Source: a virus. Taken from it: 64,000 nucleotides of DNA. The position numbers were made by a program, and so were the translations under genes. Numbering within the stretch: position 1 is the stretch's first letter; each line of letters opens with the position of its first letter. The notes below the pieces were generated by a model. The model was given only the letters and a program-made list of their open reading frames with translations. It made no database searches and had not been told where the DNA came from. The DNA is taken from the IMG/VR virus record IMGVR_UViG_3300010149_000010. One strand, written 5' to 3'. Below, piece by piece: positions 1 to 64,000 of this stretch.

Positions 1-1
1 G

Positions 2-226
2 TTTTTTTATAAAAAAACCATCACCCATATTGAAGGGGAGCAAGGTGTTAAACAATACCCTGAAACTACTTTGAATCAGTTTGTCACTAATTTCAACAAC
101 TCTATTGCATCTTCTTTATCATATTTAGGTCTCTTTTCCATAAGAGACCTTTCACCCCTAAATGTAAAATTCATTAAAGTTTCTAACAACTCTTTAAAAG
201 ACCCCCCCCAAAAAAATATTAACTAA
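2..226 (+). CDS. Partial (5'-truncated) IMP dehydrogenase / GMP reductase family protein, C-terminal end
   Basis: Not in the ORF track. The open frame from nt 2 to TAA at 224-226 reads FFYKKTITHIEGEQGVKQYPETTLNQFVTNFNNSIASSLSYLGLFSIRDLSPLNVKFIKVSNNSLK..., matching the IMPDH/GMPR C-terminal pattern (EG.eG.v.Y...v...l...l.s.msY.G...i.eL....F..it). Confidence 0.75.
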   Translation, partial: FFYKKTITHIEGEQGVKQYPETTLNQFVTNFNNSIASSLSYLGLFSIRDLSPLNVKFIKVSNNSLKDPPQKNIN

Positions 227-241
227 ATAAAGATTAAAAAA

Positions 242-2734
242 ATGTATATAACTGATACCGACGAAGTCATCACACTATTAAGATCCAAGCTTCCTGAGTA
301 CCTTCAAATGAAACTAGGTAAAGATTTAGATCTATCTAAAAAGTTCAATTGCTTTTCTCATGATGATAAAACACCTAGCATGGGCCTCAACCCAAGAACC
401 AACAACGAGACCGTTAAATGTTTCAGTTGCGGTTTTTATGGTGATATATTCACTTGCGCTGAGCATTTTGACCAATTGCCTTTATCAGGTTCAGATTGGC
501 TGTTAATCACAATACCAACACTTTGTGACATGCTTGATATACCTTATTCTCCAGGCGTCTTGTCAGAGCAAGACAAAGAGCGAATCAAGTTATTTAAGCT
601 GGCTCAAGATATCTCAGATATAATGGCTACTATAAACCCAAACGACAACGATTACATGCTTCAACGCAATTGGATTCAAACTTTTGTTCCAGCAGCCTCC
701 CTTGACAAGGATGAACTAGTTGCAAAACTTGTATCAAAGGGCTGGGATTCTAGCTATATTTCAAATACTAATTTAATTAGCACTAGATTCGTAGACTATT
801 TTGGCTCAAACAAGGTTACGTTTTCCATCAAGGACCATGCAAAACGGACTGTTGGTTTTATTTGCCGAAATCAAAACTTTGAAACCCTTAGTATACCAAA
901 GTACACCAATAGTCCAGAGTCTACGATTTATAAAAAGAACAAAGCGCTCATGGGCATAGACGTAGCTTATAGAGATGCTAAAAAATATGGCCTATATGTT
1001 GTTGAAGGACCTGGCGACCTTATGCAGCTTTATCGACTCGGTATAAAAAATGCCGTTTCTGTTTGCGGCACCGCTTTCACTGAAACCCATCTTCTTTACT
1101 TGAAGCAAATCGGAGTTAGAAAACTATACTTAAACTTTGATTGGGACCAAGCTGGTTATGCTGCTACTCAAAGAGTTCTAGAAAACATCTTGAAAGCAAC
1201 TTCTGGAATAAGCACTTATGTGGTGATGCCTCCCGAAGATTCCGAGTTTAAAGACACAGATGAATTTTTAAAGCAGTCAACCTCTCCTGAAGATTATCTT
1301 AATCTAACGAAAATATCAGCATTTGAATGGCAATTAAATTCTTTTTCAGAAAACCATACCCCAGATGTAATCTGTCAAAAAATGGTTCCTATAATTGCTT
1401 CTGAAGAAACAGAAGTCAAAAGAGAACTTTTAATTAAAGAGCTTGCTCAGTTCACTACAGTTTCAACTTCTTCAATCCTAGCAGATGTAAACGCCATTAG
1501 ATCGAATAAATTTTCTCAAAAATTAGAGAAAACAAAAACAGCTGCAGAAGCCTATATGCGAGCTGTAGACCAAGATCCTGATAACATTAGGGCTCATATG
1601 GCCTCTCATGAACAAATGCTTGAATTGATTGAAAAGGAATATAAATCAGATTCAATCGGTATCAATTATCAGATCAACAGGTTCGATGCAATACAAGAAC
1701 TTAGAGCTTCTGCTTCCACTGATCTTTCCGCAGCCGGTTTCAAAATGAATTATTTTGAAAGCTTTGCCAACAATATGAATGGTGGGATGAGTTGGTCTTC
1801 TGGCGCACTCATGTATGTCGGTGGTAGGGCTAACTCCGGCAAGACCGCTACTTGCTTAATGATTGGTACTGACGTTGCGTTATCAGACGAAAACGCGACT
1901 GTACTAATTCATAGTACTGATGATTCTTACGAGCAAATTGAACCTCGTATCAAGACCAATATATATAGAATGCTCTACCCCGAAGGGGTTCCTCTCAGTA
2001 TCGGTATGGTTGTTCAACCCAACTCTTTCTTAAAGGATCTTCCTGTAGAATACACTCATGCTTTTGAGAAAGCTAATGAGCATTTTAGAGAACTAATTCA
2101 AAGTGAGCGATTGGTCATCATCGATAGTGAAGATGGGGCAACATTATCCACCTTGGAAAGAAATTTACGATACTACAGAAATCGTTATCCTGAACGAAAA
2201 TTAATGATGATTTGTGACAACACCCACAACTATATGGATTTTATGAATCTTGAGCAATCAAGTAGAATGACTTCTATATCTAATCAGCAGAAAAATCTTA
2301 CAATTAAATACCATGCTTGCATGATAGCTACAGCAGAGTATCGTAAGAACATGCCTATGGATCACAGTAAGATCAAGCTACCCGTAGATGACGATCTTGC
2401 TGATGCGCGCGCTTTGATGTATAGACCTAATGTTATATTTCACGTTTACAATGACATGCATGATCGTAAGGAACATTGCGAAATATTTTGGAAAGATCAA
2501 GAAAGTAACATGTACCCAAGACTACTTCTTAATTTTACTAAAAATAAAATTAGCGGTTTCAAAGACAAGCTTGTTCTTGATTTAGATCCAAAAACTGTCT
2601 CTTTGACGCCAGTCAATGCTGATTCTTGCTTGAATGATGCAGAGAATTTTAGAGATTTAAAGTCTTCTGGCTACCTTTCTAGTGATGGTAAGAAAGTCAT
2701 TATGGTCAACTCAGAGGAGTATTCAAATGACTAA
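242..2734 (+). CDS. Fused DNA primase-helicase (CHC2 Zn finger + DnaG TOPRIM + DnaB-like SF4 helicase)
   Basis: Zn finger CFSH..KTPS..KCFSC; PKYTNSPES; TOPRIM VVEGPGD and FDWD; Walker A GGRANSGKT; Walker B-like MICDN. Confidence 0.93.
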   Translation: MYITDTDEVITLLRSKLPEYLQMKLGKDLDLSKKFNCFSHDDKTPSMGLNPRTNNETVKCFSCGFYGDIFTCAEHFDQLPLSGSDWLLITIPTLCDMLDIPYSPGVLSEQDKERIKLFKLAQDISDIMATINPNDNDYMLQRNWIQTFVPAASLDKDELVAKLVSKGWDSSYISNTNLISTRFVDYFGSNKVTFSIKDHAKRTVGFICRNQNFETLSIPKYTNSPESTIYKKNKALMGIDVAYRDAKKYGLYVVEGPGDLMQLYRLGIKNAVSVCGTAFTETHLLYLKQIGVRKLYLNFDWDQAGYAATQRVLENILKATSGISTYVVMPPEDSEFKDTDEFLKQSTSPEDYLNLTKISAFEWQLNSFSENHTPDVICQKMVPIIASEETEVKRELLIKELAQFTTVSTSSILADVNAIRSNKFSQKLEKTKTAAEAYMRAVDQDPDNIRAHMASHEQMLELIEKEYKSDSIGINYQINRFDAIQELRASASTDLSAAGFKMNYFESFANNMNGGMSWSSGALMYVGGRANSGKTATCLMIGTDVALSDENATVLIHSTDDSYEQIEPRIKTNIYRMLYPEGVPLSIGMVVQPNSFLKDLPVEYTHAFEKANEHFRELIQSERLVIIDSEDGATLSTLERNLRYYRNRYPERKLMMICDNTHNYMDFMNLEQSSRMTSISNQQKNLTIKYHACMIATAEYRKNMPMDHSKIKLPVDDDLADARALMYRPNVIFHVYNDMHDRKEHCEIFWKDQESNMYPRLLLNFTKNKISGFKDKLVLDLDPKTVSLTPVNADSCLNDAENFRDLKSSGYLSSDGKKVIMVNSEEYSND

Positions 2735-3038
2735 CCATCTATCTAAACAACTCATTTCTTTCGACGAGTTGTCTTGTGAAGAAATTGTTTTACAAAAAAA
2801 CAGAACTTTACATTTCAAGAATACTTCTCAGCATAATATGTCTCTTTATTGTATTTCTGGAATTGCTATAATCCATGCCCTCGACTCAACTCTCTCTCTT
2901 ATTGATACTACCCCTATGGTTTCCGGAGAGGTCTACGTTCTTACTGAAAATACTCAAACTTTTCTGATAGAATCTTTAAACACGACAGATCACGATTTAA
3001 AATTTTTAAAAATACTCACAAGGACTTCTAATGCTTGA
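2727..3038 (+). CDS. Hypothetical protein, possible cupin-like beta-barrel
   Basis: ATG at 2727 follows a GAGGAG SD and overlaps the primase stop. LYCISGIAII and MVSGEVYVL resemble cupin motifs. Confidence 0.6.
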   Translation: MTNHLSKQLISFDELSCEEIVLQKNRTLHFKNTSQHNMSLYCISGIAIIHALDSTLSLIDTTPMVSGEVYVLTENTQTFLIESLNTTDHDLKFLKILTRTSNA

Positions 3039-3324
3039 TTCTAAGACGCTCGGTATCTACATACTTAAAAACAAAACTTTTTACTATCTTGAAGCTGGAG
3101 ATAATTATATAGGCACTTCAATTGATAGAATTAAAAAAGCTTTAATACAAAGAAACTTAATTTTACCTCAAATTAATACAAATTACTCTAAGCCTCTTTA
3201 TTCTGTAATAACTTACGATGAAGCTTATAGAAATAGCTATTCTGTTGAGCCTATCTTTTTGTCAAAGCATATAAAGCTTATGTACAATGAGAAGCAGGCA
3301 GAAGAGAAAGGTAATTTCAAATGA
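3031..3324 (+). CDS. Hypothetical protein
   Basis: 97-aa ORF tightly overlapping both neighbours. Confidence 0.7.
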   Translation: MLDSKTLGIYILKNKTFYYLEAGDNYIGTSIDRIKKALIQRNLILPQINTNYSKPLYSVITYDEAYRNSYSVEPIFLSKHIKLMYNEKQAEEKGNFK

Positions 3325-3641
3325 ACGTTATTTTAGAGAAAATTCAAGATTTAAAAATTTTCATCATGTTTCTTTCAAGCATCTTCCTCTCTGGGATCCT
3401 TGTTGGGTACCTTTTAAGTCCAAAGCCCAAACCTAAGGAAATAATGTGTGCTAAAGAAATAAAACAAGTGGTTTTGCTTGGGTCGCAAATTAAAACTTTG
3501 CGTGAAAAACATTTAAATAAAATAAAAACTTTTCAACATGAATGTATTATTGAGCAAAATCAAATTTGCTCCCAAAAAATAATCCGCTATCGCGCTGCTT
3601 GTTTGGAATTAAAATGCGAAATCTGCAAGGCATCTAAATGA
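3321..3641 (+). CDS. Membrane-anchored Cys-rich coiled-coil protein (possibly spanin-like)
   Basis: N-terminal TM (IFIMFLSSIFLSGILVGYLL), PKPKPK linker, helical region with six Cys; ATGA overlaps. Confidence 0.6.
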   Translation: MNVILEKIQDLKIFIMFLSSIFLSGILVGYLLSPKPKPKEIMCAKEIKQVVLLGSQIKTLREKHLNKIKTFQHECIIEQNQICSQKIIRYRAACLELKCEICKASK

Positions 3642-4111
3642 AAAAAATACTATTTATATTTCTTTTTCTATTTTTTTCAACTCCAGCATTTGCTGCTAAT
3701 CAAGAAATAGCAAATTTAGCTTTAGATTCTTTAAACTTTAAATTAAAGCTCGGCAATTATTATATCTCTGCGCCTTACCATTTACCTGGCGATGTTGTTC
3801 TTGACGAAGGTTATTTAATTTCAGTCCCAGACCTAGCTTTGCTTAAGGTTGAGATCGATTCAATAGAATCGACTATGGCTGCTAATTTAAACTTGCTTTC
3901 TAAACAATGCCAAGCAGAGCTTGCTAATTGTCAACAAGATGCAGATGATAGATTTGTTGACCTTGTTAAAGAGAATGATTTTTTATCTGAAAAACTCTCT
4001 CTCCAAGAAAGCCTTTACCGGGCTCAAAAAACTAAAACTATCATTTATACTTTATCAGGAGTTTTCATTACAGGTCTCACTTCTTTCCTGATCGTCAAAA
4101 TGGTTTATTAA
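3638..4111 (+). CDS. Exported coiled-coil protein with signal peptide and C-terminal TM
   Basis: Signal peptide MKKILFIFLFLFFSTPAFA; C-terminal TM IIYTLSGVFITGLTSFLIV. Confidence 0.65.
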   Translation: MKKILFIFLFLFFSTPAFAANQEIANLALDSLNFKLKLGNYYISAPYHLPGDVVLDEGYLISVPDLALLKVEIDSIESTMAANLNLLSKQCQAELANCQQDADDRFVDLVKENDFLSEKLSLQESLYRAQKTKTIIYTLSGVFITGLTSFLIVKMVY

Positions 4112-4854
4112 TGGTTAAAGAATCAAATTTTAATACATTTTTATATTGCTCTAAACTTAGTGATTTTGGCGGATCAGTTTACAGCCTCCATCCTTCACAA
4201 TTGCTAATTTATTGCTCTTTGAAAGATTTAAATTTAAAGATATTTAAAAATGAAGTAACTGATTTAAATAAAACTTTTATTGAACTAGTCAAAAAAAATA
4301 TAAAAAAATATTATCCAAATTTAACTTCCCTAGATGATTTACAATATTTAATCAACTGGTCTATTAACTTGTATAATAGCTTTTACAATTTGTTTCCAAT
4401 CACCAAGTTCACACCTTTATCAGTTGATTTTGAACCTATCCATAATATAAATAATTTTTCTATAGCTTATAAAACTGATATTATCCTTTTTGAACAGTCT
4501 ACTAGATCTAAAATTCATATTCTAAATTTTTACCCTACTGTAGACGAACATTTAAAGCAAAACGATTTTTTATCTTCTGCTAAAATATCTTTTTTTAAAG
4601 AGGTATACTCTAATTTGACGAATCAAATTTCTGTAAAAGTGCATTACCTTTCTACCGCTCCTGCTTCTTTTAGAAATAGGAGTCAAAGAAATTATTCTTT
4701 CAAACACTTTTCCAACGGAAGAGTTAAAAAAGCTCATCAACAAAATTATATTGACGCAATTGAATATTATACGTCTTACCAAACTAAGACGGTTACCAAA
4801 CCCTATTGTGTAGATTATCATTGTCAGAAAAGGAAAGAGTGTCAAAATGGCTGA
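4111..4854 (+). CDS. Divergent Cas4/AddB-like PD-(D/E)XK nuclease-fold protein
   Basis: N-terminal FLYCSK plus C-terminal C-x4-C-x5-C gives an iron-staple-like layout; KTDIILF...IHILNF resembles a degenerate nuclease core. Confidence 0.5.
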   Translation: MVKESNFNTFLYCSKLSDFGGSVYSLHPSQLLIYCSLKDLNLKIFKNEVTDLNKTFIELVKKNIKKYYPNLTSLDDLQYLINWSINLYNSFYNLFPITKFTPLSVDFEPIHNINNFSIAYKTDIILFEQSTRSKIHILNFYPTVDEHLKQNDFLSSAKISFFKEVYSNLTNQISVKVHYLSTAPASFRNRSQRNYSFKHFSNGRVKKAHQQNYIDAIEYYTSYQTKTVTKPYCVDYHCQKRKECQNG

Positions 4855-5149
4855 ATATGGAGACTTTAAAATAGCTTCTAGAGCAAGGGTAAACTTACCA
4901 CCCTACATGTTTCAAGGTGGCCCTTGGGTCCATATGGCGACAGCTAAAAGATCTTTGTCTGAATATGTTGCTTTACTGCACGAACCTACAGGTAAGATTT
5001 ATTTAGAGCAAATAAGCGCTACAGGCAAGTTTCATCATATTCCAGATGATAAACTTTGGGTAGATCTTTTGAACTTTTTAGTCGACCAAGGTGTTTTAGG
5101 TTTTGATAAAGATAAAGAAATTATAATAGGAGAAGACTTTAATGCCTAG
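4847..5149 (+). CDS. Hypothetical protein
   Basis: 100-aa ORF overlapping neighbours in the operon. Confidence 0.7.
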   Translation: MAEYGDFKIASRARVNLPPYMFQGGPWVHMATAKRSLSEYVALLHEPTGKIYLEQISATGKFHHIPDDKLWVDLLNFLVDQGVLGFDKDKEIIIGEDFNA

Positions 5150-5564
5150 GTCAAGCTGGAAAAATCAATACTACACTTACCCTTCAGCATCAAAGCTTCA
5201 TAAAAAACTTAAAGAAATTTTTGTTTCCGATAACTTCTTCAAACAGCTTCAGTGCTATCAAGAAGTCCCTTTGGTAGACCTTGTTCCTTCTTATCCAAAC
5301 CGCATGGACGCGATAGATTGGTACGTAGACGAATACAATATCATCATTGAATGCCACGGCATTCAACATTACAAGATGCAATCTTTTGGATCTAAAGATT
5401 CTGTCTTTAATCAGAAGAAAAATTTCAATAATATTCAGTACCGTGATAACAGAAAAAAAACAATGCTAATCGATGCAGGTTATGATTACCTAGAGATACC
5501 TTATACTGATTATACAAAAATTACTCCTGCCTATCTAAAGCAAAAAATCTTTTACGAAAGCTAA
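5142..5564 (+). CDS. DUF559/Vsr-like PD-(D/E)XK endonuclease
   Basis: IDWYVDEYNIIIECHGIQHY...RDNRKK..LIDAGYDYLEIPY pattern. Confidence 0.8.
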   Translation: MPRSSWKNQYYTYPSASKLHKKLKEIFVSDNFFKQLQCYQEVPLVDLVPSYPNRMDAIDWYVDEYNIIIECHGIQHYKMQSFGSKDSVFNQKKNFNNIQYRDNRKKTMLIDAGYDYLEIPYTDYTKITPAYLKQKIFYES

Positions 5565-5567
5565 AAA

Positions 5568-6203
5568 ATGAATCAACTGAAGCAAAATTTAATCTCTCAG
5601 CTATTAATGACTAACGATTTCGAGTCTTGGAACTGTTTCGAACCAAAATATTTTGGTGCAGATACTAGGTCCGTTCCATTTTTTACCGAAGTTAATCAAG
5701 ACTCTGCTTTGCTTTTAATAAGCCAATTAAAGCATCTTGAAGAGTTAGATAAAGAGCAGCAAATTACAATTCTTTTAAATACTCCTGGAGGATCCTTAAC
5801 AGATGCCCTGGCTATATACGATGTTATTACACAAATATCTTGCCCCGTAGTTGTTCACACATTAGGCCTGTGCGCAAGCGCAGGGTTATTGATTTTAAGC
5901 GCAGCAGATTACAGAATCTGTTCTCCCAACACGACCTTCTTTTATCACCAACCTGTAATGGACGGCTCTCATATCAATTCTATTGATAGCATGTCCCATT
6001 TAAATGACCATTATAGTCATTGTAAAGAGCTCACTGATGATATAATTAAAAATAGAACAAAAATAAAAAAGTCTCTTTGGACTAAGAATTTTGAAGGCAA
6101 AACAAATTTTTATTTTAATTCAGATGAAGCTTTGGCTTTTAAGCTAGTCGATATTGTTTCTCAAAGTTCAAAACTTGACTTTGAAATACAAAAGGAGTCT
6201 TGA
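5568..6203 (+). CDS. clpP: ClpP-like serine protease
   Basis: LNTPGGS, GLCASAG (Ser104), FFYHQP (His127), EALAFKLVD. Confidence 0.9.
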   Translation: MNQLKQNLISQLLMTNDFESWNCFEPKYFGADTRSVPFFTEVNQDSALLLISQLKHLEELDKEQQITILLNTPGGSLTDALAIYDVITQISCPVVVHTLGLCASAGLLILSAADYRICSPNTTFFYHQPVMDGSHINSIDSMSHLNDHYSHCKELTDDIIKNRTKIKKSLWTKNFEGKTNFYFNSDEALAFKLVDIVSQSSKLDFEIQKES

Positions 6204-6204
6204 T

Positions 6205-6561
6205 ATGGCTTCGAGAGGTCGAGGAGCAAGAATAAAAGGAGCTGCTTTCGAAAGACAGCTTGCTAAATACTTTACAGACAATACAGATTTTGACGCAAAA
6301 AGAGGAATAGGTCAATCTAGATCTGGAGGCTCTGAAGTCTCTGATGTTGACATGCCGGTCATACATATAGAAGCTAAACGTCATAAAAGGTGCCATATAA
6401 AAGGTGCTTTAAAACAAGCTATCAATGATGCTGATATTAACGGTAAGATTCCCGTTGCTATAACTAAAGATGATAGAGAAGATATACTTTGCACCATGCT
6501 GTTAGATGACTGGATACATTTTTTTAACGCTTATGTTGAAAACAATGAATTACAAAAATAG
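6205..6561 (+). CDS. Holliday junction resolvase-like PD-(D/E)XK nuclease
   Basis: ATG at 6205 after AAGGAG; KGAAFER...SDV...IEAKR pattern of Hjc-like phage resolvases. Confidence 0.8.
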   Translation: MASRGRGARIKGAAFERQLAKYFTDNTDFDAKRGIGQSRSGGSEVSDVDMPVIHIEAKRHKRCHIKGALKQAINDADINGKIPVAITKDDREDILCTMLLDDWIHFFNAYVENNELQK

Positions 6562-7234
6562 TTTATTTATAGATTCTTATCAAGATTTTTTGTCTTCTTA
6601 TAGGTCTTACAAAACTTTAGCAACTGCATCTTCTTTAAAAAATTGTTTAGAATTAATGCAACCTTGTTTTCAAGTCTGGGAAAAAGATTTTTTTTCTCCA
6701 GGCCATAACGATAATATAAACATTCTAACTTTATTCTCTTTGCTTGCTAAAGATGATAAACCAAAAGCTTCACTTTCATTTAAAACAAAAGCTTACAAAG
6801 ACCACCTTCTTTTAAACCAACTTAAATTTACAGACCATTTAAACGAATCATTCTTAATGCACATGCAAAAAGAAACAATCCTTTATGATAATTATTCTAA
6901 GGATTATAGATTCCTTTTTTATATAGCTCAAGAAATCAAATACGGTCTTTTCAAAATAATAAGAAAGATTCTTCAATACGTGAAGAGAGACTTTCATTCA
7001 AACCCATCAGCAGTTTCTTTTGCTCCAACTCAAACCTTTGACAATCACATAAACTTAGAGTTGCATTTCCTTTTCCATAGTAATAAACTTTTATACTCTA
7101 TACTTATAAGTTTAATGTACGAAAACAGTACTTGGAAAAACGTAAAGAAGAAATTCAATTTAACTAATCAAGATTATATTCTTTTAAAAAAAGAGGTAAA
7201 TTCATGGACAAACATAGTGCTATCAAGCAGCTAG
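6545..7234 (+). CDS. Hypothetical protein with C-terminal HTH, possibly a divergent sigma-factor-like regulator
   Basis: The C-terminus ILISLMYENSTWKNVKKKFNLTNQDYILLK resembles a sigma region-4 HTH. The start is uncertain (6506 or 6545). Confidence 0.45.
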   Translation: MNYKNSLFIDSYQDFLSSYRSYKTLATASSLKNCLELMQPCFQVWEKDFFSPGHNDNINILTLFSLLAKDDKPKASLSFKTKAYKDHLLLNQLKFTDHLNESFLMHMQKETILYDNYSKDYRFLFYIAQEIKYGLFKIIRKILQYVKRDFHSNPSAVSFAPTQTFDNHINLELHFLFHSNKLLYSILISLMYENSTWKNVKKKFNLTNQDYILLKKEVNSWTNIVLSSS

Positions 7235-7698
7235 GCAATAATCCTTCTATAGCTCATCAACAGTCTTTAGTTCAAAAGCTTTCAGGACCAAAGATAAATA
7301 AACAAGTTAAAATGATAATTCCTGGCGGAGCCAACCTTACTGAAAACATTTCTAAAGATCAACTCTCGTCAGCTGTTTTTACTTGGCTGAGAAGATGCAG
7401 ACATTTCAAAGATGTTACAATTTCTTTTGCCGCTGATTTGAAGGATGTATCCACTCACTCTAGTTGTGTTGTAGACTTCAACCAAAATGGCAAACTCCCA
7501 GAATGGGAAGTTCAAGGGAAGCGTTGGCTTTCAGAAAGAATTTCCGAAGTACTTGCAATGGACAATGTCATTGGTGTTAAAGTAGATAAAGTAGGTATCC
7601 ATGCTATTTTAGACACAGATCATTCTTTTAATTCTAAATCGCCTAACTGGTTACCTCATTTACTTTTTACACCTAATAAACCTAACGGAGGGTTTTGA
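7204..7698 (+). CDS. Hypothetical protein
   Basis: 164-aa ORF with GAGGT SD upstream. Confidence 0.75.
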   Translation: MDKHSAIKQLGNNPSIAHQQSLVQKLSGPKINKQVKMIIPGGANLTENISKDQLSSAVFTWLRRCRHFKDVTISFAADLKDVSTHSSCVVDFNQNGKLPEWEVQGKRWLSERISEVLAMDNVIGVKVDKVGIHAILDTDHSFNSKSPNWLPHLLFTPNKPNGGF

Positions 7699-7699
7699 T

Positions 7700-8032
7700 A
7701 TGAGTTTATTTAAAGAAAGAGTTGCAAGCTCTAAAAGGATTGTTGCGCTTGAAAATGAAATCATTTCTCTGAAGCAACAATTAACTTCTAACCGTGCTGC
7801 AAGTCAAGGAACTAAAAACATTGCATCTCTTAAAGATGCAATTGCTAAGCTTCAGTCTGATTACGACAAGTGCAAAGCTGAACTTTTGGATTCCCAAAAT
7901 CTTTTTGAAGTCGCTATTCAAGAGATGGCTGATCTAAAGTCGGATCTCAAAAAGATCCGATCAGAAAACACTAGACTCAAAAAGAAATTAAAAGCTCCTG
8001 AAGTTTCAGACCTAAACGTAGAGCAAGATTAA
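7700..8032 (+). CDS. Coiled-coil hypothetical protein
   Basis: Heptad-rich 110-aa ORF with GGAGG SD. Confidence 0.75.
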   Translation: MSLFKERVASSKRIVALENEIISLKQQLTSNRAASQGTKNIASLKDAIAKLQSDYDKCKAELLDSQNLFEVAIQEMADLKSDLKKIRSENTRLKKKLKAPEVSDLNVEQD

Positions 8033-8109
8033 TGTCCTGCTCTAAATGTAAAGATAAAATGAAAAAGGCCCTTCAAGAAGTTTTAAAAAAGAAGTATTTG
8101 AATTCTTAG
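8032..8109 (+). CDS. 25-aa basic CxxC micro-protein (MSCSKCKDKMKKALQEVLKKKYLNS)
   Basis: ATG overlaps the upstream stop (TAATG). The ORF exactly fills the gap and its TAG overlaps the convergent gene's stop. Confidence 0.5.
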   Translation: MSCSKCKDKMKKALQEVLKKKYLNS

Positions 8110-8333
8110 TCTATGTTAGGAATATCTTCTAAAATAGATATTCTTCTCTCAAGAGACCTTACCGTTTCGTTCAATACTGCCATTTCAGTGCTCATTACAG
8201 ATATTAACTGTTGAACCTGATTGATAGAAGCAAGATTGTTTTGTGCGGTAAAGATATCTCTAACTCGTTCTTCTAAATTACTAATTCTTCTTAACGTACG
8301 TTGGTCGAACTCTTCGTTTATATCAATTCCCAT
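8106..8333 (-). CDS. Small coiled-coil protein
   Basis: 75 aa, GGAGG SD; last gene of the structural block. Confidence 0.7.
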   Translation of the reverse strand: MGIDINEEFDQRTLRRISNLEERVRDIFTAQNNLASINQVQQLISVMSTEMAVLNETVRSLERRISILEDIPNID

Positions 8334-8334
8334 G

Positions 8335-8670
8335 TCATCCTCCGTTCATTTCAATAACTTTAATTATTACTCCGCTAATCACCCCACCCACAGCTCCCCA
8401 ACTTAATTTTTCAGCTATTGATACTTTTAAAGATGTTATCTCTTCTTTAGTTTTAGAATCACTTCTTTTTAATGTTTCCACTTCTGATTCTAATTTAGAA
8501 ACTTTTATTTTTGTTTCTGATTGAGATATTGCAGTTTGATTTAGCTCATTCAAAAGTAAATCAATCTTGTCAGACAATTTTTCCAAATGCTTATCCAAGT
8601 TAGACTCTATTTCTTTCAAACGGTAAGAAACTAAATTCATATCTGGCAAAGGTGTGTCGTTATTTGGCAT
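8335..8670 (-). CDS. Coiled-coil protein with C-terminal TM (holin/XhlA-like architecture)
   Basis: ATG at 8670 lies 7 nt after GGAG; heptad repeats, then WGAVGGVISGVIIKVI. Confidence 0.55.
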   Translation of the reverse strand: MPNNDTPLPDMNLVSYRLKEIESNLDKHLEKLSDKIDLLLNELNQTAISQSETKIKVSKLESEVETLKRSDSKTKEEITSLKVSIAEKLSWGAVGGVISGVIIKVIEMNGG

Positions 8671-8739
8671 TTTCAATCTCCATCAAAAAAAATATAAAGG
8701 CTTTTATAGATTTATTTTATTGCTTAAACACCGATAAAA

Positions 8740-10269
8740 TCAATCTGTAGCTTCTAAATTTAAAAAGAAGTTTGAGTTGTCAAATCCGGTCTTTTCATAA
8801 GTGTTTAATAATAATCCAAAATATTCCTTATTGTCTATTCCGACACCCCCTAAACTCCCTTCAAAATTACCAATACCTTGGTTGTTTGTGGCTACGTCCA
8901 CGTTCTCTTTGTCCATTACAAACAAGTCTGATATTGTCACGTATGAATTTGCTGAAAGTTGGGCTGTATCTGCTTTTACAAAAGAAAATCTTATTTCATC
9001 AGAATACAATTCCGCGCAAGTAAAGCTAAAGTCTTCTAGCTTTAAATTGCTCCCAGTATTGTTTCTAAACAGAAACATCACAGGACTTTCTCCTGGCCCA
9101 ATTTCATAATGCGGATAAGAGTAAGGAATTTCTTTTGTAAATGGACCTAAATGGCACTGCTCGTAATTTTTAAGAACTCCGTTATTTGGAGACGGAGCTT
9201 CAGGTATTGCTTTCGGTACCCATGCTCCAGGTTGAGTATTGTTTGGGTCCGTGTCGTCTACGTGCGTCTCATCCCAAGTTAACACATGTCCATGCGTTGC
9301 GTTACTAATGTCTGCGTCTAGCAGATCGTCCATATATTGAACGCTGTTGCTTTCAAATAAAGAACTTGATGCTACAGGTATCCACGCTCCGTCTTCTCCG
9401 TCTTGAGCCGCCTGATCGTCTTTTGCAGAGGGGTCCCAAACTAGCACATCGTTTTCTTGCAATGTGTAAGCCGCCGTATTGACATCTCTTAACTCTGTTA
9501 TATATTTTACGTCACTACTTCCTGGTTGCCAATTCCCTGACTCTTCATTCCAAATCAAAGAGTCGCCGCCTTCTGGCGGCACACTTGTCACGTCTACGTC
9601 GAGTAAATCTTCAAGCGCTATAGCCCAATTTAAATTTGGATACTCTAAGTTAGCAACATTGTTTAGCCCTTCAATTTCAAGTATATTATGCCCAACTGTT
9701 AGCTGCTTTAAAACTTCGTAAATATGCTTCGATAAAGGCCAAGTTTGCTTACTCCAGGCTTCATTACAATTCAAGACAAAGGTTTCTCCAAAACTGTCTG
9801 TTTTAAATCTTTCAACTTTTGTTTCTAAACAACTTAAGGCATTTTCCAACGGGCCTAAATCTACAGACCTACGTCTTTCTTGAGTTATCAAGGGACTTAG
9901 GTTGGACCATATATGTTGGATCGATTCTTTTATAGTACAAGGCCGCCCATCTACATCAATGTTGTTTGACTTGAACCAAAAGACCTCTTCATTGAACTTG
10001 TTGTTCCCATCGCTCTCAAGCCAAGTTGCTATTGTCATTCCAGATATTCCATGATTGACAGCATCTTTAGGATATTTAGGCGCCGAGCAAAGAGTGGAAT
10101 AACTTGTTACAATCACTTCATTTAAATAACTGCTAATTGTACTAAAATCCAAAGCATTCCTACGACTATTTAACACGAAGCTTTCTTTCAGCTGCACGTT
10201 TCCTATTTCAGAACTGCTAATTTCTATTCTTTTGTTTAGATTATTTAAATAATTCGTTGGTTCTAACAT
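8740..10269 (-). CDS. Tail fibre-like protein with three L.dL.DV...g.vL.W...W.P repeats
   Basis: Repeat units at 9208-9618, a type common in phage fibres; located at the distal end of the tail operon. Confidence 0.65.
   Translation of the reverse strand: MLEPTNYLNNLNKRIEISSSEIGNVQLKESFVLNSRRNALDFSTISSYLNEVIVTSYSTLCSAPKYPKDAVNHGISGMTIATWLESDGNNKFNEEVFWFKSNNIDVDGRPCTIKESIQHIWSNLSPLITQERRRSVDLGPLENALSCLETKVERFKTDSFGETFVLNCNEAWSKQTWPLSKHIYEVLKQLTVGHNILEIEGLNNVANLEYPNLNWAIALEDLLDVDVTSVPPEGGDSLIWNEESGNWQPGSSDVKYITELRDVNTAAYTLQENDVLVWDPSAKDDQAAQDGEDGAWIPVASSSLFESNSVQYMDDLLDADISNATHGHVLTWDETHVDDTDPNNTQPGAWVPKAIPEAPSPNNGVLKNYEQCHLGPFTKEIPYSYPHYEIGPGESPVMFLFRNNTGSNLKLEDFSFTCAELYSDEIRFSFVKADTAQLSANSYVTISDLFVMDKENVDVATNNQGIGNFEGSLGGVGIDNKEYFGLLLNTYEKTGFDNSNFFLNLEATD
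9208..9618 (-). repeat. Three degenerate protein-level fibre repeats
   Basis: LEDLLDVD..GDSLIWN..GNWQP / ITELRDVN..NDVLVWD..GAWIP / MDDLLDAD..GHVLTWD..GAWVP. Confidence 0.85.
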
Positions 10270-12332
10270 TATATTACCCTAACTTGAATTTGATCGATTT
10301 TTGGAGTTACACTTGAGTCTGAAGACTTCAATACCGCTTTTACATACAGCTCGTTATTGCTGCTAGTTTCGTTTATTGGATTCTTTTTTCTGCACTTGAA
10401 TTTATAGTCTTCTATTTTTGCTTCACTTGACTCTTCTTTTGCATTTACTGCGATGAAGACTGCTTCTTCAAGAACACCAGCGTCATTGGTGAAATTGCTA
10501 TTAATAAAAGTAAACTTGCTTAAATCTTTGTCTATAAGAAACCTTTGGTTTGAGACTTCTTTTAGCTCGTAACTATACACATCATTTTTTGCTAAATAAA
10601 CTTTTTCTCCAGCAAAAAAATCAGAATATTCAAACCCCTCTACAATGTACTTATGATTGTAAGGATACAAGATATCTTCTTCTCTCAGCTGTAATTCAGT
10701 TTGGAACAAGCCCTCCTGATCTTCATCTAGGTCAAACCAGTTTTCTTCGCTTGTTTTGAACTTATGACTTCCGTAACTCAAGAAGTGTTTTCCGCTAACT
10801 TGCTTTTCATTTATGAAGCAAGACCGCTCTCCAAAGTCCAAGTAGCGCCCTTCAGGCTCTTCTATATTTATTATACAACAGTAATATTTATTTTCATTTA
10901 AGTACCAACCTTCTTTCGCAGAATACGTAGTTTTGTTCTTCTTGTTACATACGTTCCTCTTTATGATTAGAGATTTTTTAACGATCTCATTGAACTTTTC
11001 TTTCTCCACGTAAAGGCTCAAATACTTCTGATGCGCTAGCGGTTTCAAATCAATCTTGCTCGTATCTTCTATAATGTTACTCAACGCATTGTTTTCACCG
11101 AATGTAAATTTTTTAAAAACTCCATTCCCATCAAAGGTCTCTTCGCCTTCTTCAAATTGAATTACTTTTTTGCTCGTATCATTGTAATCTGCTTTAATCC
11201 AATTCAAATTGTCTTTAGACAAATAAAAATCTACTGAAGTTTTTTCTGGAACTATACAGCATGTTCCGCCCTTGATGGTGGCCATTGAAAAGTTAACTTC
11301 ATTTCCTTCTTCGTCTAAAATTTTATATGGTCCTAGGTTTAAAATAGACTCTTCGTTAATTTTAAATGCTTTTGTTGTACCGCCTAAAAAGTCTAAATCG
11401 AATATGTATACATAGTCCTCTCCATCTTTGTAGTCATAACCATTTTTGTTGAAAACAAGTTTTATTGAATTAACATTTTTTTTGTTAATCTCTACAAAGT
11501 TTTCATTGTTATCGATTGCTAAACTGCTTTCAAAGACCTCTTTGTATTGCGAAGAACTATCATTATAGTAGCAACTATAGAAGATTTTTGAATTTGACTC
11601 TATCGCTTGTACAGTGAATTTTATAGTATCAATTTCTTTTGGTTCATCAAAATCAATACTTACTATAAAGTCTATACTATCGTTAGGTACTTTAGAAAAA
11701 CCTAAAACTTTAAAAAAGCTGCCATCTTCATTTACAGCATTTGAAATATCATTAATATTTCTCTGTCCAAGACTTCGCCCTTCTCTAGAAGCAAGCGAAT
11801 AAGATAAATTTTTACTTTGGAAGTTTTCTCCTGCAATTTTTGTGTACCCAAGAGTGACTTTTCCATTCAACATATAGATGTTGCTTTTGTTAAAATCTAT
11901 ATTCTTGTAATCTTGAAAGTTCTCAACGAAACCATGCGTATAAATGTCGTCTTTTGAATGTAACAAAAGGTTTTTGTTAATGTTTCTTTCAAGCGTTTTT
12001 ATATGCTTCAAGCTTTCGTTAAATTTATTAGCGTATAATCTGAATTCATTTTCAGTTTTTTCGTCTATTTTTTCTAGCTCGTTTGATATAAATTTTTGCT
12101 CTGAAATAAACCTAGATACAACTTCATTAAAATTCTTTGCAGAAGACTCTTTGTTTACGCTTTGATTGAACCTTTGTTCTTCACTTCCATTGAGCCCAGT
12201 CTCTTCAAAATCCGGATGGTCAATCAAATGCTTGTTATACATGTAGTCTAACTCTCTTTGAGAGGGAGCTCTACTTTTTGTTTTTACAAAATCTTTTATT
12301 AAATGCGACAACAGTAATTTTTTTTTACTCAT
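10269..12332 (-). CDS. Virion structural protein (baseplate/fibre-associated; paralogue 3 of triplet)
   Basis: Coiled coil, then GFVENF, IDFDEPKEIDTIKF, and C-terminal VTPKIDQIQVRV. Confidence 0.6.
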   Translation of the reverse strand: MSKKKLLLSHLIKDFVKTKSRAPSQRELDYMYNKHLIDHPDFEETGLNGSEEQRFNQSVNKESSAKNFNEVVSRFISEQKFISNELEKIDEKTENEFRLYANKFNESLKHIKTLERNINKNLLLHSKDDIYTHGFVENFQDYKNIDFNKSNIYMLNGKVTLGYTKIAGENFQSKNLSYSLASREGRSLGQRNINDISNAVNEDGSFFKVLGFSKVPNDSIDFIVSIDFDEPKEIDTIKFTVQAIESNSKIFYSCYYNDSSSQYKEVFESSLAIDNNENFVEINKKNVNSIKLVFNKNGYDYKDGEDYVYIFDLDFLGGTTKAFKINEESILNLGPYKILDEEGNEVNFSMATIKGGTCCIVPEKTSVDFYLSKDNLNWIKADYNDTSKKVIQFEEGEETFDGNGVFKKFTFGENNALSNIIEDTSKIDLKPLAHQKYLSLYVEKEKFNEIVKKSLIIKRNVCNKKNKTTYSAKEGWYLNENKYYCCIINIEEPEGRYLDFGERSCFINEKQVSGKHFLSYGSHKFKTSEENWFDLDEDQEGLFQTELQLREEDILYPYNHKYIVEGFEYSDFFAGEKVYLAKNDVYSYELKEVSNQRFLIDKDLSKFTFINSNFTNDAGVLEEAVFIAVNAKEESSEAKIEDYKFKCRKKNPINETSSNNELYVKAVLKSSDSSVTPKIDQIQVRVI

Positions 12333-12334
12333 TT

Positions 12335-15163
12335 TTAATTCATACCTATCTTCAAGCTATATAAAATCGGAGAGTAAAATTTTTCAAGCCCTTTTAAAGA
12401 GGTCTTGTTTTCTACTTCATGCCAGAAAAACTTTATCTTATTGTTCCCAGTTCCAAACTCTTCTGTCTCTACAGAAACAATCCCGTTCTTTTTTTCAAAC
12501 TTAAACTCTTTTATCTCATGATACAAATTATACTCTACTTTGATATTCCCGTATTTGCATCTGAATCTACTGTCTTCGACTTCCGTTAAGTTGGAAAAAT
12601 AAATAATTCCATTTTTATAATCTACTGAATACTTATATGTGTCATCAGTTTTATTGTTTAGATAATAGTACTCTATGTAATAACCTTCAGCATAGGCTTT
12701 GATGTCTTCTTCGGGTTTATTTAATTTGAATATTATTTCGTTTTCCGGAACTTGATCCAGTAACTCGCTATCAAGTTCTTTCCCAATTTTATTGTAAATT
12801 TTAATGCTTTCGCTATAGCTGCTCAATTTATAAGGGATCTTATCTGCAGTAAAAAGAACGAACTCGCTATCTCCTTCAGATGACCATTCTATCTTTGGGA
12901 TGAAATCTTTTTTCATCTTTTTGATATTTAAAAATTCAGTGTACCCATCAATGAACGCTACTTCTTTGTAAGCTCTTGCTACAGGCCCTGGGCTAAATTT
13001 TAATGTGCCCTCTATTATGTTGCTTACACCCTCTATGTTTCGCTGTTTAATTCCTTTGCCGACTTCTCCTTCATGATCGTTAAAAGAAACGTGCTCTGGG
13101 TACAAAAACAAACCTTTCACTTCATTTTTGTTTCCCCAAATTTCAAACTCGTTTTTATTTAAAGTTTTTACATTTTCTTTTTTATAATTAATCTTAATTT
13201 GATTTTCAGTTTCATTTAAATGAACAATTCCTCCGTTCAATGATTTGATACTGTAATCTACATCAAGAGTAAGTTGCTTCCAATTCGTTTCAGCTTCTTC
13301 TACAACTTCAATTTCAGTAATATTTTCATCTGGCAAAAATACTTTAGAAGTTTCGTTAGGCACTATAACTTCATACTTCTCATCATCTGTTGTAAAGGTC
13401 TTTACTTTTATCAACCTTTTGTCGTACTCAAAAGGCTCTTTTAACTCTATATAGTAACCTTCATTCTTGTAGATAATGCTTCCACTGTAAGGCTTTAGTA
13501 ACATTTTCAATGAAACGCTTTTTCGTATGTTTAAAAAAACGACTATCAAGTTTTCTTTATAATCTATAAAGAATTTCTCTTCATCAGTTACTTCGTTTTC
13601 AGTCTCTACTCTTGTTAGCTTTTTATTGCTCCCGTATAGTATGACATCTTCTTCTTCGATTTTAAAAGAAGCTAATGAAAAAGGGATCGTAATCTTGTTG
13701 ATCCCTTCAAGTGTGGCCCTGCCTAAAACTATAGCCTTTTCTTTATTTGAACTTCTTCTGAAAATTTCACCTTGAACGACTCGTAACGTTTCGTTACAAC
13801 TCTCTTCATTGATAGAATAATTTATAGGACTTATTTTTTTGTTTACAGTTTTCAACAAGCTCGTTGAGTTTACAAAGTAGTCTTCATTCGATATTTCCTC
13901 TGAAGAAGAGGTTGCTTCGATGTTTCTTTTTAAGCCGTAAACATAATTTAAAAAATTCTGTTTTGCAGGTATGATCAGGTCTTTTGTTCTGTTACGATAG
14001 TAAGGCATTAAATTTCTTTGCCCACCATTATCCATAGACACTGACAGTGTTTCTTCGTATGAAATTGATTCACTAGGAAAGATTTTTGTTTCAGAATTTA
14101 AAACAAACAAATTCTCTGGAGTTACAATCCTTGTAGAATTGAACTCCCCTTCATCTTGGTATTCTATAGAATAGAACTCTACTTTTTCTAAGCTGATGTT
14201 GAATATTTTCAAACCCTCGGCTGTAGTTGTATACTCTTTTGATTTCAATACTAAAGTCAAAGAATCACATTCAATTGGCAAGTGCGTTATAGTTAGCTCG
14301 CCGTTTTTACTTGGACTTATATTCATAGACTGTAAACTTGGGTCAATCAGTCTTTTTATCGATCTACTATTTTTCTTATTAAAAAGAACGTCTTCTATTT
14401 CTAGTGAGTTGCTTGCAGAGCTAAAAGCTCGCTTTATTTTTATTTGATTTACTACAGTATTTTTTTCAAACCGGAAATTCAAAACAAGCTTAGCAGGCCC
14501 GCTATTGAGTTTAAAGAACTCAAAAAAAGTGTTCGGATTTGAGTCTATTAAAGAGTAAATCATTTTATTCTGACCACTCTTAGCGCTGCCTGGTATTCCT
14601 TCTGAATCGCTACTTATGATAATGTTTTTAACTTTATGTAACGTTTTGACACTTATTGGTAAAGTAGCAATGTTTGATTCAACGTCAATCTCCATTGAGG
14701 GCAGATTGATCAATGACTTGCTGATGTTAAATAAGTTGTAGAAATCTTCTTTGAAAACAAACCTGTATGTCTCTGTGAACCCACTTAGATGATTCAGCTT
14801 TTGCAAAATTTCATTTATTTTGCCTTTTACTTCTATTTTTTTAGATTCAATGTGATTTATTCTATTATTTAAATTACTTGTCAACTCTTCTCTGTAGCTT
14901 AAAGTTTTTTCATGCAAGAATTTCATGTAAGTTTCGATATCTTTGAAATGATTTGCATCAGCTTCATTGAACTGAGAGACGTTTTTTATTTTCCGCCCAA
15001 GAAGTTCTTCATATTTTTTAAGATCTTTTAATTCAGATTCCTTTAAATTCCTGTCTTTAAGACTGTAAGAATTTAAATAAACATCTTTGTTCATTAACAA
15101 GTTGTCTTTTAAAAATTTAAAATACAAACTTTGATTATTTTTAATTGTTTGATTAAAGGACAT
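12335..15163 (-). CDS. Virion structural protein (paralogue 2 of triplet)
   Basis: Coiled coil, VFKEDF, LIDSNPNTFF, FRFEKNTVVNQIKI, YSVDYKNGIIYF, C-terminal YSPILYSLKI. Confidence 0.6.
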   Translation of the reverse strand: MSFNQTIKNNQSLYFKFLKDNLLMNKDVYLNSYSLKDRNLKESELKDLKKYEELLGRKIKNVSQFNEADANHFKDIETYMKFLHEKTLSYREELTSNLNNRINHIESKKIEVKGKINEILQKLNHLSGFTETYRFVFKEDFYNLFNISKSLINLPSMEIDVESNIATLPISVKTLHKVKNIIISSDSEGIPGSAKSGQNKMIYSLIDSNPNTFFEFFKLNSGPAKLVLNFRFEKNTVVNQIKIKRAFSSASNSLEIEDVLFNKKNSRSIKRLIDPSLQSMNISPSKNGELTITHLPIECDSLTLVLKSKEYTTTAEGLKIFNISLEKVEFYSIEYQDEGEFNSTRIVTPENLFVLNSETKIFPSESISYEETLSVSMDNGGQRNLMPYYRNRTKDLIIPAKQNFLNYVYGLKRNIEATSSSEEISNEDYFVNSTSLLKTVNKKISPINYSINEESCNETLRVVQGEIFRRSSNKEKAIVLGRATLEGINKITIPFSLASFKIEEEDVILYGSNKKLTRVETENEVTDEEKFFIDYKENLIVVFLNIRKSVSLKMLLKPYSGSIIYKNEGYYIELKEPFEYDKRLIKVKTFTTDDEKYEVIVPNETSKVFLPDENITEIEVVEEAETNWKQLTLDVDYSIKSLNGGIVHLNETENQIKINYKKENVKTLNKNEFEIWGNKNEVKGLFLYPEHVSFNDHEGEVGKGIKQRNIEGVSNIIEGTLKFSPGPVARAYKEVAFIDGYTEFLNIKKMKKDFIPKIEWSSEGDSEFVLFTADKIPYKLSSYSESIKIYNKIGKELDSELLDQVPENEIIFKLNKPEEDIKAYAEGYYIEYYYLNNKTDDTYKYSVDYKNGIIYFSNLTEVEDSRFRCKYGNIKVEYNLYHEIKEFKFEKKNGIVSVETEEFGTGNNKIKFFWHEVENKTSLKGLEKFYSPILYSLKIGMN

Positions 15164-17057
15164 TAGAAGAGCTCTTCCTTTCTAACTCTAGGAATGTTTC
15201 ATACTCTATGTAGGACTTTTCATTTGTCTCTATTTCTTCAACTAGCACATCGTATGATTGTATTTTAGAGCTTTGACTACTGATAGATTTATTTCTCACC
15301 ACAAAAGAGGGGCGCACGAACCCTACGCTGCTTTGAAAATCTTGATTGAAAACCAGCTCGCCCCTCTTTATTAATATCTTATCTCTGTAATTGCACGATA
15401 TGATTTCATTCAACACATACTCAGTAACGTAAAAATATTTCTTCTCTGGAGATTTAATCTTTATGTAAAAGCTGTTTATTTCACTATAGACTTTAGAACT
15501 TATGTCTAGGTCTGGAATATAATTTTCGTTTAAAACGTAACTGCTTCCCTTGTTAAAAGAAACCTCGTAGTCTGCGCCTAAAATCAGCTCTTCTCTGTTT
15601 TGATTTTGATTTATGTTTACCCTGTATACTTTTATTGAATCTTTGATTTTCTTACTAGTCGACGGGTAAAAATTTAAACAAGCTTCTTTGTTTTTTAAAA
15701 CTAAAAGCTCCTCTTCCCTATAAGTCGAATTGGGTAATGGAATTTTTACATTTACTCTTTTTGTTGAAGTGTAATTTTTATTTATTATTTTGTTTGCAGC
15801 AAATCCCTCTTCTCCATAAAGCACTATATGAGCATACTTTTCTATAAAACAATTTTTACTCTTAAAGAAAATATTAGGTTTTATTTGTAAACTTAAAGGC
15901 TTATTTAATGAAACGGGGTTTCCCTCTCGATAAAAACCAATTCCGCTATTAGTTTTTCTTCGGCACTCCAGGTGCAGAATAGAAAGGTCGTAAACTCTTT
16001 TTAATTCTGGGCTTGAGTTTTTTTGACTTACTCTCAAAAAGGACCTGTTGAACAGCAAGTCTTTTTTGATCTGCTCTAACCCTTCGTCGTAAACGAAGCT
16101 TGTGTCATGGTACTTTTTTTGAAACAAACTAATTTTAATTTTATTCGTTCGAATAGTATCAAAAACAATTTCTAACCTATTTGAATTTTTTTGCATTGAA
16201 GCTTTAGTTAAGTTTAAAAAGCTTTGTGTTTTTTTATCAAAATATTTTATTTGATCTTCTTTTAAACTTACTGGCAATGAACTTCCAAATTCAATAAACA
16301 CATTGTTTAGATCTTCGTACCCGTCAAAGTTAATGATCAATTCAAGTTCCCCATGCTTATGGGGCAGTCTTTGCAAATCTTCAAGCGATTGTTTCGCCCC
16401 AACAACATACTTCCAAAATTTATCTTTTCTATAGATTAAAGAAGTGTCTGCATCTACTTCAATAGCTGTAAATGAATCAGAAAAAAAACTTTTTTCTTTA
16501 ACAACTTCTATCGACACAATGTCTATCTTCGACACATTGGTTTCTTTAGATTCGATGTAGCCTCTTTTAAAATCACATTGGTCATTTTTTCTAAATCTCA
16601 TCTTAGTTTTATGATCAAAAAGATCGTACTGCTCTTCAAAGTCTTTCTCTTGAAAGATGCTATAAGACACGACCTTGTTGTATTTGCTGTTTAACCTTGT
16701 GTTTATTTCTTTTATGCTTGACTCAAGAATTTCTAAATCTTTATTCAACACTTTGAAAAAATCTTGTGTTTTATTTTTAAAAGATTCTTGAATCTTTTTT
16801 ATGTAATTTAGGTTCTTATTTTCAAAATAAAGGAAAAAACTTAAATTACGAAAGTTGCTGTCTGTTAGTTGCGCATCAACAAGGTTTCCTCTCTTTATGA
16901 AAGAAAACCTTAACTTTTGAAAATTAAATTTCTTTTTAATTAAAAAAGGTTCTACTTGATTTGAAGCAGAACCTTTCCCAATGTTCTTAAGTTGATTTCT
17001 ATACTTAGACGCATCTAACTTATTAGACTCAAAATTAAATATTTGCCCTTGAATCAT
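15153..17057 (-). CDS. Virion structural protein (paralogue 1 of triplet)
   Basis: Coiled coil, INFDGYEDLNNVFI, C-terminal SSKIQSYDVLV. Confidence 0.55.
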   Translation of the reverse strand: MIQGQIFNFESNKLDASKYRNQLKNIGKGSASNQVEPFLIKKKFNFQKLRFSFIKRGNLVDAQLTDSNFRNLSFFLYFENKNLNYIKKIQESFKNKTQDFFKVLNKDLEILESSIKEINTRLNSKYNKVVSYSIFQEKDFEEQYDLFDHKTKMRFRKNDQCDFKRGYIESKETNVSKIDIVSIEVVKEKSFFSDSFTAIEVDADTSLIYRKDKFWKYVVGAKQSLEDLQRLPHKHGELELIINFDGYEDLNNVFIEFGSSLPVSLKEDQIKYFDKKTQSFLNLTKASMQKNSNRLEIVFDTIRTNKIKISLFQKKYHDTSFVYDEGLEQIKKDLLFNRSFLRVSQKNSSPELKRVYDLSILHLECRRKTNSGIGFYREGNPVSLNKPLSLQIKPNIFFKSKNCFIEKYAHIVLYGEEGFAANKIINKNYTSTKRVNVKIPLPNSTYREEELLVLKNKEACLNFYPSTSKKIKDSIKVYRVNINQNQNREELILGADYEVSFNKGSSYVLNENYIPDLDISSKVYSEINSFYIKIKSPEKKYFYVTEYVLNEIISCNYRDKILIKRGELVFNQDFQSSVGFVRPSFVVRNKSISSQSSKIQSYDVLVEEIETNEKSYIEYETFLELERKSSSNVL

Positions 17058-17508
17058 AAATTTCCACTCCTACGTAAAGTCTTCTAGTGTTGTCACCTAA
17101 TTTAGGATTAAACCCTAAAGTAATACTTATTTCCGAGTCTTTTAGTATTTGATTTCCAACTGGAATACCATTTAAATAACTGCTTCCGTTAGTAAAACTA
17201 AAATATGTTATATTGTTTAAATGGTCCTTGTAATAGAGTCCAGCAGTATTTTCACTACTTTCGTTTAAGGTACTTCCCCATAAGAGCAGGTCGTTGTAAT
17301 CAGTGCGCGCCGGAACTTTAGAGGGGTACTCTAAGCTTCCCAAATCGCTAGACGCTGTTAAGAAAATCAACGGGTTTAAAGCATCTTCAAGGCTGTTGTT
17401 TCTGACGATTAAACTGACTTCACTTCCTTCATTTAAACTTGAGGTAAGTTGAATTAAATCAGTTGCCGTTAAGCTTTCGCCAGAGCTATTTAAAAATATA
17501 AAACTCAT
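17035..17508 (-). CDS. Hypothetical virion protein
   Basis: 157 aa, overlaps neighbours in the tail operon. Confidence 0.6.
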   Translation of the reverse strand: MSFIFLNSSGESLTATDLIQLTSSLNEGSEVSLIVRNNSLEDALNPLIFLTASSDLGSLEYPSKVPARTDYNDLLLWGSTLNESSENTAGLYYKDHLNNITYFSFTNGSSYLNGIPVGNQILKDSEISITLGFNPKLGDNTRRLYVGVEIYDSRANI

Positions 17509-19544
17509 CTGCTTCTCACTGAAAATTTATTACTTTTTGGATAGTCATCAACTCTTACAGAGTACCAGTAAACAGTATCAGCTTCTATTGTATCATCAAT
17601 AAAAAATAAATTTTCTTTATTTAAAGATTCTTTATCATAGGCTATTATTGCTTCGCCATCTTCATTCAACTCTTCTGAGAATTCATTTTTTGACCTGTAC
17701 AATTTGTAGGTCCCCGGCCCGTCCCAAGAGAGATTTACTTTGACTGAGCCTTCTGTTATTTCAAAAGAAAGCGCTGATCGTGGATATTCGTACTCAATTA
17801 CTAAGTCTATCCCTGGTTGCAATTTTCTTTTCGTATACCTAATCAGCTCCTTCTCTTTGTAAGGCCCCCCATAGGTTTCTAGCAGTCCTATAGGGTATTT
17901 AACATAAATCAAATTATTTTTTTGCACGGTCTGGCCTTCTTCTCCATAACCGTATTTTGACTGCAAACCTCTATGCTGCCTATTGTAGTAAAACTCTAAA
18001 TTGCTTTCTTTTAAATATCCATTTTCCCTTACGTCTAAAACTACGCTTTCATCTAGGTAATAGTTTTCTTTTAAACTTATTTCTCCTAATTCTAAATACT
18101 GATACTCATTATCATACCCTATGCATCGTTCATTTCTAAAATCTTCTATATTCTTGCCAACGAAAGAATTTGCATTATACTCTCCTGAAACTATGCTTTT
18201 GAAATCAATATTAGAAGATTTCAAAATTCTATCTTCTTCGTCAAAAATGAAATAGTAAACGCTTTTATTAATGCTGTCAGGGATCAAGTAGAATAGTACT
18301 TTTGACTCAACTAACAAAGGGTTTGAATAAAAATTTACATTTAAGTCTCCAATTAAAAGACAGTCTGTTTTATAATAAAAGTCTGCCTTTATCAGGTATG
18401 AAACATTCATTGATTTGTCGAGCTCAATGAAACCAGACTCCTCGTCCCAAGACTTAATTCCTGTTTGGTAAGTTACACTTGTATTAGAATATTTACTTCC
18501 AATTTTATTCGTATCAGTTGTTAATGCAAATATAACATTTTCAGACTCATCTAATACGCGCATATCAATGTGCACTAATTGCTCTGGAGCTACCATTATT
18601 TTATCAACAGGCAGTTTTATAATACTCTCAGTTACATAAGTACATTCTTTATTCACTAGCCTTAAAGTACCAAACTGACCATCAAATGGCTGATTTTTAA
18701 ATTCCGGAACCCAATACCTTTTACCGTCCTTTAGAAAATTTCCATTAGTTACACGCATCAACCATGGGTTGTTCATTTTGTATACTTCTGGCTTTAGCAA
18801 TCTTATTAGATTGTCTTCTTTAGCTTTGTAGTAAATGTAACTAGATCTTTCTTCATCTTCGCAAACCTTATTTGGGCTGTTTATTCTAAAAGAAAATCTT
18901 CCATTTTCTTCTAGCACTTCGTAAGAGTCTCTTATTATACTTCCGTCCTCTAAAGATATATCTTCGAAACTTGTTTTCCCAATGGCCTCTTCTACATTTA
19001 GTAATTCGTTAAAGGCGCTTCCATCTTCTGTGATACCCGAAACAAAATACATTCTGTAATTTGAACTAGCGTCATCAAAGATGTTTTTATAATTTGTATA
19101 AGCATAACCATTCTTGAGAACAAAACCCTCTTCTATTTCTAGTAGAGACCCTTTGTTCAATACGTGGAAATTCACCTCTTTTATATTACGTCTCTTGTGC
19201 TTGTACCAAAGTGGTTTCTCTATATTTTCTTTAGTGTTTTTTAAAACGATATTAGTTATATAAAGGTCTCTATAAAAAGAATTTATTATATTGCTCGTAG
19301 TTTTGCCTTCTCTAAGGTCTTCAAAAAACGCTTCGTTGTTCTGTGCAGCTTTCCACGACAAGCTATTCAATTCTAAATGTTCTTCTGAATTTAACTCTGT
19401 CGATTCAAAATAATCCAAAACAACAGATGTATCATCTGTGAATTTAGAAAACTGAAGCTTCTCAAGTGGCTTTGAAACCACTTGATTTAAGTTAATTATA
19501 GATTCAACTTCTTCGTTTTGATTTATAATTTCTAAATTAATCAT
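17505..19544 (-). CDS. Virion structural protein with C-terminal FN3-like domain
   Basis: VNLSWDGPGTYKLYRS...FIDDTIEADTVYWYSVRV. Confidence 0.6.
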   Translation of the reverse strand: MINLEIINQNEEVESIINLNQVVSKPLEKLQFSKFTDDTSVVLDYFESTELNSEEHLELNSLSWKAAQNNEAFFEDLREGKTTSNIINSFYRDLYITNIVLKNTKENIEKPLWYKHKRRNIKEVNFHVLNKGSLLEIEEGFVLKNGYAYTNYKNIFDDASSNYRMYFVSGITEDGSAFNELLNVEEAIGKTSFEDISLEDGSIIRDSYEVLEENGRFSFRINSPNKVCEDEERSSYIYYKAKEDNLIRLLKPEVYKMNNPWLMRVTNGNFLKDGKRYWVPEFKNQPFDGQFGTLRLVNKECTYVTESIIKLPVDKIMVAPEQLVHIDMRVLDESENVIFALTTDTNKIGSKYSNTSVTYQTGIKSWDEESGFIELDKSMNVSYLIKADFYYKTDCLLIGDLNVNFYSNPLLVESKVLFYLIPDSINKSVYYFIFDEEDRILKSSNIDFKSIVSGEYNANSFVGKNIEDFRNERCIGYDNEYQYLELGEISLKENYYLDESVVLDVRENGYLKESNLEFYYNRQHRGLQSKYGYGEEGQTVQKNNLIYVKYPIGLLETYGGPYKEKELIRYTKRKLQPGIDLVIEYEYPRSALSFEITEGSVKVNLSWDGPGTYKLYRSKNEFSEELNEDGEAIIAYDKESLNKENLFFIDDTIEADTVYWYSVRVDDYPKSNKFSVRSR

Positions 19545-19548
19545 ATTC

Positions 19549-22320
19549 TTACCCTGTGATCTCTAGCCAAACCTTATTTTTAAATATTCTTTCTTTAACT
19601 TTATACCACGTATTCGCTTTAAACTGGTTGCTAGAAAAGGCCCCAGCTGCATATTCATTCCGTATATTTTCACTGTAAGCCATTGGTCCTCCCGAATAAT
19701 TCGGGTCATATGCTTTTATCCCCTCATTGAATCCGACTTTACTTCGTCCCCCAACCTGTATCCACGCAGATTCATAAGAATCACTTTCCCCGGCTATAAA
19801 GTTCAACATAGGTGCGGTACTTGTTTCATCTAGTATTCTTCCATTTAAAGTAACCTTGTTTACCTCTGTTATACCACCTGAGATGAAAAGAGCATCCTCA
19901 CCTGGGCTGATGCATGGGTTGTTTGATATGTATTCGTTCCCATCTAATTTTCCAGAGTACTCAAATCTAATTATGAATCTTGGAAAATAATCTTTGTTTA
20001 AACTTGCTGCATTGTATGCCCGAGGTAAATTCACTCTAAAATAGAAATTATTTTCTATCTCTTCGTTAGAATTCTTGTGAAACATTTCATAAGTTTTGCC
20101 CCTATTTAATTCTAGCAGGCTATACTTACTGTCGTAAATGTCTACAACACCACCTCCACTAATATACTCTGGCCCCCCTGCCTCAGGTAAATGAATTGCT
20201 GGCACCGTTCCGTTAGGTATGAATTGCCCTGACCCATCATCTTTTAAACTCTCTAATGATGTAAATAAATCAATCTCATAAGAGTTATTCATGCTTCTTA
20301 GATCAGAAAGTATTAAAAAGTCACGGATATGTTCCGGTACTGGAAACCCTCCAATTGCCCTGGATTCCCTATAAACGTCAGTCATAAATACGTTGCCACC
20401 AATAATGTGCGTGTGGGCTGTGTTGTTTGATAAGTAGTATGAGTTCCAGCTCCATTTATTACTAGTAGCACCTTCCTCGCTTTCATCAAGTAAGTATATT
20501 TTTTCACCCCAAAGTGCCTCACTGTTTTGCATGACATTAAATATCGATCCAGTAATTAAATTACCGTTAACATCCAGTTTTAATGAGTCAGTATAAAGTG
20601 GATCTATTTGTAGGGTTGCTCGAACATTACTAATTTTACTTACTTTAGTACCTTTTTTGTTTAAGTGTCTTTTGTTATTTAAATCTGAGGGATGATAATC
20701 ACCTAAAATGTCACTAGGTGTAAACTCTTCAAAGACGAAACCTTCGTTGACTGTAACACTTTTTTCAACAGCATTTACGTTTAAATATTCTTTGCTATTT
20801 AAATCTGTTATTTTTACGTTTTTGTCTGATTCCAATACGATACTATCGTTATTGTTTCTCAATACAAGCGCTTGGTCTAAAAGTCCTACTGTTTCAACTA
20901 ATAGGCTGTATGATGCTTTTAAATGCATCTGTTCGCTACTATGAATAGATATGCCTCCTGTGTCGTTTACTATCCACAGCCCTGAATTTAAACGCCCCAT
21001 ATATGTACTTAATCCACCGAACAATATTTTATGAGAAGTTCCAAGATCATCCATTATGCTTTCTGAGGTATTAAGTGGATTAAAATTTTCTAAACCTAAA
21101 GCCAAATTACCACGCATAGCATTGTCGCCATTATTCTCATTACTATCTGCAGAATAACCGTCTCTATGCAAGTACATGGGCATTTGGTTCCAATCGTTAG
21201 ATGATGGCCCATACGCTCCACTAGGCGGAGCACCTTCATACTTACCTACTAAACTCTTAAAGCTTATTGGACTTTCACCAAAGCGCCCATCATGAGAGTG
21301 TTTGAACCACTTCAAGCGTAAATCATCTAACGTATTAGTTATATTGGCTCCAGTAAGTATCACGCAATACTTTGTGTCAGAATAGCTACCTGATTCTTCT
21401 TCACATAAATCTATGTTGCTTACTATAAGCTCTTTAGATGACTCATATTCATAAACAGCATCTTTGTAAACTTCTTTAGTCTCTCTATTTTTTAAATACA
21501 AGAAGTTCCCAGGAACAACTCTGTTCTCTTCTATCACATTTCCGTTACTGTCTAATATTGAGTCAACTAACCATTTTGGTAATTCATAATAACGATTGTT
21601 GTTAAACTCAGCCTCAGTATTTATTAAACTGCTTTCCAGTAAAGACAAACCAGATTGTTGCGCAGTAATTTTAGGAAACGTGATTTTATATTTCCTATCA
21701 GATATCAACTCAATCGTTACCCCTAAGTTTTGGTTAGGGTCTGGGATAACATTGAAACCTGCATCTTGATAATCAACTCCACCATAATATTGACTTGGAT
21801 CAGTAGTGTAACTCGCTGTCACGCCCCCTGTAAGTGCAGAAGCAAACAAAACTTCTCTCCTTGATATAAGCTTGTATTGATCGCTTGAAGTGAAAGCCTC
21901 TTCTTCAGCAACTGGAGAAAAACCCGGAATTATAAATACTCCAGTTGCAGGATACAACAATTTGAAATGCAAAGAGCCATCAACAATGAACTCTTGGATT
22001 AGCTCATTCTCAAGACTTTTAGTCAGGTGCATCCTTGCATTTAAATTAGAAGCAGGACCAATCAACCTCGCCAAAGATACTATATCCAGGGGCCTACTAA
22101 CATTTCCTCCATCATAAGCATTCCATGATGGCCCTAACCCTTTGCCTTCACCAATGTATGGAAACCCGTCATCATTAATGTCACCTATCGCAGTTGCAAG
22201 CTCTCTCATACCTCTAGAGAAATATTTATTAACAGCGTTGAACTTATCCGCTGAAGGCCTTTCTCCCATATAGAATGTTACTAAATTAGAGATGTTTGTG
22301 TAAAAAATATCGTTACTCAT
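19549..22320 (-). CDS. Tail fibre / receptor-binding-like protein
   Basis: N-terminal GERPSADKFN, HSHDG motif, Gly-rich beta region; ATG at 22320 preferred over TTG at 22332. Confidence 0.55.
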   Translation of the reverse strand: MSNDIFYTNISNLVTFYMGERPSADKFNAVNKYFSRGMRELATAIGDINDDGFPYIGEGKGLGPSWNAYDGGNVSRPLDIVSLARLIGPASNLNARMHLTKSLENELIQEFIVDGSLHFKLLYPATGVFIIPGFSPVAEEEAFTSSDQYKLISRREVLFASALTGGVTASYTTDPSQYYGGVDYQDAGFNVIPDPNQNLGVTIELISDRKYKITFPKITAQQSGLSLLESSLINTEAEFNNNRYYELPKWLVDSILDSNGNVIEENRVVPGNFLYLKNRETKEVYKDAVYEYESSKELIVSNIDLCEEESGSYSDTKYCVILTGANITNTLDDLRLKWFKHSHDGRFGESPISFKSLVGKYEGAPPSGAYGPSSNDWNQMPMYLHRDGYSADSNENNGDNAMRGNLALGLENFNPLNTSESIMDDLGTSHKILFGGLSTYMGRLNSGLWIVNDTGGISIHSSEQMHLKASYSLLVETVGLLDQALVLRNNNDSIVLESDKNVKITDLNSKEYLNVNAVEKSVTVNEGFVFEEFTPSDILGDYHPSDLNNKRHLNKKGTKVSKISNVRATLQIDPLYTDSLKLDVNGNLITGSIFNVMQNSEALWGEKIYLLDESEEGATSNKWSWNSYYLSNNTAHTHIIGGNVFMTDVYRESRAIGGFPVPEHIRDFLILSDLRSMNNSYEIDLFTSLESLKDDGSGQFIPNGTVPAIHLPEAGGPEYISGGGVVDIYDSKYSLLELNRGKTYEMFHKNSNEEIENNFYFRVNLPRAYNAASLNKDYFPRFIIRFEYSGKLDGNEYISNNPCISPGEDALFISGGITEVNKVTLNGRILDETSTAPMLNFIAGESDSYESAWIQVGGRSKVGFNEGIKAYDPNYSGGPMAYSENIRNEYAAGAFSSNQFKANTWYKVKERIFKNKVWLEITG

Positions 22321-22328
22321 TGCGGTTC

Positions 22329-24824
22329 TCAATCATTAATAATGTGCAGGTTAAGCTGGCCAACATGTTGGTCTGGATTTATAGCTATAAAATTAGCTCC
22401 TCCAAGCCCTCCGCTAGTTTCTGAATCTTCAGTTTTAAATCTGAACCCAGTATCAGATTTTAAATAATTAGGAAAATCTACTTTTATCTTTATCTCATTA
22501 GACCTTATTTCATATCCACTCGCAGGATCAACGCACCTTGCGTGCAACCTTATATTTTTCGGTCCCATGACTTTATACATCGCAATAAGATTATCTCTGT
22601 CTTCCATGCTACTTTCTGGAAGGTGCACTCCGTCAAAATAAAGCCTATTCCCTACAATCCTGTTCGGCTTTACTTTCTTGTACAAATTTGTAGACTCGTC
22701 TATTTGATAAAGTATTTTTAATAAACTTCTATCTAATTTTTCTTTAGTTGTTAGGCTGCTAGTTTCTCCCAACCCACTCCAATCTAGCTCTGCCCTCTTG
22801 TAAATAATAATAGATTTAAGAGATAAATTAGACATCACTCTTTCTTGCCCTCTTTTTGAGGTAGCGATAATTAATTTATTTTTATCTATTACTTTCTCTA
22901 TCCTTATGGGCCCAATAGTATGATTTGTGTATTCGAATTCAACTAAACACATACCAGTGTTCCATTCAAGTCCATCACAAATTTCTAAATCTCGTTTTAA
23001 GTATTTAGCAATATCGGTTCTTCTGTCTAACTGAGATCTTTCGTACTCCATGTAGTCATCTCCAATAGGATCTTCTAGTTCTACCAGAAACTCATTTCCA
23101 AAAGCGTTTATTTTTTTACTAGATCTAACCTTAATCTTTCTTCCTAAGCTACCCCTAAATGGATCTGTTTTATACACTTGAAAAATAGCTATATCGCTGA
23201 CTGAAGATCCCGTCCCTAAATTACTAAATTCTAAATAACTATTCTCCCCTTCCAAATAGACATTACTGTATTCACTCAAAGCATCGTTCGAATAAGGATA
23301 GAAGTAAGCGGTTTTTGCTTCTCCTGATTTGTTCGTTATTTTCTGAATCCCTATTGTTGCATCTAGGTCTCCTTCAAAGCTACCTTCTTCGCCATAAAAA
23401 GTTACATCAACTTCACTTACAGCTTTTTCTTTTTTATTTAAAGCAGTTGCAGTCAACATGGACATGTCACCTTGTAAAAACAAAGGCCCATACAAATTTC
23501 TGCCTATTAATGTTTTGTCACTAACTAGCTCTAATCTTGCTACATGTTTTTCTTGCGGACTTAACTCTATCAAACCATTGGAGTCTATTTTTTCATAAGG
23601 CTTAATATTCATACCTGTATGGAAGGTTTTATTAGCCGCGCACTCAAAGTCTACTCTTGGTCTGGCTGTATACTTTATATATATTTGCTCCATGTTTTCT
23701 AAACGTTTACCTCCGGGAATTTCTTTTATAGAAATTCCAAAACCTGCGCTAGCTATTCTTTCACTATCTAAATAAAAACAAAATTTTCCTTTGCTAAAGT
23801 ATTTTGTTTCTACACCATCTATCAGCAACGTCCCTCTTTCAGGAGCTCCTTCTAGAGCTTCGTTACATTCGATCTTGTAACCCGAATCTAACTTCGTTGA
23901 GTATAAAACAGGGCTCCTATTGTTAAAGATCACTTTTCCCGTTTCTTTATCAACAATGTAATGCCGATCTTCTTCAGTTGAGTTTTCAAAATTTAAAACT
24001 TCAACCCAATCTTTGATCGTGTCATTCTTTATTGTTTTTAATCCAACGTCAACTATAGGATAATATTGCGTATAGCAAATTCCTCTATTTACGTTGCCCA
24101 AACCTAAATGCTCATATTTGCATTGCAACTCTTCAATTGAGCTCGCGTCTTCAGACCCTACTTTTATCTCTTTAATCTTATTAAATCGTATAGTTTCGTT
24201 TTCTGTTAAACTGTAACTATACTCGCTGCTGTAAGTGGGGTCGTATGTATATTTGAAAGCAGGAATGTTAGCAAAATTCGTATCACGCATATAAAGGCAT
24301 ATGCTAATTGTAGAGCTTAAACACTTGTTTTTTATTTGATATGAATAGATCTTTGTGTCTTCGTTGTAATTTTCTGCATCCAAGATCTCGCAAGTGCTGC
24401 TATTTGAGTATAATCTTTTTTCAAAATTATATATAGAGTACACCCCGGTATTATATTCTGGTCGCCAAATCTTTCTTTTCGTTTCACCTTGCAAGCTTTT
24501 GATTTCTTTAAGTTCAATTCCTGAAAGGACCGAACCAAACCAATCGCTTTCAATTGATCCCTCTTCAAGGTTAAAGCTGTGACCACCTAGTTTGTGCTCT
24601 ATTCTTTTTTTAATATCTTTAAAATCTTGAGGTTTTGTTTTGTTCCACTTCCAGCCTGCTACGCCGCTCTGTGTACCAGTCAATGGATAGTTTAACTTAT
24701 TTAAAGTGATTTCGTTAACCACCCCAATGTTTATTACTTCACAACCCTCAGTAAGGTCAACTTCGTTAGAGCCAAGCCCTCTTGTCATAAAGTTGACACC
24801 AAGTCTATTTAATATCAAAGACAT
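22329..24824 (-). CDS. Baseplate-associated structural protein with Big_1/invasin-like Ig domain
   Basis: YIVDKETGKVIF; LTATALNK...VDVTF...TNKSGEAKTAY. Confidence 0.6.
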   Translation of the reverse strand: MSLILNRLGVNFMTRGLGSNEVDLTEGCEVINIGVVNEITLNKLNYPLTGTQSGVAGWKWNKTKPQDFKDIKKRIEHKLGGHSFNLEEGSIESDWFGSVLSGIELKEIKSLQGETKRKIWRPEYNTGVYSIYNFEKRLYSNSSTCEILDAENYNEDTKIYSYQIKNKCLSSTISICLYMRDTNFANIPAFKYTYDPTYSSEYSYSLTENETIRFNKIKEIKVGSEDASSIEELQCKYEHLGLGNVNRGICYTQYYPIVDVGLKTIKNDTIKDWVEVLNFENSTEEDRHYIVDKETGKVIFNNRSPVLYSTKLDSGYKIECNEALEGAPERGTLLIDGVETKYFSKGKFCFYLDSERIASAGFGISIKEIPGGKRLENMEQIYIKYTARPRVDFECAANKTFHTGMNIKPYEKIDSNGLIELSPQEKHVARLELVSDKTLIGRNLYGPLFLQGDMSMLTATALNKKEKAVSEVDVTFYGEEGSFEGDLDATIGIQKITNKSGEAKTAYFYPYSNDALSEYSNVYLEGENSYLEFSNLGTGSSVSDIAIFQVYKTDPFRGSLGRKIKVRSSKKINAFGNEFLVELEDPIGDDYMEYERSQLDRRTDIAKYLKRDLEICDGLEWNTGMCLVEFEYTNHTIGPIRIEKVIDKNKLIIATSKRGQERVMSNLSLKSIIIYKRAELDWSGLGETSSLTTKEKLDRSLLKILYQIDESTNLYKKVKPNRIVGNRLYFDGVHLPESSMEDRDNLIAMYKVMGPKNIRLHARCVDPASGYEIRSNEIKIKVDFPNYLKSDTGFRFKTEDSETSGGLGGANFIAINPDQHVGQLNLHIIND

Positions 24825-24834
24825 TATTCTTACC

Positions 24835-25329
24835 TTAGTATGGAGATATGTTTTTAGCTACGCGATAGAATGGGTTCCTTGTAGTTCCTACTTCCCCACT
24901 GGAATCAAAAAGCTCCCACCGACCAATCTCTTCGCCAGTTACAGCGTGCTTAATTACGAGTTCATTCGAAGACGAGTCTATTTCCCAAGTTCCTTGTTCT
25001 ATATCAACAAGTCTTTTTATTGCGCTAGATAAATAATCAGAACGCTCTAAACGCATTGTAATGAACTTTTCGTTTGCAGAAGGAAGCCCGGTATCTATTT
25101 TAATTAAAAAAGCCTTAGGTGATATTGTTTGTTCCCATGTGAAACTAAACTTATAAAACCCCGCTTGCAATTCAACTACTGCTGGCAGTGCTTCGCTTCC
25201 ACTTAGGTCTTCCCCTGTTTCAATATTTATAAAATTTACAATGCTTGGCGACAAGCTTTCAACTGCCTCGTTATTGCTTTCTACGTAGAAAGAATACAAC
25301 ACCGTAGCGCTATCATTTATCGAACTCAT
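24835..25329 (-). CDS. Hypothetical virion protein
   Basis: 164 aa, with a beta-rich ELQAGFYKFSFTW segment. Confidence 0.6.
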   Translation of the reverse strand: MSSINDSATVLYSFYVESNNEAVESLSPSIVNFINIETGEDLSGSEALPAVVELQAGFYKFSFTWEQTISPKAFLIKIDTGLPSANEKFITMRLERSDYLSSAIKRLVDIEQGTWEIDSSSNELVIKHAVTGEEIGRWELFDSSGEVGTTRNPFYRVAKNISPY

Positions 25330-25330
25330 A

Positions 25331-28222
25331 TTACTTCCCCCAGTACGTATTTTGTTTACTTAAAATTTGGTTAATAATAACAGATCCTTCTTGAGATAGT
25401 AACTTCTCTGTAGGTTTTTCTATACCCTCTGTTATTTCCCCGTAGATTTCGTTGTCATAGAGGCTATCTTTTATTAAGTCTTCAAAGTCTAAATCTATTA
25501 CTGGGCAACTTTTTATAGGTAGCCATTTTATAATAAACGGAAAGTTTTCGTAATTGTAAGTTACTGACTCTTCTCCAAGCTTGTATTTGTGGAGAACTCC
25601 ATCGTTTAAAGAGTAATTGTAAGGATTCACTATCTGTTCTTCCGGAACATTATTTGTGAACTCGCCGTTATAATCCATTATAGATTTTACATATTTGTCT
25701 GATATCTTTTTCGATTGACTGTTAACGTTCAAACGCAACTTCTGCCTGTTGCTACTGCAAGGCATCACGTTCTCTGTTTTTTTATACCACCAAGACTCGC
25801 CTTCTTCTAAGATCTCTACGTTTAAAAAATCAAAGCTTACAAGGATTTCATATAAATCTTTCAAAAACTTTAAATTTTCAAATCGATTTGTATAAAAAAG
25901 CTCCTCGCCCTTGTATACTCTCAGTCTATTGCTTGTAATATCAATTCTTACGCTATCTTCTTTGTTTACTTTTGTTATTTTAAATATATCTAAATCACGC
26001 AACGAAGTTATATAGCCTAAGCTTTTGTAAAAAGATTCTTTTTCTTTTCTCAATGTGCCATTGACTACATTTACTAATCGATGCCGGTAATGATTTAACC
26101 TTTCGTTAAGTTCTCTGCTGACTCCATAAATAAAACCCACTTCGTCTATCCAAGTGCTGTTTCTTATTTTCTTCAAACTTTCACTTTGCACAGAAGGCGT
26201 TCTGGTTGCTTTTACACTTAAGTTCCCGTTGATTGTAATATTTACTTCTTCGTAATCTTCTACGACCACTGCGCTTCCTGTTTCGTAATCGTAAAAAATA
26301 TAATCATAAAAGCGCTTAACATCAAAAATATAATGATTGTCTTCATAATTCACTGATAAGTAAAGACTGTTTTCTGTGTTTTCGAACCAGATGGCTAGTT
26401 CGTAATCTTCCAGGCTAATAAAATCAGTTGCCTCTACTAAGGGTATATTAATATCATCATGCAGGATTACGCCTTCAGCGTCATCTTCTATTATTACAAT
26501 CCCTTCTATCTCTCTTACTTTATTAAGTATAGATTCCTTGTCTAGCTCTAAGAAAAGCAACGGCCTAATTTCTTCACACATGGTTGAATAACTATTTATA
26601 GTTATGCTCCCACTGAAGTCTTTACTAGTTCTATAGCTCTCCACAAGGGCCTTGAAACTGCTTTCTTCAGTAGCCCCTGTTCTAACTTTATTGAGGTACT
26701 CTCTGGTTATTGAGAAATCTTTAAAGCAAAAAACATAGTAATCATATTGACCTGCCTCTTCATGATTACATTCAAATTGAATACTATTAAATTCTTCGTA
26801 AATATCATCTGAGTATTTACCTTCAAAGTAATCAAAAGAATCGCTCCAAGTTAAATCTTGCTGCAAAAACTCAAAGTTAAAATCTGAGTCCTCTTCATAA
26901 GAGAGCCTTCTGTCTGGTGTATGTCTACCTACAAACAAAAATTGGATTCCTCCTTTTGCTCTCTCTAAATACAGGTTCATCTTTACAGTCTCATTTAAGA
27001 AAACTCTTTGGTTTTCAACCTCAAAAGACAAGTCCATCTCTTTGGTTCTTTTGATCGCTTTTGAGTTGAAACCGTCTCTGACAGGACCGTACTCTCTTAA
27101 GATAAAGTCTTTGCTTATAGTCACTATTTTATTTCTTGTAGTGTCTAAAGCAAATGAATCGATTTTAATAGGCGACAAATTTTCATCGACAAAAACTCTT
27201 TTGCTTACTGTCTCTTCAAAAAAACCATCTTCTATTTTTGCAGTAGTATCTTTATAGTCTGAACCAAGAACATAAGATCTAAAATCATAATTTAAAAAAG
27301 ATATTAATTCATTTTTGTTTTCTTCATGAGTCAAACTGTATTTACAATTGTTTTCGATTAAGGTATCGTACCCTAATTCGTTTGAAATCTTTACAATTGT
27401 AGAATTATCATTGATGATAAAATCACTTTCTACAGGTGCGCTATAAATTTTTATATTCCCAGTGATTCCGTAAATTTCTATACTTCCCCCACCTCTATGA
27501 TCCCCTTCTTCAAGTGTGGGCTCCAAAGTTTTAAACCAAGTTTTACTTGTATAGATCCCATCATCAAGTATTTCAATCGTCTCCTCTACAAGCTTCCTTG
27601 TTTCATCCTGGCCCCTTAGGGTTATAGAGTAGTGCTCATTAAAATTCACAGCATCTTTAAACGATCTATAATTTTTTGATTCATCAATTTTTATATGAAT
27701 TTTTTTATATCTATTTTTAAAATCAAAGCTATCTGAAATAACAGTAGTATTATTTTTATTTTCAAAGCTTTTAATAAAATAAAGATGCGAATCTGTTTCT
27801 TTTAAAGCAGTTTCGTCTTCTACAATTGAAACAAGTTTTACGTTTTCACTTCTTTCAAAATCAACTTCTGCTCTAGTGGCTTCTGCCATTACCATATCTC
27901 TATAAGAGAATTTAGGCTCAAGATAGAACTCTTCATCACCCTCTATGGCGCTTGCTGCAAAGGTTTCAAAGGTCCGATTCTCTCTTATGTAGTTTTTGTA
28001 CTTATCATTTAACTGAGTGAATCTAAAAAAATGTCCTAATTCTGGAGTTGGATTTCCCTCAAGACTAAAACTAGCTTTAATCGTTTGTAAAAAAGATACC
28101 CTCTCTTCTTCTAAGCCTTGACCTATAGAGTCAAAAAGCATCGCTCCATTAGAAGATTCGTTTCGTCTAACTTCCGACCAGAGAGGGAATCTATTCCGTA
28201 GATTTCTTCCTATGTAACTCAT
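25331..28222 (-). CDS. Baseplate wedge-like protein
   Basis: Directly follows the baseplate J gene. N-terminal RFPLWSEVR; IDEVGFIYGVSRELNERLNHYRHRL resembles a J/I-family helical motif. Confidence 0.55.
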   Translation of the reverse strand: MSYIGRNLRNRFPLWSEVRRNESSNGAMLFDSIGQGLEEERVSFLQTIKASFSLEGNPTPELGHFFRFTQLNDKYKNYIRENRTFETFAASAIEGDEEFYLEPKFSYRDMVMAEATRAEVDFERSENVKLVSIVEDETALKETDSHLYFIKSFENKNNTTVISDSFDFKNRYKKIHIKIDESKNYRSFKDAVNFNEHYSITLRGQDETRKLVEETIEILDDGIYTSKTWFKTLEPTLEEGDHRGGGSIEIYGITGNIKIYSAPVESDFIINDNSTIVKISNELGYDTLIENNCKYSLTHEENKNELISFLNYDFRSYVLGSDYKDTTAKIEDGFFEETVSKRVFVDENLSPIKIDSFALDTTRNKIVTISKDFILREYGPVRDGFNSKAIKRTKEMDLSFEVENQRVFLNETVKMNLYLERAKGGIQFLFVGRHTPDRRLSYEEDSDFNFEFLQQDLTWSDSFDYFEGKYSDDIYEEFNSIQFECNHEEAGQYDYYVFCFKDFSITREYLNKVRTGATEESSFKALVESYRTSKDFSGSITINSYSTMCEEIRPLLFLELDKESILNKVREIEGIVIIEDDAEGVILHDDINIPLVEATDFISLEDYELAIWFENTENSLYLSVNYEDNHYIFDVKRFYDYIFYDYETGSAVVVEDYEEVNITINGNLSVKATRTPSVQSESLKKIRNSTWIDEVGFIYGVSRELNERLNHYRHRLVNVVNGTLRKEKESFYKSLGYITSLRDLDIFKITKVNKEDSVRIDITSNRLRVYKGEELFYTNRFENLKFLKDLYEILVSFDFLNVEILEEGESWWYKKTENVMPCSSNRQKLRLNVNSQSKKISDKYVKSIMDYNGEFTNNVPEEQIVNPYNYSLNDGVLHKYKLGEESVTYNYENFPFIIKWLPIKSCPVIDLDFEDLIKDSLYDNEIYGEITEGIEKPTEKLLSQEGSVIINQILSKQNTYWGK

Positions 28223-29463
28223 ATATCACCCTCTTCTAGATATACGTTTACTACTCCAAAAGCTATCTTTTCATCTTCTTCTAAAGTGATTCTTTCTGAA
28301 ATGACCTCCTCTTTATACTCTGGCAAAGAATTGAATCTATCACTTTTTCTTTGATAGACTTTTTCAAAAACGCTGCCTCCAGTGCTACTTCCAATACCTA
28401 AAATACTTTCAGAAGAAATACTACTTCTAATCATATTGCTGATTCGATAAAGATCTATTATGCCAGTAGTTTCTGCTGACTCTATTAAGGAATAAACAAA
28501 ACTTTTTACATTGTTTACAATCTCGTCTTTTTCTAAAAGGTTCAGTTTCGACTTTATATAAATCCTTATATCAAAATCTACATAAACCGTTATACCGCCA
28601 ATCACAGAAATACTGGTTCCTGGACTAGCAACTTCTAAAACTCTATTCTCTACAAGGTTGATTAACGATTGACTACTTTCCCTTCCACTTCCAAAGACTA
28701 CAAAGCCTAAAGATCCAATGCCAAAATAATTTTGTAGCAATCTTACTTCTGTAACTCCAGGCACCGTAACTGCTTGTAGCGTTATCAGATCTTCATTAAA
28801 GTTTAAGCTTGCTGTTAAAAAATTGTTTAACCTCGATTTAAAAAGCTGATCAAGCTCTTTATCGCTTCCGTTTAGTATTGCAAACCTATTAGAAACTTTT
28901 AATAAATTTTCTTCAAATCTCGAGTAATTTTTAAAGTTGTGGAACCGTAAACTGTCTTTATCTACGTTTTGGTCATACCCTGTGTCTAAACTTCTTACAC
29001 TGCAATAATACTCACTGCTTTCTGAATCAAGAACGTAGTCATATAAAACTTCATAGCTTAAATTTTCACCGAAACCGTTTTCTTTTACACTTATTAAAGT
29101 CCCAGCCGGAAGAACAATATTTTCTCCACCGTTAATATCCCCAAAGGTTCCTTTTGTGACGTAAAAGTAAACGTTGCCTTCTTCGCTTAAAGCGCTGGCA
29201 TAGCTTGCTGGCCTTCTTAAAAGATTATATTTGTCTGCCGCAATGCTATCTAACATTTCACCTGACGCGTTTGACATTTGTGTTGACGAGAATTTGTTAT
29301 TAATCTCTCTTCTCAAGAGATTTAATTCGTCTCCGACACTTTCTGAAAAGTTACTGAAAGTAGAATCGCTATTGGTTGAAATATTACCAAATCTAGTTTG
29401 CATGTTATTGAATAAATTATTCTTTATTCTTCTCTCGTCTATAGTAAAAACTGGTCTTGCCAT
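28219..29463 (-). CDS. Baseplate J-like wedge protein
   Basis: ASGEMLDSIA..YNLLRRPA, LPAGTLIS, GSDKELDQLFKSRL, VPGVTEV. Alternative GTG start at 29472. Confidence 0.88.
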   Translation of the reverse strand: MARPVFTIDERRIKNNLFNNMQTRFGNISTNSDSTFSNFSESVGDELNLLRREINNKFSSTQMSNASGEMLDSIAADKYNLLRRPASYASALSEEGNVYFYVTKGTFGDINGGENIVLPAGTLISVKENGFGENLSYEVLYDYVLDSESSEYYCSVRSLDTGYDQNVDKDSLRFHNFKNYSRFEENLLKVSNRFAILNGSDKELDQLFKSRLNNFLTASLNFNEDLITLQAVTVPGVTEVRLLQNYFGIGSLGFVVFGSGRESSQSLINLVENRVLEVASPGTSISVIGGITVYVDFDIRIYIKSKLNLLEKDEIVNNVKSFVYSLIESAETTGIIDLYRISNMIRSSISSESILGIGSSTGGSVFEKVYQRKSDRFNSLPEYKEEVISERITLEEDEKIAFGVVNVYLEEGDI

Positions 29464-29464
29464 T

Positions 29465-29911
29465 TTAGCCACTCATTTCTTTGATGTACCTCGGTGTGCA
29501 TCTGTTGTCTCTGGTGTTATATGAAAAGCCTAGGTTATACACATTGTAAAAATCGTTATCATTAACAAAGACTGATACATTGAACATCAAAATATTGCTA
29601 TTAAAAGGGTCGCTTTGTATTTTTAGCTTATCTGGATCTATATATCCATCTGAAGTTAATGCACTATAAATAAAGTTCCTTGCTTCTTCTACAACTGCTT
29701 CGTTTGCAGGCGACCCTAAAAGGTAATTTAAATTAGCCCCTACAGCGCCATCCAAGTTCCAGTCTTCTTCAGAGGACTGAACTCTTTTCAAGATCGTTTG
29801 TGTTAAAGTTTCGTACTCGCTTTCATAAGCTTTCTGAAAGTCTTTTTGATCTCTATCAAATATGATTTCTCCATCTTCTGTAAACAGCAAGTCAAATTTA
29901 CTATTGTACAT
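29465..29911 (-). CDS. gp25-like baseplate / sheath-initiator protein
   Basis: ATG at 29911 after GGAGG; QTILKRVQS..DW....GANL..LLG; lies immediately upstream of baseplate J. Confidence 0.75.
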   Translation of the reverse strand: MYNSKFDLLFTEDGEIIFDRDQKDFQKAYESEYETLTQTILKRVQSSEEDWNLDGAVGANLNYLLGSPANEAVVEEARNFIYSALTSDGYIDPDKLKIQSDPFNSNILMFNVSVFVNDNDFYNVYNLGFSYNTRDNRCTPRYIKEMSG

Positions 29912-30258
29912 TATTTCATCCCTCCTAAAACAACTCCAAAAGCTGCAACACAAACACCTACTTCAAATGCCGCTCCAATGGGTAGGGTAAACTTTTTTCT
30001 AGGGGTTTGATTTAAAAAAGGCACATTTGGTAACCAGTCAAAAGGTGGTGCGCTTTGCTCGTACAGTGGTCCTTGAATATTGTAAGTGTTCAAGTATAAA
30101 CTACCGCCAGGTCCAGGCTGAATATTTATCCCATCCCTGCCTACCTCCAAACATACTAGTTTGTTTCGATTAGCGAATATTGCTGCGCTTTCTAAAGAGA
30201 GGTGTAGCCCTGCAACACAGGCATCATTAAACTGGCTTTTAATAATCTTTGTGCTCAT
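29911..30258 (-). CDS. Hypothetical baseplate/spike-associated protein
   Basis: 115 aa, between the hub and gp25-like genes. Confidence 0.55.
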   Translation of the reverse strand: MSTKIIKSQFNDACVAGLHLSLESAAIFANRNKLVCLEVGRDGINIQPGPGGSLYLNTYNIQGPLYEQSAPPFDWLPNVPFLNQTPRKKFTLPIGAAFEVGVCVAAFGVVLGGMK

Positions 30259-30767
30259 ATTCTATTCCACCGTCTTCCTTTGCCCACTCCAGGCTCTAAA
30301 AAAGATTTCATTTGAGACTCCCAGTCATTTACTGTCATTCCTGAAATTCCAGATAAAGATATGTAGGAAGATTCATTTTGAATCAAAATGTCGTCTTCTC
30401 TTTCCCAGCGCACAGTTGCATTTTCGATTGCTTCGGCTGTATTTTGAAAAGCATGCAAGGTAATCCTTCTACCTTTTATATTGTCGTCTTCGCCATAAAT
30501 CTTTAACTCTTCTATTGTGTTTTTCCAGACTACACTTCTAAACTCTTTGTTGATGTGATCGAATACTATTAAGTGTATACCATTAGGGTAAAAGCCTTGA
30601 GTAGGCTCACCTTTCTCTACTACTAGTTTTATAAATTTAGTAGTAGGATTATGCGCCCCGCATACATCAACAATGGTTCCTGTTATAACAACTCCAACAT
30701 TAACGTTTTGTATTGCCGTATAGTCGTTGCTTTGCCTTTCGGCAGAAATTACACTTCGTCTAGACAT
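30255..30767 (-). CDS. Hypothetical protein, possible spike OB-fold-like
   Basis: Immediately downstream of the hub gene; N-terminal ITGTIVDV beta motif. Confidence 0.45.
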   Translation of the reverse strand: MSRRSVISAERQSNDYTAIQNVNVGVVITGTIVDVCGAHNPTTKFIKLVVEKGEPTQGFYPNGIHLIVFDHINKEFRSVVWKNTIEELKIYGEDDNIKGRRITLHAFQNTAEAIENATVRWEREDDILIQNESSYISLSGISGMTVNDWESQMKSFLEPGVGKGRRWNRI

Positions 30768-33700
30768 CAGTCTTCGTCCATATACATATAGCCTAGCATT
30801 GAAAGGCTTTTTTCTAAGCCAACCACACTACTAGCTATTTTTGAGAGGTTTACTGTTATTGCAGATTTTAAAGAAGACAGTTCATTTTTATCATAACTTT
30901 GCATAACTCTTTTTCCATAAGCTTTCATTTCTTGCTGTCTTTTTACATAGCCCTTTATTGTACTTGTTGCATTATTATAAATGTAACCTAACATATTATT
31001 CCACTTTTCTGTTTCATCTACTTCTTCGAAACCGCCAGTAACTAATGGTACCCCGTCTTTTACTAAAGGGTAAAGCTGTATTATGTTACCAGCATCCATT
31101 CGTGAAAGAATATGCTGTCTGAACATGTTCTTTCCTAAATCCCCACTGCTATAAGAAGAACTAAATGCTGCATTTATTGCATCTCCAGATTGCGCTAAAA
31201 ATAAAGAGCTAGCAAAAAATAAACCCATTTTTAATGGTCCATTCCCAAGTATTTTTAAACCGTTGCTAGAAGCTAAACGCCTTCTTAAGAGTTCGCCTCC
31301 AAAGAAAGCTCCAGAGATACTTGCAGACAAACCACCCGCTGTATTGATAACGTCAGTCAATTCTTTTGGAATTGTAGCTCCTTCTGGAACTAGATCATTT
31401 AGGAAGTTTGCGTTACTTGAGTTTTGATAATTTTTAATTACATAGTCACTAATTTTATTTACTATCTCTTGCTTTTTTTCTTCCGTAATATCATTAGGAT
31501 TTATTGCGATACCAGCTCCCGCTTGGTATCTAAGAAAGCCACCTTCTTTTGCAATTGTCTCATCTATTAAATTTTCGACCTCGTCTTCTACGATTTCTCT
31601 AACAGCTTTTGTTTTTTCTTCCATACTATTTCCCATAGCATTAAAACTGTTGTATTCGTCAAAGACTCTAGCCCTTGTTTCATAAACTAAATTTTGCATA
31701 ATCATTGGGTGAGAAAGCTCTTCGTTCGCTGTCACTAAAGCGTTTACTTCTACATCGGTTATGAAACCAGTTTCAAAAGAAAGCATATGAGTAACAGAGC
31801 AAACCTCTACAGGGCCATACATGTTTGTTATGTCATCATGTAGCACCACTACATCCCAAGGGTTTATTTTTGTGTCTCCAAGGATCGTCAAGGACCCTTC
31901 GTACATTTTTCTAGTGCCATGCAATAGCTCTCCGAGCCCATATCTTACTGCATTGCTTGGCCCTATTATATTCCTAGAAGAAACTGTTTTCTCTTTAAGA
32001 TTGTTCATACTAATATTTCTGTTGGCTCTAAATCTTAAAGTTTCAATTTGATCCCCGAACTTAGATAGATGCGGAGACCAATCGTTAGGGCTTAGACCCT
32101 CTTGACTCCCATCCAGGTCTTTTCTATTGTTTATGAAGTTTACACTTACTGCATTTATCATGTTATGTGAGGAAACAATAACATTATTAGACACAAGGTT
32201 TCTCTTTGAAGAAACCAAATGGAACTGCCTAAAAGGCACAAATCTATCTTTTGTCTTTTTTATAAAATAATCGTACGCTTTTTCAGTAAAGAATTTTTTT
32301 AATTTATCACCATTACTGCTATCTGTGTCATTAGACAAGGCCAATTCTCTTGGAAAGAGCTCGCCTATATTTTTCATACTTAAAGCGCCACCGTTTGCTT
32401 CTTTCAAAGCCACATAGATAGCGTTGAGCTTTCTTATTTGGTTATTTGATATTTTTTTAGACCAGTAACGTTGACTTGGAACTCCAAAGAAAACTCTGTA
32501 TTCAAGGCTATTCCCATATGGTCGAACCCCATAAATGTACCCAGGATGTCGCAAAGTGCATTCATGCAATATGTCCCATATTGTTTGTCCATTTACTATA
32601 AACGTGTTTTCGTACTGAGCGACATCTAGCCGCTTATCTACCAAACTAAAAGGACTCAATTTTAAATCTTTCAGCTTGGAATCATTTGTTATGTTAATCA
32701 TTCCCCATGTACTGTTGTTTATGAGTTTTTTACTTTCTTTGCTCATTGCTTCGACCCACTCTGAACCAGCAGAAGCCAATGAATCCCAGTATGAGTACGT
32801 GGTGCTTGGTACATTTATCATATATTGTTTAGGGTGCGGAGAGAAAATATTGTCATCTTGTGGAGATAGAAGTTTCTTTTTCTTCAATTTATTCTTGTCT
32901 TCGCTAAAGCTTCCTAGCATGCTGTAATACATAAATTTAGCAGAATCTATTATTACGTCTGCCCCTGCCAACATTACTGAAGTGACAAGCCCTCCTGTAA
33001 ATCCAACCGCAAGCGGCAAGGTAATACTACTGTAACCTCTTGCAAGAATATCAACGCCAATCTTTGACCCTAACCAAGTCTTTGACATTAAAGATGGTCC
33101 CAACCCACTCATTCCTAAAGCGCCAAAACCTCGCTGCTTTACGATTACTTGCTTTAAAAACTCTTCTCCAAGCTTATTCCCAGCCTGATATTTACCCGCT
33201 GTAAGTATCTGCGCAATCTTTTGGAATAATGTAACTACAGAGCCATTTAAGTAGCCATGCGCAATAACATTAGATCTTAAAGCTGCAAACCTCCCTCCAG
33301 TATTTACTACTAAGCTATTAAGCCCTCCAATGGAATTCAATTTAAGTGCTTCCATACCAAGCGGACCAAAAGTTCCAGGAGCTAAGTTGTACCTATTTGC
33401 GCGTATTAGATATTCTAACGCGTCATCAAAAGTATTTATAACTGGAGCGTATCCCGCTAGTTGTGCTGCTAAGGGATTTTTTGTTGAAGATCGCGCTACA
33501 AGATTAGATAAGTTTTGCGCTCGTTTAATAATTAAATCTTTAGCTCTTTGGCTTATTCCAAATGGGTTAATAAAGCTAATAGGCTTTACAAAAACAGCAT
33601 TAACGTAACGCCCAACACCCCTAGCAAAAGCTGCACCTTTTCCTGCACCAGCATACCAGCTTGTTATCTTTGTAACAAACGTTGTCTTGGCTCCCATTTT

Positions 33701-36700
33701 TAATAATGGCATGCCAAAAGTAAGCAATCCAACACCAATACCAATACCAAAAGTATTATCTGATACCCAATCAAAGAAGTTTCTACTTAAACTAAAATTA
33801 AAACTACTTTCTTTTTTATATATATCTAAATCTAAAGAAAAGTCTTTGTATTCGCCAAATTGAAATACTGCACCCACCTTAGATCTTCCGAAATGCTTCA
33901 ACTCATCGCTTAACATCATGCTACCTAATAATTGATGTGTACTATAAAAAGCATGTGCACTATTTTTATTTTTATTTCCGTTGCCTTTCCTCAAGGCCGT
34001 GAGCTCAACACCAAAACTTTGTACAGTGATATTACATATACTATTATTCTGCGCGTAATTTATGTCTGCAATCTTGCCTGAGATAAGCACGTCCAGCTCG
34101 TTAGTGTTGCTTTCATAACCAGCTCTAAGTTGAACAGTTACTCCTGGTCGAAGCACTATACTATCAATAAAGTTGCCTTCTTTTTTGAAGTTTTCTTCTT
34201 TTACATTTGGGTCTAGATCAACGTCTCTTAAAGCTCTTTTTTTAGTCCCATCTAGCACTCCGGAAATGTTTTGTAATTGTATAGTGGCTGTAGAGGCTGC
34301 TAGCTCTCTTGAGTTGTGAACATTAAAGCTAATTACAGAGTTGTAGTAAAAAAAATCATCGAAAGCAGTTAATCGATCTGTATAGATTTCGTCCTCTTCA
34401 ATTAGATACAGTCTGAATGTTGGAAAAGCATTTTTCATGGTTTTTAATTTGTAAATATTTTTACTGCTATCTTCAGACAGCCCCATAATGCTTTCTTTTC
34501 CGTAATCCTGCTCTATCTGCTCGCCTAATGTACGGTTGAGTTCTTTGTCTCCAGATTTTTTAATCTCTTTTAAGAAATCGTCTTTAATTTTAAAACCAAG
34601 ACTACTGCCAAAAGCGCTACTGAGCCTGCTAAGCTCCTTATTATACCTAGAATCAATCGCTTTGTTTGTTTCGGCTACTGTCTTCGTTACGGTTTTTATT
34701 ATTGCAGGTACAGCATTACTACTTGATGAGACCATGCTTTCACTCACAGTTACATTTATTTGAGCTTCTTCACTTACTTTTTCCGTGTTGTCAAACACAC
34801 CAATTTTAATTGGCGCTCCATAAGCCATCTTTTTCTCGTCTGATTCTCCAGTAATCATAAACTCAGAGATAGATCTCAAAACCTCTGTGCTATCCACAAG
34901 CTCGTTCACTATTTTTGTAGCAGATTCATTTCCTTCAAGCTTACTTTCAGGGCCAGTAAATATTCCATTTCTCAATCCTTTTTGAAACTGAATTGAGCTA
35001 TTTAATATTTTGTCTGCAGCTGCAAATTCTTTTTCTTTTGCAGACTTAACCATTGTGTCTAATATGTCATTACCGTCATGGTAGTAGAAACATGGAGACA
35101 AATTGGAATTGCTATAAAGATTATTAGGATCTTGAGGCAAGTCAATATCTGGGTAAGCATTTTCTTCTAGAAGTTCAAAAACGGTACTTCCATCAAGTAC
35201 TTTTAATAAAGTTGCATCTCTTGAATTTTCTACTATTTTTGGGTTTAAAGACATGTGCTCTTCTAAAATTGCGCTCAGAAGTTTCCTTAAGTAAGCAATT
35301 TTAAATCTATTCTCATTCTTTAAAGCTTCTTTCCCTTTGATTGTATTGAAATATTCTTTTAAGCCGTTTTTATTTTTTATTTGATAAGTGACTAGATATG
35401 GAAATCTATTCTCATTCTTTAAAGCTTCTGGATCCGATTTAATTTGAGCAGGATTCCTTGTATTAGGCCAGTAATATGGATCACTCTCTGATTGTTTTAA
35501 ATAAGAGATAGTCTTATTTGTTTTATCTATTTTTAAAATGTGATGATGATCTTCTTCATCAGGACCGGTCGTATTTACAGCTGGAAAAGTGAATAAAAAT
35601 CTTAAGTAATTTTTCATTTCTTTTAAAGTTAGTTCTTCTGCAAGCGCAAAGTTGGCCAACTTTGCATTTATATTTCCATTTTTATCATAAATGCCTTCGC
35701 TGTCTTTAAGGCTTCGTCTTATTAAATTTAGAGCTCTGCTTGATGCATCTAATTCAGACGCTACTTTGTTGAATTTTTCAAATATACTGAGTTCAGAAAA
35801 TATTGGTTTGACGTGATTGTTGATTCCGCTGCGGACCGTATCCGCACGACCTATCTCAGTTAAAAAATCTCCAATCTTTCGCCCGCCCTTAACACTTATA
35901 TTTACTCCTTCTCCAATAAGAAAATTCTTATTTTCTTCAAAGTATTTAATATAGAGTTTAAAGCTCTCTTTATCCTTTAAGAATTTTCCATGGGAGGCCA
36001 TGCCTGCAGTCACTCGTTCTAATTGCGATTTACCTTGACTATCTAAATTGCCTCCTAAAGCATCCCAAACACCATACATTTCAAGTGCTAAAAATACGCC
36101 ACTAATAACCCACCCTGCAGGGTTAATCTTGGTACCAGCAAAAAACAACGCTTGACTAATTCTATGGAGTGTTATTCCGGTGCCTATAGCACTTGCAGTT
36201 AGTGCAACTCCTTTTGTTGATTTTGAGATGTTGTTCGCTTCGCTCAGTATGGCTCCTGTGCTTAAACTTGTAACTCCCGTGAAAAGCCGCTCTGTGGAAG
36301 TATAAAAAGCAGGCAATACAGGAAAATTGTATAGTTCTTTTTGAATGAACTTCATTTCATCTTCAAATTCTTTGGCAGAATCTGTGTAGAGGTAAGGCTC
36401 CGTCAACATTAACGACGCCAACTCAGTAAAGCTTTTTAAAAGCTTATTGTTATTTAATTTAGCTCTAGTTAATGCATCTCTCTGAGCGCTCTTTGCATTT
36501 ACTTCTCCTACATTAAAGAATAATGATTTTGATTTTAAATCACTTTTATCTGTTATTACCCTGCTAGCAAACTGAGTTTTGGCCACTCCACTGAATCTAT
36601 CCATTCCTAGAGAGCCTGGAACTACGCTTTGAACTGTTTTAGTGCCATACTCAGTTGATGTTTGTATGTTTACTTTTAGCTCTTTCCCGTAATAACGGGT

Positions 36701-39700
36701 TACAGCTTTTATTACAGCCTTTTGTTCTTCACTTAGTTTCTTTTTGCCTTTGGGTGGAAAGAATTTTATCTCATACTTATTACCTGCTTGGGATATTTCA
36801 AAGTTGTATCTTCTCACTTTCCTCTCAGGTATCACTGCTTGAAAAGTAATCGATGCAGGCGTTACTGTTTCTTGATAAAGACTCTTTATTGCATTAGTAT
36901 CTACTAGATTATTATCTGACAGGAAAGTAATAAAATCTTCAGGCTTTGTAGAGGTTAGCTTGTATGCTTCTATATCTGCACTCTCTCTTGTGTCCTCCTT
37001 TAAAGCGGTTTTATCTTCTTTAGCTAAATCCCCTTCCTCTATTTCTTCAGCTTCATCATTGTCTAAATCACTTGATTCTTCAACTGCATCATCATTTGTT
37101 GGTAAATCGCCACTATCGAATACTTCATATATTCTTGGGAGCAAATATTGCACATCGTATTTAGTTCCATGACTGTGACTGTGACTTACTATAGTATAAC
37201 TGCCATCAATTACTGTCGCTAAAGGTACATCTCTAGAGTTAAGATTAGGTTCATCAGTCAAATCGTTGCTAAACATTTTTGGGACACTAGGAATCCCTGG
37301 AACAATCCTATGAAGCTCATTAATAAAGTGGCATGCAGCTTCAATTAGCTTATCTGGGAACTTTAATATCTGCCTTGGCCCGTCTGGGCCTGGATTATCA
37401 ATTACCTCAAACCCATATCTTTTTGCATTAGACGTTACAGGAGACAAAGCAAAATCAAAACCTATTGAGTTTGCATTAAAATTCCCCGCATGATTTGCTT
37501 GGTAGGCTGCGTCTACCATTTGGCTAGCAATTATAGTTCCATCTTTTTTATAACTTATACCAAAGTGACTACTTGTCGTGGTACCGGCCCATGTTCTTTT
37601 TAGAAACTCTGCGTTATGTCCACCATGGTGCAACATAATAAACTTGATATCATCGAGATCCCTCGGAGCTCGGCCAATCTGACCATCTGCATGATCTGTC
37701 TGTATGTTTATCTTTTCGTTTTGAGTGAAGTTTTCAAACTCAAATAAACCTCTAGTGTCTATTTCATAGCCTTTACCATTTATTATGACGCCTTTTTGGT
37801 CTTGTTGCTTGTAATACTCTTTTAAAGCGTCGTCAAAGCCACTTTTTCTTATATAAGCTTTAATAATAGCTATGTCTTCGTTCCAAAACTTCTTTTGATC
37901 AATAAACCGATACGGATCTTCTTTACCTCCCCATCGTCTTCTACTATCTCTCACATTCCAAGAAGAACCAATTTTATTTGCATGGTTAACAACAAAGTTT
38001 ACGTCTAAATGTATAAAACTACCTGCAGTGTTGGGCATAAGGTTATCATTAAAAATAGCTGCAGTGGGACCGGCGTTAGCGCCGGTCCCACTAATCCTGC
38101 CGCTTTGTCCCCCAATAGCACTACCGTAAATACCTATTCCAAAAATCCTTCTTCTGTTTCTTTTACCTTTTCTTTTGCCTATGCTGTCGAAGAAGAATCT
38201 TCTTTCTTCCAAGAGTTCAATTATTGCAGCTGCTTCACAAACATTCATATTATTTATGTATATGTCTGCAGCCCCACCTGTGAAGTGATTAGAAGCTGTA
38301 TCTCTGCTTCGTCCATCTAACTGTCTATCTAATGTAGAAAACGCATTGATAGCAAAATTCTTAGGGTTTGTTCCACTTATAGCTCTATGCTTTAAATAAA
38401 TATTTAAAAACTTCTGTAACGGGTCTAGGTAATCCTTACAAAATTCAAAAGCATTCTTATCTATATCCCCTACGAGTATTTTTTCAAGTCCTTGATTTTT
38501 AATCTGCGTCCTTAAATGCTTTTTTGAATGTGCATAGAAAGACTTCGCACCGAAATATATAGTATTCCAGTAATGATTTACATATTTGGCCGTAGAGTAC
38601 GACCTGGCATTACTGCTAACTGCACTTCCTCCTTGAGGACCAATATTAATGCCGCTTTGCTGAATTACTGAAGCGTACCTGCTTAAATAATTCTCATCTA
38701 CTTCGGAGCTTTTTGCCGCCCTTACTTCCTCTTCATCATAACACTTACTTTCACTAAAGCGTAAATTCAATCCAACCGCTCCCGGTGAACCTTCAATAGT
38801 AAATGTATCTACAGAAGAAATTAAAAATCTGGGTTTTATATCTCTGATTACAGCTTCTTGCTTGTTGTTAAACTCGACGACTTTTTCATCATTGTCAGCA
38901 TATTTAAAAGATCCTACAAGTTTTGTTATTAATGACTCAACGACAATATTTGCAGCGTCAGGTATTTGAGGAAAATTCTTAGCCATGTAAGCGGTATGCG
39001 CTCTGACGTTTTCTAATTCTTTGATTTTCGGAGGAAGCCCGTCACCAATTCCAGTGTACCCGATAAAATTAAACTGATAGCTAGGTTCTATGCTACCTAG
39101 AAACTGATGCGTAGGGTATTCATAACCAAGTACAGGAATAGAGCTGATAATGTTTCTCAAGCTACAAGAAACGTTTGTTATATCTTGCTCAAACTTTGGA
39201 AAAGAATCGCTGTTTACTCCGAAAGTATCCTTACCTGTGATCGCTTTAACATCTTCTTCAAACAAGTTAGAGTCGAATGAAAGTATCAGTGCTTTTTGAA
39301 AAACATTCTCTAGGCCACTTCGATACTGGTACTGAGAAAACCCTTCTTCTTCAATTACTCTTTTAATGGAGTTAATGTAAGGTAGATCCTTTTCAGTTAA
39401 ATATGTTTCGTTATCATTGCCTAATGAAACTTTAGAAACAGACCTTTTAACGACTTTACTGCTTTTTACATATTTTTCTTCTAAAGCTTTCCCAGTTAGT
39501 GTTAAGCAAAGATCATTTATTAATTGTCCACTTGCATTTATTGTAAACTCATTGTTCGTGTCAAAGTATCCAACTATTGTTCCCGCAGGAAAAACCTTTC
39601 CTTCTTGAGCCTTAATCCAATAACGCAAGTTCTCTTGCTCTTGTACTCCGCTGTATACTATCTTTTCTTCTTTTACACCACTTCCATTTGTAATAATTAT

Positions 39701-41161
39701 TTCCCCATTATTACTGTATGTGATCTTACCAGCTCTGATAGTCATTACTGCAAAAGCTAAATTGCTTGAATTGTTTTCATCCCATTCCTGAGTATTTTGA
39801 ACTTTATAGCCAGCGTTTGAAGTGCCTGTTATAAAAACATTACTACCAGGAGAATAATACCCAAAAGCTTGTAAAGATCTTTGTATTGGTAAAGAATATT
39901 CTTGAGAAATCGGGTCTATAGCTAGCCTTAAGTCTCTATCTTGTGGCGCACTTAAAGTTAAACCAGAGGTTACTGGTTTTGCTTCATTAATTACAGCTTC
40001 TTTTTTAGCTTCGTAGTCTTTGAAAAGTTTAAAGATTTTCTGTTTATTTTTTTTTATAACTTCATTTTGACTTTTTTCATTCATCCCTTTCACAATGCCT
40101 TTACGCAGACTTTTTCTGTGCCTGAATAGGAAGTTCCCCCCTAAGTTTAAAGACTTGTATTCCTTTGTCACAATTCTCGTATTAAGTCCACTCAACAGTA
40201 TCGAATGCGTCAGGTCTTTTCTGAACTTTAAAAGTTTATCATTTTTAATTCCATTAACTTTTAATTCGTGAATCCCTACTACGCTTGGTCTTTTAATGTT
40301 GCCTTCATACGCAGTACCCTGAAATAAATTGTAAACCTCTTCGTCTACAAATACCTCGTTTGGAACAAACTCTTCAATATTTTCCGTCCCTTTAACTACG
40401 TTTATTCCAAAACTTTCGTTTAAATATTTCAATTGCAAGAAGTTCGAATACCGTTTGTAAGCATTCGATTTTCTTGGGTCCGTAACAACACTTCTGCTTC
40501 TCGAAATAGCTTGTCTTGATAAGCTAAGAGGATTGTTACCATTAGGAGGGCTTAAGTCTCTTATTGTATTATTGCTACGTTTTAAATTTTTGCTGTATTT
40601 TAAAAGCGGCTTTCTTTGATCGGGCGTGCCTTTATATGTTGGGAAAATGGAATGCACATATTCTTTCACGCTTCCCTTATCTTCGACTTTCACTGTGTAG
40701 TCTTTTCTAAAGGTCAAAGATCTTCCAAAAGGTTTGTAGTTGAAATACCTTAGATCTAATTCTACTAAAAAAGCACCTGGCGAGCTAGGGTGGTTTGCAA
40801 TGTTCAAACCAAACACAGTAAAATAGTTAATTTGTGTAGCTACTGCATGGGTGTCTGATATGCTTTGCTGTATGAAACTATTTTGAATAGACACAAAAGG
40901 GTTGTTTCTTACTTGAGAAATCAATCGGTGCAAAAGTAGCAATGAGTCTGGTGCAAAAGTAATGCTAACCTGCGCGTGATAGTTACCATTTCCTGAAGCT
41001 ATTTTTGTGGAAACTCTAGATCTTAAAGTTTTCCACGCATATTCCAACCCCTCTTTATGCACTGATATTGCTGTAGGTGGAATATGAAGCTCAATATCGT
41101 TAATTACAAAATTAGCTTCTTGAGAATTAAACAGATCAGGAATGTTATTCAATTCACGCAT
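30767..41161 (-). CDS. Giant baseplate hub / tail-associated lysin (peptidase M15-like + amidase_2 + gp27/VgrG-like hub)
   Basis: M15: ASNHFTGGAADI...FIHLD. Amidase: IMLHHG, SSHFGI, NHAGNFNANSIGFD, IVSH. Hub: TATIQLQN, LRPGVTVQLRAGY, YEGSLTILGDTKINPWD...VCSVTH. Confidence 0.8.
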   Translation of the reverse strand: MRELNNIPDLFNSQEANFVINDIELHIPPTAISVHKEGLEYAWKTLRSRVSTKIASGNGNYHAQVSITFAPDSLLLLHRLISQVRNNPFVSIQNSFIQQSISDTHAVATQINYFTVFGLNIANHPSSPGAFLVELDLRYFNYKPFGRSLTFRKDYTVKVEDKGSVKEYVHSIFPTYKGTPDQRKPLLKYSKNLKRSNNTIRDLSPPNGNNPLSLSRQAISRSRSVVTDPRKSNAYKRYSNFLQLKYLNESFGINVVKGTENIEEFVPNEVFVDEEVYNLFQGTAYEGNIKRPSVVGIHELKVNGIKNDKLLKFRKDLTHSILLSGLNTRIVTKEYKSLNLGGNFLFRHRKSLRKGIVKGMNEKSQNEVIKKNKQKIFKLFKDYEAKKEAVINEAKPVTSGLTLSAPQDRDLRLAIDPISQEYSLPIQRSLQAFGYYSPGSNVFITGTSNAGYKVQNTQEWDENNSSNLAFAVMTIRAGKITYSNNGEIIITNGSGVKEEKIVYSGVQEQENLRYWIKAQEGKVFPAGTIVGYFDTNNEFTINASGQLINDLCLTLTGKALEEKYVKSSKVVKRSVSKVSLGNDNETYLTEKDLPYINSIKRVIEEEGFSQYQYRSGLENVFQKALILSFDSNLFEEDVKAITGKDTFGVNSDSFPKFEQDITNVSCSLRNIISSIPVLGYEYPTHQFLGSIEPSYQFNFIGYTGIGDGLPPKIKELENVRAHTAYMAKNFPQIPDAANIVVESLITKLVGSFKYADNDEKVVEFNNKQEAVIRDIKPRFLISSVDTFTIEGSPGAVGLNLRFSESKCYDEEEVRAAKSSEVDENYLSRYASVIQQSGINIGPQGGSAVSSNARSYSTAKYVNHYWNTIYFGAKSFYAHSKKHLRTQIKNQGLEKILVGDIDKNAFEFCKDYLDPLQKFLNIYLKHRAISGTNPKNFAINAFSTLDRQLDGRSRDTASNHFTGGAADIYINNMNVCEAAAIIELLEERRFFFDSIGKRKGKRNRRRIFGIGIYGSAIGGQSGRISGTGANAGPTAAIFNDNLMPNTAGSFIHLDVNFVVNHANKIGSSWNVRDSRRRWGGKEDPYRFIDQKKFWNEDIAIIKAYIRKSGFDDALKEYYKQQDQKGVIINGKGYEIDTRGLFEFENFTQNEKINIQTDHADGQIGRAPRDLDDIKFIMLHHGGHNAEFLKRTWAGTTTSSHFGISYKKDGTIIASQMVDAAYQANHAGNFNANSIGFDFALSPVTSNAKRYGFEVIDNPGPDGPRQILKFPDKLIEAACHFINELHRIVPGIPSVPKMFSNDLTDEPNLNSRDVPLATVIDGSYTIVSHSHSHGTKYDVQYLLPRIYEVFDSGDLPTNDDAVEESSDLDNDEAEEIEEGDLAKEDKTALKEDTRESADIEAYKLTSTKPEDFITFLSDNNLVDTNAIKSLYQETVTPASITFQAVIPERKVRRYNFEISQAGNKYEIKFFPPKGKKKLSEEQKAVIKAVTRYYGKELKVNIQTSTEYGTKTVQSVVPGSLGMDRFSGVAKTQFASRVITDKSDLKSKSLFFNVGEVNAKSAQRDALTRAKLNNNKLLKSFTELASLMLTEPYLYTDSAKEFEDEMKFIQKELYNFPVLPAFYTSTERLFTGVTSLSTGAILSEANNISKSTKGVALTASAIGTGITLHRISQALFFAGTKINPAGWVISGVFLALEMYGVWDALGGNLDSQGKSQLERVTAGMASHGKFLKDKESFKLYIKYFEENKNFLIGEGVNISVKGGRKIGDFLTEIGRADTVRSGINNHVKPIFSELSIFEKFNKVASELDASSRALNLIRRSLKDSEGIYDKNGNINAKLANFALAEELTLKEMKNYLRFLFTFPAVNTTGPDEEDHHHILKIDKTNKTISYLKQSESDPYYWPNTRNPAQIKSDPEALKNENRFPYLVTYQIKNKNGLKEYFNTIKGKEALKNENRFKIAYLRKLLSAILEEHMSLNPKIVENSRDATLLKVLDGSTVFELLEENAYPDIDLPQDPNNLYSNSNLSPCFYYHDGNDILDTMVKSAKEKEFAAADKILNSSIQFQKGLRNGIFTGPESKLEGNESATKIVNELVDSTEVLRSISEFMITGESDEKKMAYGAPIKIGVFDNTEKVSEEAQINVTVSESMVSSSSNAVPAIIKTVTKTVAETNKAIDSRYNKELSRLSSAFGSSLGFKIKDDFLKEIKKSGDKELNRTLGEQIEQDYGKESIMGLSEDSSKNIYKLKTMKNAFPTFRLYLIEEDEIYTDRLTAFDDFFYYNSVISFNVHNSRELAASTATIQLQNISGVLDGTKKRALRDVDLDPNVKEENFKKEGNFIDSIVLRPGVTVQLRAGYESNTNELDVLISGKIADINYAQNNSICNITVQSFGVELTALRKGNGNKNKNSAHAFYSTHQLLGSMMLSDELKHFGRSKVGAVFQFGEYKDFSLDLDIYKKESSFNFSLSRNFFDWVSDNTFGIGIGVGLLTFGMPLLKMGAKTTFVTKITSWYAGAGKGAAFARGVGRYVNAVFVKPISFINPFGISQRAKDLIIKRAQNLSNLVARSSTKNPLAAQLAGYAPVINTFDDALEYLIRANRYNLAPGTFGPLGMEALKLNSIGGLNSLVVNTGGRFAALRSNVIAHGYLNGSVVTLFQKIAQILTAGKYQAGNKLGEEFLKQVIVKQRGFGALGMSGLGPSLMSKTWLGSKIGVDILARGYSSITLPLAVGFTGGLVTSVMLAGADVIIDSAKFMYYSMLGSFSEDKNKLKKKKLLSPQDDNIFSPHPKQYMINVPSTTYSYWDSLASAGSEWVEAMSKESKKLINNSTWGMINITNDSKLKDLKLSPFSLVDKRLDVAQYENTFIVNGQTIWDILHECTLRHPGYIYGVRPYGNSLEYRVFFGVPSQRYWSKKISNNQIRKLNAIYVALKEANGGALSMKNIGELFPRELALSNDTDSSNGDKLKKFFTEKAYDYFIKKTKDRFVPFRQFHLVSSKRNLVSNNVIVSSHNMINAVSVNFINNRKDLDGSQEGLSPNDWSPHLSKFGDQIETLRFRANRNISMNNLKEKTVSSRNIIGPSNAVRYGLGELLHGTRKMYEGSLTILGDTKINPWDVVVLHDDITNMYGPVEVCSVTHMLSFETGFITDVEVNALVTANEELSHPMIMQNLVYETRARVFDEYNSFNAMGNSMEEKTKAVREIVEDEVENLIDETIAKEGGFLRYQAGAGIAINPNDITEEKKQEIVNKISDYVIKNYQNSSNANFLNDLVPEGATIPKELTDVINTAGGLSASISGAFFGGELLRRRLASSNGLKILGNGPLKMGLFFASSLFLAQSGDAINAAFSSSYSSGDLGKNMFRQHILSRMDAGNIIQLYPLVKDGVPLVTGGFEEVDETEKWNNMLGYIYNNATSTIKGYVKRQQEMKAYGKRVMQSYDKNELSSLKSAITVNLSKIASSVVGLEKSLSMLGYMYMDED
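35303..35429. repeat. Perfect 28-nt direct repeat (35303-35330 and 35402-35429), in frame (EALKNENRF twice)
   Basis: aaatctattctcattctttaaagcttct occurs twice with a 99-nt period. Confidence 0.95.
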
Positions 41162-41164
41162 ATT

Positions 41165-44100
41165 TTAATCTCTCATCATTTTATTAATATAGGCATTACC
41201 TATCGGCCTTCTATTGTCGTTGACAGTCAGTGACGCCTGCCCTCCAGCCGATACAAAGTGCTTGCCCATAGTTTGAGCTGCAGAAAGGCTTGGAGCCTCT
41301 CCGTACATCTTAATTGAACGATTCAATGATACAGTACTCACTCCGCTATTGATAGGTCTTTCATAAAAATTATCAATCCCATTTATCTTACCTGGGCTTA
41401 CGTTTCCGTGCTCTCTACTAAAACTTTGTTGCAAAGCTCTATTGCTTAAACCTTGCCCCGCTTTTAAAGCTTCTTTAGAGATAGAATCGGAAAATTTACC
41501 TCCAGGTTCAAGCGAGCTGCTTGGCGAATTTGCTCCCACAGCATACGAAGCCAAAAGCGAACCTGCAATTACTCCAGCCAAACCCTTGCTCCTGCTAACG
41601 GTTTCGCTAAAAGCACTTCTAGCAGAATCTACTTTAGAAAAAATCGATTCTATTTCATCAAGCTCGCCAGTAATCACTCCACCTTCCATTGAAAAACCCT
41701 TGTTCATTAGTTGGAACAATTGCTGGCTGTTAAACCTAGAAGAACCTTCTAATTTTCTTCCAAGTGCCTTGTTAGATGTAAAATCGTTAAATCCATATTT
41801 TTTTACATTTCTAGCCATAACATCAAAAGAGTCAAATATTTCTTGGACATTTAAATTTACGTCTCCTAGAGCTTCTCTAAACTTTTTCGTTGCATTACCT
41901 TCTCCTAAGTTATGGAACTCAATTGACTTTGCATCTATTTTTAAGTTGCCTTCAGCATTTTCCAACAAAGTTCCTTTGAATATCTTGTCCTGGAAAAAGC
42001 TTTTTAGAGCATCGCCCTTACCCGTATTAAAAGATGTTTTTAAAGCACTTAGGTATTCCCTAGAAATGTTAGCAGCAATCGGAAGCTTCTTGCCTTTAAT
42101 TCCTAAAACTTCTTGAGCCACTGATATTAAAGCTGCTCCACTTTGAATTTTTTTAAATTGAGCTGCAAAATCTCCACTAGTATCATCTGCAGCAGACTGT
42201 GCAAGTCCCAGCATTCCTGCTTTAACTTGCACATCTAGACCACCAATTCCCTTTACTATTTGTTCTTTCTGGTACTCGTCTACAATGGACTGAGCAACTG
42301 TCATTTGTGAGGCTCCCATGCGCTTCCCTAGCTTCTCTACACCTTCCCCAAGCAGGCTCATGTTAGTTAGAAACTCTGCACCATAAGTGTACATTTTTTT
42401 TGCGTCGATCCCTTGGTTTTTCATTTTATTTTTTAAAGTCTTGTCTACATCAAAAAATACCTGATAAGGATCCGCGTCAAAGTCTCCAATGCCAAACCTT
42501 GCAAAATCCATGCGCCCAGAAAAGGCAGTCCTTTTACCTGTATTTACATCTTCTATTTGCATGCTCATGTCTATTTGAGGAAACCTTACAGTCCCTCCTC
42601 CATGCTCGCCTTTCTCTAAGTGCTTGTTAAGCATATCTTTATATATACCACCATAAGCACTAACTTGCTCTTCGTTTAGTTTTCCGCTTTCTTTCAACAA
42701 TCTTAGTTCAGCCAAATCGGCACCTGTTTTAACTTCTCTTCCCAAAACATCGTCTAGGATTTTTAAAGGCCTGCTTATACCAGGCGCTCTTGGCTGAGTT
42801 TTGTTTCCTTGAAAATCTGTATCTAAACCGCTTACTTCAGGAGCGTTGTTCATTATTTTTTCATCTATATCTTTTATAGTTATATCACCTTCATTTTCTA
42901 TTGATTCTTTTTGAGCATTTTCTATTAATTGTTTTTGAGCTTTGATTTCGTCTTCTTCTTGATTTAATCTTTCTATTTCTTCGAAAAGCGCTTTTCTGCG
43001 TTTTTGTTTACCCCTAAAAGGGTTTTTTTCCATTTCGTTAAGATCGCGCGTTGCTCTTTGTGAAATTTCTCTTTGTGAATAGAAATTTGACGCTCTATCT
43101 TTCACCTCTGACATTTTTACTTCTTCTCCTCTAGCTTCTCTTCTGATTACATCGTAGGCGTCTATCTTTGTAGCTTGAGGCGCAAGAGTGTAATTGCTGT
43201 TTTCATTAAGGACTTTTCTTACCCTTCCTCTGTTTCGAGAACTTATCCTCTCTAAGAACGGTTCGAGACTTTCTTCTGTAACCATGCCTTTTTTTCGTGC
43301 CGCTATAATTTCTTCAGAAACTGCTGGCCCCACTCCTTTTAGCTGCATCAATTCCTCTTTTGTTGCTAAGTTTAAATTCACAACACTCGCTCCACCACTT
43401 CTTACTTCTTTTATCCTCTGCGATATTTGCTCCCTATTCATATTGATTTTGCTCCGACCCTTGTTGTCAGGTTGAGCTAGTTCTTCTAAAGGGTTCAATT
43501 TACTCCCCGTTTGATTTCCATACTCATCAAGTAAGGGTACGTTTTTTCCAGAAAACTTTCTTGCTAAAAACTCGTTTTCAAAGCCTTCCAAGCTTCTCAA
43601 GTGAGTTTTATTGTCAGCATTAAAACCAAAAAAAGGTCCCATTTCGTTTATGAATCCAATAGCCTCTTTTTTATTTTCGAAATGCCTAAAAGAAGATGTC
43701 AACCTACCTTCATCTACACTCCTTCCATATGCTCCAACGTCTTCTATAGTTTCTGTGAACTCTCTTTCTAAACTACGTCTTATGTTTCCTTCAGAGACAT
43801 CACCGCCTCCAAGAACAGCCCTTCCGTAAACGTCTTTATTTTTATCAGCAGCGGTAATTTGTTCGTTAATTTTATGTATTTTATTATCAATAATTTTTGC
43901 TTCTTCATTAAGACCTTTAAGTTCCTCTGCCTTTTTGCTATATTCTGTAGTTTTTGTTGAACCAGCTTTATTAAACTTCTTAATTTGTTCAATTATCGGC
44001 TCGGCCTTTTTTTTTATTTTTGAAAACTGATCTTGCAAAAGAGCTACTTTACTATGACGTTTAGCTTGTGCTGCACCTACGTCTTCAGCAAGAAGGTTCA

Positions 44101-47100
44101 AATTACTTTCTTGAGGTAGGTTTCCTGAAAATACACCATGCCGCCTCTCTATAAACCCTCCAGGTTCTTCTAAAATCTTTGAAGCATCTCGCCTTTTGTT
44201 TAAAAGGGACTCCCTTTCAGCAACAAACTTTTCGTAACCTTCTTCACCTTTTATACTGGCTCTTTCTTGTTTGATTTCTTGCCTTTTGGCATAAACTTCT
44301 TGCCCCCTAGTATAAACAGCATCTCTTTCATCAAGTTTTTCTAAACCAGTAACCCCTTTTAATATTTCCGAAACTTTATCTTGGTTTAATGATTTTCTAA
44401 TCTTTTTAAGATGCTCTACATAATCCGGTGTAAACTCTTCTCCTTTTTCTACATTTCTTAAAAACTGTAGTGGTTTTAGCTCTTTTTCAAAATCGTATTG
44501 ATAAATACCCATGCTTGCAAAAATGTGTGAAAAACCTATGAGAGGATTTCTTTGTATCGTTCCAGAAATTCCTTCTTTTTTGCTTCGATGCATGCCAGTA
44601 AAAAAGGCTTCCAAAGTCTCTTCCATTATTTTGTTTGTTTCTTTTTTGGTAGAGACTTTACCTTGAGAAGCTAAATGTTTATTTATTGCTGATTCGTAGG
44701 TACCCATTCCATCTAGGAAAGCCTGTTGATCCATAAATGCAACATAGCCCATTTCTTTGTTTACCACTTCAGACAAAGAGTCTACAATTTGCTTTTGAAC
44801 ATTCAGATCATCGCTAAAGATTGTAGCTCCAACGCCTTTTTTTCCTAAAGTGAACCCACCTCCCATATAAGAGCCTGATCCTAAGATTTTACCACTTAGT
44901 GTACTCCTGATCGCTGTACCCGTTATTTTGCTTAATCTTTTTCTAACTTCAGTAAAGCCTGAAATTGATTTTTCGATTTCATCTTCATCAGTTCCAGCAT
45001 CCTTCAACGAAGATAAAGATGATAGCAAGTCTGTAATATTTCTTCCGTATTCAGCTTCTACTTTTATGACTTCATCACTCGACCTGATCTCATGGCCTAA
45101 AAACCCTTGAAAGGTATCTTCTCCTGGGAGAAATATTTCTTTTTTGCCTCCAGTAAATTCGTACAGCCTATCCAGCCCCTCTTTAGAGAGGCCCATTTTT
45201 TCTAAATCAAGTATGTTCCCTCCTTTCCTGGCAGACAGTTTTTCAACGACTTCTTTCTCTTTGCCTTGCCCAAGGTCTAAAAGTTCAGTTACCTCTTCTT
45301 CGGTTAGTTTACCAACATCGCTTAAACCTGATATCTGCTCTTTTATATTTGTTGCATCAAGCTTTCCAAGAGATTCTTGTGTCAGCTTCATTCCCATCAA
45401 GCCTCCAGCGCGACTTTCGAATCCTTCCATTCTGGTTATCATTGAAGAAACGTATCCCGTCGCTTCTTTTGAATCCATCCCCCAAAAGGATCTTAAAGAA
45501 GAATAAAGATAGTTCGCAAACCTTGGTTCAGCCTTAGCTACGCTTCTGCCCAGGTCTGTATGTGGAGTACCAACAGTTCCAAACGCAGCACCGATTACCA
45601 CACCTCTTTTTGCTGTCTCTTCGATTTTACTTAAATAGGGATCAACATCAACTACACCCGCGTCTTTTAAACCCGCAGCTATTTTTCTTTCAAAATATTC
45701 TAAGTTTAAACCAAACTTTTTATTGCTTGCTTGGTTTCTAGCATAAGACATTACCATTCCAAAATGATCAGCACTTATTCCTTCATCACCAGCCCTTTTT
45801 GCAATTGTTTGAAAGAACTTCCCTAAAGTTGAAGCGCTTTTTTGCTTTGCAGACACTTGGTCTACATTTGTTAGCGTGCTTTTAAAATCACCCAATTGGT
45901 TGTCATTTATTTCGGTAAGCAATTCATCTGCATTGTCTAAAGACCCCATACTAGTATTTAATGCTTTGTCCATTGCTGCTTCATCCAACCCGAGCATCTT
46001 CATACCTCCGTGTATCTGCGTACGCAGATACCCAGCAGACTTTCCCAATTGAGCTGTTGTGGTAAGCAAGGTGTTCTCTATCCTTCCCCCAAAACCGTCT
46101 TTATTGAAAAACACCTCTCCAATGTCACGAACACCCAACTCTTCCAGTTTCTTCAACATAGAAGATTCATTAATTGTAAGCGTTGTGTCTTTGGCTAAAG
46201 AAGAGAATAGTTTGCTATAATCAACGTCTTGCAACACTTGGCCTTTAAGATGGTAGCGGTCCCTTCCTGTTTCCATGCTTTTTTCAGAAAGCCCAAGCGT
46301 AAATCTTTTCATACCTTTGTGACGTTTGATGTGCACAATTCTGTCGTCTTGTTTTCCTAAAACAGCACGCCCTTCAGAATCTCCAAATTGTTTGAAAAAA
46401 TCATCAATATCGTAATCGTCACCATCAACGAGTGAACCTATAGTTAAAAACTTTCTGTTATTGTCTTTTGAAGCATTTAAAACTTCCGTCAATAACTTGC
46501 TCTGGTTAATACCTTCTTTGTTTATGGTTTTTGTATAACCTTTTTTAACCTGAATGGTGCCCCCCATATAACTCATCCCTTCACCAAGGCCTAATTGAGC
46601 AGCAGGGTTTTTTATTTTTTTTGCTCCGTGTTGTGCTTCTTCAAGTTTTTCAAAAATCATAATAGCGCCAAAGTTTACGCCTCTGATATTTTTAGATACT
46701 TCCTTATCACTGGTGATTCCAATCAATTCATTGCTTGCCCCAGATATTTTAATGTCTCCCTTTTTTCCAAAAGTAGCGTCTCTTTCAACACCTGCAAACC
46801 CTGCTGCTAATTCGGGTCTTCCGTAAACTTGACCAGCACGCGCTGTTTGAGGCACTAAACTGCGGTCCAGTCGCCCATACCTTTTCATCGCATTGAAGGC
46901 CGTTTTTGTTTTTGTTCCAGAATCATTCTCCAGTCGCTCAATATGACCTACTATCATTTCTCTTTTTAAATCAAATGGATCCTTAAATCTAGAAGTCAAA
47001 GTTTGCGAACCTGAAGTACCTCCATAAATTTCTGACTCATATTGAAGTATTTTTTTCGTTACTTGCTCCCTGTCTTTTTGTGCAAATTTTTCCAGTCCAG

Positions 47101-48352
47101 CAATTCTATGTATTGATGATTGAAAAGCTCGAGAATCTATAAGTGTAGACATCAAGTCTTTGTCGATTAAATTTATTTCTTTTCCACCATTAATTGTTCT
47201 GCTTGAATTCAATCCTTCAATCATTGTTCTTGGGGTCTCTATTGACATCGACCTAATATAGTCATTGTACTCATTTATATTTGTCACGCTAAAATTTTGA
47301 AAAGACTGTTTGTTTTCTTTTATCAATCCAAATAAATGATCTTCTAAGCTCATTGTAGCGTCTTTTAGCGCAGCTGCTGCCCCAGTCCCCTTTGGGGTTG
47401 CTAACTGATTCAAATCTAAACTAGGGAAAATTTTTGCAGCGTCTATTACACCCCCACTAGTAGTGTACCGTGTAGACATATTCTCCGTCCCTCTTATTAT
47501 TGTCATTCCAGATCTTGGGTCTTTAGCCAGGTCTAAAGCTACGTTTTGAAACCTCCCACTGCTATGCTCTACTCTCGCATAAGTAGACTTACCTTCACCT
47601 GGTCCATACTCTTCTAAAGATACTAATTGTATATTCTTTCCTGAAGCCATGGATTTAAGTTCCCCATATTTCTTCGTCGCTTTTCTACTCAGATCACTTG
47701 TCGATGCTGACTTCCACTCTACAGTGGAGGTTCCTTCTGTTGTGAAATCTTTGAAGGTGGTATTGAATTGGCCTTTTGTTTTCATCATTGAAGAGTGTCT
47801 TTTTTTGAATTCTTGCAACTTTGGACCGCTAGTACTTACACTACTTTTATAAAAATCAATAGCAGTCCGCATATCAACCTGTTCGATGTTTCCTGTTTCA
47901 ACACCTTGGTACAGTTTTTCTAACGATGCTTTTAGTGATCCCGAATCATCAATCATGCTTTCGCTAGCAGTATCAAAAAGTGCTGACAAAAAAGCCCTTG
48001 CTTCATTTGCGGAAGATGTTTCATTAAACATTCTTTCTAGGTTCTCACTACTTAAAATCTCCTCTTTAAAAGTTTTAAGTGCTACTTTCCTGCTTTCGTT
48101 TACAACACTCTTTAACCTTTCAGCATCTTTTCTAATTATGCTTCCTGCCCGACCTAACTCATTTTGCGAAGCAGAAGAGTTCTTTAAAGCCCCTAAGCTC
48201 TTCTTTACACCTGATGTTAAATTTACATTCTCGTTTAACAGGTAGGCTGTCCCAGCCACAGCAGCGGCTCCTATTACTGTGCGTCCAGTGTTTTTTATAT
48301 TCGACACTTCTTTATCTTTTTGCTGCTCATTTAATAGATTTATTAAAGACAT
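41165..48352 (-). CDS. Giant virion protein; candidate single-chain two-barrel (DPBB) RNA polymerase with HhH insertion
   Basis: LGEG (E591), K714-x6-K721, QRNP (R1268), ComEA-like HhH (~aa 1657-1690), GDFDAD (aa 1956-1961); hydrophobic segments near both termini. Confidence 0.55.
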   Translation of the reverse strand: MSLINLLNEQQKDKEVSNIKNTGRTVIGAAAVAGTAYLLNENVNLTSGVKKSLGALKNSSASQNELGRAGSIIRKDAERLKSVVNESRKVALKTFKEEILSSENLERMFNETSSANEARAFLSALFDTASESMIDDSGSLKASLEKLYQGVETGNIEQVDMRTAIDFYKSSVSTSGPKLQEFKKRHSSMMKTKGQFNTTFKDFTTEGTSTVEWKSASTSDLSRKATKKYGELKSMASGKNIQLVSLEEYGPGEGKSTYARVEHSSGRFQNVALDLAKDPRSGMTIIRGTENMSTRYTTSGGVIDAAKIFPSLDLNQLATPKGTGAAAALKDATMSLEDHLFGLIKENKQSFQNFSVTNINEYNDYIRSMSIETPRTMIEGLNSSRTINGGKEINLIDKDLMSTLIDSRAFQSSIHRIAGLEKFAQKDREQVTKKILQYESEIYGGTSGSQTLTSRFKDPFDLKREMIVGHIERLENDSGTKTKTAFNAMKRYGRLDRSLVPQTARAGQVYGRPELAAGFAGVERDATFGKKGDIKISGASNELIGITSDKEVSKNIRGVNFGAIMIFEKLEEAQHGAKKIKNPAAQLGLGEGMSYMGGTIQVKKGYTKTINKEGINQSKLLTEVLNASKDNNRKFLTIGSLVDGDDYDIDDFFKQFGDSEGRAVLGKQDDRIVHIKRHKGMKRFTLGLSEKSMETGRDRYHLKGQVLQDVDYSKLFSSLAKDTTLTINESSMLKKLEELGVRDIGEVFFNKDGFGGRIENTLLTTTAQLGKSAGYLRTQIHGGMKMLGLDEAAMDKALNTSMGSLDNADELLTEINDNQLGDFKSTLTNVDQVSAKQKSASTLGKFFQTIAKRAGDEGISADHFGMVMSYARNQASNKKFGLNLEYFERKIAAGLKDAGVVDVDPYLSKIEETAKRGVVIGAAFGTVGTPHTDLGRSVAKAEPRFANYLYSSLRSFWGMDSKEATGYVSSMITRMEGFESRAGGLMGMKLTQESLGKLDATNIKEQISGLSDVGKLTEEEVTELLDLGQGKEKEVVEKLSARKGGNILDLEKMGLSKEGLDRLYEFTGGKKEIFLPGEDTFQGFLGHEIRSSDEVIKVEAEYGRNITDLLSSLSSLKDAGTDEDEIEKSISGFTEVRKRLSKITGTAIRSTLSGKILGSGSYMGGGFTLGKKGVGATIFSDDLNVQKQIVDSLSEVVNKEMGYVAFMDQQAFLDGMGTYESAINKHLASQGKVSTKKETNKIMEETLEAFFTGMHRSKKEGISGTIQRNPLIGFSHIFASMGIYQYDFEKELKPLQFLRNVEKGEEFTPDYVEHLKKIRKSLNQDKVSEILKGVTGLEKLDERDAVYTRGQEVYAKRQEIKQERASIKGEEGYEKFVAERESLLNKRRDASKILEEPGGFIERRHGVFSGNLPQESNLNLLAEDVGAAQAKRHSKVALLQDQFSKIKKKAEPIIEQIKKFNKAGSTKTTEYSKKAEELKGLNEEAKIIDNKIHKINEQITAADKNKDVYGRAVLGGGDVSEGNIRRSLEREFTETIEDVGAYGRSVDEGRLTSSFRHFENKKEAIGFINEMGPFFGFNADNKTHLRSLEGFENEFLARKFSGKNVPLLDEYGNQTGSKLNPLEELAQPDNKGRSKINMNREQISQRIKEVRSGGASVVNLNLATKEELMQLKGVGPAVSEEIIAARKKGMVTEESLEPFLERISSRNRGRVRKVLNENSNYTLAPQATKIDAYDVIRREARGEEVKMSEVKDRASNFYSQREISQRATRDLNEMEKNPFRGKQKRRKALFEEIERLNQEEDEIKAQKQLIENAQKESIENEGDITIKDIDEKIMNNAPEVSGLDTDFQGNKTQPRAPGISRPLKILDDVLGREVKTGADLAELRLLKESGKLNEEQVSAYGGIYKDMLNKHLEKGEHGGGTVRFPQIDMSMQIEDVNTGKRTAFSGRMDFARFGIGDFDADPYQVFFDVDKTLKNKMKNQGIDAKKMYTYGAEFLTNMSLLGEGVEKLGKRMGASQMTVAQSIVDEYQKEQIVKGIGGLDVQVKAGMLGLAQSAADDTSGDFAAQFKKIQSGAALISVAQEVLGIKGKKLPIAANISREYLSALKTSFNTGKGDALKSFFQDKIFKGTLLENAEGNLKIDAKSIEFHNLGEGNATKKFREALGDVNLNVQEIFDSFDVMARNVKKYGFNDFTSNKALGRKLEGSSRFNSQQLFQLMNKGFSMEGGVITGELDEIESIFSKVDSARSAFSETVSRSKGLAGVIAGSLLASYAVGANSPSSSLEPGGKFSDSISKEALKAGQGLSNRALQQSFSREHGNVSPGKINGIDNFYERPINSGVSTVSLNRSIKMYGEAPSLSAAQTMGKHFVSAGGQASLTVNDNRRPIGNAYINKMMRD

Positions 48353-48353
48353 T

Positions 48354-51300
48354 TTAACCTCTTATCGCTAAACTTAACATTGACAGGATCTCAGTGCTCC
48401 TATCGTCGTTGTAATGTATTTCCGCTCTACTATTTTCATAAGGAGCGTGAGAAGTGTTTATTAAGGATTTACTAAAATCTATTCCCGTAGAATTCTTCAT
48501 TCCTCTTATAAGCCTGTTTCTTGCAGAGCTTCTTGATGGGCCTGGGCTCTCGTACATGAACATGTCAGAACCTTCCAAGTATGGCCTTCTCGAGGCTCTT
48601 CTAACTTGGCTATTCCAGACGTCATAATCGTGTGTCTCTTGACTGCTATTGTCTATGTATTTTACTTTAACATCTTCGATATCGACATCTTTGTGCCATC
48701 CGATCCAATCAGGCCCAGGTAGAGGTTTATTTATAAAGTACTTTTCAACCTCTTGCAATTGCTGACTCATATAGCCAGGATCTATGTTTGCTTTAGCACC
48801 TGCACCCATTAATGTCAATTTTTCACCGCTATCAACTCTGCCCCATACAGCTTTATAAAGATGCACTTGGTCTTCAGGTACAAGCTCTAGTATTTTTTCT
48901 CGATCAGCTTCTCTTGCATTTGCAAAAGCGTCAAAAAATCTTTTTTCTGCATTCGGAAGGGATAAGTACATGCTTAAAGCATCTCCATTAGGATTCACTC
49001 CCGTCCTAGTTTGAGCTGCCATCTTCATGTATCTTTGACGGTCCTTGCCATTCTCTGCACCTTGTGCAAGCTGCATAAACTTTAAAAATTGTAATTTATC
49101 AAAATGGCTGTCTAATTCTTCTCTTTTAGTTACATGTAATGGTTTTCCGCCCCACCCCATTAGGTTAGCTGCACTATACAAAGCTGGTCTGAACCAGTCC
49201 CTTACGTGCTTGTCCCAAAAAGCGTTTGTCGTACCGTAAACTCTTTCCTGCTCGTAAGCTTCTATTGCGGACCTTGTTTTACCCAAAAGTTTTTGCGTTG
49301 GTCTAAACCCGCCTGGAATTAAATATTCCGCAGGCGCACTCACTTTTCTAATTATGCTTTCTGCACCTTGATATAAACTTTTGGTGATATCTGATACTAC
49401 AGGAATTTTAATAGCATTTTTCGCATACTCAAAGTCCCTAGTAGGTGCGAGCTTTTTTCTATGTGCTTCAGAAGCGTTTTCTAAAATTCTATTTTCTAAA
49501 TCAGTTGTAAGCCCAGCGACTCTTCTTTCCATTAGTTGATTTCTTAACCGAATAGTCTCTCTCGATTTAGGCGACAAATCAGAGAGTATCTTGTACTTAT
49601 GTATGTCCGGATAGTCTTCTGGATCTAGACCTTCTACCTCTGGGTTTAAAGCTTCATAAGCTTTTCCAGGCATTCTAGAAAACCCATTTGGAATCGATCT
49701 GTATGGGTCTCCCCTCCTGTATCTTGCAGGCATCCATGAAGGCATTGTGTTGGCAATTGGGTTGTACTTTTCAATTGTAGATCTTGGTCGAGGAAGAATT
49801 CTTCTTATTGGCTCTGAAGTAAAACCTAGCCCACCCAAATCCATATCCCAATAATCTAGCACTCCAGAATCCATGTCTGAAGAAGAGGCCATTTGAAAAT
49901 CTCTTGTACCTATTGTTTCCCTACCGGTTACCAGTTTTTGCAAATAGTTTTTTGTATAACCAGTAAGACCCTCTATTTCTCTGAACTGATACTGCACTTC
50001 TCCTAAAAGCGAAGACGTAGAGTAGGGGCTTTTTGGAACTCCTGGCCCCATTTGGCCTAAAGCTTTACTAGATCCAAACTCTTGCAAGTAGGTGTGCTCG
50101 ACTTGCCCTTTGTCGTTGATTTGCATCAACTCTTCTTCATGCATTAGCCTTGGGGGTTTTATTAACCGACCAATTGTATTTGAAAGTATGCTCCCAATAA
50201 CGGGCACATCTTCAAAAGCAGAGCCACTTATTGGGTAAGGCCTATCATAGTAATTTTTCTCTTCCAAATGGTAAGTAAAATTCTTCAACATAAAACGGCT
50301 TAAAGGAGAGTATTCTTCTGTTTCATCTCCCCAAACAGCTTTCTCTTTTGCTTGCGTCATTAAAGATACATAAGCATGCGGCCTAAAATAACTAGTTTCA
50401 TTCCCTCCCAAAGGCGTCCCGCCACCTTCCCACCATCTTCCTTTTTTAATTTCTACAAGCTTTTTACCAGAATAAATTTCTTTTAGTTCATCTGGGTTTT
50501 CCATTGTACCAAAAAGGCTTCCCGTTAAAAGCTGATGTGTTGCTGCAACCCCTAAAAATAAAGCTCCAAATCTTCTTAAAATAGGTGAAGCATTTAAACT
50601 TTTAGCAAACTCATCGTAAGTCTTAGTTACTTCTTCACCGTTAACCATTCTTGTTACGTCCCCTTTCATCGGGGCGCCCAAGAATGAATGAAATATTTCT
50701 GCTCCAAGTATCTCAGTACGCCTTAGCGTGTTGTCTAAAATGCTTCCGGATTTATATTTACTGTTTATTATTTCAATTCTATCTAATAAAGATCTATTTA
50801 AATCATTGGATTTGTAATTATTATCATAAACGTCTGATCTAATTTTTGCATTTATATTATATTCAAAATCTAAGATTTCTTTCTCTCTTTTCGACACATC
50901 TGTAATGTTTCCGACAATTTGAAATAGATCTTTATTTTTATTAAAAAAAGTACCTAACTTTTTTATTTCTGAATTCTCTAAATCTCCTGCCCCTTTATTT
51001 TTAATTATTTCGTCAATACGCCTCGTATACTCTTTTATTTCCGGCGAGCCCGCATGTAGATTTGAAATCTCCTCACCAAGAGGGTTGTATTTCATAAAAT
51101 TTTCGCTGTAATTGCCACTTCCAGATTTTATTGGTACTAATGCATCATATAACGCTGATGCTTTTACTTGCTTACTTGTTAGAGGTATATCTACTTTTCC
51201 AGTTTTGGCGGAAGCAACTAAACCCACCCTGTCTTTTATAAAATCTGGCACAACTTTTTTTGCAATCTTATCTATTGCACTCAAATTATTGTCTGCGCTC

Positions 51301-52751
51301 TTTCTTAAATATTCACTTCCGTATCCTGAATATGACAAAGCAGCAGCGCCTAAACCTAAAAACAAACCAGTAGTTGCATCTGTGAAGCCAGGCATTATCC
51401 CTTCTATGCCTCTCTTTACATAAGACATTCCTGTGATTTGCCCTAGGTAAGATCGACCTATGTCCAGGTTTACAGCTGTAGTTGCTACCCCCTCTATGAT
51501 ACCTTTATCAAAACCTGGAGCCAGTAGTTGCGCTAAAAAAGCTGCCCCGCCGACTTTTGTTGGCGTGAATTTTCCTCCACCTTTGGACATCTTATCATAC
51601 AAATAAGCAAATCCAACGCTTGTGCCTGCTGAAGCAATTAAGTTACCTGCACTGCCATGATTCCTTCTGTAGTGGTCAATTGTAGCTAGCCCAATACTAG
51701 CTGCGCCAATCTTGCTGGCCTTGTAACCTATTTCAAAAAATTGCTTATAAAACGGCCCAGGCTTGGTAGTAAGGCCTAAGCCTGTAGCGTCTGCAAAAGC
51801 ACTAAGATGTTTTCCTAAAATAGGTATCTGCTCTTTTGTAGCTGATATAACTCTATTGAATCTATTTAAACCTGCTGACAAGTAAGCCGTTGGGTAGGCA
51901 GTTCTTCTTCTTAAATCTTCTAATGAAGAAAAACTACCTTTCGCTGAAGCTATTAAACCTAACCTCTCTACGCTACCGTCAGAACCTTTAAAAATATCTT
52001 CAAAGACTACTCCTGGCACGTCCATGTTCTGTACAGAGCCTTGATAAGCAGGATTGATTTTTCCTGAAAGGTTTAGTTCCTCTATCAAATCATAAGGGTC
52101 TGCTGAGTAACGTAAATTTTGCACGGCCACATCGCTAGACAAAAGTTTTGATGCGCCTTTTTTCGTCTTTAGTTTAGTTTCAATTCCAGTTTGCTTGCCA
52201 GTTGAATCAACAACTGGCTCTTGAAACTCTTCAAGCTCTTCAAAGATTAATCTCCCCCGACCCCTTTGTTTAGATTCTTGCTCGTAAACAAGCCTGAACC
52301 TATCGTCATCAGTAGAGAAATGAGTGGCTATGTCTGAATAAGAGTCCTCGCCAATAATACCCTTAACTAGGTTCCTTGTACTTTCTTTGCTTAAGGAGTC
52401 TGAAGAAAAAACATATTTGTGCATTTCCTTAGAGTCTAAAGATGAGACTCCCTTCTCCATGCCCAACGCTTCTGGAGAAAGATATGGGCTCATGAATTCA
52501 GGTAACCTAAAAGTATTTGCAAACCCAAAAGGAGTTTTGTTTGCTAAGTTTCTTATCTGCCGCTGCAAGATATCATATTTAGTATAAGTGTTTTTACTAC
52601 CACCATACTGGCTATTCATTAAGAAATGTGCCCCAGCAAGTCCTGCTGCATATGGTGTCAAGGATAGCGCCCCTTCTATTAGAGGGTGCATATCAGGTTC
52701 AGCCGCTACAGCTGAATAAAAAACACTACCAGGACCTTGTTGAGTAAACAT
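48354..52751 (-). CDS. Tape-measure-like / ejected virion protein
   Basis: First large gene after the tail chaperones; several Ala/Gly-rich hydrophobic helices in the N-terminal half. Confidence 0.6.
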   Translation of the reverse strand: MFTQQGPGSVFYSAVAAEPDMHPLIEGALSLTPYAAGLAGAHFLMNSQYGGSKNTYTKYDILQRQIRNLANKTPFGFANTFRLPEFMSPYLSPEALGMEKGVSSLDSKEMHKYVFSSDSLSKESTRNLVKGIIGEDSYSDIATHFSTDDDRFRLVYEQESKQRGRGRLIFEELEEFQEPVVDSTGKQTGIETKLKTKKGASKLLSSDVAVQNLRYSADPYDLIEELNLSGKINPAYQGSVQNMDVPGVVFEDIFKGSDGSVERLGLIASAKGSFSSLEDLRRRTAYPTAYLSAGLNRFNRVISATKEQIPILGKHLSAFADATGLGLTTKPGPFYKQFFEIGYKASKIGAASIGLATIDHYRRNHGSAGNLIASAGTSVGFAYLYDKMSKGGGKFTPTKVGGAAFLAQLLAPGFDKGIIEGVATTAVNLDIGRSYLGQITGMSYVKRGIEGIMPGFTDATTGLFLGLGAAALSYSGYGSEYLRKSADNNLSAIDKIAKKVVPDFIKDRVGLVASAKTGKVDIPLTSKQVKASALYDALVPIKSGSGNYSENFMKYNPLGEEISNLHAGSPEIKEYTRRIDEIIKNKGAGDLENSEIKKLGTFFNKNKDLFQIVGNITDVSKREKEILDFEYNINAKIRSDVYDNNYKSNDLNRSLLDRIEIINSKYKSGSILDNTLRRTEILGAEIFHSFLGAPMKGDVTRMVNGEEVTKTYDEFAKSLNASPILRRFGALFLGVAATHQLLTGSLFGTMENPDELKEIYSGKKLVEIKKGRWWEGGGTPLGGNETSYFRPHAYVSLMTQAKEKAVWGDETEEYSPLSRFMLKNFTYHLEEKNYYDRPYPISGSAFEDVPVIGSILSNTIGRLIKPPRLMHEEELMQINDKGQVEHTYLQEFGSSKALGQMGPGVPKSPYSTSSLLGEVQYQFREIEGLTGYTKNYLQKLVTGRETIGTRDFQMASSSDMDSGVLDYWDMDLGGLGFTSEPIRRILPRPRSTIEKYNPIANTMPSWMPARYRRGDPYRSIPNGFSRMPGKAYEALNPEVEGLDPEDYPDIHKYKILSDLSPKSRETIRLRNQLMERRVAGLTTDLENRILENASEAHRKKLAPTRDFEYAKNAIKIPVVSDITKSLYQGAESIIRKVSAPAEYLIPGGFRPTQKLLGKTRSAIEAYEQERVYGTTNAFWDKHVRDWFRPALYSAANLMGWGGKPLHVTKREELDSHFDKLQFLKFMQLAQGAENGKDRQRYMKMAAQTRTGVNPNGDALSMYLSLPNAEKRFFDAFANAREADREKILELVPEDQVHLYKAVWGRVDSGEKLTLMGAGAKANIDPGYMSQQLQEVEKYFINKPLPGPDWIGWHKDVDIEDVKVKYIDNSSQETHDYDVWNSQVRRASRRPYLEGSDMFMYESPGPSRSSARNRLIRGMKNSTGIDFSKSLINTSHAPYENSRAEIHYNDDRSTEILSMLSLAIRG

Positions 52752-52757
52752 TGTGAG

Positions 52758-53468
52758 CTACCTTTTATCTAGAGATCTAAGCTGCGAAGCGCTCAATTTC
52801 TCCTTATTCAGTCTGTTCATTTCTTCTTTTAAAAATTCCTGTTCGACTTCTTGCAATTCCCAGTAACCCAACTCTTTTTCTAGAAGCTGAGAATCGTTTA
52901 CATAGTGCGTTTCACTTTCAGGTTCTTTTGCACCCGCGTCAGGATCTTCATCTTGAATATTATACATTTCCTTATATATATTTTCTAGATTGATTCTTTC
53001 AAATCCTGATTTAGTTTTAGACAATAAATTTTCAGCTGCAACAAAATTTTTCAAAAATTGTTTTTCTGTCATATTCTCAATATCAATTGGAGCGATACTG
53101 TTAAACGCAGAAAAAATAGTACAACGCATATGCTCGTATATGCTGTCTATAGGGTTCAGTTTTCTTTCATTGGCAATTGCCAATAAAAATTCTTCTCCAC
53201 TATTGTCCCCCGACAACTTGTATATAAGCTCGCCAGTGCTAATTCCATAACCAGCAGGTAAAGAATTAGGTAAATAAGCAGTATTCACCAAACAGCACAA
53301 GTTGAATATTTCATCGTAAAGCAAATAAGGTGGTACGTTGCTATTTAACAATTTATTGAATAGATTAAACTCTTTTATTTTAAGTAATCTAAATTCAAAA
53401 GTGCAGAACTCATCAAATGCAATGCAATATAAATCACAGTCTGATTCTAAGACTTTTTTTAAATCCAT
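52758..53468 (-). CDS. Tail assembly chaperone-like protein 2
   Basis: Lies between the tube genes and the tape-measure-like gene; N-terminal domain resembles the upstream chaperone. Confidence 0.65.
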   Translation of the reverse strand: MDLKKVLESDCDLYCIAFDEFCTFEFRLLKIKEFNLFNKLLNSNVPPYLLYDEIFNLCCLVNTAYLPNSLPAGYGISTGELIYKLSGDNSGEEFLLAIANERKLNPIDSIYEHMRCTIFSAFNSIAPIDIENMTEKQFLKNFVAAENLLSKTKSGFERINLENIYKEMYNIQDEDPDAGAKEPESETHYVNDSQLLEKELGYWELQEVEQEFLKEEMNRLNKEKLSASQLRSLDKR

Positions 53469-53482
53469 TGCAGCGCCCTATT

Positions 53483-54394
53483 CTAAAGCTGAGTAGTCAG
53501 TAACATTGACTGTTGCGGTGTTAAAAATCCAGAATTCAACAAAATCATCTGATAAAGAGAATCTAGTATACCCGCTTTGCAATACTCTAACCACCGCTCC
53601 TCTAAAGATGGCCACAGCACGCAGTAAAGAACTACTTTTTCTTTTAACTTTTCTTCAACTTCGTCAGGGTTTTGGCTCTCTTTTAATTTGTTCATTAACT
53701 CTTTTATTTTTCTCCACTCACCCCGAGTGAGGTGGTGATAGATATAAACCTCACCTTCTCCAAACGCCATTACATGGATTCCATTTTTCCCGTAAGCTTC
53801 TTTCCATGAGGATATCAAGTCTAAACTAGGTGGGTTTTTTTCACTACTCAACAACTCAAGAATCTGGTCTTTAAGGTCCACCTGCCCGCTGACTTCAGCT
53901 TGTGGCATTTCCTCCATAATTTCTTTCTCTTCTGATGCGATTGAATCTTCTAATGCTTTGAGTTCTTCTTCTAAGTTCATAGTTATAATCTCCGGTTCTG
54001 GTGTTGATTCTATTAATGCTTTAATGATGGTTGGTTCTTCTTCAGTTACTTCAACTTCTTTAGCAGGGGCAATTTTCACTTTTGCTTTTTTTTCAAGTTG
54101 ACGCTCTTTACTTTTTTCTAAAGCGGCCGCCTTTTTCTTTTCAAGCCTTTTTCTTTTCAATTCTTTTGCATTAGAAAGCTTTTCTTTTTCAGCTTCCACT
54201 TTTAACATTTCCGCTGTCGCGACTTTTTCAGCTTCTGTAAGCTTTGGCGCTGGTATGAAAGCGCTAGGCGGTAAGCTTTGAATGATTTGGTCGGCTGTAG
54301 GAGAGCCCCTTTCAAGGGCGTTTTTAGCCTTATCATTTAAAGGCTCTCCAAACATTACTAGATTTTGATTAAGCTTTTTACCTTTTATAGCCAT
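53483..54394 (-). CDS. Tail assembly chaperone-like protein 1 with Lys/Glu-rich N-terminal extension
   Basis: C-terminal YIYHHLTRGEW...CVLWP...AGILDSL...SGF; syntenic position. Confidence 0.65.
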   Translation of the reverse strand: MAIKGKKLNQNLVMFGEPLNDKAKNALERGSPTADQIIQSLPPSAFIPAPKLTEAEKVATAEMLKVEAEKEKLSNAKELKRKRLEKKKAAALEKSKERQLEKKAKVKIAPAKEVEVTEEEPTIIKALIESTPEPEIITMNLEEELKALEDSIASEEKEIMEEMPQAEVSGQVDLKDQILELLSSEKNPPSLDLISSWKEAYGKNGIHVMAFGEGEVYIYHHLTRGEWRKIKELMNKLKESQNPDEVEEKLKEKVVLYCVLWPSLEERWLEYCKAGILDSLYQMILLNSGFLTPQQSMLLTTQL

Positions 54395-54412
54395 TACTTA
54401 CCTTTTCAAAGT

Positions 54413-54877
54413 TTATTTAAGATTCTTAAATTCTATTGATCTACTTAAGAAACTATATTCTTCTAAAAGCACTTGTTCAGATATTTGAACTGTTTGCCCT
54501 CTAGAAATAATATAACAAGTTTTTAACACAATGTAACTTTGATCTCCAAATCTTATTTTAATATCAAACGCCTCTGTTAAAAAACCATTAAATGACATCA
54601 TCTCCGCCCGGCTTGAGACGGTAGAAAGAATGTCATTTATTATATAATCTGGTTTTACATAATTTACAACAAAATTACCTTGCACGATTTCTCTTCCTGG
54701 GAGCATTGCATCGAATTTTGTAGATGCGTATCCGTAAACAGGTTGTTGAGAGTTCTGTATGCTATAACTTATCCCTGCACACTCCAGCACCTCTTTGTAG
54801 CCAAGTTCTTTATCTGCATTTTCGAATGCAATAGATACATTTGCTCCAGAAAAATATTCGTAATTATAAAAACTCAT
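54413..54877 (-). CDS. Tail tube-like protein (paralogue 4)
   Basis: YFSGANV..GISYS...PVYGYAS..FD...GREIVQGNF. Confidence 0.7.
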   Translation of the reverse strand: MSFYNYEYFSGANVSIAFENADKELGYKEVLECAGISYSIQNSQQPVYGYASTKFDAMLPGREIVQGNFVVNYVKPDYIINDILSTVSSRAEMMSFNGFLTEAFDIKIRFGDQSYIVLKTCYIISRGQTVQISEQVLLEEYSFLSRSIEFKNLK

Positions 54878-54880
54878 AAT

Positions 54881-55798
54881 TTATCTTTCATATCCATCGA
54901 TCTCTACGCTTGTAGTTCCGAATTGATTTGGTTGAGCAGCTGGTTGCTGACTTTTATGACTGTTAATCAATTGCCTATAATACGGTTCATATAAGTCTTT
55001 GCCTTTGTGAGCATTATATGCATTGATAATTTCTTGAGAGGTTTGTTTGTTTAAATCAGTAAATGGTCTTACGTCTTGCGCTACGAACTGACAAACGACT
55101 TCAGTCACCATGTCATTTACAGAAGTAACAATACCTTCATTTACAAACTCTACACCTTCTAGCATCATAGATGCACCAGCGTCAGCAACCCCATTCCTAG
55201 CTACTTCAGTTTGATATCTAAGCATAATATTCACTGGTGATATTAATGTAGATATTTTATTATCAAATCTAATTTCACCGTACCCTGATCCAACCCCTTT
55301 CGTTTCTAAGTCTCTGGACCAGCCAATTAGATTGTTGTAAATGTTAGCAGGATCTTTTGCGGCCAACATTCTTAATGGATGGTCTTCTATTACTAAAAAC
55401 ACTATAGTTCCAGCAATAGTTCTAATACCACGAGTGTATCCAGAGACACCTCTTTCGCCAATCCTCCTTACGGGGGACTTGGCTTCATGTATCGAAATGG
55501 ATATCGTAGCCATTTGTGTTAAATGCACTGGAGTGAAAAAATTAGGGTTTGCCACTTCCTTGCTTGTGTCGTAAGTAGGGTCCAATTTTGGAACTCTACC
55601 AAAAGGGTTTTGGCCTCCTAAATAATGTCGCGTGGTATTTTGGAATAGCGTCCAACCAGCAACCTTAGTTTGATTAGCTGCTGCATTCTCCACTGCAATA
55701 GCTTCTATCCCTTCCCGCAACCCATCACTTCCAGGAAAAAAAGCAAACGCATCACAGTCTGATCCAGAATAGCTATATGTGTAATTAGCGCTACTCAT
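54881..55798 (-). CDS. Tail tube-like protein (paralogue 3)
   Basis: SYSGSD...TISISIHEAKSPVRRIG...GYTRGIRTIAGTIVF...LEGVEFVNEG. Confidence 0.72.
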   Translation of the reverse strand: MSSANYTYSYSGSDCDAFAFFPGSDGLREGIEAIAVENAAANQTKVAGWTLFQNTTRHYLGGQNPFGRVPKLDPTYDTSKEVANPNFFTPVHLTQMATISISIHEAKSPVRRIGERGVSGYTRGIRTIAGTIVFLVIEDHPLRMLAAKDPANIYNNLIGWSRDLETKGVGSGYGEIRFDNKISTLISPVNIMLRYQTEVARNGVADAGASMMLEGVEFVNEGIVTSVNDMVTEVVCQFVAQDVRPFTDLNKQTSQEIINAYNAHKGKDLYEPYYRQLINSHKSQQPAAQPNQFGTTSVEIDGYER

Positions 55799-57487
55799 TT
55801 ATACTCCTATTACGGTCGGGTCATTGTCATCAGGATCTGAGTTTGCACCCGAACCATCTTGATCATTATCAACGCTTTCATTTGCGTCTAAGGGGAAAGC
55901 GTCCCCAGGGTCAGTTACCCCGTCATTGTCATCGTCGTCGTCGTCAAAATTTGGAACTCCATCCCCATCAGTATCTACTGCTTCATGGAACCCTGAGCTA
56001 TCATCCCCAAAGTTAGGCGCTGGATCATCTCCATCTGGTATGCCGTCATTATCGTTGTCAGGGTCAGCTATATTGGGCACACCGTCATTATCTGTATCTT
56101 GGAATGTTCGCTCAACTTCGTCTTCTGTAAGTTCATCTACTTGAACGTCCTCTGCTTCTTCTATCCTCTCCTGTTCAAAAACAGCAGGGTCATCCATAAT
56201 ATCGGGGTTTGGATCATTTTCATTTAAGATACCGTCATTATCTCTATCTTCATCAAAATCTAATGGCTCATCTAACAAATCATCTGCTATATCTATTTCT
56301 TCGTCATCTATTAAGCTACCCTGATCTTTAACTTTAATACCACCACCGAATTCGCTTTCTTGGCTTGCACGTTTATCAAACCTTGCGGCGGTCTGTTTTG
56401 CTTCATTACTTTGCGGCGTAGTTTTACCCCGTTCGTCGCCCAAATCAAAACTACGCCAAGGCAAAATTGCTCTAGCAGTAAAGTTCAAAGAGTAAGGTAC
56501 TGTCATAGAATCTATGCTAAGCTCAGAGTTAGCAGACATAATTTCGCAACCATACAGTCTCATTTGAGCTGATTGACCGTATTCATTTACAGCTATTATT
56601 GTTATATCAAAAGGCAGTATTTGATCCAAATACTCAGCTTTACTTACTGTGTAATTCGAACCTAAATTATCTAAATTGTATTCATGGTTTAAAGCATAAT
56701 TCGAGTTTTGCCCAACTCTTTTCTCAACGATTGTTTCTTCAATTTTTACTGTAGGCTTGGCCCTTCTTCTTCTTATTACATTATTATTAATAATAAGTTG
56801 ACGCCTTTCTACTGCTTCATCATATGCAACATAATATGTAAAAGTGGGGGCCATTAATGCTAGGTCCATCGCGAGCTGACTAGCCCCGCCCCTGTAAACA
56901 ACGCCTTCAAAACCAGCACCAGCACACGATACTGCTGCCTGGATCAAAGCTCTAGCAATACCAGCAGCACCCAACCAAAAAGACTTAGCGAGGGTTTTAA
57001 GAGCACTTTCAAAAGCCGACTCTAAGCAATTATAAGCAGTGTCCTTTAGGGAAACACCAGGAAAAAAATTAGGTTTTATATATTCTTCATAAATCCATGT
57101 ATAACGTCCAGACAACGGCTCAGGGTCTTTTACTAAAGGCGCGGCAATATGTGTTTTCCGAGTCTGTTTTATTTTTTCTATTTTTTCTGAATAGAAAAGC
57201 TCATCTCTGTCTAACAGCGCTTTTTCATTTTCAAAAGACTTCGAATACAAAAGATCCAAATCTAAAAGCAAGCCTCTAATAACCCCGTTGATACCTCTCT
57301 TCCCCCTACCAAAAGAGATTGGATCAACAGAGCCCATAACATAATTAGGCGTCTTTTCACGCTGTATCATGTAACTTAACTGTTGAATACTTCCACATTC
57401 GTGACCATTGATTATCACCCTGATATCAACTCCAGAAAAAGAGCTATATGATTGTGATAAAGATGTAGAGGCATCTACTCTTGACAT
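55799..57487 (-). CDS. Tail tube paralogue 2 with C-terminal thrombospondin type-3 (TSP3)-like Ca-binding repeats
   Basis: Tube motifs nearly identical to those of 57563-58435; C-terminal DxDxDG repeats (DTDNDGVPN, DNDNDGIPD, DTDGDGVPN, DAFPLDANE). Confidence 0.8.
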   Translation of the reverse strand: MSRVDASTSLSQSYSSFSGVDIRVIINGHECGSIQQLSYMIQREKTPNYVMGSVDPISFGRGKRGINGVIRGLLLDLDLLYSKSFENEKALLDRDELFYSEKIEKIKQTRKTHIAAPLVKDPEPLSGRYTWIYEEYIKPNFFPGVSLKDTAYNCLESAFESALKTLAKSFWLGAAGIARALIQAAVSCAGAGFEGVVYRGGASQLAMDLALMAPTFTYYVAYDEAVERRQLIINNNVIRRRRAKPTVKIEETIVEKRVGQNSNYALNHEYNLDNLGSNYTVSKAEYLDQILPFDITIIAVNEYGQSAQMRLYGCEIMSANSELSIDSMTVPYSLNFTARAILPWRSFDLGDERGKTTPQSNEAKQTAARFDKRASQESEFGGGIKVKDQGSLIDDEEIDIADDLLDEPLDFDEDRDNDGILNENDPNPDIMDDPAVFEQERIEEAEDVQVDELTEDEVERTFQDTDNDGVPNIADPDNDNDGIPDGDDPAPNFGDDSSGFHEAVDTDGDGVPNFDDDDDDNDGVTDPGDAFPLDANESVDNDQDGSGANSDPDDNDPTVIGV

Positions 57488-57490
57488 AAT

Positions 57491-57545
57491 ATTACCCCAG
57501 GCTAAAAAGTTATTACTATTTATAACATTTATAGCTTGGGGTAAT
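57491..57545 (-). promoter_or_regulatory. Long intergenic hairpin overlapping the RBS of tube paralogue 2
   Basis: Arms attaccccaggcta (57491-57504) and tagcttggggtaat (57532-57545), 1 mismatch, plus an inner imperfect AT stem. The hairpin ends 3 nt before the ATG at 57487. Confidence 0.75.
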
Positions 57546-57562
57546 CTACAATTAAGTTTAAC

Positions 57563-58435
57563 TTACTTGCTGTAAGTAAACCGTGAATCTGCATTAGCCT
57601 CCTTACCCGGTTGACCTTCCCTTACTGCATCTTTATCGTGGTGGTCATATAGTTCATCTCTTGCAGATTTTCCTGAGCTACCATTCAAAGCGAAACTTCT
57701 CCAAGGTAGAATCGTTCGACAAACATAAGTCATTTGATTCTCTATTACAATGTCGTCTATAGAAAAACCTGAACCCTCATTAAGAATTTCACATCCATAA
57801 AGACGCATCTGCGCAGATTGACCATACTCATTCGCAGCAACAATAGTTACATCAAACGGTAAGATCTGGTCTACATAAAATACTTTTGCAACAGAATAAT
57901 TGTTACCTAAGTTATCTAACTCATATGAACGTTGAGGATCAAAGCGTTGAGTTGGTCCGCCACTAAATTCTACGCTCGCGGGATCATTACCAGGAAGTGT
58001 CCGAAGTAATCTTCCTGCAAGATTACCATCAACATCTTTAAGGCTAACGGTAGAAGTTTCATTATTTGCATTATTCAAAGCGCTTGTGTTGTAATTAGTG
58101 ATGCTTTGATTATTCGTGCTAGACCCCCCCGCTTCACCACTGTAGCTAGGGAAAATTTCGTCTTTGTCAAGGAGAGCACGCTCACCAGTAAACGATGGCG
58201 TGTAAAGCATATGCACGTCCATCATAAGTGAGATCATCGTACCAGCAATACCACGCTTACCACGAGAGTAAGAAACGGGGTCTACTGATCCCATAACATA
58301 GATGGGTGCTTTCTCGCGCTGGATAGCGTAAGACAAAGCTTGCATACTGCCTGCTTGTGCACCGTTAATAATAACTCTAATATCAACACCTGAATAAGAT
58401 GTATAGGTTCTACTTAAGTCTAATGAAGTTGCCAT
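57563..58435 (-). CDS. Major tail tube protein
   Basis: Directly downstream of the sheath, strong AAGGAG SD; SYSGVDI...QREKAPIYVMG...RGKRGIAG...LYGCEILNEG. Confidence 0.8.
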   Translation of the reverse strand: MATSLDLSRTYTSYSGVDIRVIINGAQAGSMQALSYAIQREKAPIYVMGSVDPVSYSRGKRGIAGTMISLMMDVHMLYTPSFTGERALLDKDEIFPSYSGEAGGSSTNNQSITNYNTSALNNANNETSTVSLKDVDGNLAGRLLRTLPGNDPASVEFSGGPTQRFDPQRSYELDNLGNNYSVAKVFYVDQILPFDVTIVAANEYGQSAQMRLYGCEILNEGSGFSIDDIVIENQMTYVCRTILPWRSFALNGSSGKSARDELYDHHDKDAVREGQPGKEANADSRFTYSK

Positions 58436-58459
58436 TATTCAATCTCCTTTGTTTTTAAA

Positions 58460-61384
58460 TTAAATGCCGCTTGCAGGTGGTTCAAGAGTAAGATCAATAC
58501 TAATAGCTTCGATAGATAATGGCGGAATAAATGTTACAGAAAGTCTAACAATGCCATTAATTCTATCAAGCTGAGATCCACGCAATTGCGCGCTGAGCCT
58601 CTGAGCATACCCCAGTTGCACCAAGCTTCTACAAACACCATCTAGCCGTTGAGCCAAACTTGAAATCTGCTGATCAGTATAAGCAGAACCAATAATCTGC
58701 ATGCACTCATTTCGCATTCTTGTAAGGATGGCATTTCCCGCTAGAATAGACGAAACCTTACTGTAATCAGATGTTCTCAAAGCTGCAGTGTAAATCGAAG
58801 AAATCACTCCAGTTTGATCAATCATGCAAATTCTAAGTGCAGCAAGGTTATCTAAAACAGCTCTCGGCGTTCTTTGCTGCGCATCAAAACCAGCAATTCT
58901 ACCTCGAATCGGCCCAATAGGCTCCGTTCCAGGCTCTAGAACTGAAAGTAAGCCAGCAATCATTGGCCCAGCATTCCCAATATAAGGATTTGTTCTGCCA
59001 ATATTGATCTTCCTGCCGTTTGTTGAAATGCTTGATTGCGGGTCTTGAATCAAGCCATAAGCACCTACAACGATAACATGTTTTCCTAAATCAATAGGGT
59101 TGCCAAGCGAATCAATTGCCTCATCGGTATCATCAATCCCATATGGAATCCCATTAGGTAGCAAATCTCCATTGGTAAGGATTACACCGCCAAAAGCAGC
59201 TCCCCCTCTGTAATCGACTGCTCCAGCCAAAAGCTTTGTACCTAGAACACCACTACCATTCTGGATTACCTTAACATCACCATTACTTTCTACTCGATAA
59301 GTTGCGGGATTTCCTGCCCAAGCAGAAACTCCGTTTCTGCTTCTAGAAGGGGGTGAGCATGGCACTACCGCAATAGTCTGAGAGTAATTCGTAGACGCTT
59401 TGTAGGCTGCAGTAGCAGACTGATGTAAGAAAGATACTTCCCTGACTTCAACGTTTGAAGCTACCAAAGCAATACTTCCTTTAAGCGCTCCATCGATTAA
59501 GTTGCCATTGTAAACTGGATCCGTGAACGTTAGAATCCTTGACATAACTGCTTCTGGAATAACGTTTCCAGTAAGCTCAAAGTGACTCATGAAAAACGGG
59601 TCTACCTCAATTCTCTCTGGAGACTGAAGCGCGTACAAGCTTAAAGCCCTGCTACCATCAACCATTGAAGGTCGAAGTCGAACAACATTTACAAGGTCGC
59701 CCTCATCGAATCTTTGACCATCAATTTCCAAGGTTGCAAATGGTGTTTGAACCTCAATAGTTCCTTGGTAATCTGCAGCTTTGTAAATATCATACTCTGC
59801 TTCACTTTGACCCTCAACATTTACTTCCGTCCATGCAGCACCAATATAACCAGCATGGTCTTGCTCATTTAATGAAGTACGGTCATCAAAACCGTTACCT
59901 GCACCGTCGTTTTCGTTATTGTCACTAAATACACCAGCACCATCAGCTTTTAAAGCATCGTATTGAGCTTCACTAAATCCAATAGCGTCTACACCGTTTC
60001 CTGCAAAAGCGCCTAGTGCTTCAAATTCAACTTCATTCCTACCAAAAGTGTCATCAATGTCAGCTCTATCACAATCGAAAGAAACATGGCACTGGATTAA
60101 ACCTTTTTCATCAAAGAAAGATTCAACTTCAGTACTAGAGCCTGAAGCTTTTGGATGCATATGAAATTCTACAAGATTTAAAACGTCACCCACGCTTGCT
60201 TGCTTACTGCTGATTTTGTATTTCACACCATCATAAATGTATTCAGGGGCAACATTTGAATCACTGAAAGGATTTTTCCTGGCACTCATAAAGACGTGTG
60301 GGCGGCCATTGAACTCATATTTCCACATGTAGCCAAGGCTATTTTTCTGCCATGAAGCTTGAGCTCTCAAATCCATGCTGTTCGAAAGCTCAACTGCGCC
60401 AACATCTGCATAACATTTATCACAGTGTAAGAATGCAAGGTTTTCAAACTCAAGCTCATCGTAAGCTACCTCATTAGCAGCATATCTTTCACAATGATTA
60501 ATAAAATCGCCATTAGTACCTCCAAGGCCTCTAACCTTAAGCTCTCCACCAACATTTTCAGCGTTAAAGTCTGAAAGACTTTTGCTCTTTAACGCAAATT
60601 CATCAACAATTTTAATCTTGCTTAAATAACCGTCAAGAACTTCAACACCATTTAATGAAGAGGTTCCGTTTAAGTTAATTGAAGAGTTGCTTTGCATGCC
60701 AGCTTTAATGTCTGCCAATCTGTAAATTTCTTCAAGACTTGGATCAGTAGCATTCAAAATATTATCTTCGAATGTATCTGGAGTGTAAAGGAAATAACCT
60801 GCAGGAACGTTTAGCTCAACATCAAAAAGAGCCTCTGCAACGCTAGGTATCAAGATTCCTTCACTGTCAAAAACAGGCCTAGCGCTATCAGTGTTAAAAA
60901 TGATTGCTCTTTGACGTATCAGAGATCCCTCCCTGAAAGGCATTAGAATCAAACCCAATTGATCTTGAGTTGATTTTAAACCCTCTTCTGTTTTCGTTTC
61001 TCGAGTGGCAAAAGGTGTAATTCTGATCCACGCTTCTTTTTCTTGCATGCCTGCAGTGCTTTTTTCAAAGAACATGTGGTAAGGTTTAGCGCCAATCCTC
61101 ATCACGCTAAGCGGGGTCCGGTCGCCAGCAATGCTTTGTGCAGCTGCAACAACCTTTGTTACATCACTTTTTACGTTAAATTCTCTTGCAGCGTCTTGAA
61201 CTGCCACGACAGAAGATGCAGCTCTGTAAGCTTGTACGTCAAGGCCTGATTGGGCAGTAGCCGTCATCATCAGTCCAGGGCCAGTTGCAGGAGAATTTGC
61301 TGCTTGCCTCCGCATATTGTTGTCATTATAGGTGGCTGTCATTTCACCTGCAATGTTTGTATAAGTTAAATTTTCGTATGCCAT
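58460..61384 (-). CDS. Contractile tail sheath protein
   Basis: C-terminal GIVRLSVTFIPPLSIEAISIDLTL is typical of sheaths; AGGAG SD; precedes the tube gene. Confidence 0.85.
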   Translation of the reverse strand: MAYENLTYTNIAGEMTATYNDNNMRRQAANSPATGPGLMMTATAQSGLDVQAYRAASSVVAVQDAAREFNVKSDVTKVVAAAQSIAGDRTPLSVMRIGAKPYHMFFEKSTAGMQEKEAWIRITPFATRETKTEEGLKSTQDQLGLILMPFREGSLIRQRAIIFNTDSARPVFDSEGILIPSVAEALFDVELNVPAGYFLYTPDTFEDNILNATDPSLEEIYRLADIKAGMQSNSSINLNGTSSLNGVEVLDGYLSKIKIVDEFALKSKSLSDFNAENVGGELKVRGLGGTNGDFINHCERYAANEVAYDELEFENLAFLHCDKCYADVGAVELSNSMDLRAQASWQKNSLGYMWKYEFNGRPHVFMSARKNPFSDSNVAPEYIYDGVKYKISSKQASVGDVLNLVEFHMHPKASGSSTEVESFFDEKGLIQCHVSFDCDRADIDDTFGRNEVEFEALGAFAGNGVDAIGFSEAQYDALKADGAGVFSDNNENDGAGNGFDDRTSLNEQDHAGYIGAAWTEVNVEGQSEAEYDIYKAADYQGTIEVQTPFATLEIDGQRFDEGDLVNVVRLRPSMVDGSRALSLYALQSPERIEVDPFFMSHFELTGNVIPEAVMSRILTFTDPVYNGNLIDGALKGSIALVASNVEVREVSFLHQSATAAYKASTNYSQTIAVVPCSPPSRSRNGVSAWAGNPATYRVESNGDVKVIQNGSGVLGTKLLAGAVDYRGGAAFGGVILTNGDLLPNGIPYGIDDTDEAIDSLGNPIDLGKHVIVVGAYGLIQDPQSSISTNGRKINIGRTNPYIGNAGPMIAGLLSVLEPGTEPIGPIRGRIAGFDAQQRTPRAVLDNLAALRICMIDQTGVISSIYTAALRTSDYSKVSSILAGNAILTRMRNECMQIIGSAYTDQQISSLAQRLDGVCRSLVQLGYAQRLSAQLRGSQLDRINGIVRLSVTFIPPLSIEAISIDLTLEPPASGI

Positions 61385-61423
61385 TTGATAACTCCTGTGT
61401 CATAAGTTACGCGTAAAATAAAT

Positions 61424-62146
61424 TTATGAGGATAAGATTTTTAAATTAATAAGCGCTTTTTTTATTACTGAATAAGCTTTTGCATCGAATTCCCTGAATC
61501 TCAAAAAGAATCTTATGGGTCTTGAAAAAACTCTTTGACCATTTATACTCATATAATTGTCAGTTAGTCTTTCTTTCCAGAAAAATCTTTCTGCTCCTTT
61601 TAGCTCAAAAGCAAAAGCAGAGTTTACGAATAGCTTTTCCAACCATATTGCGCGTTTATTAGCCAGTTTGTTTGAGGTCGCCCAACAATTGAATTCTATT
61701 ACATGATCCACGGGTCTCGACTCCACTGTAATTATTTTGTTCGGCATGTTCGGTCGCATCTCTTGGTGCGAATATGTCGCTTTTCGATGCGGCCTATCTG
61801 TACCTTTAGTATTCATCATTCCTGGCTTTCTTTCGACCACCTTAAAAGTGATCACTTCACTACCATAGTCGTCCATGTTTTCAGGCGGATACTCTTCTAC
61901 TAGCCGAACTTTAGCTTTTTCCCTAACCCCGTCTTTGTTTTGAGAGTCTTCTATTATTTTTTGTGCTACATCAAAAAAACTATCAAGAGTTAAAGGCGCA
62001 GTATTTACCATAAAGACTCTATCCAAGTTTATGTTATATGGATTTCTTAAAATAAAATCTTCAGGAGCTAAAACCTCTGAAGATATATTTCCCAATCCGT
62101 CTACAACATGTATGAGTATTTGGTCGTTATTACGATAATCATGCAT
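61424..62146 (-). CDS. Tail terminator / completion-like protein
   Basis: Immediately upstream of the sheath; DHVIEFNCWATSNKLANKRAIWLE. Confidence 0.6.
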   Translation of the reverse strand: MHDYRNNDQILIHVVDGLGNISSEVLAPEDFILRNPYNINLDRVFMVNTAPLTLDSFFDVAQKIIEDSQNKDGVREKAKVRLVEEYPPENMDDYGSEVITFKVVERKPGMMNTKGTDRPHRKATYSHQEMRPNMPNKIITVESRPVDHVIEFNCWATSNKLANKRAIWLEKLFVNSAFAFELKGAERFFWKERLTDNYMSINGQRVFSRPIRFFLRFREFDAKAYSVIKKALINLKILSS

Positions 62147-62698
62147 TTAAATATTCTCTCTTATAGAACTGTCTTCTCTGCAATAAACGGCAATGTATTC
62201 AACCCGACCATTATCTGCTCGGTATTTCTGAATCGTTTCAGGTCTGTAAACTGTCTCTCTTTTGTATGGTACTAATAGCTTTCCTTCAATATCAAGAGAC
62301 AACTGAATTATTTTATCTCTGTAAGATAATTTTTCGTCATATCTTAAATAAAATATTTTATAATCAGTTCTTATTTCACCTGCAGCTATTCTTTTCATCC
62401 TGTTACCTTTCCCACCGTCTGCTCCTACTAGACTAGAATAACAGCGAGAAAATCTTTCATCCCAGATGTATCCCTCCCCCAAGCAGTGCTTACACTCAGT
62501 CTCCCCATCCGCTTCATCTGTCAACTGAGATACGCAAGCACATTTTATTAATTCATTTTCACTGTTTTTCCGAGCCGCTCTTATTAAAATTAAATGGTTG
62601 TGTGGTTTGCAGCCTCCAATACCAAAAACTATGTTATCGAATTCTTTGCGCAAATCTATTTCGCACCCATGAGATTCATCAAAGCTTCTAATGCTCAT
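62147..62698 (-). CDS. Neck / head-closure-like protein with CxC...CxxC motif
   Basis: KCAC...CKHCLGEGY; syntenic position upstream of terminator and sheath. Confidence 0.6.
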   Translation of the reverse strand: MSIRSFDESHGCEIDLRKEFDNIVFGIGGCKPHNHLILIRAARKNSENELIKCACVSQLTDEADGETECKHCLGEGYIWDERFSRCYSSLVGADGGKGNRMKRIAAGEIRTDYKIFYLRYDEKLSYRDKIIQLSLDIEGKLLVPYKRETVYRPETIQKYRADNGRVEYIAVYCREDSSIRENI

Positions 62699-63759
62699 TT
62701 CCTGTTGCCTCGTTTTATTTGAGTGTACTCAAGATCAGTAAAAGGAGTGAAACCATGCTTATATTTGTTTTCTCCAAAAGCCCTGTATTTTGAATTTTGG
62801 CTAGGCTGAACATATCCTTCCACCCAAGGGTCGTGCCATTCTCTCGAAGTTTGGTACCCCCTTGATTTTCTGCTTTTTTCCGCAAATGCAGGCCCCAGAC
62901 CCTGTCCATTTACAATACACCCTCCTGCATTTACGACCCTCCACCATTCATCTCTTTCAGCTTTTAGCTCTTTGATTAAATCTTTAAGTTCAAAGTCTAA
63001 GCTATCTTTGTTTTGAATCATCAAATCTCCAAGTTGTTTCTGCTTGCCATCGGAACCTGCAGTTCCTATTGGCATACTAAACAACCTCAAAGCCGCATCG
63101 TACATCACAAACCTGCTTCTTGCAAAATAGTACCTCTCAGAATTTGGCTTTCTTCCTGTTATGTTGTCTGCCTCTAGGGAAGACCAGTGAATCGATAACG
63201 CTATTGTATCGTCAGGCACACTGTTAGCCCAGCCACCCATTTCCATTCTTAACATCTCTACTGATGCATAAAACGGATTGTACTCTGTAGTGAAGAATAG
63301 GTTGTAATCTTTCAGTAAAGCGTTTCCGTCTACATCTTTTATGTCTTTCAAATTGATCAACACTAGGCTGTTAAAATCTAAACCGCATTTAGGTTGGATT
63401 ACATTGCCTCCTCCAATTACTTGTAGCTCGCTTTCAAAAACAATGTTTTCTCCCAAAAGGCCTACAGTCCAAAAATCTTTCCAAGTTCCCTTTTGGTTAA
63501 AAGAAAAAGCTACATAATAGAATCCAACATCTATTTTCGTCACTTGCAATCCGGGATCAACAACGTTTCCATCTGGATCTTCAAAAATAACTGTGGCCCC
63601 GTTTATATCGCTGGGCTTCCCGCAACTGTCAGTAAAAAGCATTTTTAATTTTACTTCCTCACCAACAGTGAAGCATTGACGTTCACATTTAATCTTTTTA
63701 GTTTTTTTTGGAACTTGAATAGGGGTTCCGCAATTTTCATTTTTGTTAGAGCAGCTCAT
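62695..63759 (-). CDS. Head-tail adaptor/neck-like protein with N-terminal Ig-like domain
   Basis: GEEVKL...DPDG...VGFYY...GTW Ig-like segment; helical C-terminal half with KQLGDLMI. Confidence 0.55.
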   Translation of the reverse strand: MSCSNKNENCGTPIQVPKKTKKIKCERQCFTVGEEVKLKMLFTDSCGKPSDINGATVIFEDPDGNVVDPGLQVTKIDVGFYYVAFSFNQKGTWKDFWTVGLLGENIVFESELQVIGGGNVIQPKCGLDFNSLVLINLKDIKDVDGNALLKDYNLFFTTEYNPFYASVEMLRMEMGGWANSVPDDTIALSIHWSSLEADNITGRKPNSERYYFARSRFVMYDAALRLFSMPIGTAGSDGKQKQLGDLMIQNKDSLDFELKDLIKELKAERDEWWRVVNAGGCIVNGQGLGPAFAEKSRKSRGYQTSREWHDPWVEGYVQPSQNSKYRAFGENKYKHGFTPFTDLEYTQIKRGNRK

Positions 63760-63772
63760 GATACACCTTAGC

Positions 63773-64000
63773 TTATATTTCCAAAGTTATAGTGTCTCCA
63801 GACACCGAAATGATTTTAAAAACTTTCTGCGGCCGATTAGATCTAGTCCCACCAGATCCGTCAAAAACACCACTGACAGAATGTGACTCAAGGGTTACGC
63901 TTTCTTGGGTCACACTTGCTGGGTCTATTTCTTTGTTAAATTTAATAAAGATTTTATTTAAATCTAACCTGACATTTACTTCTCCATCCGCAGGATTCAT
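63773..64000 (-). CDS. Probably 5'-truncated protein ending in a Big_5/SbsA-type Ig-like domain
   Basis: PADGEVNV....IFIKFNKEIDPASV pattern; the frame runs to the window edge. Confidence 0.7.
   Translation of the reverse strand: MNPADGEVNVRLDLNKIFIKFNKEIDPASVTQESVTLESHSVSGVFDGSGGTRSNRPQKVFKIISVSGDTITLEI

What the first reader, a model, noticed from the sequence alone, without database searches (positions are those of the whole stretch)
41165..48352. Candidate virion RNA polymerase with a non-canonical DFDAD active site, encoded at the tape-measure position of a contractile tail
Seen: the 2395-aa ORF has GDFDAD at aa 1956-1961 (nt 42470-42487), QRNPLIG at R1268 (nt 44543-44551), SKLFSSLAK (K714/K721, nt 46190-46213) and LGEGMSY (E591). 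Known: two-barrel polymerases (beta/beta', YonO, cellular RdRPs, the crAss-like phi14:2 virion RNAP with DFDID) show a DG-type motif and two Lys in barrel B, then R-x-P and DxDxD in barrel A, in this same order when on a single chain. Inference: this is a highly divergent single-subunit RNAP. Its position between the tape-measure-like and hub genes, and hydrophobic segments at both ends (TVIGAAAVAGTAYLL; GLAGVIAGSLLASYAVGA), suggest it is packaged in or ejected through the tail. That would be a tail-delivered transcription machine. The Lys spacing (7 vs 8 in beta) and the long R-P-to-Asp distance are deviations.
Basis: partly seen in the sequence, partly recalled or inferred. Interest (0 to 1): 0.92.

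Follow-up and report, generated by a model that had tools for sequence, protein, structure and literature searches.

The report
Hidden RNA polymerase among phage tail genes
A 2395-residue gene sitting among the contractile-tail genes of an uncultured ~159-kb marine phage encodes a very divergent single-chain version of the cellular RNA polymerase core, probably carried in the virus particle to start viral transcription, a strategy proven so far only in a few unrelated phages.

Summary
It belongs to a metagenome-only family: 99 clusters at 50% identity, none in GenBank phage records. Across 48-56 members (mean column identity 15-27%) very few columns are invariant. They include K714, R1268/P1270 and D1957/D1959/D1961.

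An AlphaFold2 model of a short member (P0011, 34-44% identical; pLDDT 87, pTM 0.86) matches only two-barrel RNA polymerases at the top of an all-PDB structural search. Best matches are QDE-1 (Z 10.1), RDR2 (9.7), P74-26 gp62 (9.5), beta/Rpb2 chains (up to 10.9) and P23-45 gp96 (7.2). The beta-like half comes first, the beta'-like half second.

The long R-x-P-to-Asp distance is a roughly 520-aa clade-specific insert with a ComEA-like helix-hairpin-helix, inside the catalytic barrel.

The gene trio (giant protein, polymerase, giant lytic TMP-like protein) is conserved next to sheath and baseplate genes.

A tail-delivered two-barrel polymerase is already known from Thermus phage P23-45, so this is a new variant, not a new kind. 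Virion packaging and activity remain inferred. This scan has noted the same family in other genomes.

The parts
41165..48352 (-). Whole ORF (P0001, 2395 aa): single-chain two-barrel RNA polymerase-like protein
   Evidence: family and fold evidence
46916..48352 (-). N-terminal region, aa 1-479, with a weakly hydrophobic Ala/Gly-rich segment at aa 25-39. Conserved only in nearer relatives. Function unknown.
45545..46906 (-). Beta/Rpb2-like module, aa ~483-936 (model residues 4-427)
   Evidence: Aligns to Rpb2 750-1104 and to bacterial, plastid and viral beta subunits with Z 9.7-10.9 and about 255 aligned residues. Mapped onto P0001.
46175..46369 (-). Beta-strand core of barrel B, aa 662-726, containing K714 (invariant) and K721 (at least 90% conserved) on a beta-hairpin
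44498..44881 (-). First half of barrel A, aa 1158-1285, containing the invariant R1268-N-P1270 (nt 44543-44551)
   Evidence: The designed DPBB 7dww_A aligns 85 of its 86 residues to model 648-919. Invariance; mapping.
42887..44449 (-). Clade-specific insert inside barrel A, aa ~1302-1822. Poorly conserved and Lys/Glu-rich. It falls in the low-confidence loop 797-806 of the model.
43286..43387 (-). ComEA-like helix-hairpin-helix, aa 1656-1689, a likely DNA-binding element within the insert
   Evidence: Pfam HHH_3 E 6.1e-07, 29.9 bits against a cutoff of 27. Weak PDB ComEA matches.
42452..42592 (-). Second half of barrel A, aa 1921-1967, with R-F-P 1923-1925 and the catalytic-type triad D1957-F-D1959-A-D1961 (nt 42470-42484)
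42023..42400 (-). [quoted passage not shown] Contains invariant E2030 and K2088.
   Evidence: Model helices 935-1062. Rpb1/beta' chains align to model 490-1170 with Z 6.9-8.1.
41165..41584 (-). C-terminal module: hydrophobic helix aa 2257-2274, then a tail conserved to the last residue even in distant members
48354..52751 (-). Upstream giant gene (1465 aa), no recognisable family. Its stop lies 1 nt before the P0001 start. A counterpart of 1269-2181 aa sits in the same place in relatives.
30767..41161 (-). Downstream giant gene (3464 aa). Has Amidase_2 (aa 1171-1283), an endolysin-like PHROG (aa 2963-3145) and two transmembrane-like segments (aa 2471-2491 and 2713-2738). Tape-measure/lytic ejection-protein-like.
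   Evidence: Counterparts of 3177-4315 aa with peptidase domains occur in relatives.
58460..61384 (-). Tail sheath candidate (974 aa)
   Evidence: phrog_16991 tail sheath, E 8.6e-09
28219..29953 (-). Baseplate wedge genes: gp25-like (162 aa) and gp6/J-like (417 aa)
   Evidence: phrog_120 E 9e-06; phrog_6 E 1.1e-27

Best explanation
P0001 is a highly divergent single-subunit member of the two-barrel (beta/beta'-type) RNA polymerase superfamily. A beta-like module (aa ~480-930) supplies conserved lysines (K714, K721). A beta'-like module supplies the Mg-binding triad D1957/D1959/D1961. That module is split by a roughly 520-aa insert carrying a DNA-binding helix-hairpin-helix.

The gene is made with the tail proteins, in one tightly coupled late operon between the tube-side genes and the baseplate. 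I infer that the protein is built into the virion and enters the cell with the DNA, most likely together with the two neighbouring giant proteins. The C-terminal hydrophobic helix and the conserved tail may serve incorporation or membrane passage. Inside the cell it would transcribe the first phage genes from the incoming DNA independently of the host polymerase, as shown for P23-45 gp96, crAss-like gp66 and N4 vRNAP.

Shown here: the fold, the order of the modules, the conservation of catalytic-type residues and the conserved gene neighbourhood. Inferred: catalytic activity, a DNA template, packaging and the early-transcription role.
For: Family: 99 representative clusters match the C-terminal block, and in full-length members the block always lies at the C-terminus of a 1650-3265-aa protein. 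The N-block is homologous too.

Conservation: GD[FYWM]D[GA]D is kept in nearly all members. The invariant columns across 48 sequences include K714, R1268, P1270, D1957, D1959 and D1961. In 56 C-block sequences only G1920, the three Asp, E2030 and K2088 are invariant.

Structure: the AF2 model of P0011:474-1643 with a 48-sequence alignment has pLDDT 87.3 and pTM 0.86. In VIA-align against 48,161 PDB representatives, ranks 1-17 are all two-barrel RNAPs. These are plastid beta (Z 10.7), QDE-1 (Z 10.1, 340 aligned, spanning both halves), RDR2 (9.7), P74-26 gp62 (9.5), Rpb1/beta' chains on model 490-1170 (Z 6.9-8.1) and P23-45 gp96 (Z 7.2, 333 aligned). A designed DPBB aligns 85 of 86 residues to model 648-919. 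A second look at Foldseek's list gives 220 chains with Z >= 8; the 50 listed are Rpb2/beta chains and QDE-1. The Foldseek rows with probability 0.6-0.87 are RNAP second-largest or beta-type subunits.

DNA binding: the HHH_3 match lies above the Pfam cutoff.

Context: the sheath candidate lies upstream and gp25-like and gp6-like baseplate genes downstream. The stop and start codons are 1 and 3 nt apart, with AAGAGG before the start. The trio giant/polymerase/giant-lytic is conserved around four other members, including distant ones.

Precedent: P23-45 gp96 is a tape-measure-fused, experimentally active virion two-barrel RNAP (PMC10770324).
Against: No activity or virion proteomics exists; the whole family is metagenomic.

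The model is of a 34-44% identical homologue, not of P0001 itself. The fold of P0001's own C-block with 8 sequences was poor (pLDDT 42.8).

Z-scores of 7-11 are in the 'middling' range by the tool's own note. The case rests on the unanimity of the hits and on each half matching the right subunit type.

I had no residue-level superposition, so the equivalence of K714/K721 to the beta lysines is not shown, nor which R-x-P matches the beta' one.

No sequence or profile similarity to gp96 or gp64 was found, nor to any PDB chain.

The best structural neighbours spanning both halves are RNA-dependent enzymes (QDE-1, RDR2), so template specificity is open.
Confidence: 0.62

Rival explanations
1. It is an active two-barrel RNA polymerase but is not packaged. 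It is made late and works inside the infected cell, for example on late genes, and its place among the tail genes is incidental.
For: No proteomic data exist. The weak relative in Microcystis phage Ma-LMM01 (ORF80) lies about 10 kb from the sheath gene, on the other strand.
Against: The position between tube-side and baseplate genes is conserved, with tight coupling, in all five contexts examined, including distant members. The protein has a hydrophobic helix and a conserved C-terminal tail. Giant phage two-barrel polymerases encoded among virion genes have so far proved to be virion proteins (PMC10770324; bioRxiv 10.1101/2020.03.07.982082).
Confidence: 0.15
2. It is a structural tape-measure or ejection protein whose polymerase-like core is an inactive relic or serves another role, such as DNA binding or DNA pulling without RNA synthesis.
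For: It sits in the tape-measure slot. The length of the insert varies greatly (about 50-1400 aa), as expected of a ruler-like element. It has hydrophobic segments.
Against: The three Asp, R-x-P and the Lys are among the very few invariant positions in a family with 15-27% mean column identity. That is the signature of selection on catalysis. The downstream 3464-aa protein has the more typical tape-measure features.
Confidence: 0.1
3. It is a two-barrel polymerase with a different chemistry: an RNA-dependent RNA polymerase, a primase-like enzyme or a DNA polymerase (PolD-like), rather than a DNA-dependent transcriptase.
For: The best matches spanning both barrels are QDE-1 and RDR2, ahead of gp96. 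QDE-1 has both DNA- and RNA-templated activities (abstract of PMC9508822).
Against: It is a dsDNA phage with its own DnaE-type replicase and a primase-helicase. It carries a dsDNA-binding-type HhH. The characterised phage members of this clade (gp66, gp96, gp64) are DNA-dependent (PMC10770324).
Confidence: 0.08

Closest known systems
Thermus phage P23-45 gp96 (also P74-26, G20c, TSP4): tape-measure-fused virion two-barrel RNAP (Chaban et al. 2024, PMC10770324; PDB 8H2M/8H2N)
   Same: A single-chain two-barrel RNAP core with a DFD(G/A)D triad, encoded at the tape-measure locus of a tailed phage. The structures match (Z 7.2, 333 aligned residues, rmsd 4.6 A). A lytic, membrane-segment-bearing giant protein is associated with it. 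A second candidate polymerase gene lies in the early region (P0107, unverified).
   Different: P0001 is a separate ORF, not fused to the tape measure. The tail is contractile, not a siphovirus tail. The host setting is marine and mesophilic. No sequence or profile similarity was found. The catalytic barrel carries a large HhH-containing insert. The polymerase part lies in the middle and C-terminal part of the protein, not at the N-terminus. Structurally it is no closer to gp96 than to QDE-1 or gp62.
P74-26 gp62 / P23-45 gp64 non-virion RNAP (PDB 8F5M)
   Same: Structural match across both barrels (Z 9.5, 311 aligned residues).
   Different: gp62/gp64 are about 600-aa early-gene products that are absent from virions. 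No profile similarity was found.
Neurospora QDE-1 and plant RDR2 (eukaryotic RNAi two-barrel RNA polymerases; PDB 7Y7P, 2J7N, 7W84)
   Same: These are the best matches spanning both barrels (Z 10.1 and 9.7, 340-366 aligned residues). They share the single-chain B-then-A order.
   Different: They are eukaryotic RNA-silencing enzymes. There is no sequence similarity and no phage or virion context.
crAss-like phage phi14:2 gp66 virion RNAP (PDB 6VR4; DFDID)
   Same: A giant virion-gene-encoded single-chain two-barrel RNAP next to other giant genes whose products are also in the virion.
   Different: It belongs to a podovirus. It did not appear among the 50 entries listed by the PDB-wide search, which is inconclusive. 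No sequence similarity was found.
Cellular RNAP beta/Rpb2 and beta'/Rpb1 subunits
   Same: The N-half aligns to the Rpb2 750-1104 / beta catalytic region (Z up to 10.9). The C-half aligns to Rpb1/beta' (Z 6.9-8.1). It has the DxDxD triad and a conserved Lys pair.
   Different: It is one chain. It has no recognisable Pfam RNAP domains. The Lys spacing is 7 rather than 8. The barrel is interrupted by an insert.

Membership tests
Two-barrel (beta/beta'-type) RNA polymerase superfamily | Two double-psi beta-barrel modules forming one core; on a single chain the beta-like one comes first | tested here: met
   Model pLDDT 87.3. Model residues 4-427 align to beta/Rpb2 and 490-1170 to beta'/Rpb1. QDE-1, RDR2 and gp62 span both halves. 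A designed DPBB aligns 85 of 86 residues to model 648-919. Tested on homologue P0011 (34-44% identical) and mapped to P0001.
Two-barrel (beta/beta'-type) RNA polymerase superfamily | DxDxD metal-binding triad in barrel A | tested here: met
   D1957/D1959/D1961 are invariant in 56 sequences. They lie in the loop before the last barrel strand of the model.
Two-barrel (beta/beta'-type) RNA polymerase superfamily | Two conserved basic residues in barrel B | tested here: met
   K714 is invariant and K721 at least 90% conserved. Both lie on a beta-hairpin of the beta-like module. The spacing is 7, not 8.
Two-barrel (beta/beta'-type) RNA polymerase superfamily | Residue-level superposition of K714/K721 and R-x-P on the catalytic residues of solved RNAPs | not testable with these tools
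   The fold searches return ranges only, with no coordinates or residue alignments.
Two-barrel (beta/beta'-type) RNA polymerase superfamily | Bridge-helix/trigger-loop-like helices after barrel A | tested here: inconclusive
   Long helices 935-1062 follow the barrel, and Rpb1/beta' alignments extend to model 1137-1170. The individual elements were not assigned.
Two-barrel (beta/beta'-type) RNA polymerase superfamily | Template-dependent RNA synthesis | not testable with these tools
   Needs biochemistry.
P23-45 gp96-type tape-measure-fused virion RNAP | Polymerase and tape measure on one polypeptide | tested here: not met
   P0001 ends with TAA. The next giant ORF starts 3 nt later, in frame. 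In relatives the spacer is 2 or 4 nt, so read-through fusion is not conserved.
P23-45 gp96-type tape-measure-fused virion RNAP | Specific sequence relationship to gp96 | tested here: not met
   hhalign of the 48-sequence profile against gp96 327-1124 gives probability 0.3. The structural Z of 7.2 is lower than to QDE-1, RDR2 or gp62.
Virion (injected) RNA polymerases in general | Presence in the particle and delivery into the host | not testable with these tools
   Only gene position and operon structure argue for it.
crAss-like gp66 family | Sequence or structural relationship to phi14:2 gp66 | tested here: inconclusive
   Not among the listed matches. By the tool's own note, absence from a list is not exclusion.

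The most novel reading that the evidence does not exclude
The polymerase travels in or through a contractile tail together with the two neighbouring giant proteins, as a three-part ejection complex, and transcribes the genome as it enters. Transcription would then help pull the DNA in. The variable 50-1400-aa insert in the catalytic barrel would act as a spacer or ruler element, or as a DNA-handling arm. With the second early-region candidate polymerase (P0107), this lineage of abundant marine phages would run a fully host-independent two-polymerase programme.
Probability: 0.25. Interest if true: 0.8.

Novelty: new variant of a known kind. Interest (0 to 1): 0.62.

Why it matters
Virion-borne two-barrel RNA polymerases are documented in only a few phage groups: crAss-like phages, PhiKZ-like jumbo phages and Thermus phage P23-45.

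This family would extend the tail-locus version to contractile-tailed phages of about 130-160 kb. These phages are widespread in ocean metagenomes, including Tara samples, and have no cultured or annotated representative.

It would assign a function to a giant 'hypothetical protein' family and explain how such phages could start infection without the host polymerase.

It adds another very divergent branch for reconstructing RNA polymerase evolution.

It also shows a catalytic barrel that tolerates inserts of up to about 1400 residues. Short members such as P0011 offer a tractable enzyme for biochemistry.

Tried and rejected
- **Direct sequence searches found no RNAP.** Pfam and PHROGs on P0001 gave only HhH. 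phmmer and profile hmmsearch against PDB sequences gave only ComEA HhH or noise.
- **No hit in cultured or annotated phages.** tblastn of P0001, P0036 and P0097 against 50,697 GenBank phage records found nothing.
- **The first fold failed.** P0001's own C-block with 8 close sequences gave pLDDT 42.8, which was unusable.
- **Foldseek alone was weak.** Against PDB it gave no hit at E <= 0.001. Only VIA-align made the match clear.
- **Profile comparisons were empty.** hhalign of the family profile against P23-45 gp96 and gp64, and against the P0107 family, gave no signal. The P0107 profile against gp64 gave none either.
- **Rejected: DYDID 646-650 as the catalytic site.** It is not conserved.
- **Rejected: read-through fusion with the downstream giant ORF.** It is in frame here only.
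- **Rejected: short family hits (480-610 aa) as naturally split subunits.** The two I checked lie on ~2-kb contigs, with the gene call starting within about 250 nt of the contig end, so they are more likely fragments.
- **No shared domain among the three giant neighbours**. The 1465-aa and 3464-aa neighbours have no PDB sequence relatives.
- **Cultured-phage records.** The N-block profile found nothing in the Acinetobacter phage ME3 or Ma-LMM01 records.
- **Not run.** I did not use sequencing-run or read mapping, or complex prediction; neither would discriminate between the hypotheses.
Full report
**1. Observation**

The window holds a 2395-codon ORF at 41165-48352 on the minus strand. All quoted motifs are at the stated residues and nucleotides:
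- GDFDAD at aa 1956-1961
- QRNPLIG at aa 1267-1273
- SKLFSSLAK at aa 713-721
- LGEGMSY at aa 589-595
- two Ala/Gly-rich hydrophobic stretches, at aa 25-39 and aa 2257-2274

The C-terminal stretch is the most hydrophobic 17-mer of the protein. A DxDxD by itself is not remarkable. About 0.4 are expected in a protein of this size and Asp content, and a second one (DYDID, aa 646-650) is present.

**2. Genome and neighbourhood**

The window is part of an IMG/VR virus record of 136,780 bp. The same gene lies on a 158,900-bp JGI marine contig, so about 22 kb are missing from the held record.

P0001 sits in a long co-directional block. In order of transcription the block reads:
- a sheath candidate (974 aa, phrog_16991, E 8.6e-09)
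- four paralogous genes
- genes of 303 and 236 aa
- a 1465-aa gene
- P0001
- a 3464-aa gene
- genes of 170 and 115 aa
- a gp25-like baseplate gene
- a gp6/J-like baseplate gene (phrog_6, E 1.1e-27)

The 3464-aa protein carries an Amidase_2 domain, an endolysin-type PHROG match and two transmembrane-like segments. It is the most tape-measure-like of the three giants.

The genes are tightly coupled. The upstream stop is 1 nt from the P0001 start, with AAGAGG just ahead of it. The P0001 stop TAA is followed by AAT and then the ATG of the next gene.

Elsewhere the phage encodes a split DnaE-type polymerase with an intein, and a primase-helicase. No Pfam-recognisable RNA polymerase turned up among the proteins I scanned.

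**3. The family**

A word-based search found seven full-length homologues, 50-71% identical, all metagenomic and partly from Tara. They share a conserved N-block (aa ~1-1300) and C-block (aa ~1900-2395), with a poorly conserved middle.

A profile of the C-block, searched against 1.84 billion cluster representatives, found 99 proteins. In full-length proteins the block is always at the C-terminus of a 1650-3265-aa protein. The N-block (aa 480-1320) is homologous across the same proteins.

The middle segment is a variable insert. It is about 50 aa in P0011, about 570 aa in P0001 and up to about 1400 aa in P0040 and P0042.

The motif GD[FYWM]D[GA]D is kept in almost every member. In a 48-sequence alignment of the core (mean column identity 15%) only 13 columns are invariant. 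They include K714, R1268, P1270, D1957, D1959 and D1961, and K721 is at least 90% conserved. In 56 C-block sequences the invariant set is G1920, the three Asp, E2030 and K2088.

**4. Structure**

Folding P0001's own C-block with eight close sequences failed (pLDDT 42.8).

I then folded the core of the insert-poor homologue P0011 (aa 474-1643), which is 34-44% identical to P0001 in both blocks. I used the 48-sequence alignment. The model has pLDDT 87.3 and pTM 0.86.

Foldseek against the PDB gave no hit at E <= 0.001. Its rows with probability 0.6-0.87 were RNA polymerase second-largest or beta-type subunits.

VIA-align against 48,161 PDB representatives put only two-barrel RNA polymerases in ranks 1-17:

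| Match | Z | Aligned residues | Model range |
|---|---|---|---|
| Plastid beta | 10.7 | 203 | 2-421 |
| QDE-1 | 10.1 | 340 | 10-1148 |
| RDR2 | 9.7 | 366 | 16-1164 |
| P74-26 gp62 | 9.5 | 311 | 4-1162 |
| Beta-type subunits (Pol I, vaccinia, PhiKZ, AR9, Xanthomonas, ASFV, Pol III) | 8.1-9.2 | 252-268 | N-half |
| Rpb1/A190/beta' chains | 6.9-8.1 | 270-362 | 490-1170 |
| P23-45 gp96 | 7.2 | 333 | 7-1086 |
| Designed minimal DPBB (7dww_A) | 6.2 | 85 of 86 | 648-919 |

Re-aligning Foldseek's own candidate list gave 220 chains with Z >= 8. The 50 entries listed are Rpb2/beta chains (yeast Rpb2 750-1104 against model 4-427) and QDE-1.

The individual Z-scores are middling by the tool's own caveat. 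What carries the argument is that the hits are unanimous, that each half matches the correct subunit type, and that the order of the halves is right.

**5. Anatomy mapped on P0001**

- The beta-like module spans aa ~483-936. Its strand core is aa 662-726, with K714 and K721 on a hairpin.
- Barrel A is assembled from aa 1158-1285 and aa 1921-1967. The first part contains R1268-N-P1270. The second contains R1923-F-P1925, then DFDAD 32 residues later.
- The P0001-clade insert (aa ~1302-1822) falls in the one low-confidence loop of that region of the model (residues 797-806). It contains a ComEA-type helix-hairpin-helix (HHH_3, E 6.1e-07, above the Pfam cutoff).
- The protein ends with a hydrophobic helix and a tail that is conserved to the last residue even in distant members.

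The long R-P-to-Asp distance is an insertion. DFDAD is just the Ala variant of a DFDGD that dominates in the rest of the family.

**6. Conserved synteny**

Around P0083, P0011, P0069 and P0040 the same trio recurs. These members are down to about 21-25% identical to P0001. The trio is a 1269-2181-aa gene, then the polymerase-like gene, then a 3177-4315-aa gene that often carries a peptidase domain. In P0040's contig a 404-aa gene lies between the polymerase-like gene and the third giant. Where the contig is long enough, a large gene and several genes of about 140-560 aa precede the trio. The module is a stable part of the tail gene cluster of phages with contigs of about 130-160 kb.

**7. Comparison with what is known**

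Chaban et al. [quoted passage not shown] It transcribes pre-early genes, including the gene for a second, non-virion RNAP, gp64.

That is the closest functional analogue, but this family is not a member of the gp96 family:
- There is no profile similarity to gp96 or gp64.
- The structural score to gp96 is lower than to QDE-1, RDR2 or gp62.
- The polymerase is a separate gene.
- The in-frame arrangement with the next ORF is not conserved in relatives.
- The tail is contractile.

I found no paper describing this family and no homologue in GenBank phage records.

BFVD returned uncharacterised proteins of uncultured phages, with weaker matches to Acinetobacter phage ME3 and Microcystis phages MaMV-DC and Ma-LMM01. 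The C-block profile hits Ma-LMM01 ORF80 (3562 aa, 'hypothetical') at an LGDFDGD site with a genome-wise E of 3e-4. The N-block profile does not hit it.

Earlier notes of this scan describe the same family in other genomes. One is the 3221-aa protein, which matches my P0040 by length and description. I did not rely on those notes.

**8. Mechanism and uncertainty**

Fold, module order, conservation of catalytic-type residues, the DNA-binding motif and synteny are shown. Activity, DNA-dependence, packaging and the early-transcription role are inferred from these and from precedent.

A second giant gene lies in the early region that the held record lacks (P0107, L012:12906-19430, 2174 aa). Across homologues down to 29% identity it keeps an invariant R-T-P and an invariant CGDNDGD, and it has the same type of HhH. 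I could not verify it as a polymerase: the fold jobs were exhausted and the profile comparisons were empty.

Three intergenic regions just upstream of it and of neighbouring small genes share a terminator-like hairpin, a T-run, AATTTAC and TTYAATGG followed by a second hairpin. These are candidates for phage-specific promoters.

I put 0.62 on the full statement (virion-delivered DNA-dependent RNAP). I put roughly 0.85 on the narrower claim that this is a two-barrel RNAP homologue with an intact active site.

**9. Verdict**

This is a new, sequence-unrelated variant of a known strategy, virion- or tail-locus-encoded two-barrel RNAP. It occurs in an uncultured and apparently widespread marine lineage of contractile-tailed phages.

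Noticed in passing
L012:12906-19430 (+) (JGI contig Ga0098048_1000011; region absent from the held 136.8-kb record): A second giant early-region gene (P0107, 2174 aa). Across homologues down to 29% identity it has invariant 'GRTPNQGHE' and 'CGDNDGDRNMIS'. It also has a ComEA-type HhH that is 48% identical over 27 aa to the one in P0001. It is a candidate non-virion RNAP, but no sequence or profile link to any RNAP or to P0001's family was found.
   Followed up: partly
L012:10472-10640, 11926-12082, 12718-12910: Three intergenic regions share an ordered element: a GC hairpin plus T-run (terminator-like), then AATTTAC, then TTYAATGG running into a second short hairpin. They lie upstream of early genes, including P0107, and are possible phage-specific promoters. 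The full element was not seen in the 136.8-kb record; one partial look-alike lies near G000 122974.
   Followed up: partly
L019:19701-30389 (-) = Microcystis phage Ma-LMM01 ORF80 (BAF36171.1): This 3562-aa hypothetical protein of a cultured contractile-tailed cyanophage gives a weak C-block profile match (E 3e-4 per genome) centred on 'SNLGDFDGDTFSAIFF'. BFVD also lists proteins of LMM01, MaMV-DC and Acinetobacter phage ME3 as structural neighbours. The Ma-LMM01 transcriptome paper I read (PMC5780444) does not mention a phage RNAP.
   Followed up: partly
window 54413-58435 (-): Four consecutive paralogous genes (290, 562, 305 and 154 aa) directly after the sheath gene all hit phrog_9206, which is labelled 'major head protein'. 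Their position suggests tube or tail proteins, so the PHROG label may be wrong.
   Followed up: no
window 41159-41167 (-): The P0001 stop and the next giant ORF read TAA-AAT-ATG in the same frame. Read-through would give a 5,860-aa polymerase-plus-lytic-giant fusion reminiscent of gp96. Relatives have 2- or 4-nt spacers, so this is probably coincidental.
   Followed up: yes
L003:12996-14603 (-), L003:18624-19979 (-), L003:3515-4759 (-): The DnaE-type DNA polymerase III alpha is split over several genes (PHP plus NTPase; NTPase plus finger with an intein fragment; HHH_6 plus OB).
   Followed up: no
L003:8740-12153 (-): A 1137-aa protein with ten collagen triple-helix repeat stretches (Pfam Collagen, E 3.6e-74), next to a 1194-aa protein with no family match.
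   Followed up: no
L012:3923-8008 (-): A 1361-aa protein with a staphylococcal-nuclease domain (E 1.5e-21), two genes from the large terminase.
   Followed up: no
context of P0083 (ENA ERZ24794672, no DNA held): In a distant relative the first giant gene of the trio (2181 aa) carries an intein with a LAGLIDADG-type insert.
   Followed up: no
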